A stretch of DNA of 64,000 bases from Candidatus Eiseniibacteriota bacterium (GTDB taxonomy: Bacteria > Eisenbacteria > RBG-16-71-46 > CAIMUX01 > VGJL01), in the NCBI GenBank assembly GCA_963792585.1, contig CAWBWI010000006.1:224001-288000 (forward strand), in the 5' to 3' direction. Positions 1 through 64,000 of this stretch are shown piece after piece. The position numbers were made by a program, and so were the translations under genes. Within the stretch, counting starts at the first letter, position 1. Every line of letters starts with the position of its first letter. The notes beneath the pieces are model-generated. The model was not told the DNA's origin. It did no database searches and worked only from the letters and a program-made list of their open reading frames with translations.

Positions 1-11
1 GCGATGTTCAT
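1..11 (-). CDS. 5' fragment of probable RND efflux permease (runs off the window)
   Basis: ATG at 11 overlaps the MFP stop (ATGA) and reads M-N-I-A, like AcrB/MdtB-family N-termini; expected position after the MFP gene. Only 3 full codons are visible. Confidence 0.5.
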
Positions 12-1147
12 CGGGTCGGAGCCTGCGAGGCGGCGCCAGGCCCCTTGATGCTGACCTTCGCCCCGGGGGTCAACCGGAGCTGTCCGTCGGTGACGACGCG
101 CTCTCCGGCATCCAGGCCGCTTTCGATCACGATCCGGTGGTCGAGCGAGGGGCCGGTCTTCACCGGGCGCATCTCGACCGCCATGTCCGGCTTGATCACG
201 TAGACGAATTCTCCCTGCTGCCCCGTCTGGACGGCCGTCGAGGGCGCAACGACTACCCCCCTCCGGACGGTGAGGGCGAGCGAAACGTTGACGAACTGGC
301 CCGGCCAGAGGGCCCGGTCCTCGTTCGGGAAAACCGCCTTGAGCAGAATCGTCCCCGTCGCCTCATCGACCGCGTTGTCCACGAACGTGAGATCTCCTAC
401 CGCCACGAGGCCGGAATCGGAAGGACTCACCGCCCGAACTTCAAGCGGACCCTCCGCCATGTACCGCCGGATCAAGCCGAGCTGCTGCTCGGGCACCGAG
501 AAGGCGACCTGGATCGGCGCGAGCTGGTTGATCACGACGAGGGGAACGTCGTTTGCCTTCACGAGATTCCCCTCATGGATCAAGAGGTCTCCAATCCGCC
601 CGGCAATCGGCGCGGTGATCGTGCAGTATTCGACGTCGAGCCGCGCGGCGGCCACGGCGGCCGAATCCCCCGCAACCGTTGCGGCGAGCGCCGCGGCGTT
701 GGCCCGCACGTTGTCGAAGTCCTGCTTCGTCACATAGTCCTTCGCGATCAGTTCCGCGGTGCGCTCCACCTCGGCGCGCGCACTCGTGGCGCGGGCGCCG
801 TCGCGGGCCAGGGCGGCCTCCGCCGACTGGAGCGCGGTGAGATAGGGGCGCGCATCGATCTTGAAGAGCAGCTCCCCTGGGCGGACGTCCTGGCCCTGCG
901 TGACCGCCACGCGGGTCAGTTGCCCGCCGATTCGGGCGCGCACGGAGACCGTCTTGCTCGGTTCGACGGTTCCGATCGCGCGCACCGTCACCGGCACATC
1001 CTCGCGGCTGGTGTTTGCGGCGGTCACGGCGACCGGCGGCGGGCCCGTGGCTCCCTTCGCCTTCGGGTCATCCTGCGAGCATCCGCATGCGAGCGCCAGG
1101 ACGAGGCATCCCATGGAGATGATGAATCGTTTGCGGTCGAAGATCAT
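8..1147 (-). CDS. RND efflux periplasmic adaptor (MFP, MdtA-like), probable lipoprotein
   Basis: GTVEP..VSVRARIGGQL, GELLFKIDARPY, ITAPIAGRIG, GDLTFVDNAVDEATGTI, LWPGQFV motifs; N-terminal LALACGC lipobox. Confidence 0.93.
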   Translation of the reverse strand: MIFDRKRFIISMGCLVLALACGCSQDDPKAKGATGPPPVAVTAANTSREDVPVTVRAIGTVEPSKTVSVRARIGGQLTRVAVTQGQDVRPGELLFKIDARPYLTALQSAEAALARDGARATSARAEVERTAELIAKDYVTKQDFDNVRANAAALAATVAGDSAAVAAARLDVEYCTITAPIAGRIGDLLIHEGNLVKANDVPLVVINQLAPIQVAFSVPEQQLGLIRRYMAEGPLEVRAVSPSDSGLVAVGDLTFVDNAVDEATGTILLKAVFPNEDRALWPGQFVNVSLALTVRRGVVVAPSTAVQTGQQGEFVYVIKPDMAVEMRPVKTGPSLDHRIVIESGLDAGERVVTDGQLRLTPGAKVSIKGPGAASQAPTR

Positions 1148-2586
1148 TGCGTCCCTTTCGTGTCGTCGAGACCCAGGGTGCCCGTGTCGTGAGCCAGCCG
1201 GGCGACTGCGATGAACCAGTCCCCCCGCGCCTGGACGCGCTGCGCCCGCGCGCGGTCGAGCGCCGCCTGTGCGGAGAGAAGATCGAGGAAACTGCCGACG
1301 CCCGCCTTGTAGCGCCCGAGGGCGACTTCCTGCGATTCCGTCGCGCTCTTGAGCAGGTCGTCGCTCGTCAACAGGCGCTGCTCGGCCGTCTTCAGGTCGT
1401 AGTAGCTCGTCCAGACCTGAAGGACCACCGTCTGCTCTGCGTTCTGGAGCCGCGCCGCCGCGAGGTCGGCCTCGGCACGGGCCTGCCGAACGTCATAGAG
1501 GTGGGAGAATCCCGTGAAGATTGGAACGCGCAGGCGAACCGAGGCGCCGTAGACATCGTCGAAGATCTCGGGGTTGTCGTCGTAGGTGCGGCCGATGGTC
1601 CCGCTGGCCGTGATCGCCGGGTAGCCCTCCGCCTTCACCTTTCGCAGGTGTGCGTGGGATTGAGCGGCCTGCGCGCGCGCGGCCGCGAGGTCGGGCCGCC
1701 GTCCCTGCGCGGTCGCCAGGAGATCCTCGACCGCCTCGGAGGTCTGCGTGATCGGCGGATCCTCGTGCGGGAGGTCGATGTCGAAGTCGACGTTGGCAGG
1801 CAGCCCCATCGACGTGGCGAGGGCGCCGCGCGTGACGGCGATCGCCCCCTGCGTCGTCTCGAGGTTCAGTTGAGCTTGCGACAGGGCGGTTCGGGCTTGC
1901 AGGACGTCGGCGATCGTTCCGAGACCCGCATCGTGCCGCGTGCGGGCGGCATCGAGGTTCGCCTGCGCCTCCTTGACGGTCGATTCCTGGGAGATGAGGA
2001 GGGTCTTCGCGGTGAAGTAGTCGTAGTACGCCTGCTCGACCTGGAGGATTACTCCCTGGATGGCGGCGTTGTGCTGCCAGTTCGCGGCATAGAGGGCCTG
2101 CCGCGTCTCGTCGACACCGGCTTTGCGCCCCCCGAAGTTGAACAGGAGGTAGCTCAGGTCGGCGGTCGGACCGTAGGTCCGCTGGAGCGTTGTTCCTTCT
2201 CCGCCCTGCTTCCCGATCTGCTGCCGGGTGTAGAAACCTCCCGCGCCGATCTCGGGAAGATATTCGCCACGCCGACTGCCATACGCGGCGGCGGCGGCCC
2301 GGGCCGCGGCCCAGGCGGCGCGGGTCTGCGAGCTGTTCCGCAGCGCGACGTCGACGATCGCCGTCAATGTCAGGCTATCGGCCGACGCGCGCAGCGCTTC
2401 AGGGATGGCCGGCGCGGGCGCGGTGGACGTCAGGCCGCTGGGCGCGAACGCGCCTCGGGGCGGCGTCCAGGGGCGCTCCGGCGCGGGCGAGGCGCCCGAC
2501 ATCCCGCCCACGTGGGGCGGATTGTGTGCGCAGGCGACGAGGGAGAGGATGCCGATGAAGAATGCGGAGGACGCAACGCGCCTCAT
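1144..2586 (-). CDS. TolC-family outer membrane efflux lipoprotein
   Basis: LVAC lipobox, two OEP repeats (RPDLAAA; YKAGVGSFLDLLSAQ); ATGA coupling to MFP and TetR. Confidence 0.92.
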   Translation of the reverse strand: MRRVASSAFFIGILSLVACAHNPPHVGGMSGASPAPERPWTPPRGAFAPSGLTSTAPAPAIPEALRASADSLTLTAIVDVALRNSSQTRAAWAAARAAAAAYGSRRGEYLPEIGAGGFYTRQQIGKQGGEGTTLQRTYGPTADLSYLLFNFGGRKAGVDETRQALYAANWQHNAAIQGVILQVEQAYYDYFTAKTLLISQESTVKEAQANLDAARTRHDAGLGTIADVLQARTALSQAQLNLETTQGAIAVTRGALATSMGLPANVDFDIDLPHEDPPITQTSEAVEDLLATAQGRRPDLAAARAQAAQSHAHLRKVKAEGYPAITASGTIGRTYDDNPEIFDDVYGASVRLRVPIFTGFSHLYDVRQARAEADLAAARLQNAEQTVVLQVWTSYYDLKTAEQRLLTSDDLLKSATESQEVALGRYKAGVGSFLDLLSAQAALDRARAQRVQARGDWFIAVARLAHDTGTLGLDDTKGTQ

Positions 2587-3209
2587 GCCCTGCCCTCTGC
2601 CGGCGCCGCAATCCCGTGCAGGAGGAGATCCAGCAGCGCTCTGGCGTCCGCCTCTACGGGATCGGGCGATTCGTTCATCAAACGCTGCCGGTTCAGCGAG
2701 ATGACGGAGTCCATGAACATGATCGCCACTTTGGTCTCATCGAGCGGCTTGAAGACTCCCTCCTGGACGCCGGCGCGCAAGACCGCCGCGATCCGATCGA
2801 GATGCTGGCGGAAACTGTCCCGCGCGCGACGCTGCTTCATGTCGGCCAGCGTCGTCTGCCGCTCCCAGAGCAGAACGCGGAAGAAGCCGCGGTTCCTGTC
2901 GAAGTAGACGAGATAGAGCAGTGCAAGGCGACGGAGTTTCTCTGCAGGCGAAAGATCCCCCTCGAGAAGGGCGCGGGCTTGCTCGCGCAGCGGCTCGAGG
3001 CTCGCCTCCTTCACCCACTCGAGGAGTTGCTGCTTGCTGCGGAAGTACCCGTAGAGGGTCGCCTTTGCCATGCCCGCCTCGGCGGCGACGCGCTCCATCG
3101 TCAGTCCCGACGCCCCTTCGGCCGACAGGATGTGGATCACGGCGTCCCGGACTTCATCTCGGGTCAGATTCGCCCACTGAACCCGGCGGCTCTTTCGATT
3201 TGCGCTCAT
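2583..3209 (-). CDS. TetR/AcrR family transcriptional regulator
   Basis: TMERVAAEAGMAKATLYGYFRSKQQL HTH signature; first gene of the efflux operon. Confidence 0.95.
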   Translation of the reverse strand: MSANRKSRRVQWANLTRDEVRDAVIHILSAEGASGLTMERVAAEAGMAKATLYGYFRSKQQLLEWVKEASLEPLREQARALLEGDLSPAEKLRRLALLYLVYFDRNRGFFRVLLWERQTTLADMKQRRARDSFRQHLDRIAAVLRAGVQEGVFKPLDETKVAIMFMDSVISLNRQRLMNESPDPVEADARALLDLLLHGIAAPAEGRA

Positions 3210-3242
3210 CGGTCACCCTTTCGGAATTCCCGAGTGTCTTCT

Positions 3243-3296
3243 CGACGTGTGGGTCGGATTCTCGACCCCACAGTCGGATTCTAGACCATCAGGTCT
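3243..3296. promoter_or_regulatory. Putative TetR operator array (3 x GAC-N6-GTC, 20-bp period) overlapping a minus-strand -10 (TAGAAT)
   Basis: GAC at 3244/3264/3284 and GTC at 3253/3273/3293; direct repeat GTCGGATTCT[C/A]GACC at 3253 and 3273; attcta at 3278-3283. Confidence 0.6.
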
Positions 3297-3596
3297 CCTT
3301 GGACCGAGTGAGAACCACCTGTTCGCCCCGTAGTTCCCGGTGAAGCAGAGGAACCATGGGGCGACCGTCGAATCGTCATCCCTGTCCGCGGGACCCAAGC
3401 GCCTGCCCCCGTGCCGACGGCAACGAGTGGGCAAGCGCAGCGCGCGCCCCCCTGCGAGGGACCACATAACTTCAGTCATATGAATATGTTAGAGGTCAAC
3501 AATTTCCGGATCGACTCTCACCCACGCGCGGTCGATGAGTTACACGGAAGTACGACCGGCCCAGCAGACATCCCCCGGTCGGGAAAGGGCGCCACC

Positions 3597-4712
3597 ATGG
3601 CCACCGAACGTGCCGTATTCCTCGAGGTCATCGAATGGTTCGACGCTACCGGACGGGAGATTGTCCACCGGATCCCCGAGCACGGCTCGGGCGAGATCAA
3701 GTACGGAGCGCAGTTGACGGTCCGCGAAAGCCAGGCCGCGGTCCTCTTCTATCAGGGCAAGGCGTACGATGCGTTCGCTCCGGGACGGCACACGCTGAAG
3801 ACGGCGAACATCCCGATCCTGACCAAGATCGCGAGCATCCCCTGGGGGATGACAAGCCCGCTGCGGGCCGAGGTCGTCTTCGCGAATATGAAGGTCTTCA
3901 CCAACATGAAGTGGGGCACGCGCGATCCGGTCGCCTTCAGCGACTCGACTCTCGGTCTCGTGCGGCTGCGCGCGCACGGCGTCTTCAACCTCCGCGTCGT
4001 GCAGCCGGTCCTCTTCATCAATAGCCTCGTCGGGACCCAGGGGTCCTTCACGACGGATGATGTCGAGGAGTACCTGAACCGCGTCATCGTTTCGCGATTC
4101 AACGACCACCTTGGAGAACACCTCGCATCGCTGATCGACCTGCCGGGCCATTACGACGAGCTTTCAGAAAGCCTCTCCAAGCGCCTCTCGGAGGATTTCT
4201 CCCGCTTCGGGATGCAACTCACGGAGCTCTACATCAACTCGATCACTCCACCCGCGGAGGTGCAGCAGGCGATCGACGACAAGAGCCGCCTCGGCGTCTT
4301 CGACGATCTCGGCAAGCTGACCCGCATGAAGGCCGCCATGGCCATGGAGAAGGCCGCGGAATCGCAGGGCGAAGCGGGCGCCGGGATCGGGATGGGATTG
4401 GGGATCATGATGCCCGCGATGTTCGCCGACGCGCTCAGGGGCCGCGGTGAACCGGAACCGACCACGACCTGCGCGAAGTGCGACCATCCCGCCCCGCGTG
4501 ATGCCCGATTCTGCCCGAGTTGCGGTCACCAGCAACTGGTCTTCGCGAAGTGCGCGTCGTGCGCCAAGGATCTGCCGCCAGGGGCGTCGTTCTGCCCGAA
4601 GTGCGGGAAGTCGGCTTCGACACAGCCGGCCCCCAAGATCTGCGCGCACTGCGGCGCGGAGGAGCTGCCGGATGCAGTTTTCTGCAACAAGTGCGGGGAG
4701 AGGCTCGACTAG
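3597..4712 (+). CDS. SPFH/band-7-like domain protein with C-terminal double zinc ribbons (YdjI-like)
   Basis: GAQLTVRESQAAVL, TLKTANIPIL, KWGTRDP motifs; six CxxC pairs at the C-terminus; start moved to ATG 3597 behind GAAAGGG. Confidence 0.88.
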   Translation: MATERAVFLEVIEWFDATGREIVHRIPEHGSGEIKYGAQLTVRESQAAVLFYQGKAYDAFAPGRHTLKTANIPILTKIASIPWGMTSPLRAEVVFANMKVFTNMKWGTRDPVAFSDSTLGLVRLRAHGVFNLRVVQPVLFINSLVGTQGSFTTDDVEEYLNRVIVSRFNDHLGEHLASLIDLPGHYDELSESLSKRLSEDFSRFGMQLTELYINSITPPAEVQQAIDDKSRLGVFDDLGKLTRMKAAMAMEKAAESQGEAGAGIGMGLGIMMPAMFADALRGRGEPEPTTTCAKCDHPAPRDARFCPSCGHQQLVFAKCASCAKDLPPGASFCPKCGKSASTQPAPKICAHCGAEELPDAVFCNKCGERLD

Positions 4713-5943
4713 TCCCTCCTGGGCGATCGAGCAGCAATGTCCACAGTGCGGGGCGCCGGTCTGTCTCGATGAGACCGACCGGCTGCTCGTCTGCGACTAC
4801 TGCCGCGTCCGCTTGATCCTGGTCCCGCCACCGACCGTCCGTACCTTCCTCCCGCCGCGGAATGCGTCGCCCGACGGGCTGGTCTTCATTCCCTACTGGA
4901 GGATGAAGGGTCAAACGTGGTCGTTCGGCGCGGCCGGCATGCGCTCCTCGATCGTCGACATGACCCAGCGCGCGGCGACGTGCGCGGGCATGCCGCCTTC
5001 CCTCGGTGTCCGGCCGCAGGCGATGAAGCTGCGCTTCGTGACGCCGGAGACGCCGGGCCGCTTTGCGCGCCCCGGCGTTTCCTTCGAGGATGCGGTCGCG
5101 GCGCGGTGGAAGAGCATCGACGACCTCGAAGAAGAACCTCCCTTTCACCGGATCCTGATCGGAGAAACGGCGAGCGTTATCTACCAGCCGGTCCGATTCG
5201 GGAAAGGGCTCGAGGATGCGATCCTCGACCGTTCCCTGGGACCCGCACCCGCTGAGAGGCCGGATCTCGAGTCGCTCCCATCGAGCGGCTCCGAGTCGTC
5301 GATCCGCTTCCTTTCAACCGTCTGCCCAAACTGCGGAAGTGATCTCGTGGGCGAGCGCGACAGCCTGGTCCAGATTTGCAGTGGATGCCGGAGGGCTTGG
5401 ACGGTGGGCGGGGACGCCCTCGTGGAGTGCCCGTGCCGCGTTGTCGCGTCCGCCTTCGCGCCGGACATCCACCTCCCCTTCTGGAGGACGCGCGCGGCCG
5501 TGGACGGGCTCGATCTCCGCACCTTCGAGGACTTGATCCGCCACGCGCAGCTCCCGACGCTCGGTCGCTCATCGGCGCGGCGCAACGCCGCGATCTCCTT
5601 CTGGACGCCGGCGTTCAAGCTCCACCCGGAACACTGGGCGTGCATGGCGCGGACGTTCACACTGCGGCAGCCCGACGTCTGTTTGTCCGCCGAAGCGCCG
5701 AACGGAGACGTCATCCCCGTCACGTTGGCCGCGAAAGGGACGCCGGAGGCGATTCGCGTCGTCATTGCCACGCTGGCGGGAGTGAAGGAAGCGATCCTGC
5801 CCAAGATCGCCCGGATCCACGTCCGTGAAGCGACGTCGGAACTCGTGTACGTCCCGTTTCGCGCGAGCGCACACGAGATCTCCCATCCGGAGATGCTGGT
5901 TGCCCTGAGCCGGAACTTGCTTTCGTTTGGGCGGAACATCTAG
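4672..5943 (+). CDS. Zinc-ribbon protein (two CxxC...CxxC modules), partner of the SPFH gene
   Basis: CPQCGAPV..LVCDYC and CPNCGSDL..ICSGC; FIPYWR / HLPFWR repeats; ATG 4672 has a GGAGGAG SD and overlaps the SPFH 3' end. Confidence 0.75.
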   Translation: MQFSATSAGRGSTSPSWAIEQQCPQCGAPVCLDETDRLLVCDYCRVRLILVPPPTVRTFLPPRNASPDGLVFIPYWRMKGQTWSFGAAGMRSSIVDMTQRAATCAGMPPSLGVRPQAMKLRFVTPETPGRFARPGVSFEDAVAARWKSIDDLEEEPPFHRILIGETASVIYQPVRFGKGLEDAILDRSLGPAPAERPDLESLPSSGSESSIRFLSTVCPNCGSDLVGERDSLVQICSGCRRAWTVGGDALVECPCRVVASAFAPDIHLPFWRTRAAVDGLDLRTFEDLIRHAQLPTLGRSSARRNAAISFWTPAFKLHPEHWACMARTFTLRQPDVCLSAEAPNGDVIPVTLAAKGTPEAIRVVIATLAGVKEAILPKIARIHVREATSELVYVPFRASAHEISHPEMLVALSRNLLSFGRNI

Positions 5944-6099
5944 GCCAACGGCGGGGCTGCACCGAGATGGATGTCGACGGAATCGCCGCAGCCGAGCCGG
6001 GCAACGCTATTTCAATATCGACGGCCGCGGTGCCGCGGTGCCGATGATCGAGGCATCGACGAGACCGGCCACGCCATCGACGCTGCTACGCTTCTCCGC

Positions 6100-6211
6100 C
6101 GCCGGTTGCCCGCTGTGCCCCAGCGCCCGCCGGTGCTCGCTACGCCCCCAGTCCCCGCCGGTCGCCCGCTATGCCCCAGCGCCCGCCAGTGGCCCGCTAT
6201 TCCCCAGCACC
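6100..6211. repeat. Four tandem imperfect 28-bp repeats spanning the HNH stop codon
   Basis: Units start at 6100, 6128, 6156, 6184; consensus cgccggtNgcccgctatgccccagcgcc. Confidence 0.85.
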
Positions 6212-8911
6212 CTCCGGCGCCGCCGCATCGAACGGCCCCTTCACCAGCCTGTTGCCCTTGTAGATCAACAGAGGCGGACCCTCCCGCCGCAGTCCCAGCA
6301 TGAACCGCAGCGCGTAAGGCGCGCGCCCGCCGATCGCCACGTACCCCGCATGGATCCCCCGGTGATGGTGCGTGTGACAGACCACCGAGAGATTCTCCGC
6401 ATCGTTCGTCCCCCCCTGCGATCTGGGCCGGTTGTGGCTCGTCTCCAGATGACTGCGACTCGTGCAACCCGGGATCACACAGCGATAGTGGTCCCGCTTC
6501 AGGATCTTCGAGCGCACCGGACGCCGCTCCGGGTCCTGCTGCTCCCAGATCTCCGTCACCTGCGCGAACAACACCGTCATCGCAGCCCACATCGGGATCC
6601 ACGGCCGCTCCTGTTTCCGATATCGGTTCATTACGTTCGATAAGTCTCCCGCAACCGTCAGCGGCGCCCAGAAACGGATCGTCACCTCCCGCCTCGCAGC
6701 GGCGGACGTTTGCCGGTCCGCATCTCCCGTCGCCGGCACGTCGTCCCACTGCCGCAACGCCAGCAGATGCACCAGCATCTCCAACCGATCCATGAGGATC
6801 GGATTCTCGGCAGGATCGCCGGATCCACCCGGAGGCAGCGGCGGGATCCCGTGCTGGAAGAGCGCGATCTCGATCGATTCCCGGTCCCCTCCCAGGGCCG
6901 CGATCAACGCCTCCTCCACCCGCGCCTGCGGGAACGGTTTGTCCGCCACGCGCCCCAGATCGCATTTCCTCAGCAGCTCCAGCAACCGGGACTCGCGCTG
7001 GAACTGCCGCCAGGTGACCTCCCGCGCCCGCGCGACGAACGGCCGGCGGGAGAACGAGGAGGACAGCCGTCGGATCAGGTGCGCCTGCATGATCGAGATC
7101 TCCCCCGCCCCGAAAGCTCTGGCAATCTCCTCGTCGCTCTCGAAAAGCAGCGACTCGGCCACCCGGTTACGCGCCGAGCGCTCGGAGAGGCGCAGGCGAT
7201 CCTCCACCAGCTCGGCCATCGAGCGGTAGCCGAGCAGGTCCATCGCCTGGGTGCGCCTCAGATCCCGCAGCAGGCGGGCGAAGAGGACCTTCTGCGGGGC
7301 CCGCAGGAGGTGGATCTGCCGGAGCGAAGAGAGCGCATCGTGGGGGGACTTCGGCTCGTGAGGCTCGATCAGATCGGCCACGTCCTTGATGTAGGCCCGC
7401 ACCTGGGTGAGCGTCTCCCGGGCATGGGCGATCGCTTCCTCCCGGTGCGGGACGTTGTCCCGGGGAATGATTGGAATCGACCGCCGCTCGGGATACCGCA
7501 GCGGCTCCTGCTGCGGACCGATCCCCAGCCAGTCGGTCTCCAGCAGCATGGCCTCGAAGCACTCATAGATCGGGGCATCGCGCCCGAGCACCTTGCGCGC
7601 GAGCTCCATCATCTGTTCGAAGACCACCTGGAAGCCCGCGGGTGCCGTGAAGGAGATCGTGCGCCCCTCGGGCTCATCCGGATGTTCCTCCCGGTGGCGG
7701 GCCTGATCGCGTTCGGACTTCTCCTTCAGGACCTGACGGGCCTGGAAGCGCAGCTCGCGCACGGAGAGGCGGGAGGCCGCCGATGCGCAGTCGAAGTCTG
7801 GGTTGAGGTGGGGGTGGGGGTGGGGGCGTGTCCCCTCCGGGGCAGGGCTCGTTGCATCGGTCGCCTCCGCGGCCGTTGCTGCCGCGGCGGTCGCCGGCAT
7901 CGCTGCGGCCGATACAGCCGCCGCCGATGCGGCCGAAGTAGCCTCCGCTGCCGCCACCGCCATGGCGGTCTCCCATTCCGCCAGGAAGGGCGCGACGGCG
8001 AGCGCCTGGCAGGCCGTCATCTTCCCGGCCAGGAACGCGCGCTCCATCGCCGGATGGCGCAGGAAGATGCGGTGCAGCGCGAGGCGCTCGCGCACCGTGC
8101 GCGGGCGGATTCCCACCACCTCGAGGGCGAGGCTGCTCAGGGATGCGAAGCCGCATTGTTCGACCCGATTGCCTTCGGCGAGCCAGGCCAGGAGGGAGGC
8201 CTGGGCGCGCAGGAGTTGCGCTTCGGTCGCCCGCGTGGCGATCGCCAGGGCGAGCGTCTCTTCGGCGAGGAGACCGAGCTCGGTCAGCGGCGTGCCCAGG
8301 CGGCCACGGCGCTCGTCGCGCGGGGTCGAAGCTGCGGAGCTGTTGCTGTCCGCGCGTTGGGACTTCTTGCCGTCCGTGCGTTTGGACTTCTTGGCGCCGC
8401 GCGACCGCTTCTCATCGCGCGATCGCTCGTCGGTCCGGGGCTCCTGCGCATCGCGCGATCTCGGCCCGCCGCTCGATCGCTTGCCCACACGGGATCCCTT
8501 CCTGGTACGAGGTCCCTTGGGGTCACGCACTCGTCCCGCTTCGAGCCGCTCCCTCGCGTCGTTCGATTCCAGCGTGTCGAGCCAGTCCTCCCAGGCACGC
8601 ACCTCTGCCGCTTCGAGAGGGTCGGCCTCGCCACGCGATTCCCTCATATCGAGTCTGTCCTCCCCACCACGCGCCTCGACCGCATCGATGGTGTCATCCC
8701 CACTACGCGACTCTACCGGGTCACGCGAGTCCAACGCGCCGCGCGCCTCTACGGCATCGGAGGGGTCGAACTCGCCACGCGCTTCACCCGCATCGAGCAT
8801 GTCCTCCCGACCACGCACTTCCACCGGGTCACGCGAGTCCATCGCTCCCGCCGACTCCTCCGCGCCGCGCGATTCGTTAGCGCCCGGCGATGTGCTTCCA
8901 TCGATTGACAT
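6197..8911 (-). CDS. Large HNH endonuclease protein with duplicated DUF222-like modules and a low-complexity N-terminus
   Basis: C-terminal RDHYRCVIPGC..SHNRPRSQGGTNDAENLSVVCHTHH HNH motif; two related helical modules (GFASL..AFLAGKMT / GYRSM..AFGAGEIS). Start uncertain. Confidence 0.8.
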   Translation of the reverse strand: MSIDGSTSPGANESRGAEESAGAMDSRDPVEVRGREDMLDAGEARGEFDPSDAVEARGALDSRDPVESRSGDDTIDAVEARGGEDRLDMRESRGEADPLEAAEVRAWEDWLDTLESNDARERLEAGRVRDPKGPRTRKGSRVGKRSSGGPRSRDAQEPRTDERSRDEKRSRGAKKSKRTDGKKSQRADSNSSAASTPRDERRGRLGTPLTELGLLAEETLALAIATRATEAQLLRAQASLLAWLAEGNRVEQCGFASLSSLALEVVGIRPRTVRERLALHRIFLRHPAMERAFLAGKMTACQALAVAPFLAEWETAMAVAAAEATSAASAAAVSAAAMPATAAAATAAEATDATSPAPEGTRPHPHPHLNPDFDCASAASRLSVRELRFQARQVLKEKSERDQARHREEHPDEPEGRTISFTAPAGFQVVFEQMMELARKVLGRDAPIYECFEAMLLETDWLGIGPQQEPLRYPERRSIPIIPRDNVPHREEAIAHARETLTQVRAYIKDVADLIEPHEPKSPHDALSSLRQIHLLRAPQKVLFARLLRDLRRTQAMDLLGYRSMAELVEDRLRLSERSARNRVAESLLFESDEEIARAFGAGEISIMQAHLIRRLSSSFSRRPFVARAREVTWRQFQRESRLLELLRKCDLGRVADKPFPQARVEEALIAALGGDRESIEIALFQHGIPPLPPGGSGDPAENPILMDRLEMLVHLLALRQWDDVPATGDADRQTSAAARREVTIRFWAPLTVAGDLSNVMNRYRKQERPWIPMWAAMTVLFAQVTEIWEQQDPERRPVRSKILKRDHYRCVIPGCTSRSHLETSHNRPRSQGGTNDAENLSVVCHTHHHRGIHAGYVAIGGRAPYALRFMLGLRREGPPLLIYKGNRLVKGPFDAAAPEGAGE
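8561..8848 (-). repeat. Eight tandem 36-bp units encoding a 12-aa G-x2-D-x2-D-x2-E-x-R repeat
   Basis: Units start at 8561, 8597, 8633, 8669, 8705, 8741, 8777, 8813; conserved columns match Asp/Glu/Arg/Gly codons of the HNH ORF. Confidence 0.85.
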
Positions 8912-8925
8912 GGGCTTTGATAAAT

Positions 8926-8954
8926 ACCATACAACTGTACGTTAATGCAAGCAA
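8926..8954 (-). promoter_or_regulatory. Putative sigma70 promoter of the HNH gene (TTGCTT-N17-TATGGT) with an overlapping TACA-N2-TGTA palindrome
   Basis: AT-rich island just upstream of ATG 8911; 17-bp spacing; palindrome at 8930-8939. Confidence 0.45.
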
Positions 8955-9133
8955 GAACGTTCCACGCGCTGCAGATATTTTCGAGAAGAGCGATGGGGGT
9001 GATCGGCTCCCTGCGGTTCCATTCCTCGGAGGCAGGCACGTCGTTGGACCCTTGCGGTCGCCACCCCCGCAAGCGCCCCCCAACTCGTTGCATTGTCGAA
9101 GCTGCGCTGGCAGAGGTCCTCTGTCAAAGTGTC

Positions 9134-9162
9134 GAAGCCCGCAGGGACACCCTGCGGGCTTC
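9134..9162. terminator. Perfect 13-bp hairpin downstream of the porin gene (terminator or REP-like)
   Basis: GAAGCCCGCAGGG-aca-CCCTGCGGGCTTC; no strong U tract. Confidence 0.5.
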
Positions 9163-9197
9163 AACCTGAGCCGGGCGGGACTCCTCGGCCGGAGGTC

Positions 9198-10337
9198 CTA
9201 GTATCCGAACGCCTGGCACTGCAGCAAGAACTGGTCGCGAGCCGCGGCGCCATCCCGTCGTACCCGCGTCCAGGCCGCCTTGACCGTCGCCCGATGACCG
9301 TTGACCCACCAGGCCATTCCTGTCTGCAGGCTCGTCTCGTCAGCCGCCGCGCGATCGAACTCGAGCCGGGCGAGTTGCGCAAAGGGCATCAAGCGATTCC
9401 CCCAGACCGTTGGGCCGACCTCGAGAAGATATGCCGTCTGGGGCGGCATGCTCGGGAGGAAATCACCTCCGTCGTAACGGGCCACATCGCCCTGCACCAT
9501 CAGGCTGGTTCCAGCGCCAAGGGGCCGATCCATCACCAGGTCCGCCCCATAGCAGCGAAAATCGCTCTGCACGTCCCCGCTCAAGCCGACCAAGAGGGTG
9601 GTCTTCTTGCCCAAACTGGGCCCGGGGTAGAAGAGACCCAGCTCCGTCGGCGAGGGGGACCAGGCGACCCGACCGGCGCAGCGGAACGGGGTGTTGGCTT
9701 TGCCGGCGCGTAGGCCCTGGAAGATGCCTGCCCGGTACTCGATGTGCTTGCCCAGGATCATGCCGCGGGCCAGGGCGCCGGTGTCGCGCGCTACCTTCGC
9801 CTTCAGCAGGGAGGATTCCCCGAATGTATAGGGGCCGTAGTCCGCAGCCAGAAGCGATGTCGCGCTCTGCATGTGGTTGTACGTTCCCGGTGCGAGGATC
9901 AGCCCGGTGTCCAGCAGCAAGGCCGGAGTCACCTTCCACGTGACAACGAAATCCTGCAGGTAGAGGTCCGCGAAGTCCTTCTCCTTCGTTCCTCGCGTGG
10001 CCACCTTGCCGAAGTTCGGCGCGTCGGTCTCCGCAAAGAAGGAAACACGTTCATCCAGATTGCCGCCGAAGAGCAAGCGAAGCCTGCGGAGGTAGAGATT
10101 CTGCGAGGTCCATCCATCGTCGGGATGGGCCGTCTCGTAGTCCTCCGCCCACTCCGCCCGACCTTGCAGCAGGAACCCGAGCTTCAATGTGGACTTGCCG
10201 TCGGGAGACGACACTTGCCACTGGGCGTTGGCCGCGCCGGCCAACCAAAGCGCGAAACCCATGATCAAGAAGAGCCCGGCGGCGACCCTGGCGAGTTGGA
10301 TGCCGTAGGCGTAGGTGATTCCTGATCTGCGGCTCAT
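9198..10337 (-). CDS. Outer membrane porin (OprO/P- or short-chain-amide-porin-like)
   Basis: Signal peptide (ANA-Q), LKLGFLLQGRAEW, LYLRRLRLLFGG beta-strand motifs, terminal aromatic (AFGY); ATG 10337 with GGAGGT SD. Confidence 0.75.
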   Translation of the reverse strand: MSRRSGITYAYGIQLARVAAGLFLIMGFALWLAGAANAQWQVSSPDGKSTLKLGFLLQGRAEWAEDYETAHPDDGWTSQNLYLRRLRLLFGGNLDERVSFFAETDAPNFGKVATRGTKEKDFADLYLQDFVVTWKVTPALLLDTGLILAPGTYNHMQSATSLLAADYGPYTFGESSLLKAKVARDTGALARGMILGKHIEYRAGIFQGLRAGKANTPFRCAGRVAWSPSPTELGLFYPGPSLGKKTTLLVGLSGDVQSDFRCYGADLVMDRPLGAGTSLMVQGDVARYDGGDFLPSMPPQTAYLLEVGPTVWGNRLMPFAQLARLEFDRAAADETSLQTGMAWWVNGHRATVKAAWTRVRRDGAAARDQFLLQCQAFGY

Positions 10338-10444
10338 GGATACCTCCCTGGTGGTCACGGGTCTCCGTTCCTCGGCCGATTCCCGGCGTGTGCACTCGCT
10401 GTCCAACCAAGAGACTCGTTTGCCGTCGTTCGGAGCGCCCGCGG

Positions 10445-13087
10445 TCACCGGCCACCCCGCGCAAGCCAGGCCGCCTCGTCCCCTTCGTCGCGGCCGGTAG
10501 CATCGCTCGCGTCAAGGCGGGTCGGGATTGGGGATACCAACTTCAGATGTCCGCGGCGGTCGTTTGATTGACCGGAAACGCTGCCTCCGGTTCGATTGAA
10601 GCCGGCATTGCTGAGCCGGAATTGGGAGACCAGCGCCCGAAGTTCCTCGGCCTGGCCGGACAGCTCTTCGGAGGCCGAGGCCGACTCCTCCGAGTTCGCG
10701 GCGTTCTGCTGCGTGACCTGATTCACCTGCTCCACTGCAGCGGTGACCTGCTCGATTCCCGTCTGCTGCTCGCCCGAAGACACCGCGACCCCGCTCATGA
10801 CTTCGCCGACCCTATCGGCCTGGCGGACGATATCTTCAAGCTGAGCTAGCACCTGGCGATTGAGCTCCACTCCGCCCTGGGCGTTCTGTACCGATTCCTC
10901 GATCAGGTCGGCGGTGGTCTTGGCAGCTGCGGCGCTGCGCATGGCTAGATTGCGCACCTCCTCGGCGACCACGGCGAACCCCTTGCCGGCGTCTCCTGCC
11001 CTGGCCGCCTCGACCGCCGCGTTCAGAGCGAGCAGGTTGGTTTGGAAGGCGATCTCATCAATGGTCTTGACGATCTTTGCCGTGGAGTCGCTCGAGACCT
11101 TGATCCGTTCCATGGCCTCGCTCATGCGCTGCATGCCTGCCAACCCCTGATTGGCGCTCGTCCGAGCACCGTCAGCGAGGGAGCGCGCTTCCTTGGCGCC
11201 CGCAGAAGCGGAGTGGGTGACCGAGTCCATCTCCTGCAAGGAGCTGCTGATCTCCTCGAGTGAGCCGGCCTGCTCGCTGGATCCTTGAGCCAGCGCCTGA
11301 CTGCCGGTTCCGATCTCCCCAGCCGCGCTGGCGACCTGTTCCACCGCCGCCGCCACCCGTTGGAGCCCCTCGTCCAGATTCTCCACTGCTTGGTTGAGCG
11401 ACTCCTTCAGCTTGTCGTTGTCTCCCTGGTAGGTTCCGGTCATGCGGGAGGAGAGGTCACGTTCGGCTACTCGCTCGAGGACGCGTGAGGCCTCCTGCAC
11501 AGGCAGCACGACCGCGTCGAGGGTCTCGTTGACCCCCTGGATCACGTCTCGGTAGCCGCCCTGGAATCTGGCGGCGTTCCCTCGGGTGGATAGCTGTCCG
11601 GCAACCGCGGCGCGGCTCAACGACTGCATCTCGGCCACCATCCCCCGGATCGCCCCGACCATCTTCTCCATGCTGCGCGCAAGCAGGTCGCGCTCCGAAC
11701 GCGCCTGAACCTCCACCCCCATGTCTCCGGCCGCGACCCGCTCCGAGACTTCGGCCTGGGCACGCAGGTTCGCGCACATGGCGGCCATGCCACGCGCCAG
11801 GTCTCCCATTTCGCCCCGCCGGGACGTGTTCACCGTCACTTCGACGTCGCCCTCGGCCAGGAGGGCGGCCGCCGTTTTGAGTTCCTCGATCGGCAGTGTC
11901 ACGCTCGACCGGATGACCCGATAGACGATGAGGAGAACGAGCAGCACCACGGTCGCCCCGCTGAGCATGCAGATCCAGAAGAGGCGCCGCAGAGCGGAGT
12001 CCGCCTTTCTCTGGGCGGCAAGGAACTCATCCTCATAGGCCCCGGCCCCGATGACCCAATCCCATGGCTCGAAGTAGGTCACGGCCGCAATCTTCATACG
12101 AGGGCGCGCCTCTCCCTGGTTCTGCCACGGATAGCGCGTGAACGTCACCTCGCGACCATGGACGCCCAGACCCGCTTGCACGATCGTCTGGATGAAAGGA
12201 TTCCCGTCGGCGTCCTTGGAGTCCCACAGATCCTCGCCGTCCCGCTTACCGTCCTTAGAGACGATGTAGTGTCCCCGGTGCTCGCCCTTGCCTCCCAGGA
12301 CATAGACATAGCCGGTCTGTCCAACGGATCGGGCCAGGATGGCCTGGCGCAGGCTCTTCACATTCTCCTGGTCGATGCCAACGTAGAGCATTCCCTGGAC
12401 ACGCCCTTCGGAGTCGCGCAGAGGCTCATAGCGGGCGAGGCACCATCGGTCCACCACGAACGCGCGCCCGCCATAGACCTCGCCGCGAAGCACAGCGGAC
12501 ACGACGGGATTGGGCTGGCCGTCCGGGTTGCGCGCGGGGATATAGGTCCCGATGGCGCGACGGCCGTCCTTTCCCAGCACGGTGGTGGCGACGCGCAGCA
12601 TGTCCCCGTCCGGGTTCATGCGCTGGAAGATCGTGCAACTGCCGCCGACTTGAGATGCCACTTCGTCGACCACCGGCGTGGACTGACCCGACGCCCTGTT
12701 CTGTCCCAGCCAGGTTGTTCCCACCGCCGCGCGCGAAAGCTCGGTCGTGGACGAGGCCTGGGTGATCTGATTGACGGCGGTCCACCCAATCGTCTCGTTC
12801 TGAAGGCGCAGGCCTCCGTGCCGTCGCAAGGCCTCTCGGGCCACCCGGAGGTTGCCTTCCAACGATTGCTGTATGGACTCGTGTTGCGTCAGACAAAGCG
12901 CGTAGATGTCCTCGGCGACGCTGCCGAGGTTGGCCCGCACCTGCTGATCCAGCTCGGCGTTGATCTCCCGCCCGAGTTTCTGTTTCTCCATGGCGAGGGC
13001 AACGAGTAGCGCGGCGACAGGGACAAGCGCTGCGGCCAGGGCCAGCAACGTCAAACGACCTCGCACCGTCTCGGTAATCCATCTCAC
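10445..13087 (-). CDS. Methyl-accepting chemotaxis protein with Cache_3-Cache_2-type sensor and HAMP domains
   Basis: [37 protein letters not shown] hairpin; [19 protein letters not shown] Cache motif; two TMs. Confidence 0.95.
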
Positions 13088-13321
13088 GGACGTCTCCCAT
13101 TCTGTCGCGGTGGTGTCCCGCGAATTGCTTGGAGCGGACCCTGGAAACTCGCTTGAGCACAGGAGACGAGGGGTCGGTAGGAGATGGTGGATTCGACGGC
13201 AGCCCCCCCTTATGGCATGCTCGCCATCTTCGAAATGACTCGGATCCGTCGCGACCGACCTTGAGGTATGGATGGATCAGCCCGATGGAATTCACATCGC
13301 AATCGATCGCATCGCCCATGT

Positions 13322-13383
13322 GCGAACCGACCCGCCGCGAACCGACGCGCCGCGAACCGATCCGGCCGCAAATCAGCGCAGCC
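13322..13383. repeat. Three to four tandem 15-16 bp repeats (gcgaaccga..gcc) upstream of the MCP
   Basis: Copies at 13322, 13337, 13352 and a degenerate one at 13368. Confidence 0.6.
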
Positions 13384-13544
13384 GTTCGTTAACGCGTCGT
13401 GAGCCGGCGCTCCTTGTCGAATCGAGCCGCTGTTCGGCACTCGCACGTCTTGAACCCCGATGGGCGGTTGCATGAGCACGATTCCCCTGTTGGAGACGGG
13501 CGGGACCGACGATCTTCCGGCCCACGGACGACGGACCGGATCAC

Positions 13545-14423
13545 CTAGGCCGAACGAACGCGCCTGCGGACCCAGTCGCGGATCCTTCCGAACAGCCCCG
13601 CCGACGCGATCCGACCCCTGCTGACGTCGGCCACCGCGATCGCGGGCGGCACGTGCGGCTGACCATATCGTTCCCGCAGGTGATGCAGATGGTCCATCAT
13701 GAAGAGGTAGAGGTCGGTCTCCGTGCGGCCGGGAAACGTGCTCAGGATCCCGCTCGAGCGGATCGTGTCGATCATCGGGCGATAGACCGTATCTCGCCAG
13801 GAAGCGACGCCTTCCGCCCAGCCGATCGCGCGCCCGGTCTCGATCCCGCGGTAGTAGCGATGAACGTTGATGTGATCGATCAAGCGCTCGTAGCCGCCCG
13901 GTACGCTTACGCGGTAGGCGCCGGGCGCGTCGGGCACGAGACCGGTCGCTTCGAGGAAGTCGGCGTCCAGCCCTTTGAGGAGGACATCTTCGAGGGAGTC
14001 GCCGGGCTGCAGGGTCACAGGCGTCAGGTACTCGATCACCCGCGCCTCGACCGTCCGGGCCCCGAGGGAGCGCGCGACGGAGACGCGGTGGTGGCCGTCG
14101 ACCACGAAGTAGACCTCGCCGACCTCGTAGAGCTCGATCGTGCCGAAGCCTTTGGGTCCCTCCGCGAGCGCCAGGACATCTTCCCAGCGGTCGCGAAGCG
14201 ATTCATCCTGGGGTAGGAAGAAGCGACTGAACTCGTCGGCCCGCTCGACCGAACCGACGATCCGATCACATGGCACATCCCGGATGCCCCGATCGACGGA
14301 ACGCTTGAGCCGCAGCCCCTCGCGGACCGTCTCGAACGGGAGCAGACCGGAGGGGCGTTTGCGGAGGAACGCGAGGACCTCCTCCACGAATGCCCTGCGG
14401 CGCGCCGCGTCGAACTCGCTCAT
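13545..14423 (-). CDS. ParB/Srx-like domain protein (DUF4032-like C-terminus)
   Basis: IVGSVER, YFVVDGHHRVSVAR, FPGRTETDLYL motifs; ATG 14423 with GAGAGGG SD. Confidence 0.75.
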   Translation of the reverse strand: MSEFDAARRRAFVEEVLAFLRKRPSGLLPFETVREGLRLKRSVDRGIRDVPCDRIVGSVERADEFSRFFLPQDESLRDRWEDVLALAEGPKGFGTIELYEVGEVYFVVDGHHRVSVARSLGARTVEARVIEYLTPVTLQPGDSLEDVLLKGLDADFLEATGLVPDAPGAYRVSVPGGYERLIDHINVHRYYRGIETGRAIGWAEGVASWRDTVYRPMIDTIRSSGILSTFPGRTETDLYLFMMDHLHHLRERYGQPHVPPAIAVADVSRGRIASAGLFGRIRDWVRRRVRSA

Positions 14424-14490
14424 CGGCGACCCTCTCTGCAGGCAGCTTCTTTGCCTTGCCGTCGCACTCGGCGCCGCTACAATAACGCCC

Positions 14491-16167
14491 ATGAAAACGA
14501 ATTGGAACCTCCAGGCCCGGCGACTCTCGACCCTCCTTCTCGTCACCTCCGCCCTGTCGCTCTCGTGCGGCTCGGGACGGAAGACGCAGCCGCCCCCCGC
14601 GGCGGTTCCGGCCTCGCCCGTCTACCAATGGAACAACGACTGGTCCCGCGGAAGCGTCTTCTACGAGATCTTCGTGAGGAGTTTCTACGATTCCAACGGG
14701 GACGGGATCGGCGACCTGCCGGGCTTGATCCAGAAGCTCGACTACCTGAACGACGGTGATCCGTCCACGACGGGCGACCTCGGAATCGAGGGGATCTGGC
14801 TCATGCCGATCTTCAAGTCGCCGAGCTACCACGGCTACGACACGACCGACTATACCGAGGTCAATCCCGACTACGGGACCAACGAGGATTTGGCTCGACT
14901 GCTCGACGAGGCACACCGGCGGGGCATCCATGTGATCGTCGATCTCGTGATGAACCACGTGAGCGCTCAACACCCATGGTTCGTCGCCGCGCAATCCCCA
15001 TCCTCCGCCAAACGGAACTGGTTCGTCTGGCGGCGGGACGATCCGGGCTGGACGCAACCTTGGGGCGGTGCGAACCCGACCTGGCACGAGGCGGGCGGAT
15101 CGTACTACTACGGAGTCTTCTGGGGCGGCATGCCCGATCTGAACTTCCGCAATCCGGAGGTGTGCAGGCAGATCGAGGAGTACGCGAAGCTCTGGCTCGG
15201 CAGGGGCGTCGACGGCTTCCGTCTGGATGCGACCCGCCACCTGATCGAGGACGGCCCGGGACAACAACAGGTCGATACCCCCGAGACCCACGCATTCCTG
15301 AAGGAGTTCTCAGCAGCCGTGCGCGCGGCGAAACCGCAGGCCACACTCGTCGGCGAGAATTGGACCGATACGGAGACGATCGCGACCTACTTCGGGTCGA
15401 TCGCACCGATCCGGGAAGGCGACGAGCTGCCGATGAACTTCAACTTTCCCCTCGCGGGGGCGATCCTCGACGGGGTCGGCTCGGGCAGCGCCGAAGGAAT
15501 CGCCGCGAAGATCGTCGAAATCCTCGCGACCTACCCCATAGGTGTCAACGACGCGCCGTTCCTGACCAATCACGACATGGTCCGCGTGGCGAACCAGCTC
15601 CGGCAGGATCCCGCGAAGCTGCGTATGGCCGCATCGGTCCTGCTCACGCTGCCCGGCTCGCCGTTTCTCTACTATGGTGAGGAGATCGGCTTGCGCAACG
15701 GCACGACCGACAATGACGAGGCCAAACGAACGCCGATGCCGTGGGATGGATCCTCGGGGGGGGGCTTCACGACCTCGACGCCGTGGTTCCCCTTCGCGCC
15801 CGGACACGATGCCGTCAACGTCGCCTCGCAGAAGGACGACCCCGCCTCGCTCCTCTCCCACTATCGGAGTCTGATCCAGCTGCGCGCATCCCGACCCGAA
15901 CTCCGCCGGGGATCGATCGTGATCTTGAGTCCTCCGGAGCAAGGGCCGTCGATCCTCGCCTTCATCCGGGACGCAGACGGAAAGCAGATCCTCGTCGTTC
16001 ACAATCTGGGCGGGACGGAGGCGACTGCGGGCCCCTTCCAGCTACCCGGGTTCTACCTCAAGCGGATCTTCCAGGACGGCCAGACCGGCGACATTGCGGT
16101 CGACGGCGCGAAGAACTGGCGGATCCCGATGCCTCCGCACACGACGGGCGTCTGGAGGATCGGCTAG
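14491..16167 (+). CDS. GH13 alpha-amylase family lipoprotein
   Basis: FYEIFVRSFYDSNGDGIGDL, DLVMNH, GVDGFRLDA, VGENW, FLTNHD conserved regions; LSLSC lipobox. Confidence 0.93.
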   Translation: MKTNWNLQARRLSTLLLVTSALSLSCGSGRKTQPPPAAVPASPVYQWNNDWSRGSVFYEIFVRSFYDSNGDGIGDLPGLIQKLDYLNDGDPSTTGDLGIEGIWLMPIFKSPSYHGYDTTDYTEVNPDYGTNEDLARLLDEAHRRGIHVIVDLVMNHVSAQHPWFVAAQSPSSAKRNWFVWRRDDPGWTQPWGGANPTWHEAGGSYYYGVFWGGMPDLNFRNPEVCRQIEEYAKLWLGRGVDGFRLDATRHLIEDGPGQQQVDTPETHAFLKEFSAAVRAAKPQATLVGENWTDTETIATYFGSIAPIREGDELPMNFNFPLAGAILDGVGSGSAEGIAAKIVEILATYPIGVNDAPFLTNHDMVRVANQLRQDPAKLRMAASVLLTLPGSPFLYYGEEIGLRNGTTDNDEAKRTPMPWDGSSGGGFTTSTPWFPFAPGHDAVNVASQKDDPASLLSHYRSLIQLRASRPELRRGSIVILSPPEQGPSILAFIRDADGKQILVVHNLGGTEATAGPFQLPGFYLKRIFQDGQTGDIAVDGAKNWRIPMPPHTTGVWRIG

Positions 16168-16185
16168 AACGCGGCGCCCCGCACT

Positions 16186-17148
16186 CTACCGGCGCGTGGA
16201 GGCGCCGGAGGGCACGACGCCCGGCAACGACACGGGCCGGCGCGTACGAAGGTCGTAGTCCTTCAGGACCGATTCCTGGGCGAGCCCCTCCGGTAGGATG
16301 AGGTCGATGAGCGGCGGCTGAAGGTCGTCCCCTTCCCGTCCCCCACCGAGTGCCGTGCGCGAAGGAGAAGGGGCGATCGGAACCACCATCAGCCCCGCGT
16401 CGGGCCGTGCTCCGAGCCCCAGCATCGCGCCCACGTCGTGACGCGAGAAGGGATCCGCCGCCGTCACGATGATGACGTAGGCCCAGTCGTCCCGAATGGG
16501 AGTGGCAAGGAACGTCCCGGGGACGAAGAACGAGATGCGGCGTCCGCTCACGCGGACCCGCGTCGGGAAGAAAGCGACGGCGTCCAGCCCGGCATCGACC
16601 GCGTTCTCGAGCGAGTCGAGGTCGGCCTTCTCCAGGTGCGGTCTTGCCTTTTCCAGATCAACGGTTGCGAGCGCGAGGCGACGCTTGGCGAGTTCTCTGC
16701 GCGCCTCCGAGGGGCGCGCCGAAACCAGGATCATCTTCTCCCACGCGCAGGTCGAGTCGACCAAGGCGCGCCTTCCGGGCAGCGTCATCGTCTCCCCGGA
16801 ACCGGGAACCCGATCGGTGTCGACATAGATGTCGATATTGAAGGTGTAGAAGCCGAGGCGGGCGAACGACTCCATGGGACTCCCGCCCGGATCGACCATG
16901 CGCCCGTTGGGCGAGGCGATCGGATTCGCGAAGGTCGCTTCGAAGAGCGTCCCGTCCCCCTCCAAGCGCGCGGAGAATTCCACGAGATCGAGGTCCCCCG
17001 ACTCCAGATCATCCCTCAAGGGATATACGAGTGAGCCGTCCCCGTGATCATCGCCGCGGGCATCCTGCAACGTGAAGATCGGAGCGCCGGCCGCGCCGGC
17101 GATGGAGGGGCTCAGAAACAGGAGGAGCATCAAGATCCGCGCTTGCAT
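16186..17148 (-). CDS. Secreted glucodextranase DOMON-like domain protein
   Basis: DARGDDHGDGSLVYP..DLVEF..IDIYVDTD motif; signal peptide. Confidence 0.8.
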   Translation of the reverse strand: MQARILMLLLFLSPSIAGAAGAPIFTLQDARGDDHGDGSLVYPLRDDLESGDLDLVEFSARLEGDGTLFEATFANPIASPNGRMVDPGGSPMESFARLGFYTFNIDIYVDTDRVPGSGETMTLPGRRALVDSTCAWEKMILVSARPSEARRELAKRRLALATVDLEKARPHLEKADLDSLENAVDAGLDAVAFFPTRVRVSGRRISFFVPGTFLATPIRDDWAYVIIVTAADPFSRHDVGAMLGLGARPDAGLMVVPIAPSPSRTALGGGREGDDLQPPLIDLILPEGLAQESVLKDYDLRTRRPVSLPGVVPSGASTRR

Positions 17149-17167
17149 CGATGAAACCTCGGGAAGA

Positions 17168-17197
17168 AAGGCCCGGCGTCCGAAGACGCCGGGCCTT
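17168..17197 (-). terminator. Intrinsic terminator after the 721-aa OM protein gene
   Basis: 13-bp stem, cUUCGg loop on the minus strand, followed by UUUCUU. Confidence 0.8.
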
Positions 17198-17217
17198 CCC
17201 GTTCGGAAGACTCCGGA

Positions 17218-19383
17218 CTAGAACTGGACCTTCAAGAACGCCTTGATCCGCTGCTGCTCGAAGGTGCGCTTCTCGAGGCTGTTCCAGTTGCCGTACGCCC
17301 CGCGGAAGCCCCTCGAACCGACCCTGACATGCACGTTGTTCGCATCATCTTGCGTCGCCTTCTGGACGACGAACCCGTCGCCGAAGTCGGGCTCGTAGGT
17401 GCCGAAGTTGATCTGGTACTCGAAACCCAGCTCCGTGCCCGAGAGGGCGTAGCGGAACTTCGCGTCGAGCTGGTTCTTGTTGTGCTTGCCGCCGGCCATC
17501 TCATGGAGACGGTAGGCCTGGAAGGCCGTGTTTCCGTCGGTCAGATCGATCGTGTAGTGGGAGAACGCCAGCGTCCCGTAGAGGTCCTCGGTCAACTGGT
17601 AGCCGCCGCCCACATTGATCAACGTGTACTTCAGATCCCGATCGTCGTCGTCGACGGAGGTGAACGGCTTCCACTGCTTGCCGGTCACGCCGTCAACCGT
17701 GACATCGCCCGGGAACCCGGCATAGATGACGCCGCTGGTCGTGTTCGTTCCACCATAGTAGTAGTTCGTGTTTCCACTCGCGTCGTACGGAAGGTACTTC
17801 GGATCGGTCATTCGATCGTCGGTCTCCTTGATGTGTTTCACCTTCCCAAAGACCTCGAGCCCCTTGCCGACGTTCAGGGTGTACTTCCCCTTCACCAACC
17901 CGATGTTGGTCGTCTTGTCCTGGAAGGGTGCGTAGGCGCTGCGGAAGTTGTGGCCCACACCCGTGTCCAGTTCGGCAGTCGGGTACCAGGTCGCTCCAAG
18001 CGAACGGGTGTCATCCCCGTAGGCCTGCCAGTTCGTGTTGTAGGTCAAGTAGGTGTACTCGGCCGCGAGGTCCAGGTTGCCCTTGCCATAGAGGGGAGCG
18101 ATCGTGACGCCCTTCCAGCCGATCACGGTCTCCGCCATCGGCTCGTCGAAATCCGAGAATTCGTTGTCGACGTTTATCGTCGCGACCTGCTGGGCGTTTC
18201 CGTTCCATCCGCCGTAGCCGATCCGCGTCGGGTTGCCCCCGAAGACGCCGTAGGCCGCGTTCGACGGACCGGGGAACGCCCAGGATCCGTCATGACCTTC
18301 CGTCAGCAGCACGTCCGCCTCGCGCCGGGCAGCCATCATGGAGACATAGTCGGATCCGATGTCGAATCCCTCCACGTTGAACGAGAGGCCGACGCCAAAT
18401 GGGTCGTTCACGTCGACGTTCAGCTTGCAGGCGGCGTCCTCCCTCTTCCCGCCGGGGACCGACGAGTAGCCGTTCAGCCCGAACGTGTAATAGCTCTCCG
18501 CGTAGGTCTTCGAGACCTCGGAGAAGGAGTAGTACCAGGCCGCCTTGATGTCGAACATCGTGGACGGATGGACGCCCGCCTTCAATCCGTATACGTCGTT
18601 GCGGAAGCGGTTGTCCACGCGCCGCCCGTTGTCCCAGTTACCGTCCTTCGGATCGATCTCGATGTCGTTGACGACCTCGGCGGCCGCGCCGACGTCGACC
18701 TTGTCATTGACCGTGTACTTCGTCTGGAGACCGTAGGCCGCATCGCTGCTGGCGTAATTGCCGGTCTTGTACCCCGGCCCCGCCCAAAGGCGCGGCAGGG
18801 AAATGCGGGCCGCATCCCACTTGAAGTTCTTCTGCACGGCGGATCCCTGGAACAGGAGCCCCGAGCCGTTGTCGCGGTCGATGTAGCGGATCTTGCCGAT
18901 CGTGAACGGGTCGAACATCCCCCAATCGCTCGCGCCGATCGTCGCCGCGTCGAGCCAGTCGTACCCGGGGGTCAGGATGACCGTCATTCCGCGGAGCTTC
19001 ACATACTGATTCGAACGCGGATCGAATTCACCGCGGTTGCCGCCGGTGCCGTCCGCCGCGGCGTCGCCGCCGAATCCACCGAAGTTCGTCCACTCGTTCT
19101 GGCTGAAGCGGCTGTGGATGCGCGCCTTGACCTCGACCTTGTTCGAAAGCTTCGCGTGCGGCATGATCTCGATCTCCGAGCCCTGCCCGTTGTCGCCGTA
19201 GCCCTCGCCCGGCACCGTCGTGAAATTGTAGAGGCTCCCGTCATTCTGCGCGTTGCCCCAGAGCCACTTCGTATAGACGGTCCCGCTGAAGGTCAGTTTC
19301 GATTCCTGGGCCTGCGCGACCGCTGCGACCAGCACCAGCGCGCACGCCATCAGGAGAACGATCGTTTTGTTCCTCGAACTCAT
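17218..19383 (-). CDS. Putative outer-membrane beta-barrel protein (candidate maltodextrin porin)
   Basis: Signal peptide (AQA-Q), Gly/Asp/Asn/aromatic-rich alternating strands, C-terminal KAFLKVQF beta-signal; inside the mal operon. Confidence 0.7.
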   Translation of the reverse strand: MSSRNKTIVLLMACALVLVAAVAQAQESKLTFSGTVYTKWLWGNAQNDGSLYNFTTVPGEGYGDNGQGSEIEIMPHAKLSNKVEVKARIHSRFSQNEWTNFGGFGGDAAADGTGGNRGEFDPRSNQYVKLRGMTVILTPGYDWLDAATIGASDWGMFDPFTIGKIRYIDRDNGSGLLFQGSAVQKNFKWDAARISLPRLWAGPGYKTGNYASSDAAYGLQTKYTVNDKVDVGAAAEVVNDIEIDPKDGNWDNGRRVDNRFRNDVYGLKAGVHPSTMFDIKAAWYYSFSEVSKTYAESYYTFGLNGYSSVPGGKREDAACKLNVDVNDPFGVGLSFNVEGFDIGSDYVSMMAARREADVLLTEGHDGSWAFPGPSNAAYGVFGGNPTRIGYGGWNGNAQQVATINVDNEFSDFDEPMAETVIGWKGVTIAPLYGKGNLDLAAEYTYLTYNTNWQAYGDDTRSLGATWYPTAELDTGVGHNFRSAYAPFQDKTTNIGLVKGKYTLNVGKGLEVFGKVKHIKETDDRMTDPKYLPYDASGNTNYYYGGTNTTSGVIYAGFPGDVTVDGVTGKQWKPFTSVDDDDRDLKYTLINVGGGYQLTEDLYGTLAFSHYTIDLTDGNTAFQAYRLHEMAGGKHNKNQLDAKFRYALSGTELGFEYQINFGTYEPDFGDGFVVQKATQDDANNVHVRVGSRGFRGAYGNWNSLEKRTFEQQRIKAFLKVQF

Positions 19384-19412
19384 CAGTAACCCCTCCCTGA
19401 ATAGACGCGTTC

Positions 19413-20240
19413 CTACTTCTTCAGATGGACCATCGTCAGCGTGGCCATCTTCTTCGATGTGCCGTCATCGTTGCACTCATATGCCAACATCTTGTGCTGG
19501 AGATCGATCTCTCCCTTGTCCCCCACGCCGTCACCCGCGAGGCAATCGATCACATGGGAATCGCAGTCCGTGTCCGTGCCCCCGCCGAAGCGATGCTGCC
19601 CCTCGTACTCATTGACCTTCCGCGTGAGCAGATCCGTCCCCTCCGGGAATCCCTCGTTCGACTGCATCACGACCTGGAAACCCCACGTCTTCGGATCGCC
19701 GCCACCCAGATCCTTCACCGGGACCGAGCCAGAGATCGTCCGGTTCGTTCCCTTCGTGCGTCCCGGCACGAGCGTGGCGGACTTCATCTCGGCCGGCACC
19801 TTCGAGTCGATCTCGGACTTGACCCGCGACTGGCTTTGCGGCGAGAGGATCACGCACTTGTCCCAGGAACTGCCCGGCTCGAAGGCGATGTTCAATCCCG
19901 GGAGTCCCTTGGTGAAGCCGGTCTCGGGTTTGCCGTCGGTGTCGATGAAGATGAAGACCATCTGGACCGCGAATCCCGCGCCCATGCCCCACGGGTCCTC
20001 GAGCTTCGCATTGACGTCGACGCTGAAGTCGGCGTTCGATCCTCCCGCCTTCATCTTGAAGCCGGTCAGATCGAATGACCCCTTCGTGTACACCGCATCG
20101 GTCGGGTAGACGTAGGAGCCCGGGCCATTGTCATCGCCCGTCGGGTCCTTGAAGGCGACCTCCTGGGCTCCGGCAGCGACCGCCAGCATGGCCGCCCCTA
20201 TGGCCGCCAGGACGACGGCGCGTGTGAGTGTGCCTTTCAC
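19413..20240 (-). CDS. Secreted glucodextranase DOMON-like domain protein
   Basis: FKDPTGDDNGPGSYVYPTD..FDL..FIFIDTDG motif; signal peptide; GTG start with AGGAGG SD. Confidence 0.85.
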   Translation of the reverse strand: MKGTLTRAVVLAAIGAAMLAVAAGAQEVAFKDPTGDDNGPGSYVYPTDAVYTKGSFDLTGFKMKAGGSNADFSVDVNAKLEDPWGMGAGFAVQMVFIFIDTDGKPETGFTKGLPGLNIAFEPGSSWDKCVILSPQSQSRVKSEIDSKVPAEMKSATLVPGRTKGTNRTISGSVPVKDLGGGDPKTWGFQVVMQSNEGFPEGTDLLTRKVNEYEGQHRFGGGTDTDCDSHVIDCLAGDGVGDKGEIDLQHKMLAYECNDDGTSKKMATLTMVHLKK

Positions 20241-20259
20241 ATTGTCCTCCTTTCGCGTA

Positions 20260-21144
20260 TCAACCCTTGACCGCCCCCGCCGTGAGGCCGGAGACGAGAT
20301 ACTTCTGCAGGAACAGGAATAGCAGGACCACCGGAATTGACACGATGATGGAACCCGCGGCGAAGTAGCCCCACTGCTGCTGGAAGCCTCCGACGAAGAA
20401 CCGCAGGCCGACCGGCGCCGTGTACATCGTCTCCTTGTCCATGAAGGTCGCGGCCTGAATGAATTCGTTCCATGCCGTCATGAAGGAGAAGAGGGCCGTC
20501 ACCGCGACGGCCGGTTTCGCCAGAGGGAGGATGATCTTGAAGAAGACCGTCGCGGTCGACGCGCCGTCGATCATGGCCGACTCCTCGAGTTCGCGCGGAA
20601 TCGTGTCGAAATACCCCTTCAGCATCCAGACGCAAAACGGGATTGCCGTGAGCGCATAGACGAGGATCAGTCCGATGTAGCTCGAACCTAGCTGGAGCCA
20701 CTTGACGATGATGATGTAGAGCGGGATCAGCATCAGCGTCCCCGGAAACATCTGCGAAACCAGGAACGACATCAGTCCGACCCGCCGGCCGGGGAACTTG
20801 AACCTCGAGAAAGCGTACGCGGCGGTGCACGCGAGGAAGACCCCGACCAGCGTCGTCGCGGCCGCGACGATCGCGCTGTTCAGGAGCCACCGCCCGAACG
20901 GTTGTTGCGTCATCACCGAGGTGAAGTTCGCCATCGAGATCGTCTTGGGCCACGGGACCAGGGTCCGCAGCCGGTCGAGGACGCCCGGATCCGCGGGCAG
21001 GTCGGCGAACATCAGCCCCTGCTGCCCCGAGAAGGCGATGGTGAGGACCCAGAGAATCGGATAGATGCTGATCACGACGAACAGGAGGATCACCGCATGG
21101 AGCGGCCCGTGGCGAAGCTCTCCCGTCCGGCTGCCCTTGCTCAT
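20260..21144 (-). CDS. malG: Maltose/maltodextrin ABC transporter permease (MalG-like)
   Basis: LKGYFDTIPRELEESAMIDGA EAA loop; SGLTAGAVKG terminus. Confidence 0.88.
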   Translation of the reverse strand: MSKGSRTGELRHGPLHAVILLFVVISIYPILWVLTIAFSGQQGLMFADLPADPGVLDRLRTLVPWPKTISMANFTSVMTQQPFGRWLLNSAIVAAATTLVGVFLACTAAYAFSRFKFPGRRVGLMSFLVSQMFPGTLMLIPLYIIIVKWLQLGSSYIGLILVYALTAIPFCVWMLKGYFDTIPRELEESAMIDGASTATVFFKIILPLAKPAVAVTALFSFMTAWNEFIQAATFMDKETMYTAPVGLRFFVGGFQQQWGYFAAGSIIVSIPVVLLFLFLQKYLVSGLTAGAVKG

Positions 21145-23087
21145 ATCCCCTCCGTCGCCTTGGTGACCTTGTTCTGCCAGATCCCGTAGGCGAGGAGGAT
21201 CAGGAAGATCACGGTCGAGTATGCCGCCGCGTAACCGTACCGGTACTGTTCGAAGGCGAATTTGTACGCCTGGGTGATCAGGAGTTCCGTCGAGTGCGCG
21301 GGCTCGCCCGCCGTCACGAGGTAGATCACGTTGAATTGATTGAAGGTCCAGATCACCGACAGGATGATCGCGGGGACCAGCGCGGGCTTCAGGGACGGCA
21401 GAGTGACCGATCGGAACTGCTGCCAGCGCCCGGCGCCGTCCACGCGCGCGGCCTCATACAGATCGCTCGGGATCGATTGGAGGGCGCCGAGCGAGATGAC
21501 CATCATGAACGGGAAGGACAGCCACGCGTTCGTCGCGAGGACCGTCGCGAACGCCGTGCCGGTCTTCTCGAACCAGGCGATCGGCTGCCCTCCGAAGAGC
21601 TGGATCATCTGATTCGCGACGCCGAACTGCTGGTGAAACATCCCCTTCCAGATGAGGGCGGTGATGTAGTTCGGCATCGCCCATGGGAAGATGAGGAGCA
21701 CCCGATAGATCGGCCGCAGCGCGAACCCCTTCGTGTTCAGGATGAGCGCCAGGAAGAGACCGACCGTGACCCCGATCGTCACGTTCGAGATCGTCCAGAC
21801 GATCGTGAACATCAATGTCCAGTAGAAGTTCTGGTAGTCGAAAACGAGCCCGTCGGCGGTGTGCTTGGCGATGTTGAAATTCCCCAGGATGTCGGTGAAG
21901 TTCTTGAAGCCGGTCCAGATCTCGTTCAAGGGCTTGTCGGTGTTGTAGATCGTCGAGCCGGTGAACGATAGGGCAATCCCGTAGAAGAACGGGAAGAAGA
22001 CGAGCAGCAACATCCCGATCAAGGCCGGGAGTGCGTACGCGTAGGCCTGCCGGTGGCGGAAGAAGCCGGCGACGCCGCGCCCGGCGATCCCGAGACCGAC
22101 GAAGAGCAGGAGCCCGATCGAGAGGAGCCCGAGGAGGACGGTCGTCTTCGTGATCGCCCCGGCCGCTTGGGACTGGCTCGCTGCAATCCGCTTCACGTCG
22201 ACCGTTGCGTCGTCGGCGACGATGCCCAGCGGGCGGCGGTAGACGTCCATGTCCCACGAGGCGGGGCGTAGGGGGGACTCGATCCGAAATCCGGCGGCCT
22301 CGAGGGCCGCGCCCGCGGCCGTCCCCTCCTCCGTGATCCGGGTGACCACAGCCGACTCGATGCCGCGGATCTCCCCGGCGGTTCGATCGATGGCGTATCG
22401 GCCGTACGCCCCGACGGCGAAGATGACGAGCACGCCCGATAGGATCGCGAGGCGTGTCCTCCGCTCCCCGATCGCCATCGCGCCTGCCAGGAACAGGATC
22501 GTCGCGCCGGCGATCAGGAGAATCGCGAAGAGGGCGCTCGGTCGCGGCGGCCGCGGCACCGGCAGGGTCTCGATGTGCACGATGCCGGCCATCGCTCCAT
22601 CGATCGAGAAGGGCGCGGCCAGCTCCAACCCCCCGCCTGCGGAGGGTTTGATCTCGATCTCTTCCTTGCGCGCGGCCCCCTCGTCCCGATTCGTCTGCAC
22701 CGCGGCGCGGATCCGTTGGCCCTGATCAAAGAGCGCCTTCTCGTTCTGCGCCAGGCGCCGCGGCGCGACATTCTCGCCGACGTCTTCCGCCGCGGTCGAC
22801 GCCTCGAGCCGCGCCCCGCTGAGCGAGAGAATCCGCGAGGATCGAATCCGCGTGTGCGCGGCCGCGAAGCCCGCGACCGCGGTCCGAAGCGAGTCCCCCT
22901 GACCGCCCGCGCGCTCCACGACCTCCACCAGCGCGCCCAAGGTGACGATGGACGTCCGGCCCGCACGATCGTAGTTCTGCTGTTCGAGGGAGCGTGTCAG
23001 CAGGGCGGCGCCGATCCCCACCCCCAGCAGTGTCCCCAGCAACACGCCGACGGTGAAACGCCGGCGATGGACGGCGCGCGTCGTCAC
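21141..23087 (-). CDS. malF: Maltose/maltodextrin ABC permease (MalF-like) with a long N-terminal extension
   Basis: LQSIPSDLYEAARVDGA EAA loop; FNQFNVIYL; about 340 aa of extra N-terminal TM and periplasmic segments. Confidence 0.85.
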   Translation of the reverse strand: MTTRAVHRRRFTVGVLLGTLLGVGIGAALLTRSLEQQNYDRAGRTSIVTLGALVEVVERAGGQGDSLRTAVAGFAAAHTRIRSSRILSLSGARLEASTAAEDVGENVAPRRLAQNEKALFDQGQRIRAAVQTNRDEGAARKEEIEIKPSAGGGLELAAPFSIDGAMAGIVHIETLPVPRPPRPSALFAILLIAGATILFLAGAMAIGERRTRLAILSGVLVIFAVGAYGRYAIDRTAGEIRGIESAVVTRITEEGTAAGAALEAAGFRIESPLRPASWDMDVYRRPLGIVADDATVDVKRIAASQSQAAGAITKTTVLLGLLSIGLLLFVGLGIAGRGVAGFFRHRQAYAYALPALIGMLLLVFFPFFYGIALSFTGSTIYNTDKPLNEIWTGFKNFTDILGNFNIAKHTADGLVFDYQNFYWTLMFTIVWTISNVTIGVTVGLFLALILNTKGFALRPIYRVLLIFPWAMPNYITALIWKGMFHQQFGVANQMIQLFGGQPIAWFEKTGTAFATVLATNAWLSFPFMMVISLGALQSIPSDLYEAARVDGAGRWQQFRSVTLPSLKPALVPAIILSVIWTFNQFNVIYLVTAGEPAHSTELLITQAYKFAFEQYRYGYAAAYSTVIFLILLAYGIWQNKVTKATEGI

Positions 23088-24348
23088 TGCTTGCGCAGCC
23101 TCGCGATGGCGTCCAGGACCTCTTTCTGAGCGACCTCCATCGCAGCCTGCGGGGTCGCGGATTTCTGCACGATCGTGTTCATCGCCGTCGAAACCGGCGA
23201 CCAGACCATCGTCATCTCGACCGAGTTGGGCATCGGAACCGCGTTCTCGACCTGCTGGCGGAAGACCTTCAGAATCGGGTCCTGCCCCACCTTCGGGTCG
23301 TCATAGACCGCCTTGTTCGCGGGTGTCTGCCGCCCCTCGACGGCAAGGGTCGTCACGGAGGGCAGGTCGGTCACGTACTTGACGAAGTCGTACGCGGCTT
23401 CCTTGCTCTTGGAGGGACCGGCGATGTAGACACCCTCGACCGTCATCCAGGGCCGCATCGGCTTGCCGCCGGCCTCGTCGATCGCGGGAAGCGGCGCGAG
23501 GCCGTAGTCGATCGTCTTGGCGATCTCGCCGAGGAACCATGGACCCGAGAAGACCATGGCCGCCTTCCCATCGTTGAAGAGCGATGTGATGAGCGCCGTC
23601 GAAGGCTCGGCGGGCAGGATCCCATCCTGTTGCGCCCACTTGAGCATCAGGTCGAGAGATTGGATGTTCGCCGGCGCGTTGAGGGCCGGCTTGCCCGAGG
23701 CGTCGAAGACACCGCCGCCGAATGCGTTCATCAACGGCGCGTGGTAATAGAAGTTCGCATACCAGTATGCGAGGCCGAACTTGCCGACGGCGGGATCGGT
23801 GAGCGACTTGGCGAGCTTCACGAGTTCCGCCGACGTCTTCGGCGGCGTCGCCACAAGCTTCTTGTTGTAGATCATCGTGATGACCTTGTAGTTCAACGGC
23901 AGGCCGAAGACCTGCCCCTTGTAGGTCATCGCCTGCATCGTCGTCGGCAGGAAGCGAGCCTTCGTGGCGTCGTCGAGGAAGAAGTCGATCGGCTCGATCG
24001 TGTTCCCCGCCTCGACCCAGCCGCCAAGCCGGTCCTGGGCGTAGATGAAGATGTCGGGGCCCTTCCCCCGCGGCACCGCGGCGGTGATCTTGTCGGCAAA
24101 GGCGTCGTACGGGACGGCAAGGGTCGTCACCTTGACGCCCGAGGAGGTTTGCGCCGCGTTGTAGGCGGCGACGACCTTCTCGAACGCCGCCTTTTCTTCG
24201 CCCCGATAGGCATGCCAGACGACCAGTTCCGTCTGCGCCACCGTGATCCCGGGAAGGAGCAGGAACGCCACCGCGAGCAGGAGTCGCGTCCCCCGGAGCA
24301 TCGCATGGACACGCAGAATCCGATTCATGGAGATCCTCCTCACCCCGC

Positions 24349-24352
<4 letters not shown>
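23084..24352 (-). CDS. malE: Maltose/maltodextrin-binding periplasmic protein (MalE-like)
   Basis: LVVWH, GPDIFIYAQDRLGGW, YNKKLV, GKAAMVFSGPW, PMPN..M..VW motifs. Confidence 0.88.
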
Positions 24353-25443
<1,091 letters not shown>

Positions 25444-25450
25444 CGTTTCC

Positions 25451-27049
25451 TCATTTCCCTTGATCGTCGCGCGCCTGCGCGACCAGAATCCGCGCGGATC
25501 GCGACGGGACGGTCGTCGTCATCGAATCCCCCGGCGCCGCGAAAGAGACGCCACCCCAGAGGTCCTCGACGGTCGAACCTCCCCAGAGCGTCGGGGTCTT
25601 GAACGTCGCGACTGCGGGGGCCGCGCCGCGATTGATCGCGATCACGACCGCATCCGCGGTCATCGTGTCCGTTTGCGAGAAGATCAGCAGGTCTCCCTTG
25701 GTCGAAAGCCCCGTGTGAAAACCGCGTGAGAGCGCGGAGTGCGCCCGGCGGATGCCGATCAGCTTCGTGTAGTTCGCGCGCATCGCCTCGTCCCGCGGCT
25801 TGCCCGCCCCCGGCAGGATCGCCCGCTCGCCCCACGGCATGTCGCTCCGGTTGTCGGGCCAATCGCCGCCGACCCGCCCGACCTCGTCCCCCCAGCAGAT
25901 CACCGGAATCCCCACGCTGGTGAACTGCAGAATCGCCGCAAGGAGGAACAGCTCGGAATCTCCCCCCAGAAGGGAGAGGGCGCCCTTGACGTCGTGACTC
26001 GAGAGGAAGTGTGCGAGCAGGTGGCCCGGACGGGTCTTCTCGCGCAGCTTCAGATACCGGTCGAAAGCGACCGTTCGCCCGTTTCCAAGCAGAAAGCCCA
26101 CGACGCTCCCCTCGAAACCGAAATCGAAACCGGCGTCCAGCTCGTCCGCGGCAAACCACGGGTCCAGGACACCGGCGTCACCACCCCAGACTTCCCCGAG
26201 AAGAAAGAAGTCTGCCGACAGCCGCTCGCGGGTGAGCCGGCGGTGTTCCTTCCAGAACGGGTGGTCGACGTGCTTGACCGTGTCGAGACGGAAGCCGTCG
26301 ATCCCGGCTCGCCGCGCGAGTGCGAGCTGCGGCTGCATGACGAGGGAGTCGACCTCGGACAACTCCGTCTTCCAGTCGGGAAGACCGGCGACGCAGAGGG
26401 TCAGGTCATCCTCTCCGCAGGTGCCGGTCTCGTTGGACCGGAGCCAGCCCTTCGTCTTCGGATCGGAGAGGTAACGGGTGTTGTACCCGGCATGGTTGTA
26501 GACCACATCGAGCAGGACGCGTACACCCCGCTGGTGGCAATCGTCGACCAGACCCTTCAGGTCTGCATCGGTACCGAAGCGAGGATCGAGGCGCGTGAAA
26601 TCGTCCGGCCAGTAGCCGTGGTAGGCCCAGTCGGGGAAGCCTGCGCCGGTCACGAATCCGTCGACGTTCTTCACGACCGGGGTGATCCAGATCGCCGTGA
26701 CTCCGAGTCCGGTGATCTCGTCGAGGTGGGCGCGCAGGCCCCTGAGATCCCCGCCGTGAAAGGTCCCCTTGGCCCCGATGTCGACCGCGAGGTTGTTCGC
26801 CGCTTCGCCATCCGCCCAACGGTCGAGCATGACGAAATAGAGCACGACATCCTGCCAGGGGGTGAAGGAGGCGGGTGGCTGGGCGGCGACTTGACCGGAG
26901 AGGACGGAACTGAGGCAAAGAATCCACCCGATCGCGGTCATACGAGCCGCGACTGCCTGGCGCCGGGACTTCGGGCCGCCATCTCCCAGCGCGGTCATGG
27001 CCGGCCCAATGCCATGTCCAGGCCGCAGGGTTCCATCGCCCAGTAACAT
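25451..27049 (-). CDS. Secreted GH13 alpha-amylase/neopullulanase-like enzyme
   Basis: HGGDLRG, YHGYW, DVVYNH, DGFRLDTVKH, GEVW, FLSSHD; true start may be ATG 26941 (signal peptide MTAIGWIL..). Confidence 0.9.
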   Translation of the reverse strand: MLLGDGTLRPGHGIGPAMTALGDGGPKSRRQAVAARMTAIGWILCLSSVLSGQVAAQPPASFTPWQDVVLYFVMLDRWADGEAANNLAVDIGAKGTFHGGDLRGLRAHLDEITGLGVTAIWITPVVKNVDGFVTGAGFPDWAYHGYWPDDFTRLDPRFGTDADLKGLVDDCHQRGVRVLLDVVYNHAGYNTRYLSDPKTKGWLRSNETGTCGEDDLTLCVAGLPDWKTELSEVDSLVMQPQLALARRAGIDGFRLDTVKHVDHPFWKEHRRLTRERLSADFFLLGEVWGGDAGVLDPWFAADELDAGFDFGFEGSVVGFLLGNGRTVAFDRYLKLREKTRPGHLLAHFLSSHDVKGALSLLGGDSELFLLAAILQFTSVGIPVICWGDEVGRVGGDWPDNRSDMPWGERAILPGAGKPRDEAMRANYTKLIGIRRAHSALSRGFHTGLSTKGDLLIFSQTDTMTADAVVIAINRGAAPAVATFKTPTLWGGSTVEDLWGGVSFAAPGDSMTTTVPSRSARILVAQARDDQGK

Positions 27050-27228
27050 AATGTTTCCCCATGGGATCGCAAGGATAAACGGCGCTTTCAGTGCCCTCTG
27101 GAACCGCCCCGCGAGCGCCCCGCCAAAGGCCCCGGGCGATACGATCCGGGACCTCTGCTAAGATTTCCTGGAATCGTGTCCGAGCGCCGGGACCGATCTT
27201 CGATGATCCTGGAAGGGGGACGAATGTG

Positions 27229-28335
27229 ATGTCCTTCGATCCCGAGCTGTTCCGCGACCGACCCGAGCTCTACCGTCAGGTCTTCTACGACAGCACCGAC
27301 GCCATCGTCCTGACCGACCTCGAGGGACGGATCGTCACCGCCAATCCCGCATGGCTCACCCTCTACGGCTATGCGATCGACGAGGTCCGGGGTCAGACCA
27401 CGCGACTCATCAGGAGCGATCACACCACGACGGAGGTGTACGCGTACATGTGGTCGCGAATCAGCGATCCCGATCAGGGGTTCTGGAAGGGCGAGATCGT
27501 CAACCGGAAGCGCACGGGCGAGGAGGTTCCGGTCCTCCTGACGATCACCCCGATTCGACATGAAGCGGCGATCATCGGGTACATGGGGCTCGCCATCGAC
27601 GTGACCGAGCGACACCGGCTCGATGAGATGAGGGACCTCTACCAGCTCGTCATGCGCCACGATCTGAAGGCCCCACTTGGATCGATGATGGCGCTGCTCG
27701 AGACTCTCGCGGAGGGCTACGTCGGTCCTCTGACCTCGTCCCAGCAGGATCTGCTCGGTCGCGCCCGGCGCGCCGCGGGACGGATGCAGGAGATCATCGC
27801 CACGTCGCTCGACCTCGAGAAGCTGAAGCGCGGGACCCTGCGGCTGGACCCGACCGATACGAACCTTTTCGACGTCGTGCGGGGGAGCATCGAGACGCTT
27901 GCGGAACTCGCCGACCGCAAGGAGGTCCGGATCCGGCTCCTCGCGGATGGCAGGGTCGCGAGTGCGGAGGATCGCCTCATCTTCAGGGTAGATCCGGTCC
28001 ACCTCCAGCGCTGCGTCGACAACCTGATCAAGAACGCGATCGAGGCGTCCCCTCCCGGCCTCGCGGTCACCGTCGAATTGCTCGCATCGGACGACACCGT
28101 CCGGATCCGCGTGCACAACGGCGGCGACCCGATCCCTCCCGACGTGAGGGCCACGCTCTTCCATCCCTTCAGCACGTTCGCGAAACGCGGCGGGACCGGC
28201 CTCGGCATATACGGCGTCAAGATGGCCATCGATGCGATGGGGGGACGGGTCGACTACGAAACGGGCGCGCAGGGAACGACTTTCACAATCGAGTTGCCCC
28301 ACAATCCCGCGCCGTCCCCGGTATCGATGGCTTGA
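27229..28335 (+). CDS. Cytoplasmic PAS-domain sensor histidine kinase
   Basis: PAS/PAC (WKGEIVNRKRTGE), H-box RHDLKAPL, N-box NLIKNAIEA, G-box GGTGLG. Confidence 0.92.
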   Translation: MSFDPELFRDRPELYRQVFYDSTDAIVLTDLEGRIVTANPAWLTLYGYAIDEVRGQTTRLIRSDHTTTEVYAYMWSRISDPDQGFWKGEIVNRKRTGEEVPVLLTITPIRHEAAIIGYMGLAIDVTERHRLDEMRDLYQLVMRHDLKAPLGSMMALLETLAEGYVGPLTSSQQDLLGRARRAAGRMQEIIATSLDLEKLKRGTLRLDPTDTNLFDVVRGSIETLAELADRKEVRIRLLADGRVASAEDRLIFRVDPVHLQRCVDNLIKNAIEASPPGLAVTVELLASDDTVRIRVHNGGDPIPPDVRATLFHPFSTFAKRGGTGLGIYGVKMAIDAMGGRVDYETGAQGTTFTIELPHNPAPSPVSMA

Positions 28336-28443
28336 CAGGGGTTTCGGGAACTGCTTTCGTTTGTTGATTTCATAGCATCGGTTCGAAGCCGCTTCTGGAA
28401 GCCTCTTGGTGGGTGAACTCAGTGGCTGCAGAAAGGAGAAGGC

Positions 28444-29520
28444 ATGTCCGGTTCGATTCATCGTTTCTTGCTCGCCTCGGTCGTCGCGATGATGGGCCTC
28501 GCCCTCGTGTCCGGAATCACCTCCCCCGCATCCGCCGAGGAAGCGAAGAAAGAAGAGAAGAAGGAACTGATCGTCGGAAAGTGGTATCCCAGCCTCGAGA
28601 CCGGCCTCGCGTTCACCCAGGGGAGCTACTCGGACAACTGGAACGGCGGCGACAAGGGCTCGATCGTCTGGGCGCTGATCGCCAACGGCACGCTCGAGAA
28701 TCAGATGGTGCCGAAAGCCAACTGGCGGAACACGCTGAAACTCGCCTTCGGTCAGACGCACCAGCAGAAGGCGAATGACTCCGGCAGCCGCTACTGGGAA
28801 GTGCCCCAGAAGTCGACGGATCTGATCGACTTCGAGTCGCTCCTGCGATTGACGCTCGGCGCCTATGTCGATCCCTTCGCTGCGTTTGCATTCCAGAGTC
28901 AGTTCCAGGACGTGAGCGATCCCTTCGGGCGCAAGCTGGCATTCAACCCGATGCAGTTCAAGGAATCGGCCGGTATTGCCCGGAAGTTCATCGACACCGA
29001 GGACAAGGCGCTCCTGAGCCGCGTCGGATTCGCATTCCGCCAGAACTCCCGCAAGACGTTCGTCGACGTGGAAGAGCCGCTCACGACGTCGACGAAGACC
29101 GACGCGACGAACGACGGCGGCATCGAGTGGGTGACCGACTACAAGACGAAGGTGCTCGAGAAGAAGGTTTCCTGGACCTCGAAGCTCACGGTCTATCAGC
29201 CCGTGTTCTACTCCGGCAGGGGCGCGCTGAAGGACCTCTCCGCATCCTACCTGCAGACGAACGGGATCGATCCCGACGTCGCCGCGCTCTCCACGCAGAT
29301 CAGCTCAGATTGGGAGAATATCTGGTCGAGTCAAGTCACCAAGTTCATCTCGGTCGCGCTCTATACGCGGTGGATCTACGACGCCTACGACAATAGCGTG
29401 AAGCCGCTGCCGACCCCCGAGGGTGGAATCTCCAACCCCGAGGCCGTGCACTTCGGGGTCCGCAAGGCGGGTCAATTCAAGGAGACGCTGTCGATCGGTA
29501 TCACGTACCGGTTCCTGTAA
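28444..29520 (+). CDS. DUF3078-like outer membrane beta-barrel protein
   Basis: [26 protein letters not shown] terminus; signal peptide; AGGAG SD. Confidence 0.75.
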
Positions 29521-29569
29521 CGCACGGTTTCGCCCCACGGATCGGGGCGGAGAGGGAGGAGTTCGGATC

Positions 29570-30262
29570 ATGTCGACCGGCAAGAAGGCACTGGCGGAGT
29601 TCATCGGAACATTCTGGCTCGTGATGGGGGGATGCGGCACCGCGGTTCTCGCGGGCGACCACGTCGGCTGGCTAGGGGTCTCGCTCGCCTTCGGGCTCAC
29701 CGTGGTGACGATGGCCTATGCCATCGGCCACATCTCCGGATGCCATCTCAATCCGGCCGTATCGTGCGGACTCGTCGCCGGCGGCCGAATGCCCGCGAAA
29801 GACCTGCCCGCCTACATCGTCGCGCAGGTGCTCGGCGGGATCGCGGCGGCCCTCGTCCTGATGTTGATCCTGCAAGGCGGAAACCTCTGGGACGCGGCCA
29901 AGCAGGCCGGTTTCGCCGCGAACGGATTCGGTGAACACTCACCGAAGGGATTCGGCCTCGGCGCGGCCTTCCTGTGCGAAGTGGTGATGACCTTCATCTT
30001 CCTGCTCATCATCCATGGGGCGACCGATTCGCGCGCGCCGGCCGGGCTCGCGGGCCTCGCGATCGGTCTGACCCTGACCCTGATCCATCTGATCTCGATT
30101 CCGGTGACGAACACTTCCGTCAACCCGGCCCGCTCGACGAGCCAGGCGGTCTTCGTCGGCGGATGGGCGCTCTCGCAGCTATGGGTCTTCTGGATCGCCC
30201 CGATCATCGGCGGCGTCCTGGGCGGCCTGGTCTACAAATCGCTCGGCAAGAAGACCGCGTAA
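29570..30262 (+). CDS. aqpZ: Aquaporin Z
   Basis: [13 protein letters not shown] and [16 protein letters not shown] boxes; [10 protein letters not shown]. Confidence 0.96.
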
Positions 30263-30339
30263 CGGGTTCTCAATCGGAATAGGGGGCGGCGGTTCGTCCG
30301 TCTCTTCCAAGCCTGTGCCCATGCCGGGCGCACGCGTGG

Positions 30340-30371
30340 AAAAGCCCCCCGGTAGCGCTGCTCCGGGGGGC
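30340..30371 (-). terminator. Intrinsic terminator between convergent aqpZ and RNB genes
   Basis: GCCCCCCGG/CCGGGGGGC stem flanked by AAAA (U tract on the minus strand). Confidence 0.65.
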
Positions 30372-30402
30372 CTTCGATCATTCGTTGCCGCGGGTCTCCC
30401 GC

Positions 30403-31878
30403 TCAGTGATTCGTCCGCCGGAAGTCGATGTAGCCGTTCTCCACGTCCGTGTGGATCAACTGGACGCGGACCCGGTCGCCCACGTCGAGTCCCCCGGCAC
30501 CCTCCTCGATCCTTCCCTCGACCGGCGGGCTGAAGATGCGCGCCCAGGTTCCCTTGGGCGAGGCGCCGGTGACGACCCCTTCGAAGCGATCGCCGATGCG
30601 TCCTTCGAGCAGGAGCGCCGCGGCGGACTTGCTCACCAGCCGTTCGACCTTCTCCGCGTCGTTCTCCTTCTCGGTGCAGTGACGCGCGAGGGTGACCAGC
30701 TCGGCGTCGCTGTAAGGGGGCTTATCGCCGGCGAGCGCCGCCTTGATGAGCCGCTGTGTGATCAGGTCGGGAAAGCGCCGATTCGGGGCCGTCGAGTGCG
30801 AGTAGTCCCGCACGGCGAGACCAAAGTGGCCCACCGACGACTCGCCCGGCAGCTCCACCGAGTACTCGCCCCGGCCCATCAACTTGATGACGGCGAGGGA
30901 TAGATCGGGGAAACGGAGCGGGTCGGCGGTCCGGCGCTTCGCCAGGAAGCGGCCGAGTGCGATCGAGTCGGGTTCCGACGGGAGCTTCTCCCCCAGCGTG
31001 CCGGCAAGATCCACGATCCGCGCCCATCGATCGGGAGAGCGGACCACGCGCCGCAGCGAGGGGAACCCACGCGCCTGGAGGAACCGCGCGGTGACGCCGT
31101 TGGCGGCGATCATGAAGTCTTCGATGAGGTCCTTGGCGCGGTTCTTCTCCTCCGCGGTCAGGTCGGCGATCGTATCGCCGTCGAACACGGCGCGCGCCTC
31201 GATCGTCTGCAGATCCAGGGCGCCTTGCTCGTGCCGCGATTCCTTGAGGCGCTGGGCCACCTGGTCCTGGAGTCGCAGGTTCGCCTCGAGCCCGGGAACG
31301 GCCGCGATAGCGGCAGGCGCCGGCGCTTCGCCTTCGAGCCAGGCGCCGACGGCATTGTAGGCGAGCTTCGCATGATTGCGAACGAGGGCGCGGTATACGT
31401 CCGATCCCCGCACATTCCCGTCCGGGCCGACCGTGATCTCGACCACGACGGCGGCGCGGTCCTCGCCGTCGTTGAGCGACGTCAGATCCGTCGAGAGGCG
31501 CTCGGGCAGCATCGGAAAGATCTCCGCGGCGGTGTAGACGGAGGTTGTGTTGACCCGCGCGTGATCGTCGATCGCCGAGCCTTTGCGGACACGCGAATCG
31601 ACATCCGCGACGGCGATGAAGATCTTCGCCGCCCCACCGTCGAGCGCTTGGGCGACGGTCAACTGGTCGAGGTCCCGCGAGTTGTCGTTGTCGATCGACG
31701 CCCAGAGAAGGGAGCGCAGATCCTTCGCGCCCGCAGGAGGCTTCAGGGGTTCCCTCTCGATGATGGCCAACTCATCGAGCGATTCCGGAGAGAACTGGGG
31801 AAGGAGTCCCCGCTGCGCCATGACGCGCTGCGCGATCCTTTGGAGCCTCACACGATGGGAGATCTTGTGGTTGTTCAT
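30403..31878 (-). CDS. RNB-domain ribonuclease (RNase II/R family, short form with S1)
   Basis: SIDNDNSRDLDQ, LIEDFMIAAN, HFGLA..YSHSTAPNRRFPDL; start at ATG 31878 or 31893. Confidence 0.92.
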   Translation of the reverse strand: MNNHKISHRVRLQRIAQRVMAQRGLLPQFSPESLDELAIIEREPLKPPAGAKDLRSLLWASIDNDNSRDLDQLTVAQALDGGAAKIFIAVADVDSRVRKGSAIDDHARVNTTSVYTAAEIFPMLPERLSTDLTSLNDGEDRAAVVVEITVGPDGNVRGSDVYRALVRNHAKLAYNAVGAWLEGEAPAPAAIAAVPGLEANLRLQDQVAQRLKESRHEQGALDLQTIEARAVFDGDTIADLTAEEKNRAKDLIEDFMIAANGVTARFLQARGFPSLRRVVRSPDRWARIVDLAGTLGEKLPSEPDSIALGRFLAKRRTADPLRFPDLSLAVIKLMGRGEYSVELPGESSVGHFGLAVRDYSHSTAPNRRFPDLITQRLIKAALAGDKPPYSDAELVTLARHCTEKENDAEKVERLVSKSAAALLLEGRIGDRFEGVVTGASPKGTWARIFSPPVEGRIEEGAGGLDVGDRVRVQLIHTDVENGYIDFRRTNH

Positions 31879-31998
31879 GATTCCAATATACATCACGGAA
31901 CGGTCGGGCCGACTCGGCCCGGCCCGGAAACCGGAACCGCGCCCGCCCCGGATCGATCCGGGTCGGGCGCGGCCCATTCGGGGCGGCGGCTCCTTCGC

Positions 31999-32547
31999 TT
32001 ACCGTCCCGCCCAGCCCGCCGTGTAGCGCCCGAGGCGCCCGATCTGGGTAGCGAGCAGCAATCCCCGCGATCCCGGAGTGGCCCCGACGTCTACCCAGGC
32101 CTGCCCCTGGCTATCGAACCAGAGGATTGTATCGGGGAGAGGGGATGCCGACCGAATACCCCGCAGATCCACGAGCAGCGTGGCCGGGGTACCGAGGATC
32201 AAGTCGGAGGGGAAGATCTCGCACTCCATCGATCCGCCGACCTTGACCGTCTTGATGGTGACGAACGTGCTCTTCGCAACCGCTCCCGCCGGGAAACAGA
32301 TGGTGAAACGGCCGGTGCTGACGACGCCGCCGTAGTCGGCGGAGATCCAGCGGCTCACCCCCGTGCCGGGGCTGATCGCGCTTACGGTTCCGGAGAACGA
32401 CCTCATCGTTTCCGCCTGCACGGCGTTGTCCGGAGCCCCGATCCCGCCGACAGCAGGGTCCGCGGGCTGCGTGATGTCGCCGGAGCATGACGCAAGAAGA
32501 ACGAGACCGATGATCGACCCGCCTGCAATCCGCATGATGCGTTCCAC
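31999..32547 (-). CDS. Hypothetical lipoprotein (ZU5-like beta-sandwich)
   Basis: LLASC lipobox; GGVV..ICFPAGAV..VTI pattern; GGAGGT SD. Confidence 0.6.
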   Translation of the reverse strand: MERIMRIAGGSIIGLVLLASCSGDITQPADPAVGGIGAPDNAVQAETMRSFSGTVSAISPGTGVSRWISADYGGVVSTGRFTICFPAGAVAKSTFVTIKTVKVGGSMECEIFPSDLILGTPATLLVDLRGIRSASPLPDTILWFDSQGQAWVDVGATPGSRGLLLATQIGRLGRYTAGWAGR

Positions 32548-32588
32548 GGTGCACCTCCCCCGCCTTCACCGGCGGCAGGTACCCTTGA

Positions 32589-32604
32589 TGCAAGTCGGAT
32601 GCCA
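32589..32604 (-). promoter_or_regulatory. Sigma54 (-24/-12) promoter upstream of the lipoprotein gene
   Basis: Minus strand TGGCAT-CCGAC-TTGCA, exact GG-N10-GC spacing, about 40 nt before the start codon. Confidence 0.7.
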
Positions 32605-32915
32605 GCCGAGATGGCGCCACAATTGGCCGGAAAACAGGGGATTCTTGGAGCCCGCCCTGCGGCCTGCGCCGGAAATACCCCCCCTCAACGGGGCGGCGCC
32701 CCCCCAGCGTCGGATGCCCCATGGGGTTGACGCGGGGTGGCCGAACTCGCGCAGCCTGGGGATCCGCGCCCGCGCGCGCGGCCGTCGCGTCGTGCGAAAT
32801 CGCGATCGTCTTGCGGAATGCGTCGGCGATTCGATGGCCGCATGTCGCGGGCGACGACGCGCGCCGGAGCGCGAGCCAACTTCTCCAGGTGGTGGAGGAG
32901 AGATGTGACGGCTCC

Positions 32916-33293
32916 TCAGCGCCTCCAGGCCCAGACGGCGAGGGTCGCCCACCCGCCGATGAAGGCGAGCCCGCCGAGGGGGGTGATCGCGCCGAGCCAG
33001 CGCGCGCCCGAAAGCGAGAGCAGATAGAGGCTCCCCGAGAAGATCACGATCCCGAAGACAAACAGCCACCCCGCCGCATCGATCCACGGAGAACGGGGCG
33101 CGCTCCCCCGCAAGAGCCCCACGATCAACAGGGCGACGGCATGATAGACCTGATAGCGCACACCGGTCTCGTAGATCGCAAGGATCTGCGGACCGAGTCG
33201 ATCCCGCAGCGCGTGGGCGCCGAACGCGCCGAGGACGACGGCGAGCGCCGCCCCAACGCACCCGATTCCGAAGAACAACCGGTCCGGATTCAT
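32916..33293 (-). CDS. DUF423 (YgdD/TMEM256) family membrane protein
   Basis: LGAFGAHAL, YQVYHA, FSGSLY, LGAITPLGG; ATG 33293 with AAGGAG SD. Confidence 0.92.
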   Translation of the reverse strand: MNPDRLFFGIGCVGAALAVVLGAFGAHALRDRLGPQILAIYETGVRYQVYHAVALLIVGLLRGSAPRSPWIDAAGWLFVFGIVIFSGSLYLLSLSGARWLGAITPLGGLAFIGGWATLAVWAWRR

Positions 33294-33483
33294 GGAAACT
33301 CCTTGGGATGCGGATTCCTCCGCGACTTCCCTTGTCCCTGCCGTGCGGACCCGGCGCACGTGACGACTCCCGCTCGGCCGCCCGCGCTCGGTGTCCTAGA
33401 CTCCACGAGTCCGCTCCTATCAGAATCGCCGATGACCCGATGGCCGGCAACGGCTCGATAGGCGGAGACGCCGGAACGGAACC

Positions 33484-34620
33484 CTATCTCGAAGGCGGAT
33501 CGCTCCCCTGCGCTTCGAGGGCGGCCGTGCGCTCCACGAGGCTCGCCAACTCGACCACGTCGGGGTCGGTTCGCAACTCCTCGGCAAGCTGGCGCACCAT
33601 CGGAACGATGTCGGCGATCCGGTGATTCGCGCTCCACGGGGAACGCCTCAGGATCTCTCCGAACTCCGCCACGGCCGCATCGAGCCGCAGCCTCGCCGGA
33701 GCGGTCGCGAAGAGGGGATGGAGATCCGTGGTCGCGAGCTGCGCGGTGAGCGGCTTCGCGGGCTCCTCGTCGGGGCGGGCGTGGTCGACCCGCACGTTCA
33801 GGATCCGTCCAGGCGTCCTGCGTTTGGACAGGCGAACCTCGTACAAAGCGGTCACCTGGTGACCGGCGACGATCGTCCGGCCGTCCCGACGACCGTCCCC
33901 CGCCGCAAGTCTGGTGTCGAAGCCGAGCAGCCGGTGCGCGACCACGACCCGCGGGTCGAACGAGACGCGGACGCGCGCGTTGCGCGCGATCACCGCACCC
34001 GAGTCGGCCGCCCCACCGCGAGCGCGCAGGCCGACGCGCACGAGCTGGCAATCGTCCCCGAACGGTGAGGGGGCGCCGTCGAGGAAGATTCCAAAATCCT
34101 CTCCCCTGACCTCGGGATAGCCTTGGCGGAACGCGTTGACGAACTCCTCCACCCGAACGACATCGGGCGGCGGCCACGCGCCCTTCTCGATGTACTTCCG
34201 GGTGATCGCATAGCCGGCCTCATCGACATCGAAGGCGAATGTCGAGAGAGAGTCCTTCTTGGTTTCCGCGAACGCCTGCGCCCCTCCGGGCGCACGGTAG
34301 ACGATTCGATCGCTGCCGGGGCGGGCGCCGACGTCGATCTGACCCGCCGAGGCCGGGCCCGAAGGGATCGCGATCTTCCCGTAGGGAACGATCTCCACCG
34401 ATTTCTCACGCTCCCGTCTCTCCCGAACTTCCTTTCGTTCGGTGATCATGACCGCGGCCACCGCCACGACGACCACCGCGAGAGAGAAGGAGACCGTCCA
34501 GCGCCGGACCGTGGTCTCGCGGCGCGCCTGCGCCGCTCCGGGCCGCAGCTGTTCCCACAACCGTCTCCGCTCGGCCGGCGACAGGCGATCCTGGTGTCGG
34601 TCCAACTGGTCTTTCATCAT
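33484..34620 (-). CDS. Membrane-anchored YfbK-like protein (vWF_A N-part + DUF3520) lacking the central VWA domain; putative anti-sigma
   Basis: STFAFDVDEAGY..VRVEEFVNAF, AGHQVTALYEV, AAVAEFGEILR; single TM; ATGATGA overlap with the sigma stop. Confidence 0.78.
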   Translation of the reverse strand: MMKDQLDRHQDRLSPAERRRLWEQLRPGAAQARRETTVRRWTVSFSLAVVVVAVAAVMITERKEVRERREREKSVEIVPYGKIAIPSGPASAGQIDVGARPGSDRIVYRAPGGAQAFAETKKDSLSTFAFDVDEAGYAITRKYIEKGAWPPPDVVRVEEFVNAFRQGYPEVRGEDFGIFLDGAPSPFGDDCQLVRVGLRARGGAADSGAVIARNARVRVSFDPRVVVAHRLLGFDTRLAAGDGRRDGRTIVAGHQVTALYEVRLSKRRTPGRILNVRVDHARPDEEPAKPLTAQLATTDLHPLFATAPARLRLDAAVAEFGEILRRSPWSANHRIADIVPMVRQLAEELRTDPDVVELASLVERTAALEAQGSDPPSR

Positions 34621-35204
34621 CCCGGTCCCTCCGCCAGCTCGGCGCGGAACATCGGCTGCTCGCCGAGCAGCTTGCGCATCCGCGCGCGGGCCCGCGTGTG
34701 GTGGACACGCGCCGTCGATTCGTTGCAGCCCAATGCGCCGGCGATTTCGCGGAAGCTCCAACCCTCCCACTCGCGCAGCAAGAGGGCGGCCCGTTGCATC
34801 GACGAGAGGGATCGAAGCGCGGAATCGAGCACCGCGCGCTCGGCATCGCCGTGGATCTCCGCCGCCGGTGGATCGACTCTCGCGGTCGTCTCCGCGAGCG
34901 CCACCGTCCGCTTCAGCCTCCTCAGCGTCGTTCGCTTCCAATCGATCGCCTTGCGCAAGGCGATCCTCCGCAGCCAGACCTCGATCGGCGCATCTCCGCG
35001 ATAGGCCGACAGCCGCCGGAAGGCGCCGAGGTAAGTCTCTTGAAGCAGATCCAGGGCCTCTTCCCGGTTCCCGACCTGAAAGCGGAGGAGCGCGAAGAGC
35101 CGGTCGGAGGTGCGTTCGAAGATCTCCCGCCAGGCCGGCTCGTCCCCCGCCGCCGCCCGCCGCGCAAGCTCCCGATCCGCCGTGCAATCGACCTGTTCCG
35201 GCAC
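34617..35204 (-). CDS. ECF RNA polymerase sigma factor
   Basis: DLLQETYL..WLRRIA region 2; LLREWEGWSFREIAGALG region 4. Confidence 0.92.
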   Translation of the reverse strand: MPEQVDCTADRELARRAAAGDEPAWREIFERTSDRLFALLRFQVGNREEALDLLQETYLGAFRRLSAYRGDAPIEVWLRRIALRKAIDWKRTTLRRLKRTVALAETTARVDPPAAEIHGDAERAVLDSALRSLSSMQRAALLLREWEGWSFREIAGALGCNESTARVHHTRARARMRKLLGEQPMFRAELAEGPG

Positions 35205-35448
35205 CGACGTACCCCGCCTTTGATCCTGAGGACGCGTGAAGGCAACGATTCGCTTACATCGATCCTACCCCGGCCCGGGGATCGACGCGCCCAGGATGTG
35301 GCCCGACCGCCATCCCGAGGTCGTCTCGACGTCGTCCAGGGCGCCGACCCAACGCCGTCCAGCGCGATTCTCATCGAACCCCACAGATCGCCTGTAGCGA
35401 ATCGAGCGACGCGCGCGTCCTTGGTTTTGAACCGAGAGGAGGTGCCCC

Positions 35449-36210
35449 ATGAAACTGAGGAATCCAAACGCGGCGGCTCTCGCGTTTACGCATGCGCCGC
35501 ACCTGCCGATCGTCGGCGACCTGCACCCGCTCCGCGCGCAGTACCATCCCATGCTCTACCGGGCGCTCGGCTTCGCCCTCTTCGTCCACCTTGCGGTCTT
35601 CAGCGGGATTCTGCTCGCATCGCTCCGTCGTCCGCTCCCGCCTCCGGAGCGGACGATCGTGGTGCATTGGGAGCGTTTCCTGCCGCCCGCTCCCATCGAC
35701 ATTGGAAGAACCGCCCGGCAATCGATCAATCCGGTCCCCTCGGTGACAAAACTGGAATTCGCGGCGCCGGAATTTGTGCCCGACTTCCGCGTCGATCCGG
35801 GTGTCACCTTCGGCGGCCCCGAGGATCTTCCTCTCAACCCGCTCGATCCGGGCGCCGGCGGCGGCGATGGGGACGTCCAGATCGTGGTCGATATCCCGGC
35901 CGCCCTGCCCACGGGGAACTTGACGCCCACGACCATCGAGCGCAGCGAGGAGATGCCGGTTCTGATCAGCATGCCCGCCCCGACATATCCGGATCTTGCC
36001 CGACAGGCCGGAGTGGAGGGGACCGTGACGCTTCGCGCGCTCGTCGGCAAGGACGGAAAGGTCCTCGAGATCTTCGTCGTCGAAGGAATCGAGATGCTCG
36101 ACAAGGCGGCGATGGAGGCGGCGCGCGCGGCGGTGTTCAAGCCCGCGCTCCAGCAGCACAAGCCGGTGGCCGTCTGGGTCCTGATCCCGATGCAGTTCAC
36201 GCTCCACTGA
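35449..36210 (+). CDS. tonB: Energy transducer TonB
   Basis: N-terminal TM with His, Pro-rich linker, PTYPDLARQAGVEGTV..FKPA TonB_C. Confidence 0.88.
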   Translation: MKLRNPNAAALAFTHAPHLPIVGDLHPLRAQYHPMLYRALGFALFVHLAVFSGILLASLRRPLPPPERTIVVHWERFLPPAPIDIGRTARQSINPVPSVTKLEFAAPEFVPDFRVDPGVTFGGPEDLPLNPLDPGAGGGDGDVQIVVDIPAALPTGNLTPTTIERSEEMPVLISMPAPTYPDLARQAGVEGTVTLRALVGKDGKVLEIFVVEGIEMLDKAAMEAARAAVFKPALQQHKPVAVWVLIPMQFTLH

Positions 36211-36328
36211 TCGCGCGGCCGGGGAAGCAACCGGGTCCCCGGCCGAACTTCTCCTGGAACCCGCTCGATTCACCTTGCTAGCATCCCCTTCTGGAGTCGG
36301 CATACACGAGGGGGGCACCAACACGACC

Positions 36329-38542
36329 ATGCGGCACACCCTTCTGCGAATCCTGCTTTTCTCGCTCTTGGCCTGCGCCCCCGCGACCGCCGCTACCGTG
36401 AGCGGTTTTGTTCGCGGCGCGGACAACGGCGAGGCCCTCGCATACGCCAACATATGGATTGTGGGTACGAATTCCGGCGCGGTGACCAACCAGAAGGGCT
36501 TCTACGTCATCACGGGCATCGCCCCCGGATCCTACAAGATCACCTTCACCTACATCGGTTACCGACCCGAGACCCGTCCCCTCTCGATCGTCTCGAACGA
36601 CGAGATCACCCTCACGATCGAGATGCAGCCGCAAGCGGTCCAGATGGAGGCGGTGGAGATCCAGGCTGACAAGAATGAGGTGACGATCGAACCGAGCCGC
36701 CTGTCGATGCAGACGCGCCAGCTCACCAAGGTTCCGACCATCGCGGAAGTCGACCTGTTTCGAGCGGTGCAGACGCTGCCCGGGGTGAGCACGCTCTCCG
36801 ACTTCTCGGCGGGCCTCTACGTGCGCGGTGGAAGCCCCGATCAGAACCTGATCCTCCTGGACGACATCGACGTCTACAACCCGAGCCACCTCTTCGGCTT
36901 CTTCAGCACCTTCAACGTCGATGCGGTCAAGACGGTCGACCTGCAGAAATCCGGATATCCGGCCCGCTACGGCGGCCGTCTTTCCTCGCTCCTCGATGTC
37001 CACAACCGGGACGGGAACCGCAAGGAATTCCAGGGAGTGGTCCGATCGAGCATCATCGCGTCGAGCGCGACGCTCGAGGGGCCGTGGAACCGCGGATCGT
37101 GGATGGTCTCCGGCCGGCACACGTACATCGAACCGCTCGCCCGGAGCTTCGGCATCGACCTTCCCTACAAGTTCTATGACGTGCACGGGAAGTTCAATTA
37201 CGACGCCGGCGTGAACGACCGTACGAGCCTCAGCTACTACACGGGGAAGGACCGGCTCGACTGGGAGCAGTCCGGGCTGGACATCATCCTCGACTGGGGA
37301 AACGACACCTGGAGCGCGCAGTGGACGCATATTTTCGACACGCGGACATTCAGCCATTTCGTGATCGGTCACAGCAACTTCGACTCCCACGCGGAGTTCG
37401 CCTTCCAGGACTTCGCCTTCAAGACGAACAACCGAATCGACGATCTCTCCTTCAAAGGAAACCTCTCGCATGCCCCTTCCGCGGAACACCTGATCGAGTT
37501 CGGGGCGGAGTCGAAGCTCCTCGACTTCCGCTTCCGCCGCGAGGCGGGCGAGGAAGACCAGCTGACCTTCACGTACGACGGTTTCTACGGCGCCTTCTAC
37601 GCGCAGGACAGCTGGAAGCTTTCCCCCGCCTGGCAACTGCAGGGCGGCCTTCGGCTCGACTACTACTCCAAGGGGGAATACTTCCGGCTCGGGCCGCGCC
37701 TTTCCGCGCGCCGGCGCCTGAGGGAACTCGCATCGGTTCATGCAGCCTACGGCCGCTACAGCCAGTTCCTGAACCTCGTCGCGCAGGAAGGGGCGAGCTT
37801 CGCCGACATGTGGTTCCCGGTCGACAAGACGCTCGCTCCGGGAGGAGCGGATCACTACATCTTGGGCCTCGAACTCGGGCCGTACGAGCAATTCGACCTT
37901 TCGATCGAGGGCTACTACAAGCCGTACCGGAACATGGTCGAGTTCAGCGAGGAGTTCACGCGTTCCCTCATCACACCGGACGCCACCGTCGGAGAGCTGT
38001 TCAACTCGGGAACCGGCCGCGCCTACGGGCTCGATATCTACCTGCGAAACCAGATGAAGCGAGCCGACGGATGGATCGGATACGCCTTCGGCTCCACACG
38101 CAGGAAGATCCGAGGGTACAACTTCGACCGCACCTACTACCCGGACTACGATCGTCGGCACCAGTTCGTCGCCATGCAGGACTTCCCCCTTGGGTCGCGC
38201 TGGAAATGGAATCTGGCATTTCGATACGGAACCGGACAGCCGACCACGCTGGCGGCGGGGCGTTACACGGTTCGAGATATCAATGGGCGCCTCTACGACG
38301 TCGTCCTGGACGGCGACAAGAACTCGACCCGGCTTCCCGATTACGTCCGGATCGATCTGGGCCTCTCCTATCATCGTCCGTTCCGGGGCTGGAGCATCGA
38401 GCCGAACCTGCAGATCATCAACATCCTCAATCGGAAGAACGTCTACATCCGCGCCTACGACCTGACGAAGAACCCGGCCGAGTTCGATGACATCAACCAA
38501 CTCCCGTTCCTGCCGACCCTCGGCATCAACGTGCACTTCTAG
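36329..38542 (+). CDS. TonB-dependent receptor with N-terminal carboxypeptidase-regulatory-like domain
   Basis: LYVRGGSPDQNLILLD..YNPSHLFGFFSTFN, ARYGGRLSS plug motifs; terminal F. Confidence 0.93.
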   Translation: MRHTLLRILLFSLLACAPATAATVSGFVRGADNGEALAYANIWIVGTNSGAVTNQKGFYVITGIAPGSYKITFTYIGYRPETRPLSIVSNDEITLTIEMQPQAVQMEAVEIQADKNEVTIEPSRLSMQTRQLTKVPTIAEVDLFRAVQTLPGVSTLSDFSAGLYVRGGSPDQNLILLDDIDVYNPSHLFGFFSTFNVDAVKTVDLQKSGYPARYGGRLSSLLDVHNRDGNRKEFQGVVRSSIIASSATLEGPWNRGSWMVSGRHTYIEPLARSFGIDLPYKFYDVHGKFNYDAGVNDRTSLSYYTGKDRLDWEQSGLDIILDWGNDTWSAQWTHIFDTRTFSHFVIGHSNFDSHAEFAFQDFAFKTNNRIDDLSFKGNLSHAPSAEHLIEFGAESKLLDFRFRREAGEEDQLTFTYDGFYGAFYAQDSWKLSPAWQLQGGLRLDYYSKGEYFRLGPRLSARRRLRELASVHAAYGRYSQFLNLVAQEGASFADMWFPVDKTLAPGGADHYILGLELGPYEQFDLSIEGYYKPYRNMVEFSEEFTRSLITPDATVGELFNSGTGRAYGLDIYLRNQMKRADGWIGYAFGSTRRKIRGYNFDRTYYPDYDRRHQFVAMQDFPLGSRWKWNLAFRYGTGQPTTLAAGRYTVRDINGRLYDVVLDGDKNSTRLPDYVRIDLGLSYHRPFRGWSIEPNLQIINILNRKNVYIRAYDLTKNPAEFDDINQLPFLPTLGINVHF

Positions 38543-38552
38543 GGAGGGCGCC

Positions 38553-39419
38553 ATGCGAATCGACAATGGACCGAAACTCGCCGCCCTCCTTTTTGCGATG
38601 GCGATCACGCTGAGCGGTTGCGGCGGGAACTCGACCCGTCCCAAGCAGCGGGACGAGGTCGCCCTGTTCGGCTACCTCTACGTGGGCGAATCGATCGTCG
38701 ACAGCAACGCCGTCTATCTCACCCGCACGGCGGGAATTGATCAGTACTACGACCGGGAGGACGCGGCGGTGACGGGAGCCACGGTCAGCCTACGGAACGA
38801 GGCGAACGGGGCCGTCGACACGCTCCGGATGGTCGGCCCCGGACTGTATGCGAATCCGGCGGTGACGATTCTCCCACGCACCACCTACACACTGACCGCG
38901 GAAGTCGGCGGCGGAAAGGTGATCACGGCGATCACGACCACCCCACCTCCGTTCGAGATCATCGCGGCGCCGCGGGAGATCCCCGGCGAGATGGAGCAGG
39001 CGTCCATCCCCGATTCGTTCCCGATCATTCTCCAATGCGACGATCCGGAGCAGATCTTGATCGTCGACGTCTATTGCCTGGAGGATTGGCGCGATGCGAT
39101 TTCGATCCACCCGTTCGGAGACGATGACAGGCCGAACGACTACCAGGAATACGGAGGGGACGACGGCGAGCCTCGACACATCTTCGCCTATTTTCGCGCC
39201 AAGGACATCGACCACGAGGGGGATGCCTACCGGATCAGTTTCTACGGCGACATGATGTGGTTCTACGGGCGCCAGCAGGTCGGGGTCTTCGCGATCGATG
39301 CGAACTACTACAACTACGTCTACCGGGATCATCCGGAACTCAACGGCGGGGTCACCGGCGGCATCGGCGTCTTCGGCTCCGCGTGCCGCCGCCAGTACCT
39401 CGTGAGGGCGGTGAGGTAG
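38553..39419 (+). CDS. DUF4249-like lipoprotein (TBDR partner)
   Basis: LSGC lipobox; C-terminal GGIGVFGS; directly after the TBDR. Confidence 0.75.
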   Translation: MRIDNGPKLAALLFAMAITLSGCGGNSTRPKQRDEVALFGYLYVGESIVDSNAVYLTRTAGIDQYYDREDAAVTGATVSLRNEANGAVDTLRMVGPGLYANPAVTILPRTTYTLTAEVGGGKVITAITTTPPPFEIIAAPREIPGEMEQASIPDSFPIILQCDDPEQILIVDVYCLEDWRDAISIHPFGDDDRPNDYQEYGGDDGEPRHIFAYFRAKDIDHEGDAYRISFYGDMMWFYGRQQVGVFAIDANYYNYVYRDHPELNGGVTGGIGVFGSACRRQYLVRAVR

Positions 39420-39435
39420 GCGACTGCCTTGCGAC

Positions 39436-39469
39436 AACGACCGGTCCCGCCAAAGCGGGCCCGGTCGTT
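39436..39469. terminator. Hairpin terminator between convergent genes
   Basis: AACGACCGG.CCCGC-caaa-GCGGG.CCGGTCGTT followed by TCCTT. Confidence 0.65.
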
Positions 39470-39498
39470 TCCTTCATATCCCTGCAAGCAGCCGCAGT

Positions 39499-41169
39499 CT
39501 ATTCCACGCGCACCCACCGGGTGACGGCCGAGCCGTCATCGGCATGAACCCGCACGAAGTAGACCCCGGCCGGAGTCATACGGCCTCGGTCGTCCCGGCC
39601 GTCCCAGGCGATCGACCGGGTCCCGGGGAGGAATGCGCCGTCGGCGAGGCGCCGGACCACGCGGCCGGAAGGATCGATGATCGCGACCGTCACGTTCTGT
39701 GCGCGGGAGAGCTCCAGGCGCACCGCTCCGCCCAAACGCGTCGGATTCGGCTCGGCAGGATGGAGCGTTAGCGAGCCGGCGAGTTCTCCCTCCGCGACGC
39801 CGGCGGGGATGGCCTCGGTCGCATACTGATAGCTCGTCGCGCTGCTCGGCGTCGTCTTGCCGACGACGAGGACGACCTGATCGTAGGTCTCCCCGAAATC
39901 GAACAGGTTGTAGGTGCCTATGTCCGTCGCGTCGAGCGCAACTTCCGCGACCGCCACCGTGGTCGTCCCACTACGCACGATCACCCGCGGACGCCAGATG
40001 CCGACATCGGCGCCGTCGAAGCGCAACCGCTGCGGGATCCCATTGATGAACTTGATGTAGTCGGCCCCATAGCGGACCACGGCACCGTTCGTCGGCGGAA
40101 CCGGGTATGTGTTCTTCGTGACCGAGGTGAAGGCCGGCAGCGTCTCACCGAAGTAGCCGTATCGGCCCCCTTCGAAGGTCGTGTCATCGATGAAGTTGGC
40201 GACGGTCCAGTCGGAGTAGACATCGACGAAGGTCTGGGGGGCGCCGAGCCACGCCAGCGTGTTGTTGATGGCGGGGATGCCGTTCGCGGCATCCTGCACC
40301 AGATGATAGATCCCCGCCTCGCCTGCATAGTGCTCGTAGAAGTAGAGACTCCACAGATAGACCTTCACGTAATCGTTGAATATTCCGGTGAAGCTTGTCA
40401 GGTCGTTGTCCGGATTGCCGGGGAAACCCACGATCTGGTCCGGGTGGCCGAAGTAGTACATCGCCAGCTCGGCGATCCCCTCGTCGGCCCATCCGTCCTC
40501 GTCGCCGTCGGCGTTCCAGTTGATCATGTGCTCGAATTCGTGCGCCATGACCGAGATCATGTACGTTCCGCCCGGATCGCTCCCGCTCGAGTTCATGTAC
40601 AGGACCTCGCACTCGTTCGACTCGTACGGCTGGGTGCCGTCGGGATACTCGTCGAAGGCCCAGAAGAACCCGTCGGCCGAGATGTCGAAGTCGTACAAGA
40701 GGACGTAGATTTTCGGGTCGTTGTCCAGCATGTCGGGCGCCGGTCCGAAGCCCATCGTGTCGAGGTCGTAGATCCCGCGGTCCGGGTGGATCCCCTGGCT
40801 CGTGAGGTCCCAGGCCTGAACGATGGCGTCGACGTCCGCCTGATTGACGAGCGTGTTCCACTGCGAGTCCTCGACAACCACGTAGACATGCGTGCCCTCG
40901 CCCCGAACCGTGCACATCTTCAGTTCCGGCGTGGGAGGACCGGCCAGATGCCACGTGTACCAGAGCCATGAATCACCGACATCGGGGTCGCTCGGCGGGG
41001 TCATCGGGTGACTCCCGCGGTGCGCCGGGACCAACTCACCCGGCGGGACCGGGCGGATCAAGGATCGATACGCACTCAGTTCGGGGGTCATGCAGCGAAC
41101 CGCGGCCCCCACATCTCCGGCGAGTCCGCCCAGGAGAAGGAAGGCGGCGAGAATCCAGATTCTCCTCAA
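39499..41169 (-). CDS. Secreted zinc metallopeptidase (M30-like) with C-terminal FlgD-Ig/T9SS-like domain
   Basis: AHEFEHMI..WADEGIAE zincin motif; PNP..IAWDGRDDRG..AGVYFVRV tail; TTG start with GGAGGT SD. Confidence 0.82.
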   Translation of the reverse strand: MRRIWILAAFLLLGGLAGDVGAAVRCMTPELSAYRSLIRPVPPGELVPAHRGSHPMTPPSDPDVGDSWLWYTWHLAGPPTPELKMCTVRGEGTHVYVVVEDSQWNTLVNQADVDAIVQAWDLTSQGIHPDRGIYDLDTMGFGPAPDMLDNDPKIYVLLYDFDISADGFFWAFDEYPDGTQPYESNECEVLYMNSSGSDPGGTYMISVMAHEFEHMINWNADGDEDGWADEGIAELAMYYFGHPDQIVGFPGNPDNDLTSFTGIFNDYVKVYLWSLYFYEHYAGEAGIYHLVQDAANGIPAINNTLAWLGAPQTFVDVYSDWTVANFIDDTTFEGGRYGYFGETLPAFTSVTKNTYPVPPTNGAVVRYGADYIKFINGIPQRLRFDGADVGIWRPRVIVRSGTTTVAVAEVALDATDIGTYNLFDFGETYDQVVLVVGKTTPSSATSYQYATEAIPAGVAEGELAGSLTLHPAEPNPTRLGGAVRLELSRAQNVTVAIIDPSGRVVRRLADGAFLPGTRSIAWDGRDDRGRMTPAGVYFVRVHADDGSAVTRWVRVE

Positions 41170-41205
41170 CGGTAACCTCCTGTTGCAGCGCTGAGCATTG
41201 GGATC

Positions 41206-42981
41206 GTGCGGCCAACGATCAATTATAGCACATGGGCGGGAAATCCCCCCGGTGCCGTGCTACCTTGGGGACCTGTGACTGGAATCACCCCTATCGGCAA
41301 CCGCCGGCTCGTGTTGCGGACCCACCCACGCCCGGCGGCGACTCGCCGACTGTCCCTTTTCATACTCTCCGCCTGCTGCCTCGTCTCCTCCGCCGGATGG
41401 TGCCCATCCGCGCGTGCGGGGGAGCGGATCGAGTCGATCGTGATCGAGCGCGTTCCGGTTTTTCCCGAAACGACGGACGCGCCCAACGCCTGGTACATGC
41501 GCCTCGCCAACCGGCTGCACGCGCAGACCCGACCCTGGGTGATCCGGCGGGAGTTGCTGTTCCAGCCGGGAGGCCCCGTCGACTCCACGCGCATGGTGGA
41601 ATCCGAGCGTCTCCTGCGGGAACGGGGCATCTTCGAGTCGGTGCGCATCCGTATCGCGCCGGGCGACAGCGGCAAGGTCGCGACCGTCCGCGCGCAGGAT
41701 CTCTGGACCCTCGGGATCATCGCCAACTTCGACAAAACCGCCGATCTCACCTCGGTGACCCTGGGTATTCGGGACACGAACTTGCTCGGCACGGGCAACT
41801 ACATCCACACCTACCACACCTTCTCCTCCGACCAAGGGGTGACGGTCGTGAGTGCGGCGATCCCAAGGATCGGACGCCGGCGCGCGGGCGCAGGCTTCGG
41901 CTTCGCGGATCAGGAGGACGCCCGGGCGCTCTCCCTTTCTCTCGGCCGCGGCATCGAGACCCGCTTCGATCGCACGAGCTGGGGCGCGATCGCGAACTCG
42001 GTAACGGGATCGAGGCGGTTCTTCTTCCGGGGAGACGAGATCGGCAAGTCCCCCTATCGACACGAACATTACGGGCTCTATGCGGCGCGTTTCCGCGGCG
42101 CGGGCCTGCAACGGGGCGTGGGGATCGGTTGGATCGAGCAGCGCGAGGCGCCCCGCGACGCGCCCTTCTCCTCGGCGCTCGGATTCGATCCGCCCCCACC
42201 GATCGAGAAGCTCCACGTCGGCGGACCGACCGTCTTCGTCGACCTTCTGGATCGGAGCTACGCGACCTCGACCAACCTCGAGCGATACGGCTCGACGGAG
42301 GATGTGCCGACAGGTTGGTCGGCGCACCTCGCGGTCGTGCCGAACGTTCACCACAATGACGACCCGTCCCGAACGATCGCGATCCGTTCGGTCGCTCAGT
42401 TCGCGACCTTCCTGCACCGGAAGCTGGAGGCCGGCGGCGAACTCTCCGGGCTGACGTTCATGCGGGCGGGCGGGCGTCGGGGCGAACAGATCGGCCGCGC
42501 CACGGCGACCGTCCGCTGGACCCCGTCACCGGCGGCGCTCGCGATCGCGCAGGCCGCGGTTCGCGGGGGGCGCGATCGGCCCGAGAGCGAGATCTTCTAT
42601 CTGGGTTCCGAGACGGGCCTGCGCGGCTTTCCATCCCGCGAGATCGCGGCCCGCAACTTCGTGATGGCAACATTCGAGCAACGGTTCTGGTCGGGCGCCG
42701 AGTACTTCTGGACGGGAATCGGCGCCAATCTCTTTGCGGATACCGTCCGGCCCACGATCGACGGGCGATTCAACGACGAACCGTGGCGAACCGGTTGGGG
42801 CTTCGGCCTGCTGCTCGGCGCGCGCAAATCGTCCCAGCAACCGGTGCGGATCGAGATCGCGTGGCGGACCGATCGTCATGCGTCCCCCACCTTCTCGATC
42901 ACGTCGGGGACCTGGCTGCGGATCATCCCGCCGCTCGGTCTGCTCTTCCCCGTCGGCGATCTGCGCGACGGCCTCCGCTAG
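41206..42981 (+). CDS. BamA/TamA-like outer membrane protein with POTRA domain
   Basis: TRPWVIRRELLF..ESERLLR POTRA; NLLGTG; GLRGFP motif. Start uncertain (possibly GTG 41311). Confidence 0.72.
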   Translation: MRPTINYSTWAGNPPGAVLPWGPVTGITPIGNRRLVLRTHPRPAATRRLSLFILSACCLVSSAGWCPSARAGERIESIVIERVPVFPETTDAPNAWYMRLANRLHAQTRPWVIRRELLFQPGGPVDSTRMVESERLLRERGIFESVRIRIAPGDSGKVATVRAQDLWTLGIIANFDKTADLTSVTLGIRDTNLLGTGNYIHTYHTFSSDQGVTVVSAAIPRIGRRRAGAGFGFADQEDARALSLSLGRGIETRFDRTSWGAIANSVTGSRRFFFRGDEIGKSPYRHEHYGLYAARFRGAGLQRGVGIGWIEQREAPRDAPFSSALGFDPPPPIEKLHVGGPTVFVDLLDRSYATSTNLERYGSTEDVPTGWSAHLAVVPNVHHNDDPSRTIAIRSVAQFATFLHRKLEAGGELSGLTFMRAGGRRGEQIGRATATVRWTPSPAALAIAQAAVRGGRDRPESEIFYLGSETGLRGFPSREIAARNFVMATFEQRFWSGAEYFWTGIGANLFADTVRPTIDGRFNDEPWRTGWGFGLLLGARKSSQQPVRIEIAWRTDRHASPTFSITSGTWLRIIPPLGLLFPVGDLRDGLR

Positions 42982-42984
42982 CGG

Positions 42985-45483
42985 TCAACGCAGAACAGCA
43001 TCCCTCCCATCGATGGGCACGCGCCCGTCGGCGTCGAAGAACCCCGCGGCCCGCACCGCCCCCCATCCCAACCGGCGCGCATCGGCGTCGTAGACAATGA
43101 AGTCGGGGAAGCCGGAGCCCGAGTAGCAGGGATTCGATGCGGCCGCCAGCTCGAGCGCGGCCCGGTCGGTTCCGGCGACGACCTCGATGAGGCGCCCCGG
43201 GGCGCGCGGATTCGGGTAGGCGAATCGGGCCGCCATCGAACCTGCGTAGATGCGGCCCGCCAGCGCGACCCCGTCCCGCGCGATGCGGATCGGAAGATCG
43301 CCCGCGATCTTGCGAAGGACCGCGTGCCCGCCGGGGGTCGCATAGAGGATCAGGTTGCGCTCCGCCAGGATCTCCGGCGTCACCGCCGTGTCGGGCAGAA
43401 CGGGCGCGTAGCCGTCCGCGCGGAGATACCACGCCTGCGCGTCGAGCACCGCGAGGCGCCGCGCCGCATCGTTCTCTTCCGGGGAACCGCCCGTCTCGTA
43501 CACATAGGTGAAGGGAGCAAAGTAGGGATCCTTGATCGATGCCCTTCGCGCGGCGGGCGGAGGAGCGTTCGCCGGCTTCCAGCTCTTCGCTTCCTTGCGC
43601 AGGCGCAGGGAACCCTCGCGCCAGACGACCGACAGGCGGTCACCGTCGATTTCGATCGAGACCTGCCCGGGGGCAACGAGTCCGGCTGGTTCGAGCACGA
43701 TCGCGCGCGCCCCCTCGGTGGTGATCCGGATGTCGCCCGCGCTCATGAGGAGCGCATCGACCGCGACGCGATCGAAGGGATGCTCCGCTTCCTCGACGGT
43801 GAGCCAGTGGGAACGACGGCACGTTCCCAGATCGAAACTGCGAAGCGCCACCGCACGCGGCAGAGGATCGCGCCGCCATCCGCGCAAGGAGTCCATCATC
43901 GCCGGCAGATCGACGCAGTCGACCCCGGGCGTGCCCGGGTCATCCCACCAGTGACCCATTTCGGGAACCTCGCGGTATGTGACGCTCGCCCCCTCCTCGC
44001 GCGCGCGCGCCGCGAGCCAGCGACCTTGAAAGACCGGAACGTTGTCGTCCTTCGCCCCATGCAGGACGAAGACAGGCGTCGCGCGCAGATTCGCCATCAG
44101 CGGGATCGGGTTGTCCGGCGCGAGCGCGCGCTGCACGAGGGCGAGCAGCCGGGGGTCGGCCCCGTTGATGTCCCGCCGCAACGTGAACGGCACATAGCTC
44201 GAGAAGGTCGCCCACCCGGCGCTCGGCGCCAGCCCCGCAAAACGGTCCGCATGCGCGGTCCCGACGTGCCATGTCCCGTGCCCCCCCATCGAGTGGCCCG
44301 CGAGGAGAACCCGGTCGGGGTCGATCGGGTGGCGCGCAAGGATCTCATCGAGGGTGGCGATCGCATTGCGCCGCCCCCAGTCCTGCCAGTCGAATCCGTA
44401 AGGACGCGTGTTGGTCGGCGCGACGACGAAGGCCCAATCCTTCGGAGCGTAGGAGGCGACCTGCGGCTCCGGATCGCAACTCGCCCCGTGCAGGGACAGC
44501 ACGACCGCGAAGGGTCCCGGGCCGTCCACGGACGGCGGAAGGAGCCCGTACTTCTGGACCGAACCGTCCTCGCGCGAACGGAAGGTCTCGATCCGCGTCG
44601 CGCGGGGCTCACGGACCCGCAAGGAACAAGCGAAGGCGACCTCGCCGTGTGGGACGTCGAGGACGATCTGTTCGGGACATCGTTCGCCCGCGACCGGGGG
44701 ACGCAGCGTCCGTACGGGGAAAGGGAGTTTCAGGATCGCCTCGGGCTCGAGCGGAGGGATGGGGACCGAAGTAGCGGCAATCCGATCCCCGTCGCCGAAT
44801 CGCAGGACCCCACCCACGAGTTGCGATCCCGATAGATTGGCGATCGGGACGGCCGCCCAACCATCGAGCGGCTCCCCCGCGACCAGATCGGGCATCGTGA
44901 TGTCCCTGCCGAACACGACGAGCGGCGCATCCTCCGCGACCATCCGGAAGCGGACCTCCCGCGGTCCCATCCCGCCGACGCGCAGCGCCACCCGATGGCG
45001 CCCCGCCTCCAGCACGGCGGGCGTGACGAACGGGGAAGCCGCCGCGTAGGGGTTGCCGACGTACCTGCGCGCGTCGATCGTGAAGCTGCCGACGCCGAGC
45101 GCGTCGATCAGGTAACCTCCCGTGCGCGGCACGTCGATCTCCCCGAGCAGGAGCCCCGCGCTGACGACCCCGGCTGCCCCCCAAGATTCGCTCAGGGCGT
45201 CCCAGTCCGTTCCTTCGTATGCGAGCGGGATTCGATCGCGATCGGGCGCAATCCGGATCCAGCGGGCCCATCCGCCGGGAGCGAGCATGCTCGGCATCGA
45301 ATCACCGAGGCTCGGGTTCGCGTTCGCGGGATCGAGCGGCCAGAGGGGATCCGCAAGCGGCTCGCGCGACCCGGCCGGAAATGGACCGATCCCCATCCAG
45401 GTCTCGACCCGAAGAGTGTCGCGCGGTGATGTCACGGCGAGTGACGCAAGAAACAACGCTCCCACGAGCCCGACTCCGGCCAT
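42985..45483 (-). CDS. Secreted multidomain alpha/beta-hydrolase (S9 peptidase/esterase-like)
   Basis: SLHGA, GHSMGG nucleophile, HGAKDDNVP, MGHWW triad positions. Confidence 0.82.
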   Translation of the reverse strand: MAGVGLVGALFLASLAVTSPRDTLRVETWMGIGPFPAGSREPLADPLWPLDPANANPSLGDSMPSMLAPGGWARWIRIAPDRDRIPLAYEGTDWDALSESWGAAGVVSAGLLLGEIDVPRTGGYLIDALGVGSFTIDARRYVGNPYAAASPFVTPAVLEAGRHRVALRVGGMGPREVRFRMVAEDAPLVVFGRDITMPDLVAGEPLDGWAAVPIANLSGSQLVGGVLRFGDGDRIAATSVPIPPLEPEAILKLPFPVRTLRPPVAGERCPEQIVLDVPHGEVAFACSLRVREPRATRIETFRSREDGSVQKYGLLPPSVDGPGPFAVVLSLHGASCDPEPQVASYAPKDWAFVVAPTNTRPYGFDWQDWGRRNAIATLDEILARHPIDPDRVLLAGHSMGGHGTWHVGTAHADRFAGLAPSAGWATFSSYVPFTLRRDINGADPRLLALVQRALAPDNPIPLMANLRATPVFVLHGAKDDNVPVFQGRWLAARAREEGASVTYREVPEMGHWWDDPGTPGVDCVDLPAMMDSLRGWRRDPLPRAVALRSFDLGTCRRSHWLTVEEAEHPFDRVAVDALLMSAGDIRITTEGARAIVLEPAGLVAPGQVSIEIDGDRLSVVWREGSLRLRKEAKSWKPANAPPPAARRASIKDPYFAPFTYVYETGGSPEENDAARRLAVLDAQAWYLRADGYAPVLPDTAVTPEILAERNLILYATPGGHAVLRKIAGDLPIRIARDGVALAGRIYAGSMAARFAYPNPRAPGRLIEVVAGTDRAALELAAASNPCYSGSGFPDFIVYDADARRLGWGAVRAAGFFDADGRVPIDGRDAVLR

Positions 45484-45546
45484 GAACCCCTCCCCCTCTG
45501 TTGGAGACCCACCCCTCGCCGCAGAAGACCCGCTCGCTGGATACGG

Positions 45547-46326
45547 CTAGGAGTTCGGCGGGCTCCGCCGCACCAGCGTCGCGGAGGCCTGCGCCTCGGG
45601 AAGCAGCAGCACCTCGGCCACGTTGACGTGCGCCGGGCGGGTCGCAACGAAGAGGACTGCGTCGGCGACGTCGGCGCCCGTGAGCGGCATCATCCCGTTG
45701 TAGACCTTCTTCGCCCGCTCCTCGTCACCGTGGAAGCGGACGAGGCTGAACTCGGTTTCCACGAGACCGGGATCGACCGTGCTGACGCGAATCGGCGTAT
45801 CGACCGTGTCCATCCGGAGCCCTGCGGTCAACAACCGCACCGCCGCCTTGGAGGCGCAGTAGACGTTCCCCCCCGGATACGCCTCCCGGCCGGCGATCGA
45901 GCCGATGTTGATGATCTGCCCGCGCCCGCGCCGCACCATTCCCGGCAGGACCGCACGCGTGACGTAGAGCAAGCCCTTCACATTCGTGTCGATCATCTCC
46001 TCCCAGTCGTCCAGGAGGCCCTCGTGCAGCTTGTCGAGTCCGCGGCTGAGTCCGGCATTGTTCAGGAGGATGTCGATCTCCTCCCACTCGGGAGGCAGCG
46101 AGCTCACGGCGAGGTCGACGGAGGGTTGATCGCGCACATCGAGCGTCAGGAGATGGATGGGAACCCCCGTCTCACTGGCGATCTGCGCGGCGACGGTCTC
46201 GAGCCGGTCCAATCTGCGCGCGGCCAGCAGCAGCGACGCGCCCTGTGAGGCAAAAGCGCGCGCGCACGCCTCCCCGATCCCGCTGCTCGCGCCGGTGACG
46301 AAGACGATCTTACCGTCGAGTCTCAT
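45547..46326 (-). CDS. SDR family oxidoreductase (YdfG-like)
   Basis: TGASSGIG, NNAG, YCASK, DPGLVETEFS motifs. Confidence 0.93.
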   Translation of the reverse strand: MRLDGKIVFVTGASSGIGEACARAFASQGASLLLAARRLDRLETVAAQIASETGVPIHLLTLDVRDQPSVDLAVSSLPPEWEEIDILLNNAGLSRGLDKLHEGLLDDWEEMIDTNVKGLLYVTRAVLPGMVRRGRGQIINIGSIAGREAYPGGNVYCASKAAVRLLTAGLRMDTVDTPIRVSTVDPGLVETEFSLVRFHGDEERAKKVYNGMMPLTGADVADAVLFVATRPAHVNVAEVLLLPEAQASATLVRRSPPNS

Positions 46327-46360
46327 CGAATATCCCTTCTGGTTCGGATCCGGCACCAGA

Positions 46361-46900
46361 CTAGCGGGCCGGCGTCACGGCGTCCAGGATGGCGGCTCGG
46401 ATCCAGGGCCAGTGCGCGTGGTCGCCGGCGAAGCGCGCCTCGCGGCGAGCCCGGATCTCCCCACGGGCGTCCACGGTGAAGGTCCCGCCGAGCTGGCGCG
46501 GATCGCTGTCGACGTGGGTTTGCCGGAAGCCGCGCCGCAGCGCGCGGAAGGCAGCAACGAAGACGGGCGGTCCGATCAACCCGTACGGGCCCGCCCGCCG
46601 GGTCCTAAGCGCGCGGTAGAGTTCGCGCTCGCCGTCCACGAGGAGCAGGTACGGCAGATCCATCGATTGGGTGAGCGCCCGCGCCGTCTCCACGCTTCCC
46701 ATGCCGACGGCGATCGCCTGGGCGCCGAGGGATCTGATCTCGTCATGATGGTCGCGCAACTGCGCGAGGGCCTCCCGGCAGAAGATTCAGCCGAAATGGC
46801 GCAGCAGGACGAGCACCGTGGCCGGATGCGACGCGATGAGCGAGTGCAGGCGCGGCACCGAGCCGTCGCCCGCAGGCAGGGAAAGATCCGGGACTCGCAT
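46361..46900 (-). CDS. Selenocysteine-containing peroxiredoxin-like protein (AhpC/TSA_2, SelU/SelL-like; UxxC)
   Basis: ATG 46900 with GGAGGAGG SD reads MRVPDLSLPAGDG..VLVLLRHFG-TGA-IFCREALAQLRDHHDEI, continuing in frame into the 132-aa ORF (QLGGTF motif); TGA at 46787-46789. Confidence 0.88.
46752..46767 (-). other. Candidate bacterial SECIS hairpin
   Basis: UCGCGC-AGUU-GCGCGA begins 19 nt after the UGA; G in the apical loop. Confidence 0.6.
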
Positions 46901-46917
46901 GGGCCTCCTCCATGGAG

Positions 46918-47376
46918 CTAGATCCTGCGCCGCGAGAGGCGCACGGAGGCCAGCGCCAGGCACGCCGTGCCGAGCAGACCCATCGCGGCGAGCTGCATGA
47001 CCGGGATGGGGAACCCACCGATCGATACAAGCGCCTGCGGCAGTCCTCCCACCGCATCAAGAATGGGTGGGAGCGCGAAGATCGTGCCGATCCCAAGGGC
47101 CGACGCGGCGACGGGTGCCGCGATCGCGGTTCCGCGGATCCCCCACCTTTTGTCCGCGCGCCGACGCTCTCGGCCATCCGTCCAGGCGAGGTAGGCGACG
47201 CGGGCCGCGAAACCGGGCGGGGCCTGCCCGCGTTCGGACATCGCGCTACGCATAGCGACGGCTGCGCGCAGCGCGGCGCCGCAGCTTCGGCAGGTCGACG
47301 CATGCGGATCGCGGAGCGCATCCTCCCCGGCATGATCGAGTTGGGCGAGAAAGCGGGCGCAGGCCGGATCGGTCAT
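46918..47376 (-). CDS. Putative ZAS-type membrane anti-sigma factor
   Basis: N-terminal C..HASTCRSC (HxxxCxxC), two C-terminal TMs; ATGA overlap with the sigma gene. Confidence 0.75.
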   Translation of the reverse strand: MTDPACARFLAQLDHAGEDALRDPHASTCRSCGAALRAAVAMRSAMSERGQAPPGFAARVAYLAWTDGRERRRADKRWGIRGTAIAAPVAASALGIGTIFALPPILDAVGGLPQALVSIGGFPIPVMQLAAMGLLGTACLALASVRLSRRRI

Positions 47377-47954
47377 CGTTCCTCCTCCTGCATGACGGTA
47401 CGCACCTTCCTTCGCGCCCGAAAGAGCCGGATCCGGACCGCCCCCGCGCTCCCCCCGATCGCGCGAGCGACCTCAGCAGCGCTCATCCCTTCCTGATCGT
47501 GGAGGATCAGGGCGAGTCGGTCGGCCTCCCCGAGCCGGCCAAGCGCATCGGCGAGACGCACCGCGGTTCTCCGCTGTTCTCTCGCAATCTCGGGCGACGG
47601 GGCGGGATCGAGAATTCGCGCATCCTCCGGATTCCCGGTCTCCTCCGCCAACCCCACCCGCTCGGGCGCGCGCCGCAAGCGCCGGTGGCGATCGATCAGG
47701 AGATTGCGCATGATGCGGAAGAGCCAGGTCCCGAACAGGGCGTCGCCCCGAAATCGGCCGATCTGGGCGAACGCCCTCAGGAACGCCTCCTGCGCGAGAT
47801 CTTCGACGTCCTCCGCGGGCACGCAACGCCGCAGGACGGCAAAGACCCGATCCTGATGGAGCCGGACCAGCTCTTCCATCGCCTCCCGCCGCCCGTCGCG
47901 GGCCCCCGCGAGGAGCGCCCTCTCGATCCCGGCATCGGACTCGGTTCTCTCCAA
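47373..47954 (-). CDS. ECF RNA polymerase sigma factor
   Basis: EDLAQEAFLRAF..FGTWLFRI region 2; VRIRLFRAR region 4; start placed at TTG 47954 (GAGGGG SD, downstream of the promoter motif). Confidence 0.9.
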   Translation of the reverse strand: MERTESDAGIERALLAGARDGRREAMEELVRLHQDRVFAVLRRCVPAEDVEDLAQEAFLRAFAQIGRFRGDALFGTWLFRIMRNLLIDRHRRLRRAPERVGLAEETGNPEDARILDPAPSPEIAREQRRTAVRLADALGRLGEADRLALILHDQEGMSAAEVARAIGGSAGAVRIRLFRARRKVRTVMQEEER

Positions 47955-47976
47955 GTTCCCCCTCGTCTTCGCCTTG

Positions 47977-48029
47977 GACGCCGCCGGAGGCGCCGCGTTA
48001 CACCGTAACACTCCCGGGCCGGGGGCGTC
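47977..48029. promoter_or_regulatory. Two back-to-back divergent ECF promoters, GTAAC-N16-CGTC
   Basis: Minus: TGTAAC(48002-47997)-N16-CGTC(47980-47977). Plus: CGTAAC(48004-48009)-N16-CGTC(48026-48029). Confidence 0.8.
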
Positions 48030-48075
48030 CGAAAGGGTGGACCGGCGATTGGGCCGGCCGGAGAGGAGTCCGGAC

Positions 48076-48546
48076 ATGCTAGGATTCGATCTGTTCGATG
48101 CCATGGGTGCGAGCATTGGAGGCGCGATCCAAATGATGATCGGCTACGCCTGGGTGCTGATTCCGCTCGCGGGAATCGTCTGGTTCATCGTCAACGGCCT
48201 GGCCGAAGAGAAGACCGCGAGGCTCAACCGCGAGCTTCTCCATCGAGAGCGACTCGTGGCGATGGAGAAGGGGATGACCGAGGTCCTCGAGCGATCGGTG
48301 GCCACGGAATCGATCGCATCGGGCCGCGATTCGAACGGCCTCCTGACCGGAGGGATCATCACCCTCGGAGTCGGGATCGGCCTGAGCTTGTTCCTCCAGA
48401 TCGCCGTGGACGGCAACGATCGCAGGCAGGCCGTAGCCGTGGGCCTGATTCCAATCTTCGTAGGTCTGTCCCTGATCGCCGCCTGGCTCGTGACCCGCCG
48501 CCTGGGTCGCAACGGCACCTTCAAGGAGCCGAGAGGGAGTGCATAA
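48076..48546 (+). CDS. DUF6249-like small membrane protein
   Basis: HRERLVAMEKG, GIITLGVGIGL, GLIPIFVG pattern; GAGGAG SD. Confidence 0.72.
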   Translation: MLGFDLFDAMGASIGGAIQMMIGYAWVLIPLAGIVWFIVNGLAEEKTARLNRELLHRERLVAMEKGMTEVLERSVATESIASGRDSNGLLTGGIITLGVGIGLSLFLQIAVDGNDRRQAVAVGLIPIFVGLSLIAAWLVTRRLGRNGTFKEPRGSA

Positions 48547-49135
48547 CGTGAGACCGATCACCGCTCGGGAAACCGGAACCATCATCGCAGCCATCGTCAT
48601 CATCGCCCTCGCAGGGATCGCGGGCGCGCAGTCCTCGGGCGGACCCGGGGGCGCCGCCGGCATCCGGCCTCCCGCGAGCTGGACGACTCCGGACGGCACG
48701 CTGCAACTGACCCCGGCCGCGGGATGGGAGGCGAATCCCCGTCTCGCCACGGACAACGGGGTGATCGCAATGATCCACCTGAGCGGAATGCAGAAAGACC
48801 AGACGCTCCCGGCGTGGCTGCTCATCGACCGGAGAACGCGCGACCCAAAGACGCCGTTTGCCTCGGTGATCCGCGCGTGTCTCAACGAGGGAAAGACCTT
48901 CACCTATGTCCCGGCGGACAGCGCCATCCTCACGACGGCCGACGGCCACGCGCTCGCCACATACAGGTTCAATCTCGGCCCGGACGGTTCGGAACGCGGA
49001 CTGGGGCTCCTCGAGGCTCCGACCGGCACGATCCTCTTCCGTTACGAGACGGTATCGACGCAGGTCTGGAAGGACCAGCAGGCCGCGATGGAGACGATGC
49101 TGCGCAGCGTCCGTTTCCTGAACAACGCGAAGTAG
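48539..49135 (+). CDS. Hypothetical exported protein
   Basis: Hydrophobic signal (IIAAIVIIALAGIAGA-Q); overlaps the upstream stop; GGGAG SD. Confidence 0.65.
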   Translation: MHNVRPITARETGTIIAAIVIIALAGIAGAQSSGGPGGAAGIRPPASWTTPDGTLQLTPAAGWEANPRLATDNGVIAMIHLSGMQKDQTLPAWLLIDRRTRDPKTPFASVIRACLNEGKTFTYVPADSAILTTADGHALATYRFNLGPDGSERGLGLLEAPTGTILFRYETVSTQVWKDQQAAMETMLRSVRFLNNAK

Positions 49136-49162
49136 TCGTCGGAGGATGCGGCCGCTCGACGC

Positions 49163-50776
49163 CTAGCGCCGCCAACCTGCGAGCAGGACGACTTCGAACC
49201 GATCGTCGGCCCCGGCCGCCGATCGGTTTCCCGCATTGCGGATGCGGGCCACCGTCGCACGCAGGTCCACGAAGAGGTTGTCCCGCGGATCCCACCGCCA
49301 GCCCACGGCGAAGGACCTCCGGCGTTCGACCGGAGGGGTGAGACGGAGCGCATCCCGCGTCGGATGATCCGAACCGTCGACGCCCGGCGTCCATGCATCC
49401 CCGAAACGGCCGGCCCCCTTGTTGGCGACGATCGCCCGCGCCTCGAGTCGGTGGTCACGGGACAAGGATCGCTTTGCCCAGATCTGGACCGCTTCCCGAT
49501 CGGGACCGTTCGGCTCTCCCAGCGGGAAGCCCTGATGGGCCCAGCCACACTCGCAGTCGTTCTTGTAGTCGACGTTGTAGACGTAGCGCCCGACCTTCAC
49601 GCCTTCGGCGCCGATCTCGATGGGAACACCGGCGATCTGCGCAAGCGAGGCGACTCCGATGCGTCCGCCGACGCGGGCGGGCGCATCGTTGGTGGCGGCG
49701 GGCAGGTCGTCGACCAGCGCCTCAACGTAGGCCAGCCAACCGGCGCGGGGGCGCCAGACGGCGTCGATCGCGGCGAGCACGTTGTTGCGCTGGGCCTCGC
49801 GCGTCGCGGGATCGGCCGTGTCCTGCTCATCGAGACGCTGCACGAGGGTGTACGGGAGCAGTCCCAACAGGTAGAGCGGATGTTCCGGCCCCCCGACATA
49901 GCGCACGCCTTCCGAGAGACCGATCGCGAGATTGCGGGAGATCGGGATGTCGAGCCGGTGGGCGGCGATCCCCCGCTTCTCGGAGACGTTGAGACTCCCG
50001 GTCCAGGAGCTGAATCGGATCCGGGCGGGAAGAGACAGGTTCCACTCGAGGAAGTTCACGGGCGGCGCGGCGCCGCCGAGCAGCAGGCTGCTGCCCGGCG
50101 CCGGCCCCCAACGGTGACGCGCGCGCGCCAGTCTCACGCGAAGATCGCGCGCCGCGAAGGTCACGCCGACATTCTCGCTGAAGTAGAGGATGTCGGTGTG
50201 CGCGATCAGAGGATCGCCGATCGATCGCCCGTTCCGGACCTCGCCGATGAAGAGTTCGCCCTGGATCGCCGTGCCCGTTCCATAGAGTAGAACGCCATAG
50301 AGCCCCGCCCGCGTGGAGTCGCCCAGCACGTTCCGACCGTCGCCGCCGCGAGTCTGGAACGACAGCGTAGGACCGATGCGCAGCTCGGACCGGGCGCCGT
50401 CGAGCGCGGGATCATCCGGAGCCGCTTCGCCCGCCAGTCGAATGGCCGCAGGGGTCTCTCGCTCGGAAACCGGCTCGCCGCTGCGTCGGATCTCCCGCGC
50501 GAAGGAACGGCGCAGGCGCGCGAACTCGAATCCGACGAGCGGGTTCTCCGCGGCGCCCGCGATCCACGCGGCCGCCTCCCCTCGCGGGATCGGCCGCAGA
50601 TTCGTGCTCCCCGCGGGAAGGGCGCCGGACAGCTCGAGCCGCCAGAAATCCTCCCACGATGCATCTCCGGCATCGAGCATCTCGGGGGCGAGAGGTCCCG
50701 CGCCGGCGGGAGCGTGGAGCGCGGCCGCGACGAGAACGGCAGCGGCGATGCCGGCCGCGCGATTCGTTCGTTTCAT
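49163..50776 (-). CDS. Capsule assembly Wzi-family outer membrane protein
   Basis: RWGPAPGSSLLLGGAAPP, AAHRLD, GLSEGVRY, PLGEPNGPD motifs; signal peptide. Confidence 0.72.
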   Translation of the reverse strand: MKRTNRAAGIAAAVLVAAALHAPAGAGPLAPEMLDAGDASWEDFWRLELSGALPAGSTNLRPIPRGEAAAWIAGAAENPLVGFEFARLRRSFAREIRRSGEPVSERETPAAIRLAGEAAPDDPALDGARSELRIGPTLSFQTRGGDGRNVLGDSTRAGLYGVLLYGTGTAIQGELFIGEVRNGRSIGDPLIAHTDILYFSENVGVTFAARDLRVRLARARHRWGPAPGSSLLLGGAAPPVNFLEWNLSLPARIRFSSWTGSLNVSEKRGIAAHRLDIPISRNLAIGLSEGVRYVGGPEHPLYLLGLLPYTLVQRLDEQDTADPATREAQRNNVLAAIDAVWRPRAGWLAYVEALVDDLPAATNDAPARVGGRIGVASLAQIAGVPIEIGAEGVKVGRYVYNVDYKNDCECGWAHQGFPLGEPNGPDREAVQIWAKRSLSRDHRLEARAIVANKGAGRFGDAWTPGVDGSDHPTRDALRLTPPVERRRSFAVGWRWDPRDNLFVDLRATVARIRNAGNRSAAGADDRFEVVLLAGWRR

Positions 50777-50878
50777 TGGTTTGCGCACGGGGCCAGTTTC
50801 CGACAACGCCCGCTCGCGGGGAAGCGGATTCTGCCGAGCGCCTTGCGTTCCGCGGCCCCGGTTCATCAGAATCGGAAT

Positions 50879-51655
50879 ATGTCGACCCTTCTACCCATGC
50901 TCTTCCTGGCGGTGATGAACCTGCAGACCGCGGGTGGCGACGGCGTTCCCGCCGCAGAGGTGCGCTCGGCCACCGACGTGCGCGATCCGGTCTTCGCCTT
51001 TCTCGTGGGGCTCGTCGACGAGGACCTGTACGGGACCATCGATGCGACATCCCTCGAGGAGGCAACGCGCCGCGCCGCCCGATCGAGCCCGCTACCGTAT
51101 CGCCGCCTCGACACGATGACCCGCTCTTCCGAGAACCGGGATCGCACGGCCCTCATCGATCTGCGTTTCGACGAACGGCTCGTCCTGCCGATCCCCTACC
51201 GAATCCTCGGATATGCCCCCGGTAGCCTGCGGGCCACGCGCGAAGCCGACTTCCGAGAGTGGATCCTGGGTGAGCTGGTCTTCTCATACCGCCCCCGAAC
51301 GGACGCGCAGCCGATCGAGGTGCGCCTCTCCGACGTCCACCTCTTCGCCCTGCGCAGCGGAGAGATGTGGGTCGACATCGACGGCTGGCTGGACGCGATC
51401 GTCGGCGGCAAGCTCGACGACACGCGGATCACTGGGCTGGCGCTCTTTCGCTATGCCGGGGAGCGGTGGGGCCTGGCCGTTGGGTACAACCGCGACTGGG
51501 AAGGCCGCTCGGGCCTCCTGAGCATGAAGAAGGATGCGATCGAGTTCCCCAGCCCACCGCCATTGAAGACGGCGGCGTGGAAGCTGCGTCAGATCCTGGA
51601 GGGACTCGAGCCGTCCCTACGTCCCGACAGTCTCCGCGCGAAGGGTTCTCGCTAG
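50879..51655 (+). CDS. Hypothetical exported protein
   Basis: Signal-like N-terminus and normal composition; fills the gap between Wzi and the terminator. Confidence 0.6.
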   Translation: MSTLLPMLFLAVMNLQTAGGDGVPAAEVRSATDVRDPVFAFLVGLVDEDLYGTIDATSLEEATRRAARSSPLPYRRLDTMTRSSENRDRTALIDLRFDERLVLPIPYRILGYAPGSLRATREADFREWILGELVFSYRPRTDAQPIEVRLSDVHLFALRSGEMWVDIDGWLDAIVGGKLDDTRITGLALFRYAGERWGLAVGYNRDWEGRSGLLSMKKDAIEFPSPPPLKTAAWKLRQILEGLEPSLRPDSLRAKGSR

Positions 51656-51673
51656 GACGTCCTCAAGGCGGTT

Positions 51674-51704
51674 AAAAGACCCGGGGCCTTTCGGCCCCGG
51701 GTCT
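51674..51704 (-). terminator. Intrinsic terminator
   Basis: 12-bp stem AGACCCGGGGCC/GGCCCCGGGTCT, GAAA loop on the minus strand, then a U tract. Confidence 0.8.
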
Positions 51705-51735
51705 CAGGCTTACCTAACAAACTTGGAAAGTCAGA

Positions 51736-52728
51736 CTACCGGAAGTTCGCCTTGATCGAGCCCCAGGAGCTGTCCTGAGTCGGCACGATCGGGCAGGGGT
51801 TCGGATCGCAGACGGTCCCGTCGCCTTGGTACGCACCACCAAGGGTCTCGCACTCGGGCGGGGTCACAACGTGGCACTCGCCCTGATCGCCGACGCAGCA
51901 GGCGCCTATCGGGGGAGCGACGGGGTTGCTATACAGCTTGAAGCCCTGATCCCAACCGGCCCAGCAGGGCTGGTTGGCCCCGATGCTGATCGCATTCCAG
52001 GGGAGTTCCGTGCCGCTCCAAGTGTCCCACCACATAGCCTCGCACTGGCTATTGCCCACACCCGGGTACACGCGGTTGAAGAACTGCGTTACGCCAGTGC
52101 CGTAGCTCGTGAAGTCGAAGTCGGCCGAAACGCTGACCCAGTAAGGAACACCGTAATCGGCATAGAACGGCTGCGGAAGTGTGATGCAATACGCGAAGTT
52201 CCGGACGAGACCGGTGGTGATCTCTTCCTCGACGAACACCGGGCAGTACTGATCGTAAGCGATGGCGCCGATCGCCTCTTCGCCGGAGACCGTTCCGTCC
52301 GGGCACCAGAAATTCGCACCCGGAGCGTAGAACTTCACGCAGAAGCCATGAAGCGAGCCCGGGGTCTCGAGATGGTAGGTGTAACCATCGGCGTTGTAAC
52401 GAGCCCAGATCTTCACTGCGGTGATCGGATCGCCACCGAGGCCGAAGAAGTCGTCCGCCACCCGGCGGCCGTCCGCAGGGTAACCGGCGTCGTTGACAGC
52501 GTTGATGAAGCAGCCGGCGCTCCCGGCGGTGGCACACCCTGTCGGCGGGGTAAACTCGTCAAACATTCCGGTGTCCCAACACACGGTGCCGGGACACTCA
52601 ACACTGCGGATCGAGCCTCCAGGACCGGAGGCTCCATCGTTCTCATCGACACTCTGGGGAACGATGGCAAGTGCGGGCAGCGCGAGGGTCATGAGACCCA
52701 GGGCCGCGATGACAATAACCTTACGCAT
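51736..52728 (-). CDS. Secreted Cys-rich protein with GACC module and C-terminal SWGSIK motif
   Basis: Signal peptide; VADDF; GACC..C..C..GGAYQGDGTVCDPNPC; ends PTQDSSWGSIKANFR; GGAGGAG SD. Confidence 0.8.
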   Translation of the reverse strand: MRKVIVIAALGLMTLALPALAIVPQSVDENDGASGPGGSIRSVECPGTVCWDTGMFDEFTPPTGCATAGSAGCFINAVNDAGYPADGRRVADDFFGLGGDPITAVKIWARYNADGYTYHLETPGSLHGFCVKFYAPGANFWCPDGTVSGEEAIGAIAYDQYCPVFVEEEITTGLVRNFAYCITLPQPFYADYGVPYWVSVSADFDFTSYGTGVTQFFNRVYPGVGNSQCEAMWWDTWSGTELPWNAISIGANQPCWAGWDQGFKLYSNPVAPPIGACCVGDQGECHVVTPPECETLGGAYQGDGTVCDPNPCPIVPTQDSSWGSIKANFR

Positions 52729-52938
52729 GACTCCTCCCAACGCGGAGATGATGTGAAACACTGTGTCCATGGACTGTCGCACTCCGCACCGGCGGAACCA
52801 CAGATCGGGTTCCGCGTATACCAAGTCGCCGGCTGGGAAACAGGTGTGCAAGCCTGGGCCGACGACCCGGCTTGGTACGGCTGTCAATTATTTTAGCAGA
52901 AGTTGTTGAATTGTCAACACATCGACCGTAACAGCGTG

Positions 52939-52979
52939 CCTAATCCCGCCCCTTGACCATGGCCCAGGGCGGGATTAGG
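52939..52979. repeat. Perfect 13-bp inverted repeat in a divergent intergenic region
   Basis: CCTAATCCCGCCC-N15-GGGCGGGATTAGG. Confidence 0.7.
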
Positions 52980-53025
52980 GTACCAACAACGATGAATGGG
53001 GAGCCCCCCGAAGGAGGAACCGACT

Positions 53026-53328
53026 ATGTCCGAGCGCAATACAGCCTCTGATCGCCTAGCGTATCTCCTTATTGGAGCCGGTATTGGAGCGACACTTGCT
53101 CTGCTCTTCGCCCCGAAATCCGGCAAGGAACTTCGCCGGGACATCGCCGATGTCTCCCGCAAGGGCGTCAAGAAGGGTACCGACGTCGCTCACGCCATCG
53201 GAGAGAAGGTCTCCGACCGAGTCGAGGGCGTACGGGAAGCCGTCGAGAGGCAGAAGACCTCCCTGAGCAGCGCCATCGAGGCCGGCAAGACCGCTTATCG
53301 CGAGGAGCGTTCCCGGAGCGATTCCTAG
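53026..53328 (+). CDS. YtxH domain-containing protein
   Basis: LIGAGIGATLALLFAPKSGKELR signature; AAGGAGG SD. Confidence 0.9.
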   Translation: MSERNTASDRLAYLLIGAGIGATLALLFAPKSGKELRRDIADVSRKGVKKGTDVAHAIGEKVSDRVEGVREAVERQKTSLSSAIEAGKTAYREERSRSDS

Positions 53329-53349
53329 ACTCATTCCCGGGAGGGATCC

Positions 53350-53919
53350 GTGAACGGATTCGAAGGCCTCCTGGCCGCGATCATCATCATCCAGGCCGCC
53401 GTTCAGGTGGTCGTTCTCTACATGCTCTACCGCGTAGTAGCGAAACTCGCCGAACGCACGGACAAGCTGCTGACCCGGATCGAACCGGAGATGGACGACC
53501 TGGCGGCTGGAATTCGCGCGATCCGGAAGGCGGCCGAGGTTTCCTCGGCCGAGTTGAAGGCGACCCTGGCCGGAGTCCGCGGGACGACGGAAGAACTCAA
53601 TGGGATGGTCCGGGTCCAGGCGGAGGACATCGGTCGATTGATCGGGCGCGCGACGGCGATGGCCGAACGGCAGATCGACGAGATGGATCGCGCCCTCGAC
53701 GACGCGCGAGGTCGCCTGATCGAGATCGGAAGCGGATTCGATCGCACGATCCTCGAACCCGCGCGAACCGTTCTCGCGGTGGCGACGGGCGTCAGGCGCG
53801 CGATCGGCGCGGTGGTCGCGCCGCGCGCTCGGGTCGTTCAGGACAGCCGCCCCGCCGAGTTCGACCTGACCCGCGCGCCGGACCCGTGGTCCGATCCCGC
53901 CGATGTCGGATCTTCGTGA
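53350..53919 (+). CDS. Membrane-anchored coiled-coil protein (DUF948/YoxC-like)
   Basis: N-terminal TM then long amphipathic helices; next to YtxH. Confidence 0.6.
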   Translation: MNGFEGLLAAIIIIQAAVQVVVLYMLYRVVAKLAERTDKLLTRIEPEMDDLAAGIRAIRKAAEVSSAELKATLAGVRGTTEELNGMVRVQAEDIGRLIGRATAMAERQIDEMDRALDDARGRLIEIGSGFDRTILEPARTVLAVATGVRRAIGAVVAPRARVVQDSRPAEFDLTRAPDPWSDPADVGSS

Positions 53920-54406
53920 TCAGCTCCGCAAGGCGGGCCTGGTCTCCGATAAGCAAGTCCGCCGGGCGAAGCATGAAGAGCGCCTCCACGCGAGCGAGGT
54001 AGGACACAAGGGGATCGAGGCCGAGCGGCTGGCCGAGGAAGAGCGGCTGCGCGCGGAGGCCGAGGAGCGCCGCAAGGCGGACAAGGCGCGCGCCGAGGAA
54101 CTGAAGCGCCGCCAGGCCGAGAGCGAGGCGCACGATCGTCTGGCCGCGACGATCCGTGGCGGTTGGATCCGCGAGGCGACGGCCGGATCCCGAAGAATCT
54201 TCTTCGAGACGCGCACGGGACGGATCACCTTTCTGGACCTATCCGATAGTGCGGTTCGGTGGCTTTCGAGCGGTCGCGCCGCGATCGTTGAAACTTGCGG
54301 CTTCGTGAGGGGAGAGTTCTGCGTCGTGACCGACAGGTCGGCCGCGACGATCCGGCAGGACCGCCCGGAGATCATCCGATTGTGGGGCGACCGCGCGGAA
54401 GACTAG
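53903..54406 (+). CDS. DUF2058 (YaiL-like) family protein
   Basis: MSDLRDQLRKAGLVS N-terminus, charged coiled coil, LSSGRAAIV. Confidence 0.75.
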   Translation: MSDLRDQLRKAGLVSDKQVRRAKHEERLHASEVGHKGIEAERLAEEERLRAEAEERRKADKARAEELKRRQAESEAHDRLAATIRGGWIREATAGSRRIFFETRTGRITFLDLSDSAVRWLSSGRAAIVETCGFVRGEFCVVTDRSAATIRQDRPEIIRLWGDRAED

Positions 54407-56499
54407 GCGTTCGCGATCTCGCTCTCGGGTGTGTTCATCGCCTGCCGGCGCGAGAGCCGGATCTTCCCGCGATCCGTGCCGAGGACCCGCACCAGCATCT
54501 CATCCCCCTCCGCCGCGACCTGAGACGGATCCTGGATCGGACCCTGCGCCAGTTCACTCGCGTGGACGAGCCCCTCGATTCCCTCGAACAGCCGAACGAA
54601 GACCCCGAACTCCTTCACGCCCGTGACAATCCCGCGGTAGACGCGGCCGACCTCCGGCTCGTCGGTGAGATCGTGAACCCGGCGGACGGCGAGCTTCAAC
54701 GAAGCTGCGTCGCGTGCGTAGATGCGGACCGTGCCGTCATCGGAGACATCCACCTTCGTCAGCGTATCGGCCTGGAGAGCCTGAATCACCCGGCCGCCTG
54801 AGCCGATCAGGTCGCGGATGCGGTGGGTTCCGATCTTCAGGAATGCGACGCGCGGCGCGTGCGGGGAAAGTTCCGCGCGGGGTCGAGGCAGCGCCTTGGC
54901 CATCTCGGCCAGGATGTGCAGACGTCCCGCGCGCGCCTGCTCGAGCGCGCGATCGAGGAGGTCGAGCGGGAGGGCGCCGACTTTGTTGTCCAGCTGAACC
55001 GCCGTGATCCCCTTCTCCGTTCCGGCCACCTTGAAGTCCATGTCCCCGAGGTGGTCCTCGTCGCCGAGTATGTCCGAGAGAATGGCCACCCGATCCCCTT
55101 CGCGAATCAAACCCATCGCGATTCCGGCTACGGGGCGCAGGATCGGCACGCCGGCATCCATGAGCGCGAGGCATCCCCCGCAGACGCTCGCCATGCTCGA
55201 GGAGCCGTTCGAGGAGGTGATCTCCGACTCGATCTTGATCGTGTACGGGAAGACCTCCTGCGACGGGAGCACCGGCTCGAGCGCCCGGCGCGCCAAATTG
55301 CCGTGGCCGATCTCGCGCCGGCCTGGCGCGCGTAGAGGGCGCACCTCGCCCACGGAATAGGAGGGGAAACGGTAGTAGAGCTGGAACGCTTCGCGGCGCA
55401 CGCCGTGCAGTCCCTCGACCTCTTGCTCGTCGGAACCGGTGCCGAGGGTGCATACGACCAGCGCCTGCGTCTCGCCGCGCGTGAAGAGGGAGGAGCCGTG
55501 CACCCTGGAAATCCAGCCGACCTCACAGGCGATCGGCCGGATATCGCGCGTCCCCCGTCCGTCGGCGCGCCGCTGCGTCTCGAGAACGATCCCGCGGAAA
55601 TCACTGTGGAGCAGATCGCCGAACGCCGCGGAGATCTCCGCCTCGCGTCCCTCGAAGCGCGGGGCGAGGGCGAGGAGCGTCGCCCCGTGCGCAGCGCGAA
55701 TGGCGTCGCCGCGCGCGCCCTTGTCGGCGATCACCGCCGCTGCGTGGATCGCTTCATCCGCCTGCTTCCAGACCGCCTCGCGCAGTTCGACGTCCGCCGG
55801 CGGCGACGCGAACTCCCGCTTTACCTTGCCCTCGTTGCGAAGCCCCTCGAGCAGCCGGAGTAGCGGGGCGAGCCGCTCGGCCGCGTAGGCGAGCGCTCCG
55901 CGCAGATCGTCCTCGGTCGCCTCGCGCGCCTGCCCCTCGACCATCACGAGCCCCTCCGTTCCAAGGGTGACGATCAGATCGAGCACCACGTGGTCGCGAT
56001 CTTCGCGGGTCGGGTTGGCCAGCAGTTGGCCCTCCGGCGATCGCACGATCCGTGCCGCCGCCACCGGCCCGTTCCATGGGATATCGGAGAGTTGCAGGGC
56101 GGCGGCCGCGCCGATGATGCCGAGGATTCCCGGGTCACCGTCCGTCCCGCAGGCGAGCACCGTGGCGAGGAGTTGAACCTCGCAGCGATACCTCTCGGGA
56201 AAGTGCGGACGGATCGAACGGTCGATCAAACGGCTCGTCAGGATCTCGTGCTCGCCGGCCTGCCCTTCCCGCTTCCGATAGCCGCCGGGAAACCGGCCCA
56301 CCGCGCTGAAGCGCTCCCTGTACTCGACCGTCAGGGGAAAGAAGTCAGTACCCTCGCGGGGTTCCTCGGCCGCGACGACGGTGACCAGTACAACCGTCTC
56401 ACCCTCGCGGACGAGGACGGCGCCGTTCGCCTGATGGGCGATCTTCCCCCACTCCATCGTGAAGGTCCGGTCGAGGATGCGGATCTCGCTCGTTCCCAT
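54403..56499 (-). CDS. pnp: Polyribonucleotide nucleotidyltransferase (PNPase)
   Basis: DFFPLTVEY, RLIDRSIRP, FTRGETQAL, RREIGHG, SNGSSSMAS, DHLGDMDFKVAG, KH and S1 domains. Confidence 0.95.
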   Translation of the reverse strand: MGTSEIRILDRTFTMEWGKIAHQANGAVLVREGETVVLVTVVAAEEPREGTDFFPLTVEYRERFSAVGRFPGGYRKREGQAGEHEILTSRLIDRSIRPHFPERYRCEVQLLATVLACGTDGDPGILGIIGAAAALQLSDIPWNGPVAAARIVRSPEGQLLANPTREDRDHVVLDLIVTLGTEGLVMVEGQAREATEDDLRGALAYAAERLAPLLRLLEGLRNEGKVKREFASPPADVELREAVWKQADEAIHAAAVIADKGARGDAIRAAHGATLLALAPRFEGREAEISAAFGDLLHSDFRGIVLETQRRADGRGTRDIRPIACEVGWISRVHGSSLFTRGETQALVVCTLGTGSDEQEVEGLHGVRREAFQLYYRFPSYSVGEVRPLRAPGRREIGHGNLARRALEPVLPSQEVFPYTIKIESEITSSNGSSSMASVCGGCLALMDAGVPILRPVAGIAMGLIREGDRVAILSDILGDEDHLGDMDFKVAGTEKGITAVQLDNKVGALPLDLLDRALEQARAGRLHILAEMAKALPRPRAELSPHAPRVAFLKIGTHRIRDLIGSGGRVIQALQADTLTKVDVSDDGTVRIYARDAASLKLAVRRVHDLTDEPEVGRVYRGIVTGVKEFGVFVRLFEGIEGLVHASELAQGPIQDPSQVAAEGDEMLVRVLGTDRGKIRLSRRQAMNTPESEIANA

Positions 56500-56768
56500 C
56501 GTTCACCTCCCCATGACGTCGCTCACCGGAGGACGCTACCCGCCCTTCGTGAATGCGTCCACATGATCCGGCTTGGTTGTATCGAGATCGAGGATGTATC
56601 GAAAGCGATCGGAACGCGACGGTTTGGTGTAGGACCCTACGCAGAACCTCCTACGACGACGGACCCGTCCGCACGGCCCCCCCGGCGGACGGGTCCCGTC
56701 TTTGGGCTCGAACCAAGGTCACGGAGCATCCTGCGGGAGCCTGCGCCGACGCGCCGGACGGCCGCGAG

Positions 56769-58406
56769 CTAGCGCGTCACCTCGATCACCACCGCCGGGC
56801 TCATGGGACGATCCGGGAGCATCAACGTTGCCTGGATCGTGTATGTCCCACGATCCATCCGCCCCACGGGCGCGATCCGCCCGTCCCAGCGTTCCGTGTA
56901 CTCGACGCGCCCCTCGGCAGGGATCGTCACGTCGGTGACCACTTGGGGAAATCCCTTACCGTCCGACCATCTCCAGTCCCAACCGGGCCTCATCGTGCGG
57001 GGATCGTCGAGCAGGAAATCGTAGATCTGCGCCGTGGGAAAGTGAAGCGTCACCGGCTCGGGTCCCGGGTTGCCGATCGAAAGGCGGAAGGTCCGCTCCG
57101 TGTCCGGCGGCGCAGAACGGGGCTCGACGGCGAACCGCAAGAGGAGCGGCGGCACGGGCGTCCCGACCACGAGGCGCGCCGGCCCGATGGGCACCATCGT
57201 CTCGGCCGGAATCTTCGCCATGACGGCGTAGGCGCCGACGGGAACGACGGTGCCGCGGTTCGACGTTCCGGGCCACTCGATCTCGTAGACGCGTTCCTCG
57301 CCCGGCTGGAATTCGAGCTGGGTCGGTGTCGGATCGAAGACGCGATCGTGCGCCCAGTTCCAGACAACGGCCTGCATCGGCGGCGGATCGTGCGGGTGAC
57401 CGGGGCCCCCGTGCATTCCCCCATCGCCGGAACCGTGACGCATCGAATCTCTCGTCGCGCAGCCCATGATCGCGATGTCGTAGGTCTGCGTCGTCGGGAA
57501 ACGAAGCGTGATAGCTGAGTCGGAGCGATTGCGCAGCGTCAGGACAACCGTGCGGGCCGTGCCGACCTCCCCCTGGGGAGGACGGACCTCGACGGTGCCG
57601 GTCACGATGGGCCGCGGCGGCTCCGTCTGGAGGATCCGCTCGGTCATCTGGTGGAGTTGCTCCGCGAGCGCGCGAAGCGCCCGGGGAGCGAGGTCGATCT
57701 CCGCCACCACGAGCTTTCGGTGATCCTGGTCGGGCCGGAAGAGGATCCTGAACACCAGGCTGTCGGAGGGAGGGTCGCTCACATAGCGGTCCTCGAGGTC
57801 CATGAACCCCGCTTCGCGGAAGAGGGCGCGCACGCGCGCGACCTGTTCCTCGGGAAGAGACACGCGGACGGGCGGACCGTCCCCCCTGCGAAATGCAACC
57901 GCCCACCCATCCGCGCCAATCACCAATTCCTCGAATCGACCTCCACGGCCTCCCTCGATGGAGAAACGCACCATCGTGTCACGGGGCAGGACGTGCGTTG
58001 GATAGTCGATCCGGCCGTTCGAACCATGGATTCGGATCGTCCGTGCTCCCGCCCCGCAGGCGGGAAGGGTCGCGACGGCGCTGAATTCGCCGGACCCGAA
58101 CGACGTTCCGGCAATGCGCCGCCCGACGGGGCGGATCTCGATGATCTCGCCGGAAGTCGGACCTACCTCGAACCCCGACAGCACCCAGTCCGCGTTGGGA
58201 CTCGTACCCCAGATCTGGATATCGACCGGTTGGCCCTCCTCGATGCTCTCGGGGACGACGGCTCCGCCGATGGCGGGCAGCGAGGTCGCCGCCGGACGCG
58301 TCGGCTCATCGCCGCAACCGGGCAGGATGATGAAAGAGCAACAGATCAGGATCGAGATCAGGAACGGAAGGGCGGAGCGCGGGCGAACGGATGTCCTACT
58401 TTCCAT
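56769..58406 (-). CDS. Lipoprotein with two tandem BsuPI-like (intracellular proteinase inhibitor) domains
   Basis: ILPGC lipobox; LRFPTTQTYDI..WNWAHDRVF and LHFPTAQIYDF..WRWSDGKGFPQV repeats; GGAGGT SD. Confidence 0.75.
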   Translation of the reverse strand: MESRTSVRPRSALPFLISILICCSFIILPGCGDEPTRPAATSLPAIGGAVVPESIEEGQPVDIQIWGTSPNADWVLSGFEVGPTSGEIIEIRPVGRRIAGTSFGSGEFSAVATLPACGAGARTIRIHGSNGRIDYPTHVLPRDTMVRFSIEGGRGGRFEELVIGADGWAVAFRRGDGPPVRVSLPEEQVARVRALFREAGFMDLEDRYVSDPPSDSLVFRILFRPDQDHRKLVVAEIDLAPRALRALAEQLHQMTERILQTEPPRPIVTGTVEVRPPQGEVGTARTVVLTLRNRSDSAITLRFPTTQTYDIAIMGCATRDSMRHGSGDGGMHGGPGHPHDPPPMQAVVWNWAHDRVFDPTPTQLEFQPGEERVYEIEWPGTSNRGTVVPVGAYAVMAKIPAETMVPIGPARLVVGTPVPPLLLRFAVEPRSAPPDTERTFRLSIGNPGPEPVTLHFPTAQIYDFLLDDPRTMRPGWDWRWSDGKGFPQVVTDVTIPAEGRVEYTERWDGRIAPVGRMDRGTYTIQATLMLPDRPMSPAVVIEVTR

Positions 58407-58693
58407 GGTGACCTCCCAGTCGGGGTTGCACCCCTCGGCGACGATGGTACGACCTCGCGCCCCGAATGAGAAGTCATCCCTTGCCGGGTGCGGTTGCCGG
58501 GAATCCGCCTTTGAAGGGTACCGGGACCGCCGGATTCCGAATCTCCCGGGGTCAACCCGGACGGTAATCGGCCGGATGGGAATCCGTCCGCGCGGTGGCG
58601 CGCGGCCCTCGACCGCGCGGTCCCCCGGTCGTAGAATCGGCCCAGCCCCAAGCGGGCGCGGACCGGACGGCAATCCGGCCGAAGGAGTGCGCG

Positions 58694-59149
58694 ATGAATG
58701 AACCTCGTCCCAGAACGGCCCTGGCCGACGCTCTACATGATCACCATCGTCTGCTCGAGATCCAAGCGCGCCTCGTGGGGCACTTCGCCGATGGATCGTG
58801 CCCCGCGTTCAAGACATGGATCCTGGACGTCCGGCGCGAACTCGAGGAACTGGCCGAGATGCTCGATGGCCACTTCGCCCAGGAGGAACTCGAGCGGCTG
58901 CACGATGAGATCGCGGCCGCGCTGCCGAATGCGAGCCACCGACTCGACACGCTTCTGAAAGAGCACCGGACGATTCTCTCGCGCTGCGAAGCCTTGCGCG
59001 AGCTGTCCGTCCGGACGGAGAAGCCGGGGGAGGATTTCCCCCTGCGCAACGAGGCGAGTGAGTTCTTCGCACTCCTCGACAGCCACGAGCGGGCGGAGCG
59101 TGAGCTCTTCCTGCAGGCTCTCGAGGGGGACGGCGGCTCGCCCGACTGA
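58694..59149 (+). CDS. Hemerythrin/HHE cation-binding domain protein
   Basis: DHHRL, HFAQEE, EHRTI, HERAE motifs; AAGGAG SD. Confidence 0.8.
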   Translation: MNEPRPRTALADALHDHHRLLEIQARLVGHFADGSCPAFKTWILDVRRELEELAEMLDGHFAQEELERLHDEIAAALPNASHRLDTLLKEHRTILSRCEALRELSVRTEKPGEDFPLRNEASEFFALLDSHERAERELFLQALEGDGGSPD

Positions 59150-59157
59150 GGAGAACC

Positions 59158-59760
59158 ATGACGCACGAGCGCCCCGCCGCGATTCTCTGCCTTGCAGGAC
59201 TCGTTCTCGCCGCCGGCCTGTCGCCGGCGACGGCCCAACAGCGCGCGGCCCAGCAGCGCCCGTCGGGCGAGATCATCCCCGTGCCCATCGACAAGATCGA
59301 CGTCGATGACGGCGACACCGCCACGATCCGCTGGTCCGACGGCGATCGCGAGGTGGTCCGGTTCCTGGGGATCGACACCCCGGAGATCGCCCACCCGGAG
59401 TTCAATCTCCCCTTCGACCAGCCCTTCGGACGCGAGGCGGCCGGGTTCGCGAAGGGCGCGTTCGCCGTGGCGCGACGCGTGGGCTTGAGACGCGCCGCGA
59501 TGAAGGACCCGTACGGTCGCACCCTGGGCTATCTGTATCTGGACGGTCGCAACTACTCGCCGATGATCTTGAAGGCGCGACTGGCCTACGAGACGGCCTC
59601 GCGATACGGCGACAACGGCTTGGCGCCGCAGGCCGATTCCTGCCTGACGGCCGGTCGGGAAGCGGGGGCCCTCCCCTTCGAGGACCCGCACGACTATCGC
59701 CAGCGGATGCGGCTCTACAGCGATTGGCTCAAGGCCAACACGGAGAAGCCGAAGAACTGA
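59158..59760 (+). CDS. Secreted thermonuclease (SNase family)
   Basis: DDGDT, VRFLGIDTPE, DPYGRTLGY; signal peptide. Confidence 0.9.
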   Translation: MTHERPAAILCLAGLVLAAGLSPATAQQRAAQQRPSGEIIPVPIDKIDVDDGDTATIRWSDGDREVVRFLGIDTPEIAHPEFNLPFDQPFGREAAGFAKGAFAVARRVGLRRAAMKDPYGRTLGYLYLDGRNYSPMILKARLAYETASRYGDNGLAPQADSCLTAGREAGALPFEDPHDYRQRMRLYSDWLKANTEKPKN

Positions 59761-59773
59761 GCGGCGAAGAGAA

Positions 59774-61297
59774 TCAGTCGGATCCGGTGACGATCCGCCG
59801 GCCGTCGTAAGAGGGCCGGATCGATCCCTTCTGCTTGACGTAGTCGATCAGCAGATCGAGCCGCGTGCGGCCCGTGTCCTTTACCTCGACGTCCTTGAGG
59901 GCGAAGCCGGCGAAGTAGGAATTCGAGGAGCCCGTGTAGATCCGATCGTCCGCGATCGGCTCTCCACCCACGGTGGCTTCGATCAGTTCCCCGTTCTGCA
60001 TCATGTAGCGGATCCCCGAGACGGCGGGCGCGTGCTTGCGGAGGATCTTCTTCAACTCCTCACCCCGCAGGTTGAAGGTGACGATCGTGTTGTGGAACGG
60101 GTCGACCGTGGCCATGTCGGCGCGCGTGATGGGTCCCTGGATCAGGGGCGATCGCACTCCGCCGAGATTCTCCATCTCGATCTCGGTGCCCATCGTCTCG
60201 CGAATCGCATCGGCGACGAAGTTGTACTCGGCGCGATCCACGCCGATCCCCGCGAAATCGCCCTCCGCCGTGCCGAGAACCTCACCGTAACGAACGGCGA
60301 TCGGCTTCCAGTAGCCGTCGATGATGGCGGCCACAGCCAGATCGGGCTCGATCGACGCGGTCACGGGGATCAATCGAACCCGGTAGCGGTCCACCTTCCA
60401 GGCGCCCTGCGAGTCCTTCTCGAAGAGCAGATCCAGCCGCCCGAGTTCGCCTCCCCATTGATGCGCCTGCACGATGATGGTGCCGTTGATCTCGTCGGAC
60501 TTCAGATCCTCGGAGCGCCAGATGAATTCCCCCGAGGGAAGCCGGGAGTGCGAGTGGCCTCCGACGATCACGTCGATCCCCGGCACCTCCCCGGCCAGTC
60601 TCCTGTCCACATCCTGGCCGCAGTGGGAAATGAGGACGACGATGTCGCACTGAGGGCGAATCTCGTCGACGACCGAGCGGGCCGTCTCGATCTCGCCGCC
60701 GATCGTCACCCCCTCCTTCGCGGCCGGATAGGTCGCGGTCTCGTGGGTCACCATGCCGAAGACCCCCACGCGGACGCCGTCCACGACGCGGATCTCATAC
60801 GGTTTCGCCAGGAGCTTGCCCGTCGCGGTCTCGACCGCGTTCGCGCAGAGGATCGGGTACTTCGCCAGAGCGATCAGCTTCTTCGTTTGCGACAACGGAT
60901 TGTTGAACTCGTGATTGCCCAACGTCGCGAGGTCGTAACCCGCGGCCCCCATCGCCGCGACGTCCGCCTCGCCGTGGTACTCGGCGGAGAACGGTGTGCC
61001 GTCCGAGAAGTCTCCGGCGTCGACGAGCCAGACCGTCCCACCCTGCTGCGCGGCCTCCCGGCGGATCTGCGCGGCGAGGGTCGTCCGGCGGGCGATGCCC
61101 CCGATGTCCCGGCGCTCGCTCATCCCGGCGACGTCGGAGCCCGGCGATGCGATCGCCGGATAGCTGAACGGCTGCAGGTGACCGTGGGTGTCGTTCGTGT
61201 GGAGGATCGTCAGGGTGGCGGCCGGCGCATTCGCGAATCCGACGACAACGAGCGATAGACCGAGAATCAGCGGCAGCAGGCGGGAACGGATGTTCAT
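59774..61297 (-). CDS. Secreted bifunctional metallophosphatase/5'-nucleotidase
   Basis: LHTNDTHG, DAGD, GNHEF, GGHSH, NLGGVR motifs. Confidence 0.93.
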   Translation of the reverse strand: MNIRSRLLPLILGLSLVVVGFANAPAATLTILHTNDTHGHLQPFSYPAIASPGSDVAGMSERRDIGGIARRTTLAAQIRREAAQQGGTVWLVDAGDFSDGTPFSAEYHGEADVAAMGAAGYDLATLGNHEFNNPLSQTKKLIALAKYPILCANAVETATGKLLAKPYEIRVVDGVRVGVFGMVTHETATYPAAKEGVTIGGEIETARSVVDEIRPQCDIVVLISHCGQDVDRRLAGEVPGIDVIVGGHSHSRLPSGEFIWRSEDLKSDEINGTIIVQAHQWGGELGRLDLLFEKDSQGAWKVDRYRVRLIPVTASIEPDLAVAAIIDGYWKPIAVRYGEVLGTAEGDFAGIGVDRAEYNFVADAIRETMGTEIEMENLGGVRSPLIQGPITRADMATVDPFHNTIVTFNLRGEELKKILRKHAPAVSGIRYMMQNGELIEATVGGEPIADDRIYTGSSNSYFAGFALKDVEVKDTGRTRLDLLIDYVKQKGSIRPSYDGRRIVTGSD

Positions 61298-61466
61298 GGG
61301 GAGGCTCCTTCGTTTCCGGGGTTGGACGACACGCCAGCCTAGCGGCTGCCGCGTCGGACGACAAGACGGACGCCCGGCAAGCGCCCGGGCTGCCCGTGGA
61401 TTCCGCGCAAATCCGGCCCGAACCGCCTTGATAGCGGAGGGTCGGAGGGCTTACTCTCTCTCCCCT

Positions 61467-63266
61467 ATGTGGTTTTGGGACGAGGAGCAGCCGGAGGACG
61501 AGAAGCACATCCGGCATCTGAGCGTGCGGGAGATGGGACGGCGCGCCCTCCCGTTGCTCCGGCCGCACCGCGGCCTCCTCGGTCTCGGCGTGGCCTTCCT
61601 TCTCATCTCGGTCGCCGCGGAACTCGCCGGCCCGATCGTCCTGCGACGCCTGATCGATCATGACATCGCGGCGGGCGCGCGCGCCGGGATCCTCAGGAGC
61701 GCGGCGATCTACGCAGCGCTCTTCATCATCGGCACGATCGCCGGCTACTTCCAGGTCGTGGTCCTCACCCGCATGGGACTGCGGATCGTCACATCGATCA
61801 AGAAGCAGCTCTTCGACCACCTTCTCGGCCTCTCGCTCGCCTATTTCGACAAGAACCCTCCGGGGAAGCTCCTCGCGCGCGTGGAGTCGGACAGCGAGCG
61901 GCTCCAGATGCTCTTCTCGGAGGTCTCCCTGGCCATCGCTCGCACGGGGATTCTCTTCCTGGGAACCGTTGCGGTGATGCTCGCGGCGGACTGGCGCGTC
62001 ACCTGCGCGATCGTCTCCCTCTCGGTCCCCCTCGTCGTCGGGACCGTCCTCTACTTCCGCTGGATGCGCGGCCTCTACCGGCGGGTGCGGGCGCTCTACG
62101 CGCGGATTTCGACCTACGTCACCGAGTACGTGCAGGGCGTGCCGATCCTCCAGCTCTTCGGCTACGAGGCGCGCGCCCGGGAGCGACTCGCGCGGCTCAA
62201 CCAGGATAAGCTGGTCGCGGAACGCACCTCGTCGCTCTTCGAATACGGCTTCTGGGGATTCCTGACCGCGGTCGAGGTCGGCGCCGTCATGGTGATCCTC
62301 TACCTCGGCTCCGGGAGGATCCTGGGCATCACGGTCACCGTCGGGACGCTCGTTCTCTTCATCGAGTACACGAGACGTATCTTCTGGCCCCTCGCGCAGT
62401 TCTCGGAGCAGCTCAACTTCATCCAGCGCGCGTTCGCTTCGGCCGACCGTGTCTTCTCGATCCTCGACACGCCGTCGCGGACCCCGGACCGCCCCGACGC
62501 CCTCGAACGCGTGCCCGATCGCTGGAAGGAACTGGCCTTCGAGGAGGTCTCCTTCGAGTACGACGGCGGGGCGAAGGCCCTCGACGGCGTCTCCTTCCGG
62601 ATCCGCCGCGGCGAGAAGGTCGCGGTCGTCGGACTCTCGGGCGGCGGCAAGACGACGTCACGAACATGCTGCTGCGATTCTACGAGCCGACCTCGGGGCG
62701 CATCGCGCTGGACGGGTGCGACATCCGCGACTACCGGCAGAACGCCTGGCGCGAGAAGATCGGGCTCGTGCTCCAGGAAATCCATCTCTTTCCCGGGACG
62801 GTCGAGGAGAACCTGCGAGCGCTGAACGACGGCGTGGAGCGACCGCAGCCTCGAACGGGCCGTCCGGATCGTCGGCGCCGAGGAGGTCATCGCGCGGCTT
62901 CCGAAGGGCTACGAGGAGCCGCTGTCCGAGGGCGGAGCGAACCTGTCGATGGGAGAGCGGCAGTTGCTGTCCTTCGCGCGCGCGGTCGTCCGCGACCCCG
63001 ACCTCCTGGTCCTCGACGAGGCGACCTCATCGGTGGACCCGGCGACCGAGCGGCGACTGCAGGAGTCGGTCGAGCGGATCCTCGCGGGGCGGACTTCGCT
63101 CGTCATCGCTCACCGGCTGGCCACCATCGTGAGCGCCGACCGCATCCTCGTGCTTCACAAGGGCCGACTCGTCGATGAGGGAACGCACCGGGAGCTCTAC
63201 GAGCACGGCGGGATCTACCGCGATCTCTTCGACCTCCAGTTCAAGAGCGGGACGGAGGCGTCATGA
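61467..63266 (+). pseudogene. ABC exporter half-transporter (TMD+NBD), frameshifted as assembled
   Basis: TMD, Walker A GLSGGGKTT, signature LSMGERQ, LVLDEATS; split by indels near 62658 and 62840, probably sequence errors. Confidence 0.8.
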
Positions 63267-64000
63267 ACCGGCACGAACACATCGCCTGGCTCGCGGCGTT
63301 CTGGAAACCGCACCGGAAGTTCCTGGTGTTCCTCTTCTTCTTCACGATCGTCTCGAGCGCGGTCGCGATCGCTTACCCGCTCGTCTTCCGGCGGGTGATC
63401 GACGGAGTCTACCGCTCGATGGCGGCGTCCAACCCCCAGGGGGCCGAGCTGACGAAGCTCCTCGGCATCCTCGCGTTGATCGCCTTCGGCCGATTCGTCG
63501 CGGGGTTCTATCCGGCGTTCCGCGCCTGGATGAATCTGAAGCTCGAGAAGGACGTGCGCGAGAAGGTCTTCGGCTCGATGCTCGAGAAGGACTACACGTT
63601 CTTCGGCAAGTTCCGGACCGGCGACATCGTCACGCGGCTCACCGACGACATCGCCGAGTACCCGCGCATCGCGTGGTTCGGCTGCTCGGGAGTCTTCCGG
63701 TTCGTCGATTCCTCCTCGAAGTTCCTCTTCTGCGTCGGCGCGATGCTGCTCCTCGACTGGCGCCTCGCGCTGCTCTCGATGATCCCGATCCCGATCATGA
63801 TCTTCGTCGTCTATCGCGCGCAGCGCGCCCTCGCCACGACCTACAAGAAGCAGCAGGAAGCGGTTTCGCGGACGAACAGTCAGATCGAGTCCGCCTTCGC
63901 CGGGATCCGGATCGTGAAGGCGTTCAACGCCGAGGGGGGGCAGACGCTCCCGGCTCGCAGATGTCCTGGAGGAGCGGATCGGCATCCAGTTGAGGCTCGC
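63263..64000 (+). CDS. Second ABC exporter half-transporter, 5' part (runs off the window)
   Basis: ATGA overlap; MNRHEHIAWLAAFWKPH.., FRTGDIVTRLTDD, FAGIRIVKAF; probable extra base near 63950. Confidence 0.82.
   Translation, partial: MNRHEHIAWLAAFWKPHRKFLVFLFFFTIVSSAVAIAYPLVFRRVIDGVYRSMAASNPQGAELTKLLGILALIAFGRFVAGFYPAFRAWMNLKLEKDVREKVFGSMLEKDYTFFGKFRTGDIVTRLTDDIAEYPRIAWFGCSGVFRFVDSSSKFLFCVGAMLLLDWRLALLSMIPIPIMIFVVYRAQRALATTYKKQQEAVSRTNSQIESAFAGIRIVKAFNAEGGQTLPARRCPGGADRHPVEAR

Follow-up and report, generated by a model that had tools for sequence, protein, structure and literature searches.

A predicted outer-membrane barrel and its Glucodextran_C partner in a conserved MalEFGK-type uptake operon

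Diderm bacteria normally take up starch through LamB or through TonB-dependent SusC/D systems. A maltodextrin-type operon from a Candidatus Eiseniibacteriota bacterium pairs a MalEFGK-type importer with a different outer-membrane protein, raising the question of how its cargo enters the periplasm. The operon lies on the minus strand of a 64,000-nucleotide stretch of DNA (hereafter the window) and begins with a GH13 alpha-amylase-like enzyme (25451–27049; Pfam Alpha-amylase, 2e-44). It continues with a MalK-like ABC ATPase (24349–25443; ABC_tran 1.3e-30, OB_MalK 1.8e-12 and TOBE_2), a MalE-like periplasmic sugar-binding protein (23084–24352; SBP_bac_1, 5.7e-35), a 648-aa MalF-like permease (21141–23087; BPD_transp_1, 1.2e-26, residues 439–639) and a MalG-like permease (20260–21144; BPD_transp_1, 1.3e-20). 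Next come GdC1, a secreted stand-alone Glucodextran_C (DOMON-like) protein (19413–20240; PF09985, 2.7e-54), a 721-aa protein predicted from its AF2 model to be an outer-membrane barrel of ~22 strands (17218–19383), and GdC2, a secreted Glucodextran_C paralog (16186–17148; PF09985, 1.9e-31). By ORF coordinates, the successive junctions measure +7, −4, −4, −4, +19, +29 and +69 nt, and the operon's stop lies 18 nt from that of a convergent plus-strand GH13 gene with a lipoprotein-type signal (14491–16167; Alpha-amylase, 6.6e-100). This order, with intergenic distances between −4 and 69 nt, confirms the tightly coupled operon converging on a GH13 lipoprotein that the initial annotation had described. 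Terminator-like and promoter-like patterns occur in the region at chance level.

By Pfam, the operon encodes the full set of a MalEFGK2-type ABC importer: one binding protein, a pair of permeases and an ATPase whose regulatory domain is of the MalK type. The NCBIfam MalE model gave 168.9 bits, under its cut-off of 291, and the MalF model covered only residues 389–644 of a protein with a long additional N-terminal part, giving 194.6 bits under a cut-off of 392; the importer is therefore assigned at the level of families, not of equivalogs. The best NCBIfam rows for the operon GH13 were MalS-type alpha-amylase models, all under their cut-offs. Because a signal-peptide-like stretch starts at Met37 of this enzyme, its true start is probably at 26941, and the enzyme is likely secreted. 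In the convergent GH13, the signal peptide runs into LSLSC, which we take, by eye and from the general rule, to be a lipobox; 38 of 56 loci have a homolog of this gene within their downstream flank. The E. coli maltose system likewise has MalEFGK-type genes and a secreted amylase, the periplasmic MalS, and in its mal operon, ordered malK-lamB-malM, the gene for an outer-membrane channel is accompanied by one for a secreted protein whose role is unclear, the periplasmic MalM; passage of maltodextrins across the outer membrane is likely the task shared by both systems.

The initial annotation had characterized the system as one with no LamB or SusCD. LamB (PF02264) and the SusD family (PF07980) indeed gave no matches in the genome to which the window belongs (84% complete), and LamB was absent from four of five other carrier genomes. 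That genome does, however, contain 11 Plug-domain and 7 TonB_C matches elsewhere, with a TonB and TonB-dependent receptor pair at window positions 35449–38542, 8.4 kb from the operon. The 721-aa protein itself matched no Pfam family at E≤0.01, no NCBIfam model and no PDB sequence, and a PDB profile search was likewise empty. It has at least 965 homologs, every one named 'hypothetical', and 35 family members searched at Pfam E≤1 gave only weak rows to DUF2490 (7/35) and OMP_b-brl (3/35). Neither the protein nor these 35 relatives matched PF02264, and we rejected an identity as LamB. An identity as a TonB-dependent receptor was also rejected, since Plug (PF07715) and TonB_dep_Rec were found in neither the protein nor the 35 relatives, while the Plug model hit 11 sites elsewhere in the window's genome, indicating that this search works there. 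Our literature search found no paper describing a barrel with a Glucodextran_C module. Computational evidence thus points to a previously undescribed family of barrels whose partner is DOMON-like.

The 721-aa protein has a signal-peptide-like N-terminal stretch and ends in KVQF, with Phe as its final residue. Its AF2 model (pLDDT 68.1, pTM 0.71) contains, by DSSP, 22 strands in 696 mature residues, the number of strands found in TonB-dependent transporters and SusC. The mature chain starts 4 residues ahead of strand 1, and the modeled barrel, which lacks a plug domain, has one side of short turns and an opposite side of long loops. The model is only moderate, with 203 residues having pLDDT under 50, the most conserved loops among them. 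Conservation was 0.75 in the outer loops, compared with 0.68 in the strands and 0.62 in the periplasmic turns. Structural searches returned generic barrel matches only: some 400 residues can be fitted onto the 22-strand barrels of TonB-dependent transporters and onto MtrB with Z of 11–14, and many porins tie. In comparison with LamB, an 18-strand barrel of ~420 residues (target length 421 in the structural searches), the predicted architecture is larger by both measures, and a LamB-type architecture was set aside on this model of pLDDT 68. The protein is predicted to be an outer-membrane barrel of ~22 strands, in line with the initial annotation, which had postulated an uncharacterized barrel that is neither a recognizable LamB nor a TonB-dependent receptor.

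The two proteins flanking the barrel, described initially as DOMON-like, are both Glucodextran_C paralogs, scoring 184.5 bits (GdC1) and 109.8 bits (GdC2) against PF09985, for which the Pfam gathering cut-off is 22; neither matches any other Pfam family. This DOMON-like module is best known fused to amylopullulanases and glucodextranases. GdC1 is a clear homolog of domain C of glucodextranase (1UG9/1ULV; phmmer, 2.4e-18), and its model (pLDDT 82.8) matches 1ULV with a Foldseek TM of 0.67 and superposes on residues 775–1020 with a VIA Z of 22.6 (rmsd 2.8 Å over 218 aligned residues, 32% identity). Unlike domain C, which is an enzyme appendage, GdC1 is free-standing, secreted and paired with a barrel. 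The next-best fold match was to residues 252–573 of Sas6 (VIA Z 9.1, rmsd 3.4 Å, 169 residues), the part that holds the Sas6 starch-binding module, assigned to family 74 in the Sas6 entry and preprint; similarity to CBM9 was lower (VIA Z 5.8). GdC2 is a GdC1 paralog with two insertions, related to the GdC1 family with an hhalign probability of 99.8 at 25% identity. Both proteins have ordinary signal peptides. GdC2 is absent from 4 of the 66 loci and from the single fused-type locus examined (see below), and is an accessory component, dispensable in some carriers. Elsewhere in the window's genome, a third Glucodextran_C domain has a peptidase-like domain as its fusion partner, and one of metagenomic origin is joined to an OmpA domain; these fusions indicate that the domain is not tied to glucans. 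PMC10074034 treats a sugar-binding role of these domains as unproven.

The linkage of these genes was surveyed in 80 loci, with denominators that vary with the feature counted. GdC1 adjoins the barrel gene in 76/76 loci and GdC2 is adjacent in 62/66; MalKEFG was found in 52/53, and all 49 loci with enough flank have a homolog of the operon GH13. The linkage claimed at the outset is thus strongly conserved, over several phyla. Even next to a barrel subfamily only ~30% identical to the window's barrel, a GdC1 homolog lies directly upstream in 52 of 60 loci. With the query set used, alpha-glucan genes were detected in only 8 of the 21 large-flank loci of this divergent subfamily, and the other 13 would fit a system that is not an importer at all, in which barrel and GdC serve to export an alpha-glucan or envelope polymer, to anchor such a polymer, or to attach the outer membrane to the cell wall. 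The Pfam text calls PF09985 an 'SLH-like' binding module, the OmpA fusion points the same way, and the alginate exporter AlgE tops the Foldseek rows of the barrel. The AlgE TM-scores are, however, 0.24–0.25 when normalised to the query and are tied by porins, the operon has no glycosyltransferase or polymerase by Pfam, and in 52/53 loci of the window's own family, the module belongs to an uptake operon that also encodes a binding protein and degradative GH13 enzymes. We judge a role outside import to be quite improbable.

Prediction of the barrel–GdC1 complex gave a score of 0.72 (runs, 0.73, 0.71 and 0.72), compared with 0.00 for the best of three controls. The mark for this score is reached by 116 of 157 solved complexes versus 2 of 215 mismatched pairs, counts that hold roughly here, as our own alignments were used for the barrel–GdC1 prediction. 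The runs share at least 85% of contacts, with a partner pLDDT of 86. The predicted contacts of GdC1 cover every one of the ten short periplasmic turns, the strand ends that face the lumen and a conserved barrel loop folded inward (residues 152–164), and the invariant GdC1 stretch 209–220, which has low confidence in the monomer model, belongs to the interface in the predicted complex. Conservation at the interface does not exceed that in the remainder of each chain (permutation p values of 0.55 and 0.80). By this prediction, GdC1 sits in the periplasmic mouth of the barrel.

Natural single-chain GdC–barrel fusions exist. The proteins P0156 (877 aa) and P0172 (959 aa) each consist of an N-terminal PF09985 domain followed by the barrel, with one signal peptide, none internal, and a C-terminal Phe; the Ala/Pro-rich linker, more mixed in P0172, spans ~38 residues. 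When P0156 was used as a query, 33 of 41 matches carried PF09985, and 31 of these 33 covered at least 97% of the fused query. On genomic DNA, one fused gene forms a single open frame directly after malK-malE-malF-malG. A fusion by itself leaves the membrane side of the GdC domain unspecified. Taken together, the predicted seating of GdC1 in the mouth and the natural fusions suggest that GdC1 most likely stays bound to the channel as a plug or adaptor subunit and is not a free shuttle. The predicted binding of GdC1 and the covalent fusions in relatives do not support the wording of the initial annotation, in which unattached DOMON proteins capture glucans or shuttle them to the barrel.

An N-terminal passenger-like domain and a C-terminal barrel, fused or split, are also the parts of type V secretion systems, with autotransporters as the fused form and two-partner secretion as the split form. 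The barrel could accordingly be a display device that exports the GdC domain to the surface to trap starch on behalf of the lipoprotein amylase; sugars would take a different route across the outer membrane, or use the same pore after the passenger leaves. The linker of the fused proteins is long enough for membrane crossing, and GdC1 resembles in fold the CBM74-holding part of Sas6, a surface starch-binding protein. However, the complex prediction places a folded GdC1 on the short periplasmic turns, not on the long outer loops, and split GdC1, which has no lipid anchor, would be lost from the surface unless still bound. The barrels of type V systems are built from 12 or 16 strands, and TpsB proteins add POTRA domains, whereas this barrel has ~22 predicted strands in roughly 700 residues, and, beyond the weak rows above, no POTRA, autotransporter or other Pfam family was found in the 721-aa protein or the 35 members. 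We consider display unlikely.

A second alternative is a plain specific porin, a LamB-like diffusion channel accompanied by free, soluble, MalM-like periplasmic glucan-binding or chaperone proteins that form no stable complex with it. This lies near the shuttle proposed initially. The gene order reminiscent of malK-lamB-malM, the ordinary signal peptides of both GdC proteins and the interface without conservation enrichment are all consistent with it. It is harder to reconcile with the complex score of 0.72 against a best control of 0.00, with stable single-chain fusions in many lineages and with the unusually large open hole that a ~22-strand barrel would form without an occluding element. 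The GdC proteins match only PF09985 in Pfam, and in contrast to MalM, the window's partner is a Glucodextran_C domain whose predicted position is the mouth of the barrel and which some lineages carry fused to it. We regard such a porin as rather improbable.

Our preferred reading, held with modest confidence, is that the barrel and its mouth-seated GdC1 form the outer-membrane entry step for maltodextrins feeding the co-encoded MalEFGK importer; maltodextrin as the cargo is suggested by gene context. Starch would first be cut by the GH13 lipoprotein and other extracellular amylases, and the resulting chains would pass the wide barrel, whose long, unusually conserved outer loops may line the path. 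GdC1 would gate the periplasmic exit, guide the chain through, or both. In the periplasm, long dextrins would be trimmed by the secreted MalS-like GH13 before import by MalE and MalFGK2. Such an arrangement would likely be a novel type of gate through which starch fragments enter. A plugged barrel requires an opening mechanism, and none is evident.

By inspection of their mature starts, GdC1 and the barrel seem to carry no TonB box-like N-terminal extension, which suggests gating without TonB. TonB proteins in the genome leave room for TonB dependence. A TonB-energized transporter built from different parts, with GdC1 as a plug pulled by TonB, would account for the ~22-strand barrel and for the N-terminal globular domain of the fused forms, both reminiscent of TonB-dependent transporters, and one of the 7 TonB_C matches in the genome lies within 8.4 kb of the operon. 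Yet mature GdC1 begins 1–3 residues ahead of the conserved domain motif, leaving little room for a TonB box; Plug and TonB_dep_Rec matches are absent from the barrel and its 35 relatives; and TonB/ExbBD did not appear among the conserved neighbors detected with our queries for other families. We consider energization by TonB very improbable.

Under the reading of GdC1 as a mouth-seated channel subunit, the module shares with TonB-dependent transporters of the SusC/SusD and MalA types a ~22-strand barrel and a globular domain that closes the periplasmic side, N-terminal in the fusions; those transporters likewise handle oligosaccharides too large for ordinary porins. The closing domain is, however, a DOMON-like beta-sandwich and usually a separate polypeptide, in a module with no Plug or TonB_dep_Rec match and no apparent TonB-box-like extension, and, unlike SusCD, in a genome with no SusD (PF07980) match. 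In architecture, the module also resembles LptD/LptE and MtrB/MtrA, in which adjacent genes encode a large barrel and a separate soluble protein in or at its mouth, as predicted here, and MtrB is among the structural matches of the window's barrel (Z 13.3); these are unrelated families with other tasks, lipopolysaccharide export and electron transfer, as opposed to the sugar import context of the operon. CymA, the cyclodextrin channel of Klebsiella oxytoca, is a structural match too (Z 13.2) and, as proposed for the window's barrel, a sugar-specific outer-membrane channel encoded in an uptake operon, but it is a small barrel of 312 residues with no sequence relationship to it. As envisaged for the barrel with GdC1, the lumen of CymA is blocked by a mobile element and the channel works without TonB, but the CymA plug is its own N-terminal peptide.

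Starch fragments are known to cross the outer membrane of diderm bacteria through LamB-type porins or through TonB-dependent transporters of the SusC/MalA type. The initial annotation described a maltodextrin uptake operon in which these would be replaced by an unusual outer-membrane channel served by free DOMON-like proteins, and our ORF positions and Pfam assignments confirmed the coordinates and content of that operon. Eight successive ORFs occupy the minus strand at 16186–27049, with junctions of, in order, +7, -4, -4, -4, +19, +29 and +69 nt. They encode a GH13 alpha-amylase domain protein, a MalK-type ATPase (ABC_tran, OB_MalK and TOBE), the sugar-binding protein MalE (SBP_bac_1), the permeases MalF and MalG (BPD_transp_1 each), a secreted Glucodextran_C (PF09985) protein of 275 aa designated GdC1 (19413–20240; Pfam 2.7e-54), a secreted protein of 721 aa without Pfam match, designated the barrel (17218–19383), and a second secreted Glucodextran_C protein of 320 aa, GdC2 (16186–17148; Pfam 1.9e-31). 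Another GH13 protein (Pfam 6.6e-100) is encoded by a convergent ORF on the plus strand (14491–16167), which ends 18 nt from the final stop codon of the operon; its signal peptide ends in LSLSC, a lipobox read by eye. The NCBIfam models nearest to MalE, MalF and the first GH13 protein are the E. coli MalE, MalF and MalS-type models, with all scores below the equivalog cut-offs, and the first GH13 protein has a signal-peptide-like stretch beginning at Met37. Terminator-like and promoter-like patterns around the operon occur at chance level.

The barrel, which carries an N-terminal signal peptide and ends in KVQF, matched nothing in Pfam, in NCBIfam or, by phmmer, among PDB sequences, and an hmmsearch of the PDB with a profile of 35 relatives was empty. 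Scanned singly against Pfam at E ≤ 1, these relatives gave weak matches to DUF2490 (7/35) and OMP_b-brl (3/35) and to nothing else. The AlphaFold2 model built on their alignment (pLDDT 68.1, pTM 0.71) comprises 22 strands as assigned by DSSP, joined by turns of 2–8 residues at one rim and by long loops at the other, and has no N-terminal globular domain. Foldseek returned generic outer-membrane barrels only (best query-normalised TM-score 0.36), and the top 20 rows of a wide VIA search were tied at Z 12.6–14.2 across porins, TonB-dependent transporters, ushers, AlgE and MtrB; approximately 400 residues superpose on MtrB and on the barrels of 22-strand TonB-dependent transporters. Since the structural matches are generic and the model has 22 strands, the 721-aa protein is predicted to be a large barrel, and it is neither LamB nor a TonB-dependent receptor. 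Together with the empty Pfam, NCBIfam and PDB searches, the modeled fold thus favors its earlier description as an unusual outer-membrane channel. A DUF6029 identity, suggested by a protein atlas lead (score 0.94), was confirmed by no Pfam search.

A word-based search in which 7998 candidates were scored found at least 965 homologs of the barrel at E ≤ 0.001. The best 120 of them are 717–752 aa long, 57–98% identical and devoid of Pfam domains, and every name that the sources give for these is 'hypothetical protein'. The family is compact: when 1.84 billion representatives were searched exhaustively with a profile, no more than 260 clusters were retrieved at E ≤ 0.001. Carriers belong to Thermoanaerobaculia, Holophagales and other Acidobacteriota, to Myxococcota, including the cultured Corallococcus, Hyalangium and Citreicoccus, and to Candidatus Eisenbacteria; Corallococcus coralloides and Hyalangium versicolor are culturable carriers. 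Among 206 genomes of the phylum to which the window belongs, 5 have the barrel, and it is single-copy in the window's genome. This patchy spread, combined with about 60% barrel identity across Acidobacteriota and Myxococcota, suggests that the cassette (14491–27049) has been transferred between phyla.

The association of these genes, on which the original proposal depended, is conserved. Synteny was surveyed by tblastn with the window's proteins in 80 loci, the best of 186 from genomes and all closest relatives at 51–73% identity. The gene order is the same there, and counts were adjusted for available flank. GdC1 lies immediately upstream of the barrel in 76/76 loci and GdC2 immediately downstream in 62/66; MalK, MalE, MalF and MalG are all present in 52/53, the first GH13 in 49/49, and the convergent GH13 falls inside the flank in 38/56. 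GdC2 is absent from L005, L031, L032 and L050, and unrelated genes stand in its place in the three of these loci that were inspected. In a metagenomic subfamily about 30% identical to the window's barrel, a homolog of GdC1 immediately precedes the barrel in 52/60 loci, and alpha-glucan genes lie in the flanks of only 8 of the 21 loci with 6 kb or more on each side. Two loci of this subfamily without alpha-glucan genes were inspected and consist of GdC and barrel genes, in one case with an ORF of ~550 aa lacking a Pfam match, among unrelated neighbors. Loci of this kind would suit a rival reading in which the barrel and GdC proteins serve export or anchoring; the nearly constant importer and GH13 genes around the closest relatives speak for uptake.

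The exhaustive search also retrieved fused forms. In the representatives P0156 (877 aa) and P0172 (959 aa), PF09985 occupies the N-terminus and the barrel follows, connected to it by a linker of ~30–40 residues that is Ala/Pro-rich in P0156 and more mixed in P0172. Each protein has a single N-terminal signal peptide, none internal, and a C-terminal Phe, which, together with the linker, indicates that these are not two genes wrongly joined. At E ≤ 1e-10, P0156 as query retrieved 41 proteins, of which 33 contain PF09985; 31 of those 33 span at least 97% of the fused query, at 31–79% identity. Named relatives come from Aminicenantes, candidate division CSSED10-310 and Bradymonadia, and a sample of 401 genomes belonging to the same phylum as the Holophagales carrier contained 15 with a match to P0156 at E ≤ 1e-20. 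In one genome the fused gene was read on the DNA as a single open frame (locus L097, 9847–12693, minus strand), located directly after malK-malE-malF-malG, with a GH13 gene upstream and no GdC2 after it. As the natural fusions show, GdC domain and barrel act as one unit, the order of which, globular domain then barrel, is the same as in TonB-dependent transporters. A 239-aa ORF after the L097 fused gene was considered as a hidden GdC2 and rejected (hhalign probability 0.1).

The complex of mature barrel and mature GdC1 was predicted with alignments drawn from the same 50 loci. The score was 0.72 (runs 0.73, 0.71 and 0.72), and the best of three controls reached 0.00; a score of 0.72 was attained by 116 of 157 solved complexes and by 2 of 215 mismatched pairs, a comparison that is approximate because custom alignments were supplied for the present prediction. 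The runs share at least 85% of contacts, and GdC1 has a pLDDT of 86. With turns and loops assigned from the DSSP of the model, barrel contacts fall on all ten short turns (81, 138–145, 185, 227, 275, 326–327, 435, 504–507, 600 and 648–649), and further contacts involve alternate positions at the adjoining strand ends, loop 152–164 and residue 357. The lowest-error pairs connect the invariant barrel motif G155-F157-D158 with the invariant GdC1 residues T47, D48, G214 and Q215, and GdC1 209–220, of low confidence in the monomer model, is interface in the complex. In known outer-membrane proteins the barrel termini and short turns lie on the periplasmic side, so contacts on the short turns would position GdC1 there. 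The model supports binding of GdC1 to the barrel, and predicts that GdC1 is placed in the periplasmic mouth, reaching loops folded into the lumen. The rival idea that the barrel displays GdC at the cell surface is compatible with the conserved gene pair and the fusions; the side on which the modeled contacts fall argues against it.

Counting against the docking reading, the residues at the interface show, taken together, no greater conservation than the remainder of either protein (p 0.55 and 0.80). This result would suit a plain porin with the GdC proteins as free helpers, an alternative that the natural fusions disfavor. The mean top-residue frequency in the barrel is 0.75 in the long loops, 0.68 in the strands and 0.62 in the periplasmic turns, and reaches 0.84 in the 80-residue loop 343–422; ordinary porins show the reverse pattern, with strands more conserved than loops.

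By hhalign, GdC1 and GdC2 are paralogs over their full length (probability 99.8, 25% identity). GdC1 (monomer model pLDDT 82.8) is clearly homologous to domain C of the Arthrobacter glucodextranase (phmmer 2.4e-18, Foldseek TM 0.67, VIA Z 22.6), and its next structural matches are a region of R. bromii Sas6 with a starch-binding module (Z 9.1, rmsd 3.4 Å, 169 residues) and then CBM9 (Z 5.8). A preprint on Sas6 describes a family 74 starch-binding module in this protein (10.1101/2022.11.20.514607). PMC10074034 places Glucodextran_C domains in the DOMON-like superfamily, notes their resemblance to CBM9 without classing them as CBMs, states that sugar binding was never demonstrated, and reports kinetic data hinting that they help to recognize alpha-glucan chains. 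A plasmid-collection search with GdC1 returned haloarchaeal and actinobacterial Glucodextran_C enzymes only.

Neither a LamB family member nor SusD was found in the window's genome (84% complete), as expected for the system without either that had been proposed; LamB is also absent from 4 of 5 other carrier genomes, and Hyalangium has two elsewhere. The MalEFGK-type binding-protein-dependent importer, the secreted MalS-like amylase and the lipoprotein GH13 form an alpha-glucan import context, and on this basis, in the absence of LamB and SusD, the barrel and GdC1 most likely let maltodextrins enter across the outer membrane. GdC1 would act as a closure, and perhaps as a guide, at the periplasmic exit of the barrel, with GdC2 as an accessory component. 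Much less probably, GdC1 could be a TonB-driven plug, in keeping with the domain order of the fusions; the N-termini of the mature GdC1 and barrel leave no apparent extension fit to serve as a TonB box. Because the genome encodes TonB proteins and 11 Plug-domain receptors, we can only infer that the module is independent of TonB. A bolder reading, which we hold tentatively and consider somewhat doubtful, is that of a third diderm glycan route: a TonB-free, two-part plug-and-barrel importer in which a DOMON domain resembling starch modules, separate or fused to the N-terminal end of a 22-strand barrel of a new family, gates the pore, threads alpha-glucan chains and passes them on to MalE. Such an importer would be the convergent equivalent of TonB-dependent transporters, assembled from unrelated parts and spread between phyla as a cassette.

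The kind of system, a sugar-specific outer-membrane channel in an uptake operon, is known; the barrel family, which neither Pfam nor NCBIfam names or models, is undescribed, and its partner domain is without precedent in this role. Full-text literature, covering few subscription journals, contained no account of the barrel or of its pairing with Glucodextran_C, which is not proof of absence. To our knowledge, the Glucodextran_C domain has hitherto been known solely as an appendage of glucan enzymes. If the entry reading is true, the module would be a third route for starch fragments beside the LamB and SusC/MalA types and would give stand-alone Glucodextran_C proteins their first cellular role, and the layout in which a globular domain closes a 22-strand barrel would have evolved more than once. 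The module occurs in soil and sediment Acidobacteriota, Myxococcota and other phyla, and could account for alpha-glucan feeding by abundant uncultured lineages.

A third Glucodextran_C domain in the window's genome, outside the window, forms the C-terminal part of a 605-aa protein (L083 1465–3282, minus strand; G000:C3) to which Peptidase_MA_2 matches weakly as well (4.6e-05, under the cut-off), and the domain is thus not confined to glucan enzymes. Another link of the domain with the envelope is P0312, a metagenomic protein of 1005 aa that combines OmpA (PF00691) and Glucodextran_C by precomputed Pfam.

Most barrel homologs carry cysteine pairs in two outer loops, DCxGGDCGEF (~106–118) and AGDCPGGGxxC (~535–550); the window's barrel (17218–19383, minus strand) has no cysteine at residues ~106–118 or 535–550. 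In the divergent subfamily, an ORF of roughly 520–550 aa without Pfam match lies 3' of the barrel in L133 (10875–12530, plus strand) and L106 (10875–12428, plus strand), and in loci of the L104 type the barrel and a second Glucodextran_C gene are about 3 kb apart (~10650–13600); this ORF or intervening region may provide an extra component.

The MalF-like permease (21141–23087, minus strand) has 648 aa, of which only residues 389–644 are matched by the E. coli MalF model. Its first ~340 residues contain extra hydrophobic segments and two long stretches, ~31–183 and 230–313, which by eye are probably periplasmic, and this N-terminal part could extend towards the outer-membrane module; the long form is retained in related loci (coverage 0.9–1.0 in most). 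A PAS histidine kinase gene (PAS_9, HisKA and HATPase_c; 27091–28335, plus strand, likely start 27229) is divergent from the first gene of the operon and may encode its regulator. At a distance of 8.4 kb from the operon, a TonB_C protein (ORF 35449–36210) and a Plug-domain receptor (ORF 36275–38542) are encoded on the plus strand (span 35449–38542) and have no evident link to the operon; the intervening genes code for a DUF3078 protein, an aquaporin and an RNase II-type protein. Divergent from the GH13 lipoprotein gene is an ORF for a cytoplasmic-looking protein without Pfam match (13545–14546, minus strand, probable start Met42), homologs of which (46–64% identity) hold the same position in ~20 related loci.

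Follow-up and report, generated by a model that had tools for sequence, protein, structure and literature searches.

A gene on the minus strand of a 64,000-nt stretch of a Candidatus Eiseniibacteriota genome (contig CAWBWI010000006.1, positions 224,001 to 288,000; hereafter the window) contains one in-frame TGA that is predicted to be decoded as selenocysteine (Sec), giving a 179-aa selenoprotein, with a probability that we put at about 0.94. The first-pass annotation had proposed such a redox selenoprotein, and the proposal is supported by the alternation of Cys and TGA in one column of the homologs, by the Sec genes of the organism, by a covarying hairpin and by the predicted fold. The frame has 179 codons, from ATG 46900 to TAG 46363-46361, with its single TGA at 46789-46787 (codon 38). 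The first 37 codons end in VLVLLRHFG and are followed by the TGA and then by IFCREALAQLR, with the frame unbroken to the TAG; the TGA sits at the first Cys position of the motif R-H-F-G-x-I-F-C. All the elements described earlier were found in the sequence as described: the strong Shine-Dalgarno and ATG 46900 that open the frame, its passage without a shift into a 132-aa ORF, the perfect hairpin UCGCGC-AGUU-GCGCGA (46767-46752) 19 nt after the TGA, and the truncation by the ORF caller, since the mechanical ORF list holds only the 132-aa piece from TTG 46759. The features of the gene are as follows.

46904..46911, minus strand: Shine-Dalgarno GGAGGAGG, seen in the sequence, 6 nt from the end of its GGAGG core to the ATG
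46361..46900, minus strand: predicted selenoprotein gene, 179 aa, U38-I-F-C41, thioredoxin fold, AhpC-TSA_2 / PRXL2-like
46787..46789, minus strand: in-frame TGA, putative selenocysteine 38, aligned with Cys44 of human PRXL2B
46778..46780, minus strand: Cys41 (TGC), second residue of UxxC, invariant across 91 aligned sequences
46752..46767, minus strand: SECIS-type (bacterial) hairpin, 6-bp stem, AGUU loop 25 nt after the UGA, -9.4 kcal/mol
46361..46759, minus strand: truncated 132-aa ORF as called by gene finders under table 11, starting at a TTG within the hairpin loop

The read-through protein was aligned to 110 loci from class-level and GTDB-wide searches, residues 38-41 being covered in 102. 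Eight loci whose match missed these residues were left out of the column count, as were 12 loci of other Prx types: the 11 class-level x-T-P-G-U matches, which are BCP-type selenoproteins outside the RHxG family, and L031, another Prx-like type. Among the 90 R-H-x-G loci, codon 38 is TGC/TGT in 75 and TGA in 15 (the window's copy included), with nothing else at this position, which is the Cys-or-Sec column that had been predicted. At least 120 more TGA loci, nearly all homologous downstream of the pattern, were recovered by a DNA-pattern search of metagenomes. In the 91-sequence alignment R34, H35, G37, position 38 and C41 are invariant, for R, H and G partly through the selection of hits. In a tree of 90 sequences (one frameshifted row left out, midpoint root, weak deep support) the Sec and Cys forms are intermingled; the tree needs about 15 changes, where shuffling gives a mean of 30, and this suggests repeated switching between Sec and Cys. 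An independent genome from the same order (G128, L014) has the same TGA with an identical hairpin, in a protein that is 51% identical. Of 5 other genomes in the same family, only one yielded the gene in the homolog search, there with a large in-frame deletion. This sole same-family homolog (L021/L267; G014:C22:68846-69202) keeps the TGA and has lost about 55 residues just after C-R-E-A, the hairpin among them; it could be a decaying gene or an assembly collapse.

On the minus strand, the hairpin consists of TCGCGC (46767-46762), AGTT (46761-46758) and GCGCGA (46757-46752). By energy alone it is unremarkable: the folding energy is not significant over 90 nt (z = 0.24) or 60 nt (z = 0.19), and the 31-nt fold has a z of -1.72 (10 of 200 shuffles). 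When the segment was synonymously recoded 5000 times with the codon usage of the genome, 244 recodings had six of six pairs and 35 had these together with the AGTT loop. PMC13188914 gives the bacterial SECIS (bSECIS) model as a loop of 3-9 nt, a stem of 4-16 bp, a G at loop position 1-2, a distance of 16-37 nt from the UGA and an energy of -7.5 kcal/mol or lower. The expectation of a SECIS just 3' of the UGA agrees with this model as implemented in our own script, used in place of bSECISearch itself (loop 4, stem 6, G at position 2, spacing 25, -9.4 kcal/mol).

It is through conservation and covariation in the TGA homologs, and not through energy, that the hairpin stands out from chance. Among the matches listed, six of six stem pairs are formed in 77 of 124 TGA homologs vs 3 of 74 Cys homologs, the loop is AGTT in 100 vs 4, and the bSECIS model is satisfied in 101 vs 8, counts that overstate independence because the sequences are related and many TGA matches belong to one RHYG clade. 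Gln-Leu is written as CAG-TTG in 97 of 98 TGA forms (again among the matches listed) vs 2 of 9 Cys forms. The two sets were gathered differently, the TGA set with a DNA pattern that did not contain the hairpin and the Cys set with a peptide pattern, and the structure tested across the homologs was taken from one of those sequences. Excluded from the counts are the window's own copy, two short entries, two duplicates and 7 loci (6 TGA, 1 Cys) that are only weakly similar downstream. After dereplication of the TGA sequences from the matches listed, 81 remain; in these, 83.1% of cells are paired and all 6 pairs have two-sided changes (UGGCCC/GGGCCG and CGGUGC/GCACCG, for example). Covariation is 0.377 vs 0.167 for shuffled alignments, none of 500 shuffles attaining the observed value, and slid partners give 0.152 at most. 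The alignment illustrates clearly how a SECIS can be embedded in a coding sequence, with CAG-TTG for Gln-Leu. An Rfam scan of 45500-48200 with E up to 1 matched nothing.

The exact-register hairpin is absent in 29 of the 124 TGA homologs among the matches listed, and 23 fail the looser model too. Some of the off-register forms have a hairpin 8-9 nt nearer the UGA and a few have none in our own test. In ten loci (L156, L175, L183, L194, L196, L204, L210, L221, L230 and L241) the AGUU hairpin at +25 is missing, but a loop with a G in it lies at +16 or +17; the RHxG family thus appears to have a second SECIS register.

There is a slim chance that the TGA is a real stop, which would leave either a nonsense pseudogene or a 37-aa peptide and a 132-aa protein re-initiated at TTG 46759. 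This TTG lies inside the hairpin loop, in the same frame as the 179-codon reading, and has 11 nt upstream a Shine-Dalgarno-like GGGAGG (46776-46771), overlooked in the first-pass annotation, which speaks for re-initiation. However, GGGAGG stems from Arg-Glu codons, where homologs usually have CGC/CGT-GAG; it partly explains the false TTG start and probably contributes to its choice by gene callers. Termination would also fit the protein collection, in which this protein (P0002) and five relatives (72-91% identity) are stored solely as C-terminal pieces of 132-137 aa, and the decayed-looking copy in the same-family genome points the same way. Yet the 132-aa piece has neither the active site (U38/C41) nor the fold's central strand 27-32, the hairpin covaries, and more than 120 diverse loci have the TGA exactly at the Cys column and an unbroken frame beyond it. 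The stored pieces of the five close relatives, which come from independent assemblies, begin at or just past the same place, and the same collection stores three more remote relatives, which have Cys, at full length (180-191 aa). With the TGA read as Sec, a systematic annotation error is corrected, the protein and its five close relatives having been stored without the active site, and an uncultured lineage is indicated to use selenocysteine. The annotation correction is sound and holds no new mechanism.

Bacterial Sec decoding through SelB and a SECIS hairpin is an established pathway, and the organism had been expected to possess it. Its genome (5.4 Mb, 84% complete) has all four genes: a profile search found selA (486.9 bits), selB (320.9 bits) and selD (386.7 bits), all above curated cut-offs, and the tRNA-Sec (selC; 96 nt, at C1:683832) is the sole tRNA with a TCA anticodon. 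The selD gene itself contains an in-frame TGA (CAG-U-AAK), and a separate hairpin comes after it. Across genomes, selA was found in 12 of the 14 that carry the TGA form (the two where it was missed are 56% and 76% complete) and in 18 of the 36 that carry the Cys form. A reading of UGA as Trp, Gly or Cys, by a genome-wide code change or leaky suppression, is very improbable. Low-level UGA read-through by tRNA-Trp is established, but neither Trp nor Gly occurs at the column in any of the 90 RHxG loci, and the only tRNA with the matching anticodon is the tRNA-Sec. Because TGA is still the commonest stop of the genome (983 of 1797 long coding-like ORFs), the recoding would be site-specific and the code unchanged.

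An assembly or sequencing error for TGC/TGT is barely conceivable: although the locus comes from a single assembly and the codon-38 base is not shown among the relative-contig differences listed (40 of 294), the TGA with its hairpin recurs in the same-order genome and in many unrelated loci, the five independently assembled relatives begin at or just after the same place, and the Leu codon of the loop, TTG, is the choice of TGA homologs. Read runs were searched for words of the stretch; none held half of them, the best share being 0.24.

The read-through protein matches Pfam AhpC-TSA (PF00578; 46.4 vs a gathering score of 26 bits) and AhpC-TSA_2 (PF13911; 49.6 vs 27), the PF00578 match rising from 26.8 to 46.4 bits with the read-through. 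AlphaFold2, run on the 91-sequence alignment, predicts one thioredoxin-fold domain (pLDDT 96.8, pTM 0.92), in which strand 27-32 is followed by helix 39-50 and residue 38 opens the helix, so that UxxC stands at the start of the active-site helix. Its best NCBIfam match is NF040769, a SelL-related redox protein (E 6.5e-34, profile positions 7-172 of 173), which all 91 aligned homologs match as well. The score is 117.1 bits with C for U and 108.1 with the stop read through, vs a cut-off of 120, and since the cut-off was missed by 2.9 bits the protein was filed under the broader Prx-like UxxC class. Selenoprotein L is ruled out on motif, codon 41 being TGC: there is one Sec here (UxxC), whereas animal SelL has UxxU. 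The earlier description "UxxC peroxiredoxin-like" stands for the UxxC and the fold, and is to be taken as likeness in fold only. A true peroxiredoxin (BCP/PrxQ, AhpC) was ruled out, since the PxxxT/SxxC motif is absent; residues 31-38 contain neither Pro nor Thr, and the PrxQ profile scores 15.5 vs a cut-off of 260. The protein is probably cytoplasmic, because no signal peptide is evident by eye.

If Sec is inserted, the protein is almost certainly a redox enzyme. SelB-GTP-Sec-tRNA would bind the AGUU-capped hairpin 25 nt downstream and Sec would enter at codon 38. By analogy with PRXL2B, the selenolate at the start of helix 39-50 would attack the O-O bond of an organic peroxide or the S-S bond of a protein disulfide; Cys41 would resolve the intermediate with formation of a Se-S bond, which a thioredoxin/NADPH system would re-reduce. 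On this analogy, we give even odds to an organic peroxide, rather than a protein disulfide, as the main substrate.

The neighboring genes of the window are as follows.

45547..46326, minus strand: short-chain dehydrogenase (SDR), ATG 34 nt past the selenoprotein stop; best NCBIfam match YdfG, under its cut-off
46918..47376, minus strand: gene for a 152-aa protein that is hydrophobic in its C-terminal half and matches no family significantly, stop 17 nt before the selenoprotein ATG
47373..48116, minus strand: ECF-type sigma-70 factor (family match), stop overlapping the next start (ATGA), start not fixed
47974-48546, plus strand: DUF6249 membrane-protein gene (ORF list, family match), divergent from the ECF sigma gene

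The listed DUF6249 and ECF sigma ORFs overlap at their 5' ends, so their true starts would be further in. By its position only, the 152-aa gene is a probable anti-sigma factor. The ECF sigma gene, the 152-aa gene, the selenoprotein gene and the SDR gene form a tight run (gaps of -4, 17 and 34 nt), which suggests co-transcription and stress control; the selenoprotein gene probably shares a transcript with the ECF sigma gene pair and the SDR gene, and its product would act as a stress-response reductase. This arrangement is kept in a close relative, in which one contig (X3 record 17) extends across the whole run with 151 of 2701 letters different. Codon 38 is also covered by X6 record 29 and by X13 record 14 (46731-46920), the latter an RNA-library contig, which is no proof of transcription. 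A conserved operon was rejected: in flanks of 300-3000 nt among the matches listed, the SDR was found at 6, the sigma factor at 1 and the anti-sigma factor at 0 of 198 loci. A scan of 45300-48300 revealed no sigma-70 promoter and one terminator-like site, at chance level. Three TGA forms (L106, L162 and L199) are fused to a C-terminal short-chain dehydrogenase, a different SDR, with 466-472 aa downstream of the TGA; the fusion in L106 was confirmed by Pfam.

The adjacent SDR gene, the fusion of three homologs to an SDR and the invariance of the active-site Arg have led us to consider whether the RH[FY]G-U-x-x-C proteins correspond in bacteria to PRXL2B, as dedicated Se-dependent reductases for organic endo-/hydroperoxides in an SDR pathway. 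In this lineage, the pair would be under the control of its own ECF sigma factor. We regard this as unlikely. If true, it would give the selenoprotein family a defined substrate class and provide a simple model for the eukaryotic enzymes.

A rough scan of the genome for coding-like TGA followed by a hairpin gave 37 candidates, this gene included, and 20 of the others were scanned for families. By family and motif, 4 of the 20 match known selenoprotein types and are likely selenoproteins of those types: a BCP-type peroxiredoxin (TPG-U, TxxU; C1:1644338, plus), a TlpA-like protein (T-U-G-P-C, UxxC; C3:1081711, minus), a rhodanese (C-S-U, CxU; C4:299833, plus) and a UshA-like protein (P-C-G-U; C1:1373758, minus). 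Five candidates have no family match at the TGA. Two are secreted-looking, one with V-L-U-G-Y-C (UxxC; C6:900851, minus, L265) and one with G-G-C-G-U about 5.5 kb from selD (C6:198400, plus, L263); another is secreted and propeller-like, with C-A-T-U (CxxU; C3:452022, plus, L257). The remaining two have W-P-Y-T-U upstream of a redoxin domain (C2:244034, minus, L254) and Y-T-U-G-G-P in a small protein that is HesB-like by eye (C3:350819, minus, L258). In the same class, many genomes (L023-L042, family f12) carry BCP-type N-G/A-T/S-P-G-TGA genes for a TxxU peroxiredoxin selenoprotein, which are likely truncated by gene callers as well.

Outside the window, a gene similar to cobalamin-independent methionine synthase (MetE-like, PF01717, 383 aa; G000:C5:179139-180287, minus; L262, L269) has an in-frame TGA at residue 216, in R-T-F-M-U-A-T, about 37 residues upstream of an intact H-V-C. 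At this site, 8 of 20 covered loci (the one here and 7 from genomes in the same family or order) have TGA and 12 have Cys. All 8 TGA forms have a conserved hairpin with its loop from 18 nt downstream (-7.8 to -12.1 kcal/mol), and none of the 12 Cys forms passes -7.5. The family is absent from Table 1 of PMC13188914 in the portion available, and the literature listings, as far as their available text goes, gave no description of a MetE-like selenoprotein. With its conserved TGA/Cys pair and own hairpin, this gene is the more promising lead.

Among known systems, true peroxiredoxins (BCP/PrxQ, including Sec TxxU forms) share the fold family, and BCP structures rank next after PRXL2B. The present protein differs from them in having no PxxxT/SxxC, and the genome has a separate TPG-U gene of BCP type. 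Human PRXL2B (FAM213B, prostamide/prostaglandin F synthase; PDB 9us9, 9usa) is the best PDB match by sequence (E 1.9e-4), and 9usa is the top structural match (E 2.7e-11, TM 0.73/0.80), ahead of BCP peroxiredoxins and ResA. Its L-R-R-F-G-C-V-V-C is aligned to L-R-H-F-G-U-I-F-C, so that R34, H35, U38 and C41 correspond to Arg40, Arg41, Cys44 and Cys47. The identity is about 21%, PRXL2B has Cys and not Sec, and His35 replaces its Arg41. According to PMC12938796, the CXXC motif of PRXL2B reduces the PGH2 endoperoxide, and these four residues are linked to endoperoxide reduction. The likeness to the eukaryotic PRXL2/FAM213 (SelU) family is one of sequence and fold alone, and there are no grounds for assuming that the bacterial protein acts on a prostaglandin.

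Closest in kind are the Prx-like UxxC selenoproteins (GOS 'Prx-like 1-3'), which share with this protein PF00578 over the cut-off, UxxC, a single UGA and a downstream SECIS. Table 1 of PMC13188914 gives a Prx-like thiol:disulfide oxidoreductase (PF00578, UxxC/UxxU) as a high-confidence predicted selenoprotein family and also contains a cd02970 UxxS family; the same Prx-like and cd02970 families are given in PMC9312934. Already in 2008, Dataset S1 of PMC2398784 ('homologs of known selenoproteins'), in the portion available, held four RHLGU and two RHFGU sequences, one of its sequences being closely like L076 by eye. The RH[FL]GU / Prx-like UxxC kind was therefore catalogued before, and the present copy gives no special handle on the biochemical function of the family. 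Judged on these shared features rather than on a comparison with a representative sequence, it has no difference in kind from the Prx-like UxxC selenoproteins and is another copy of them, in another lineage.
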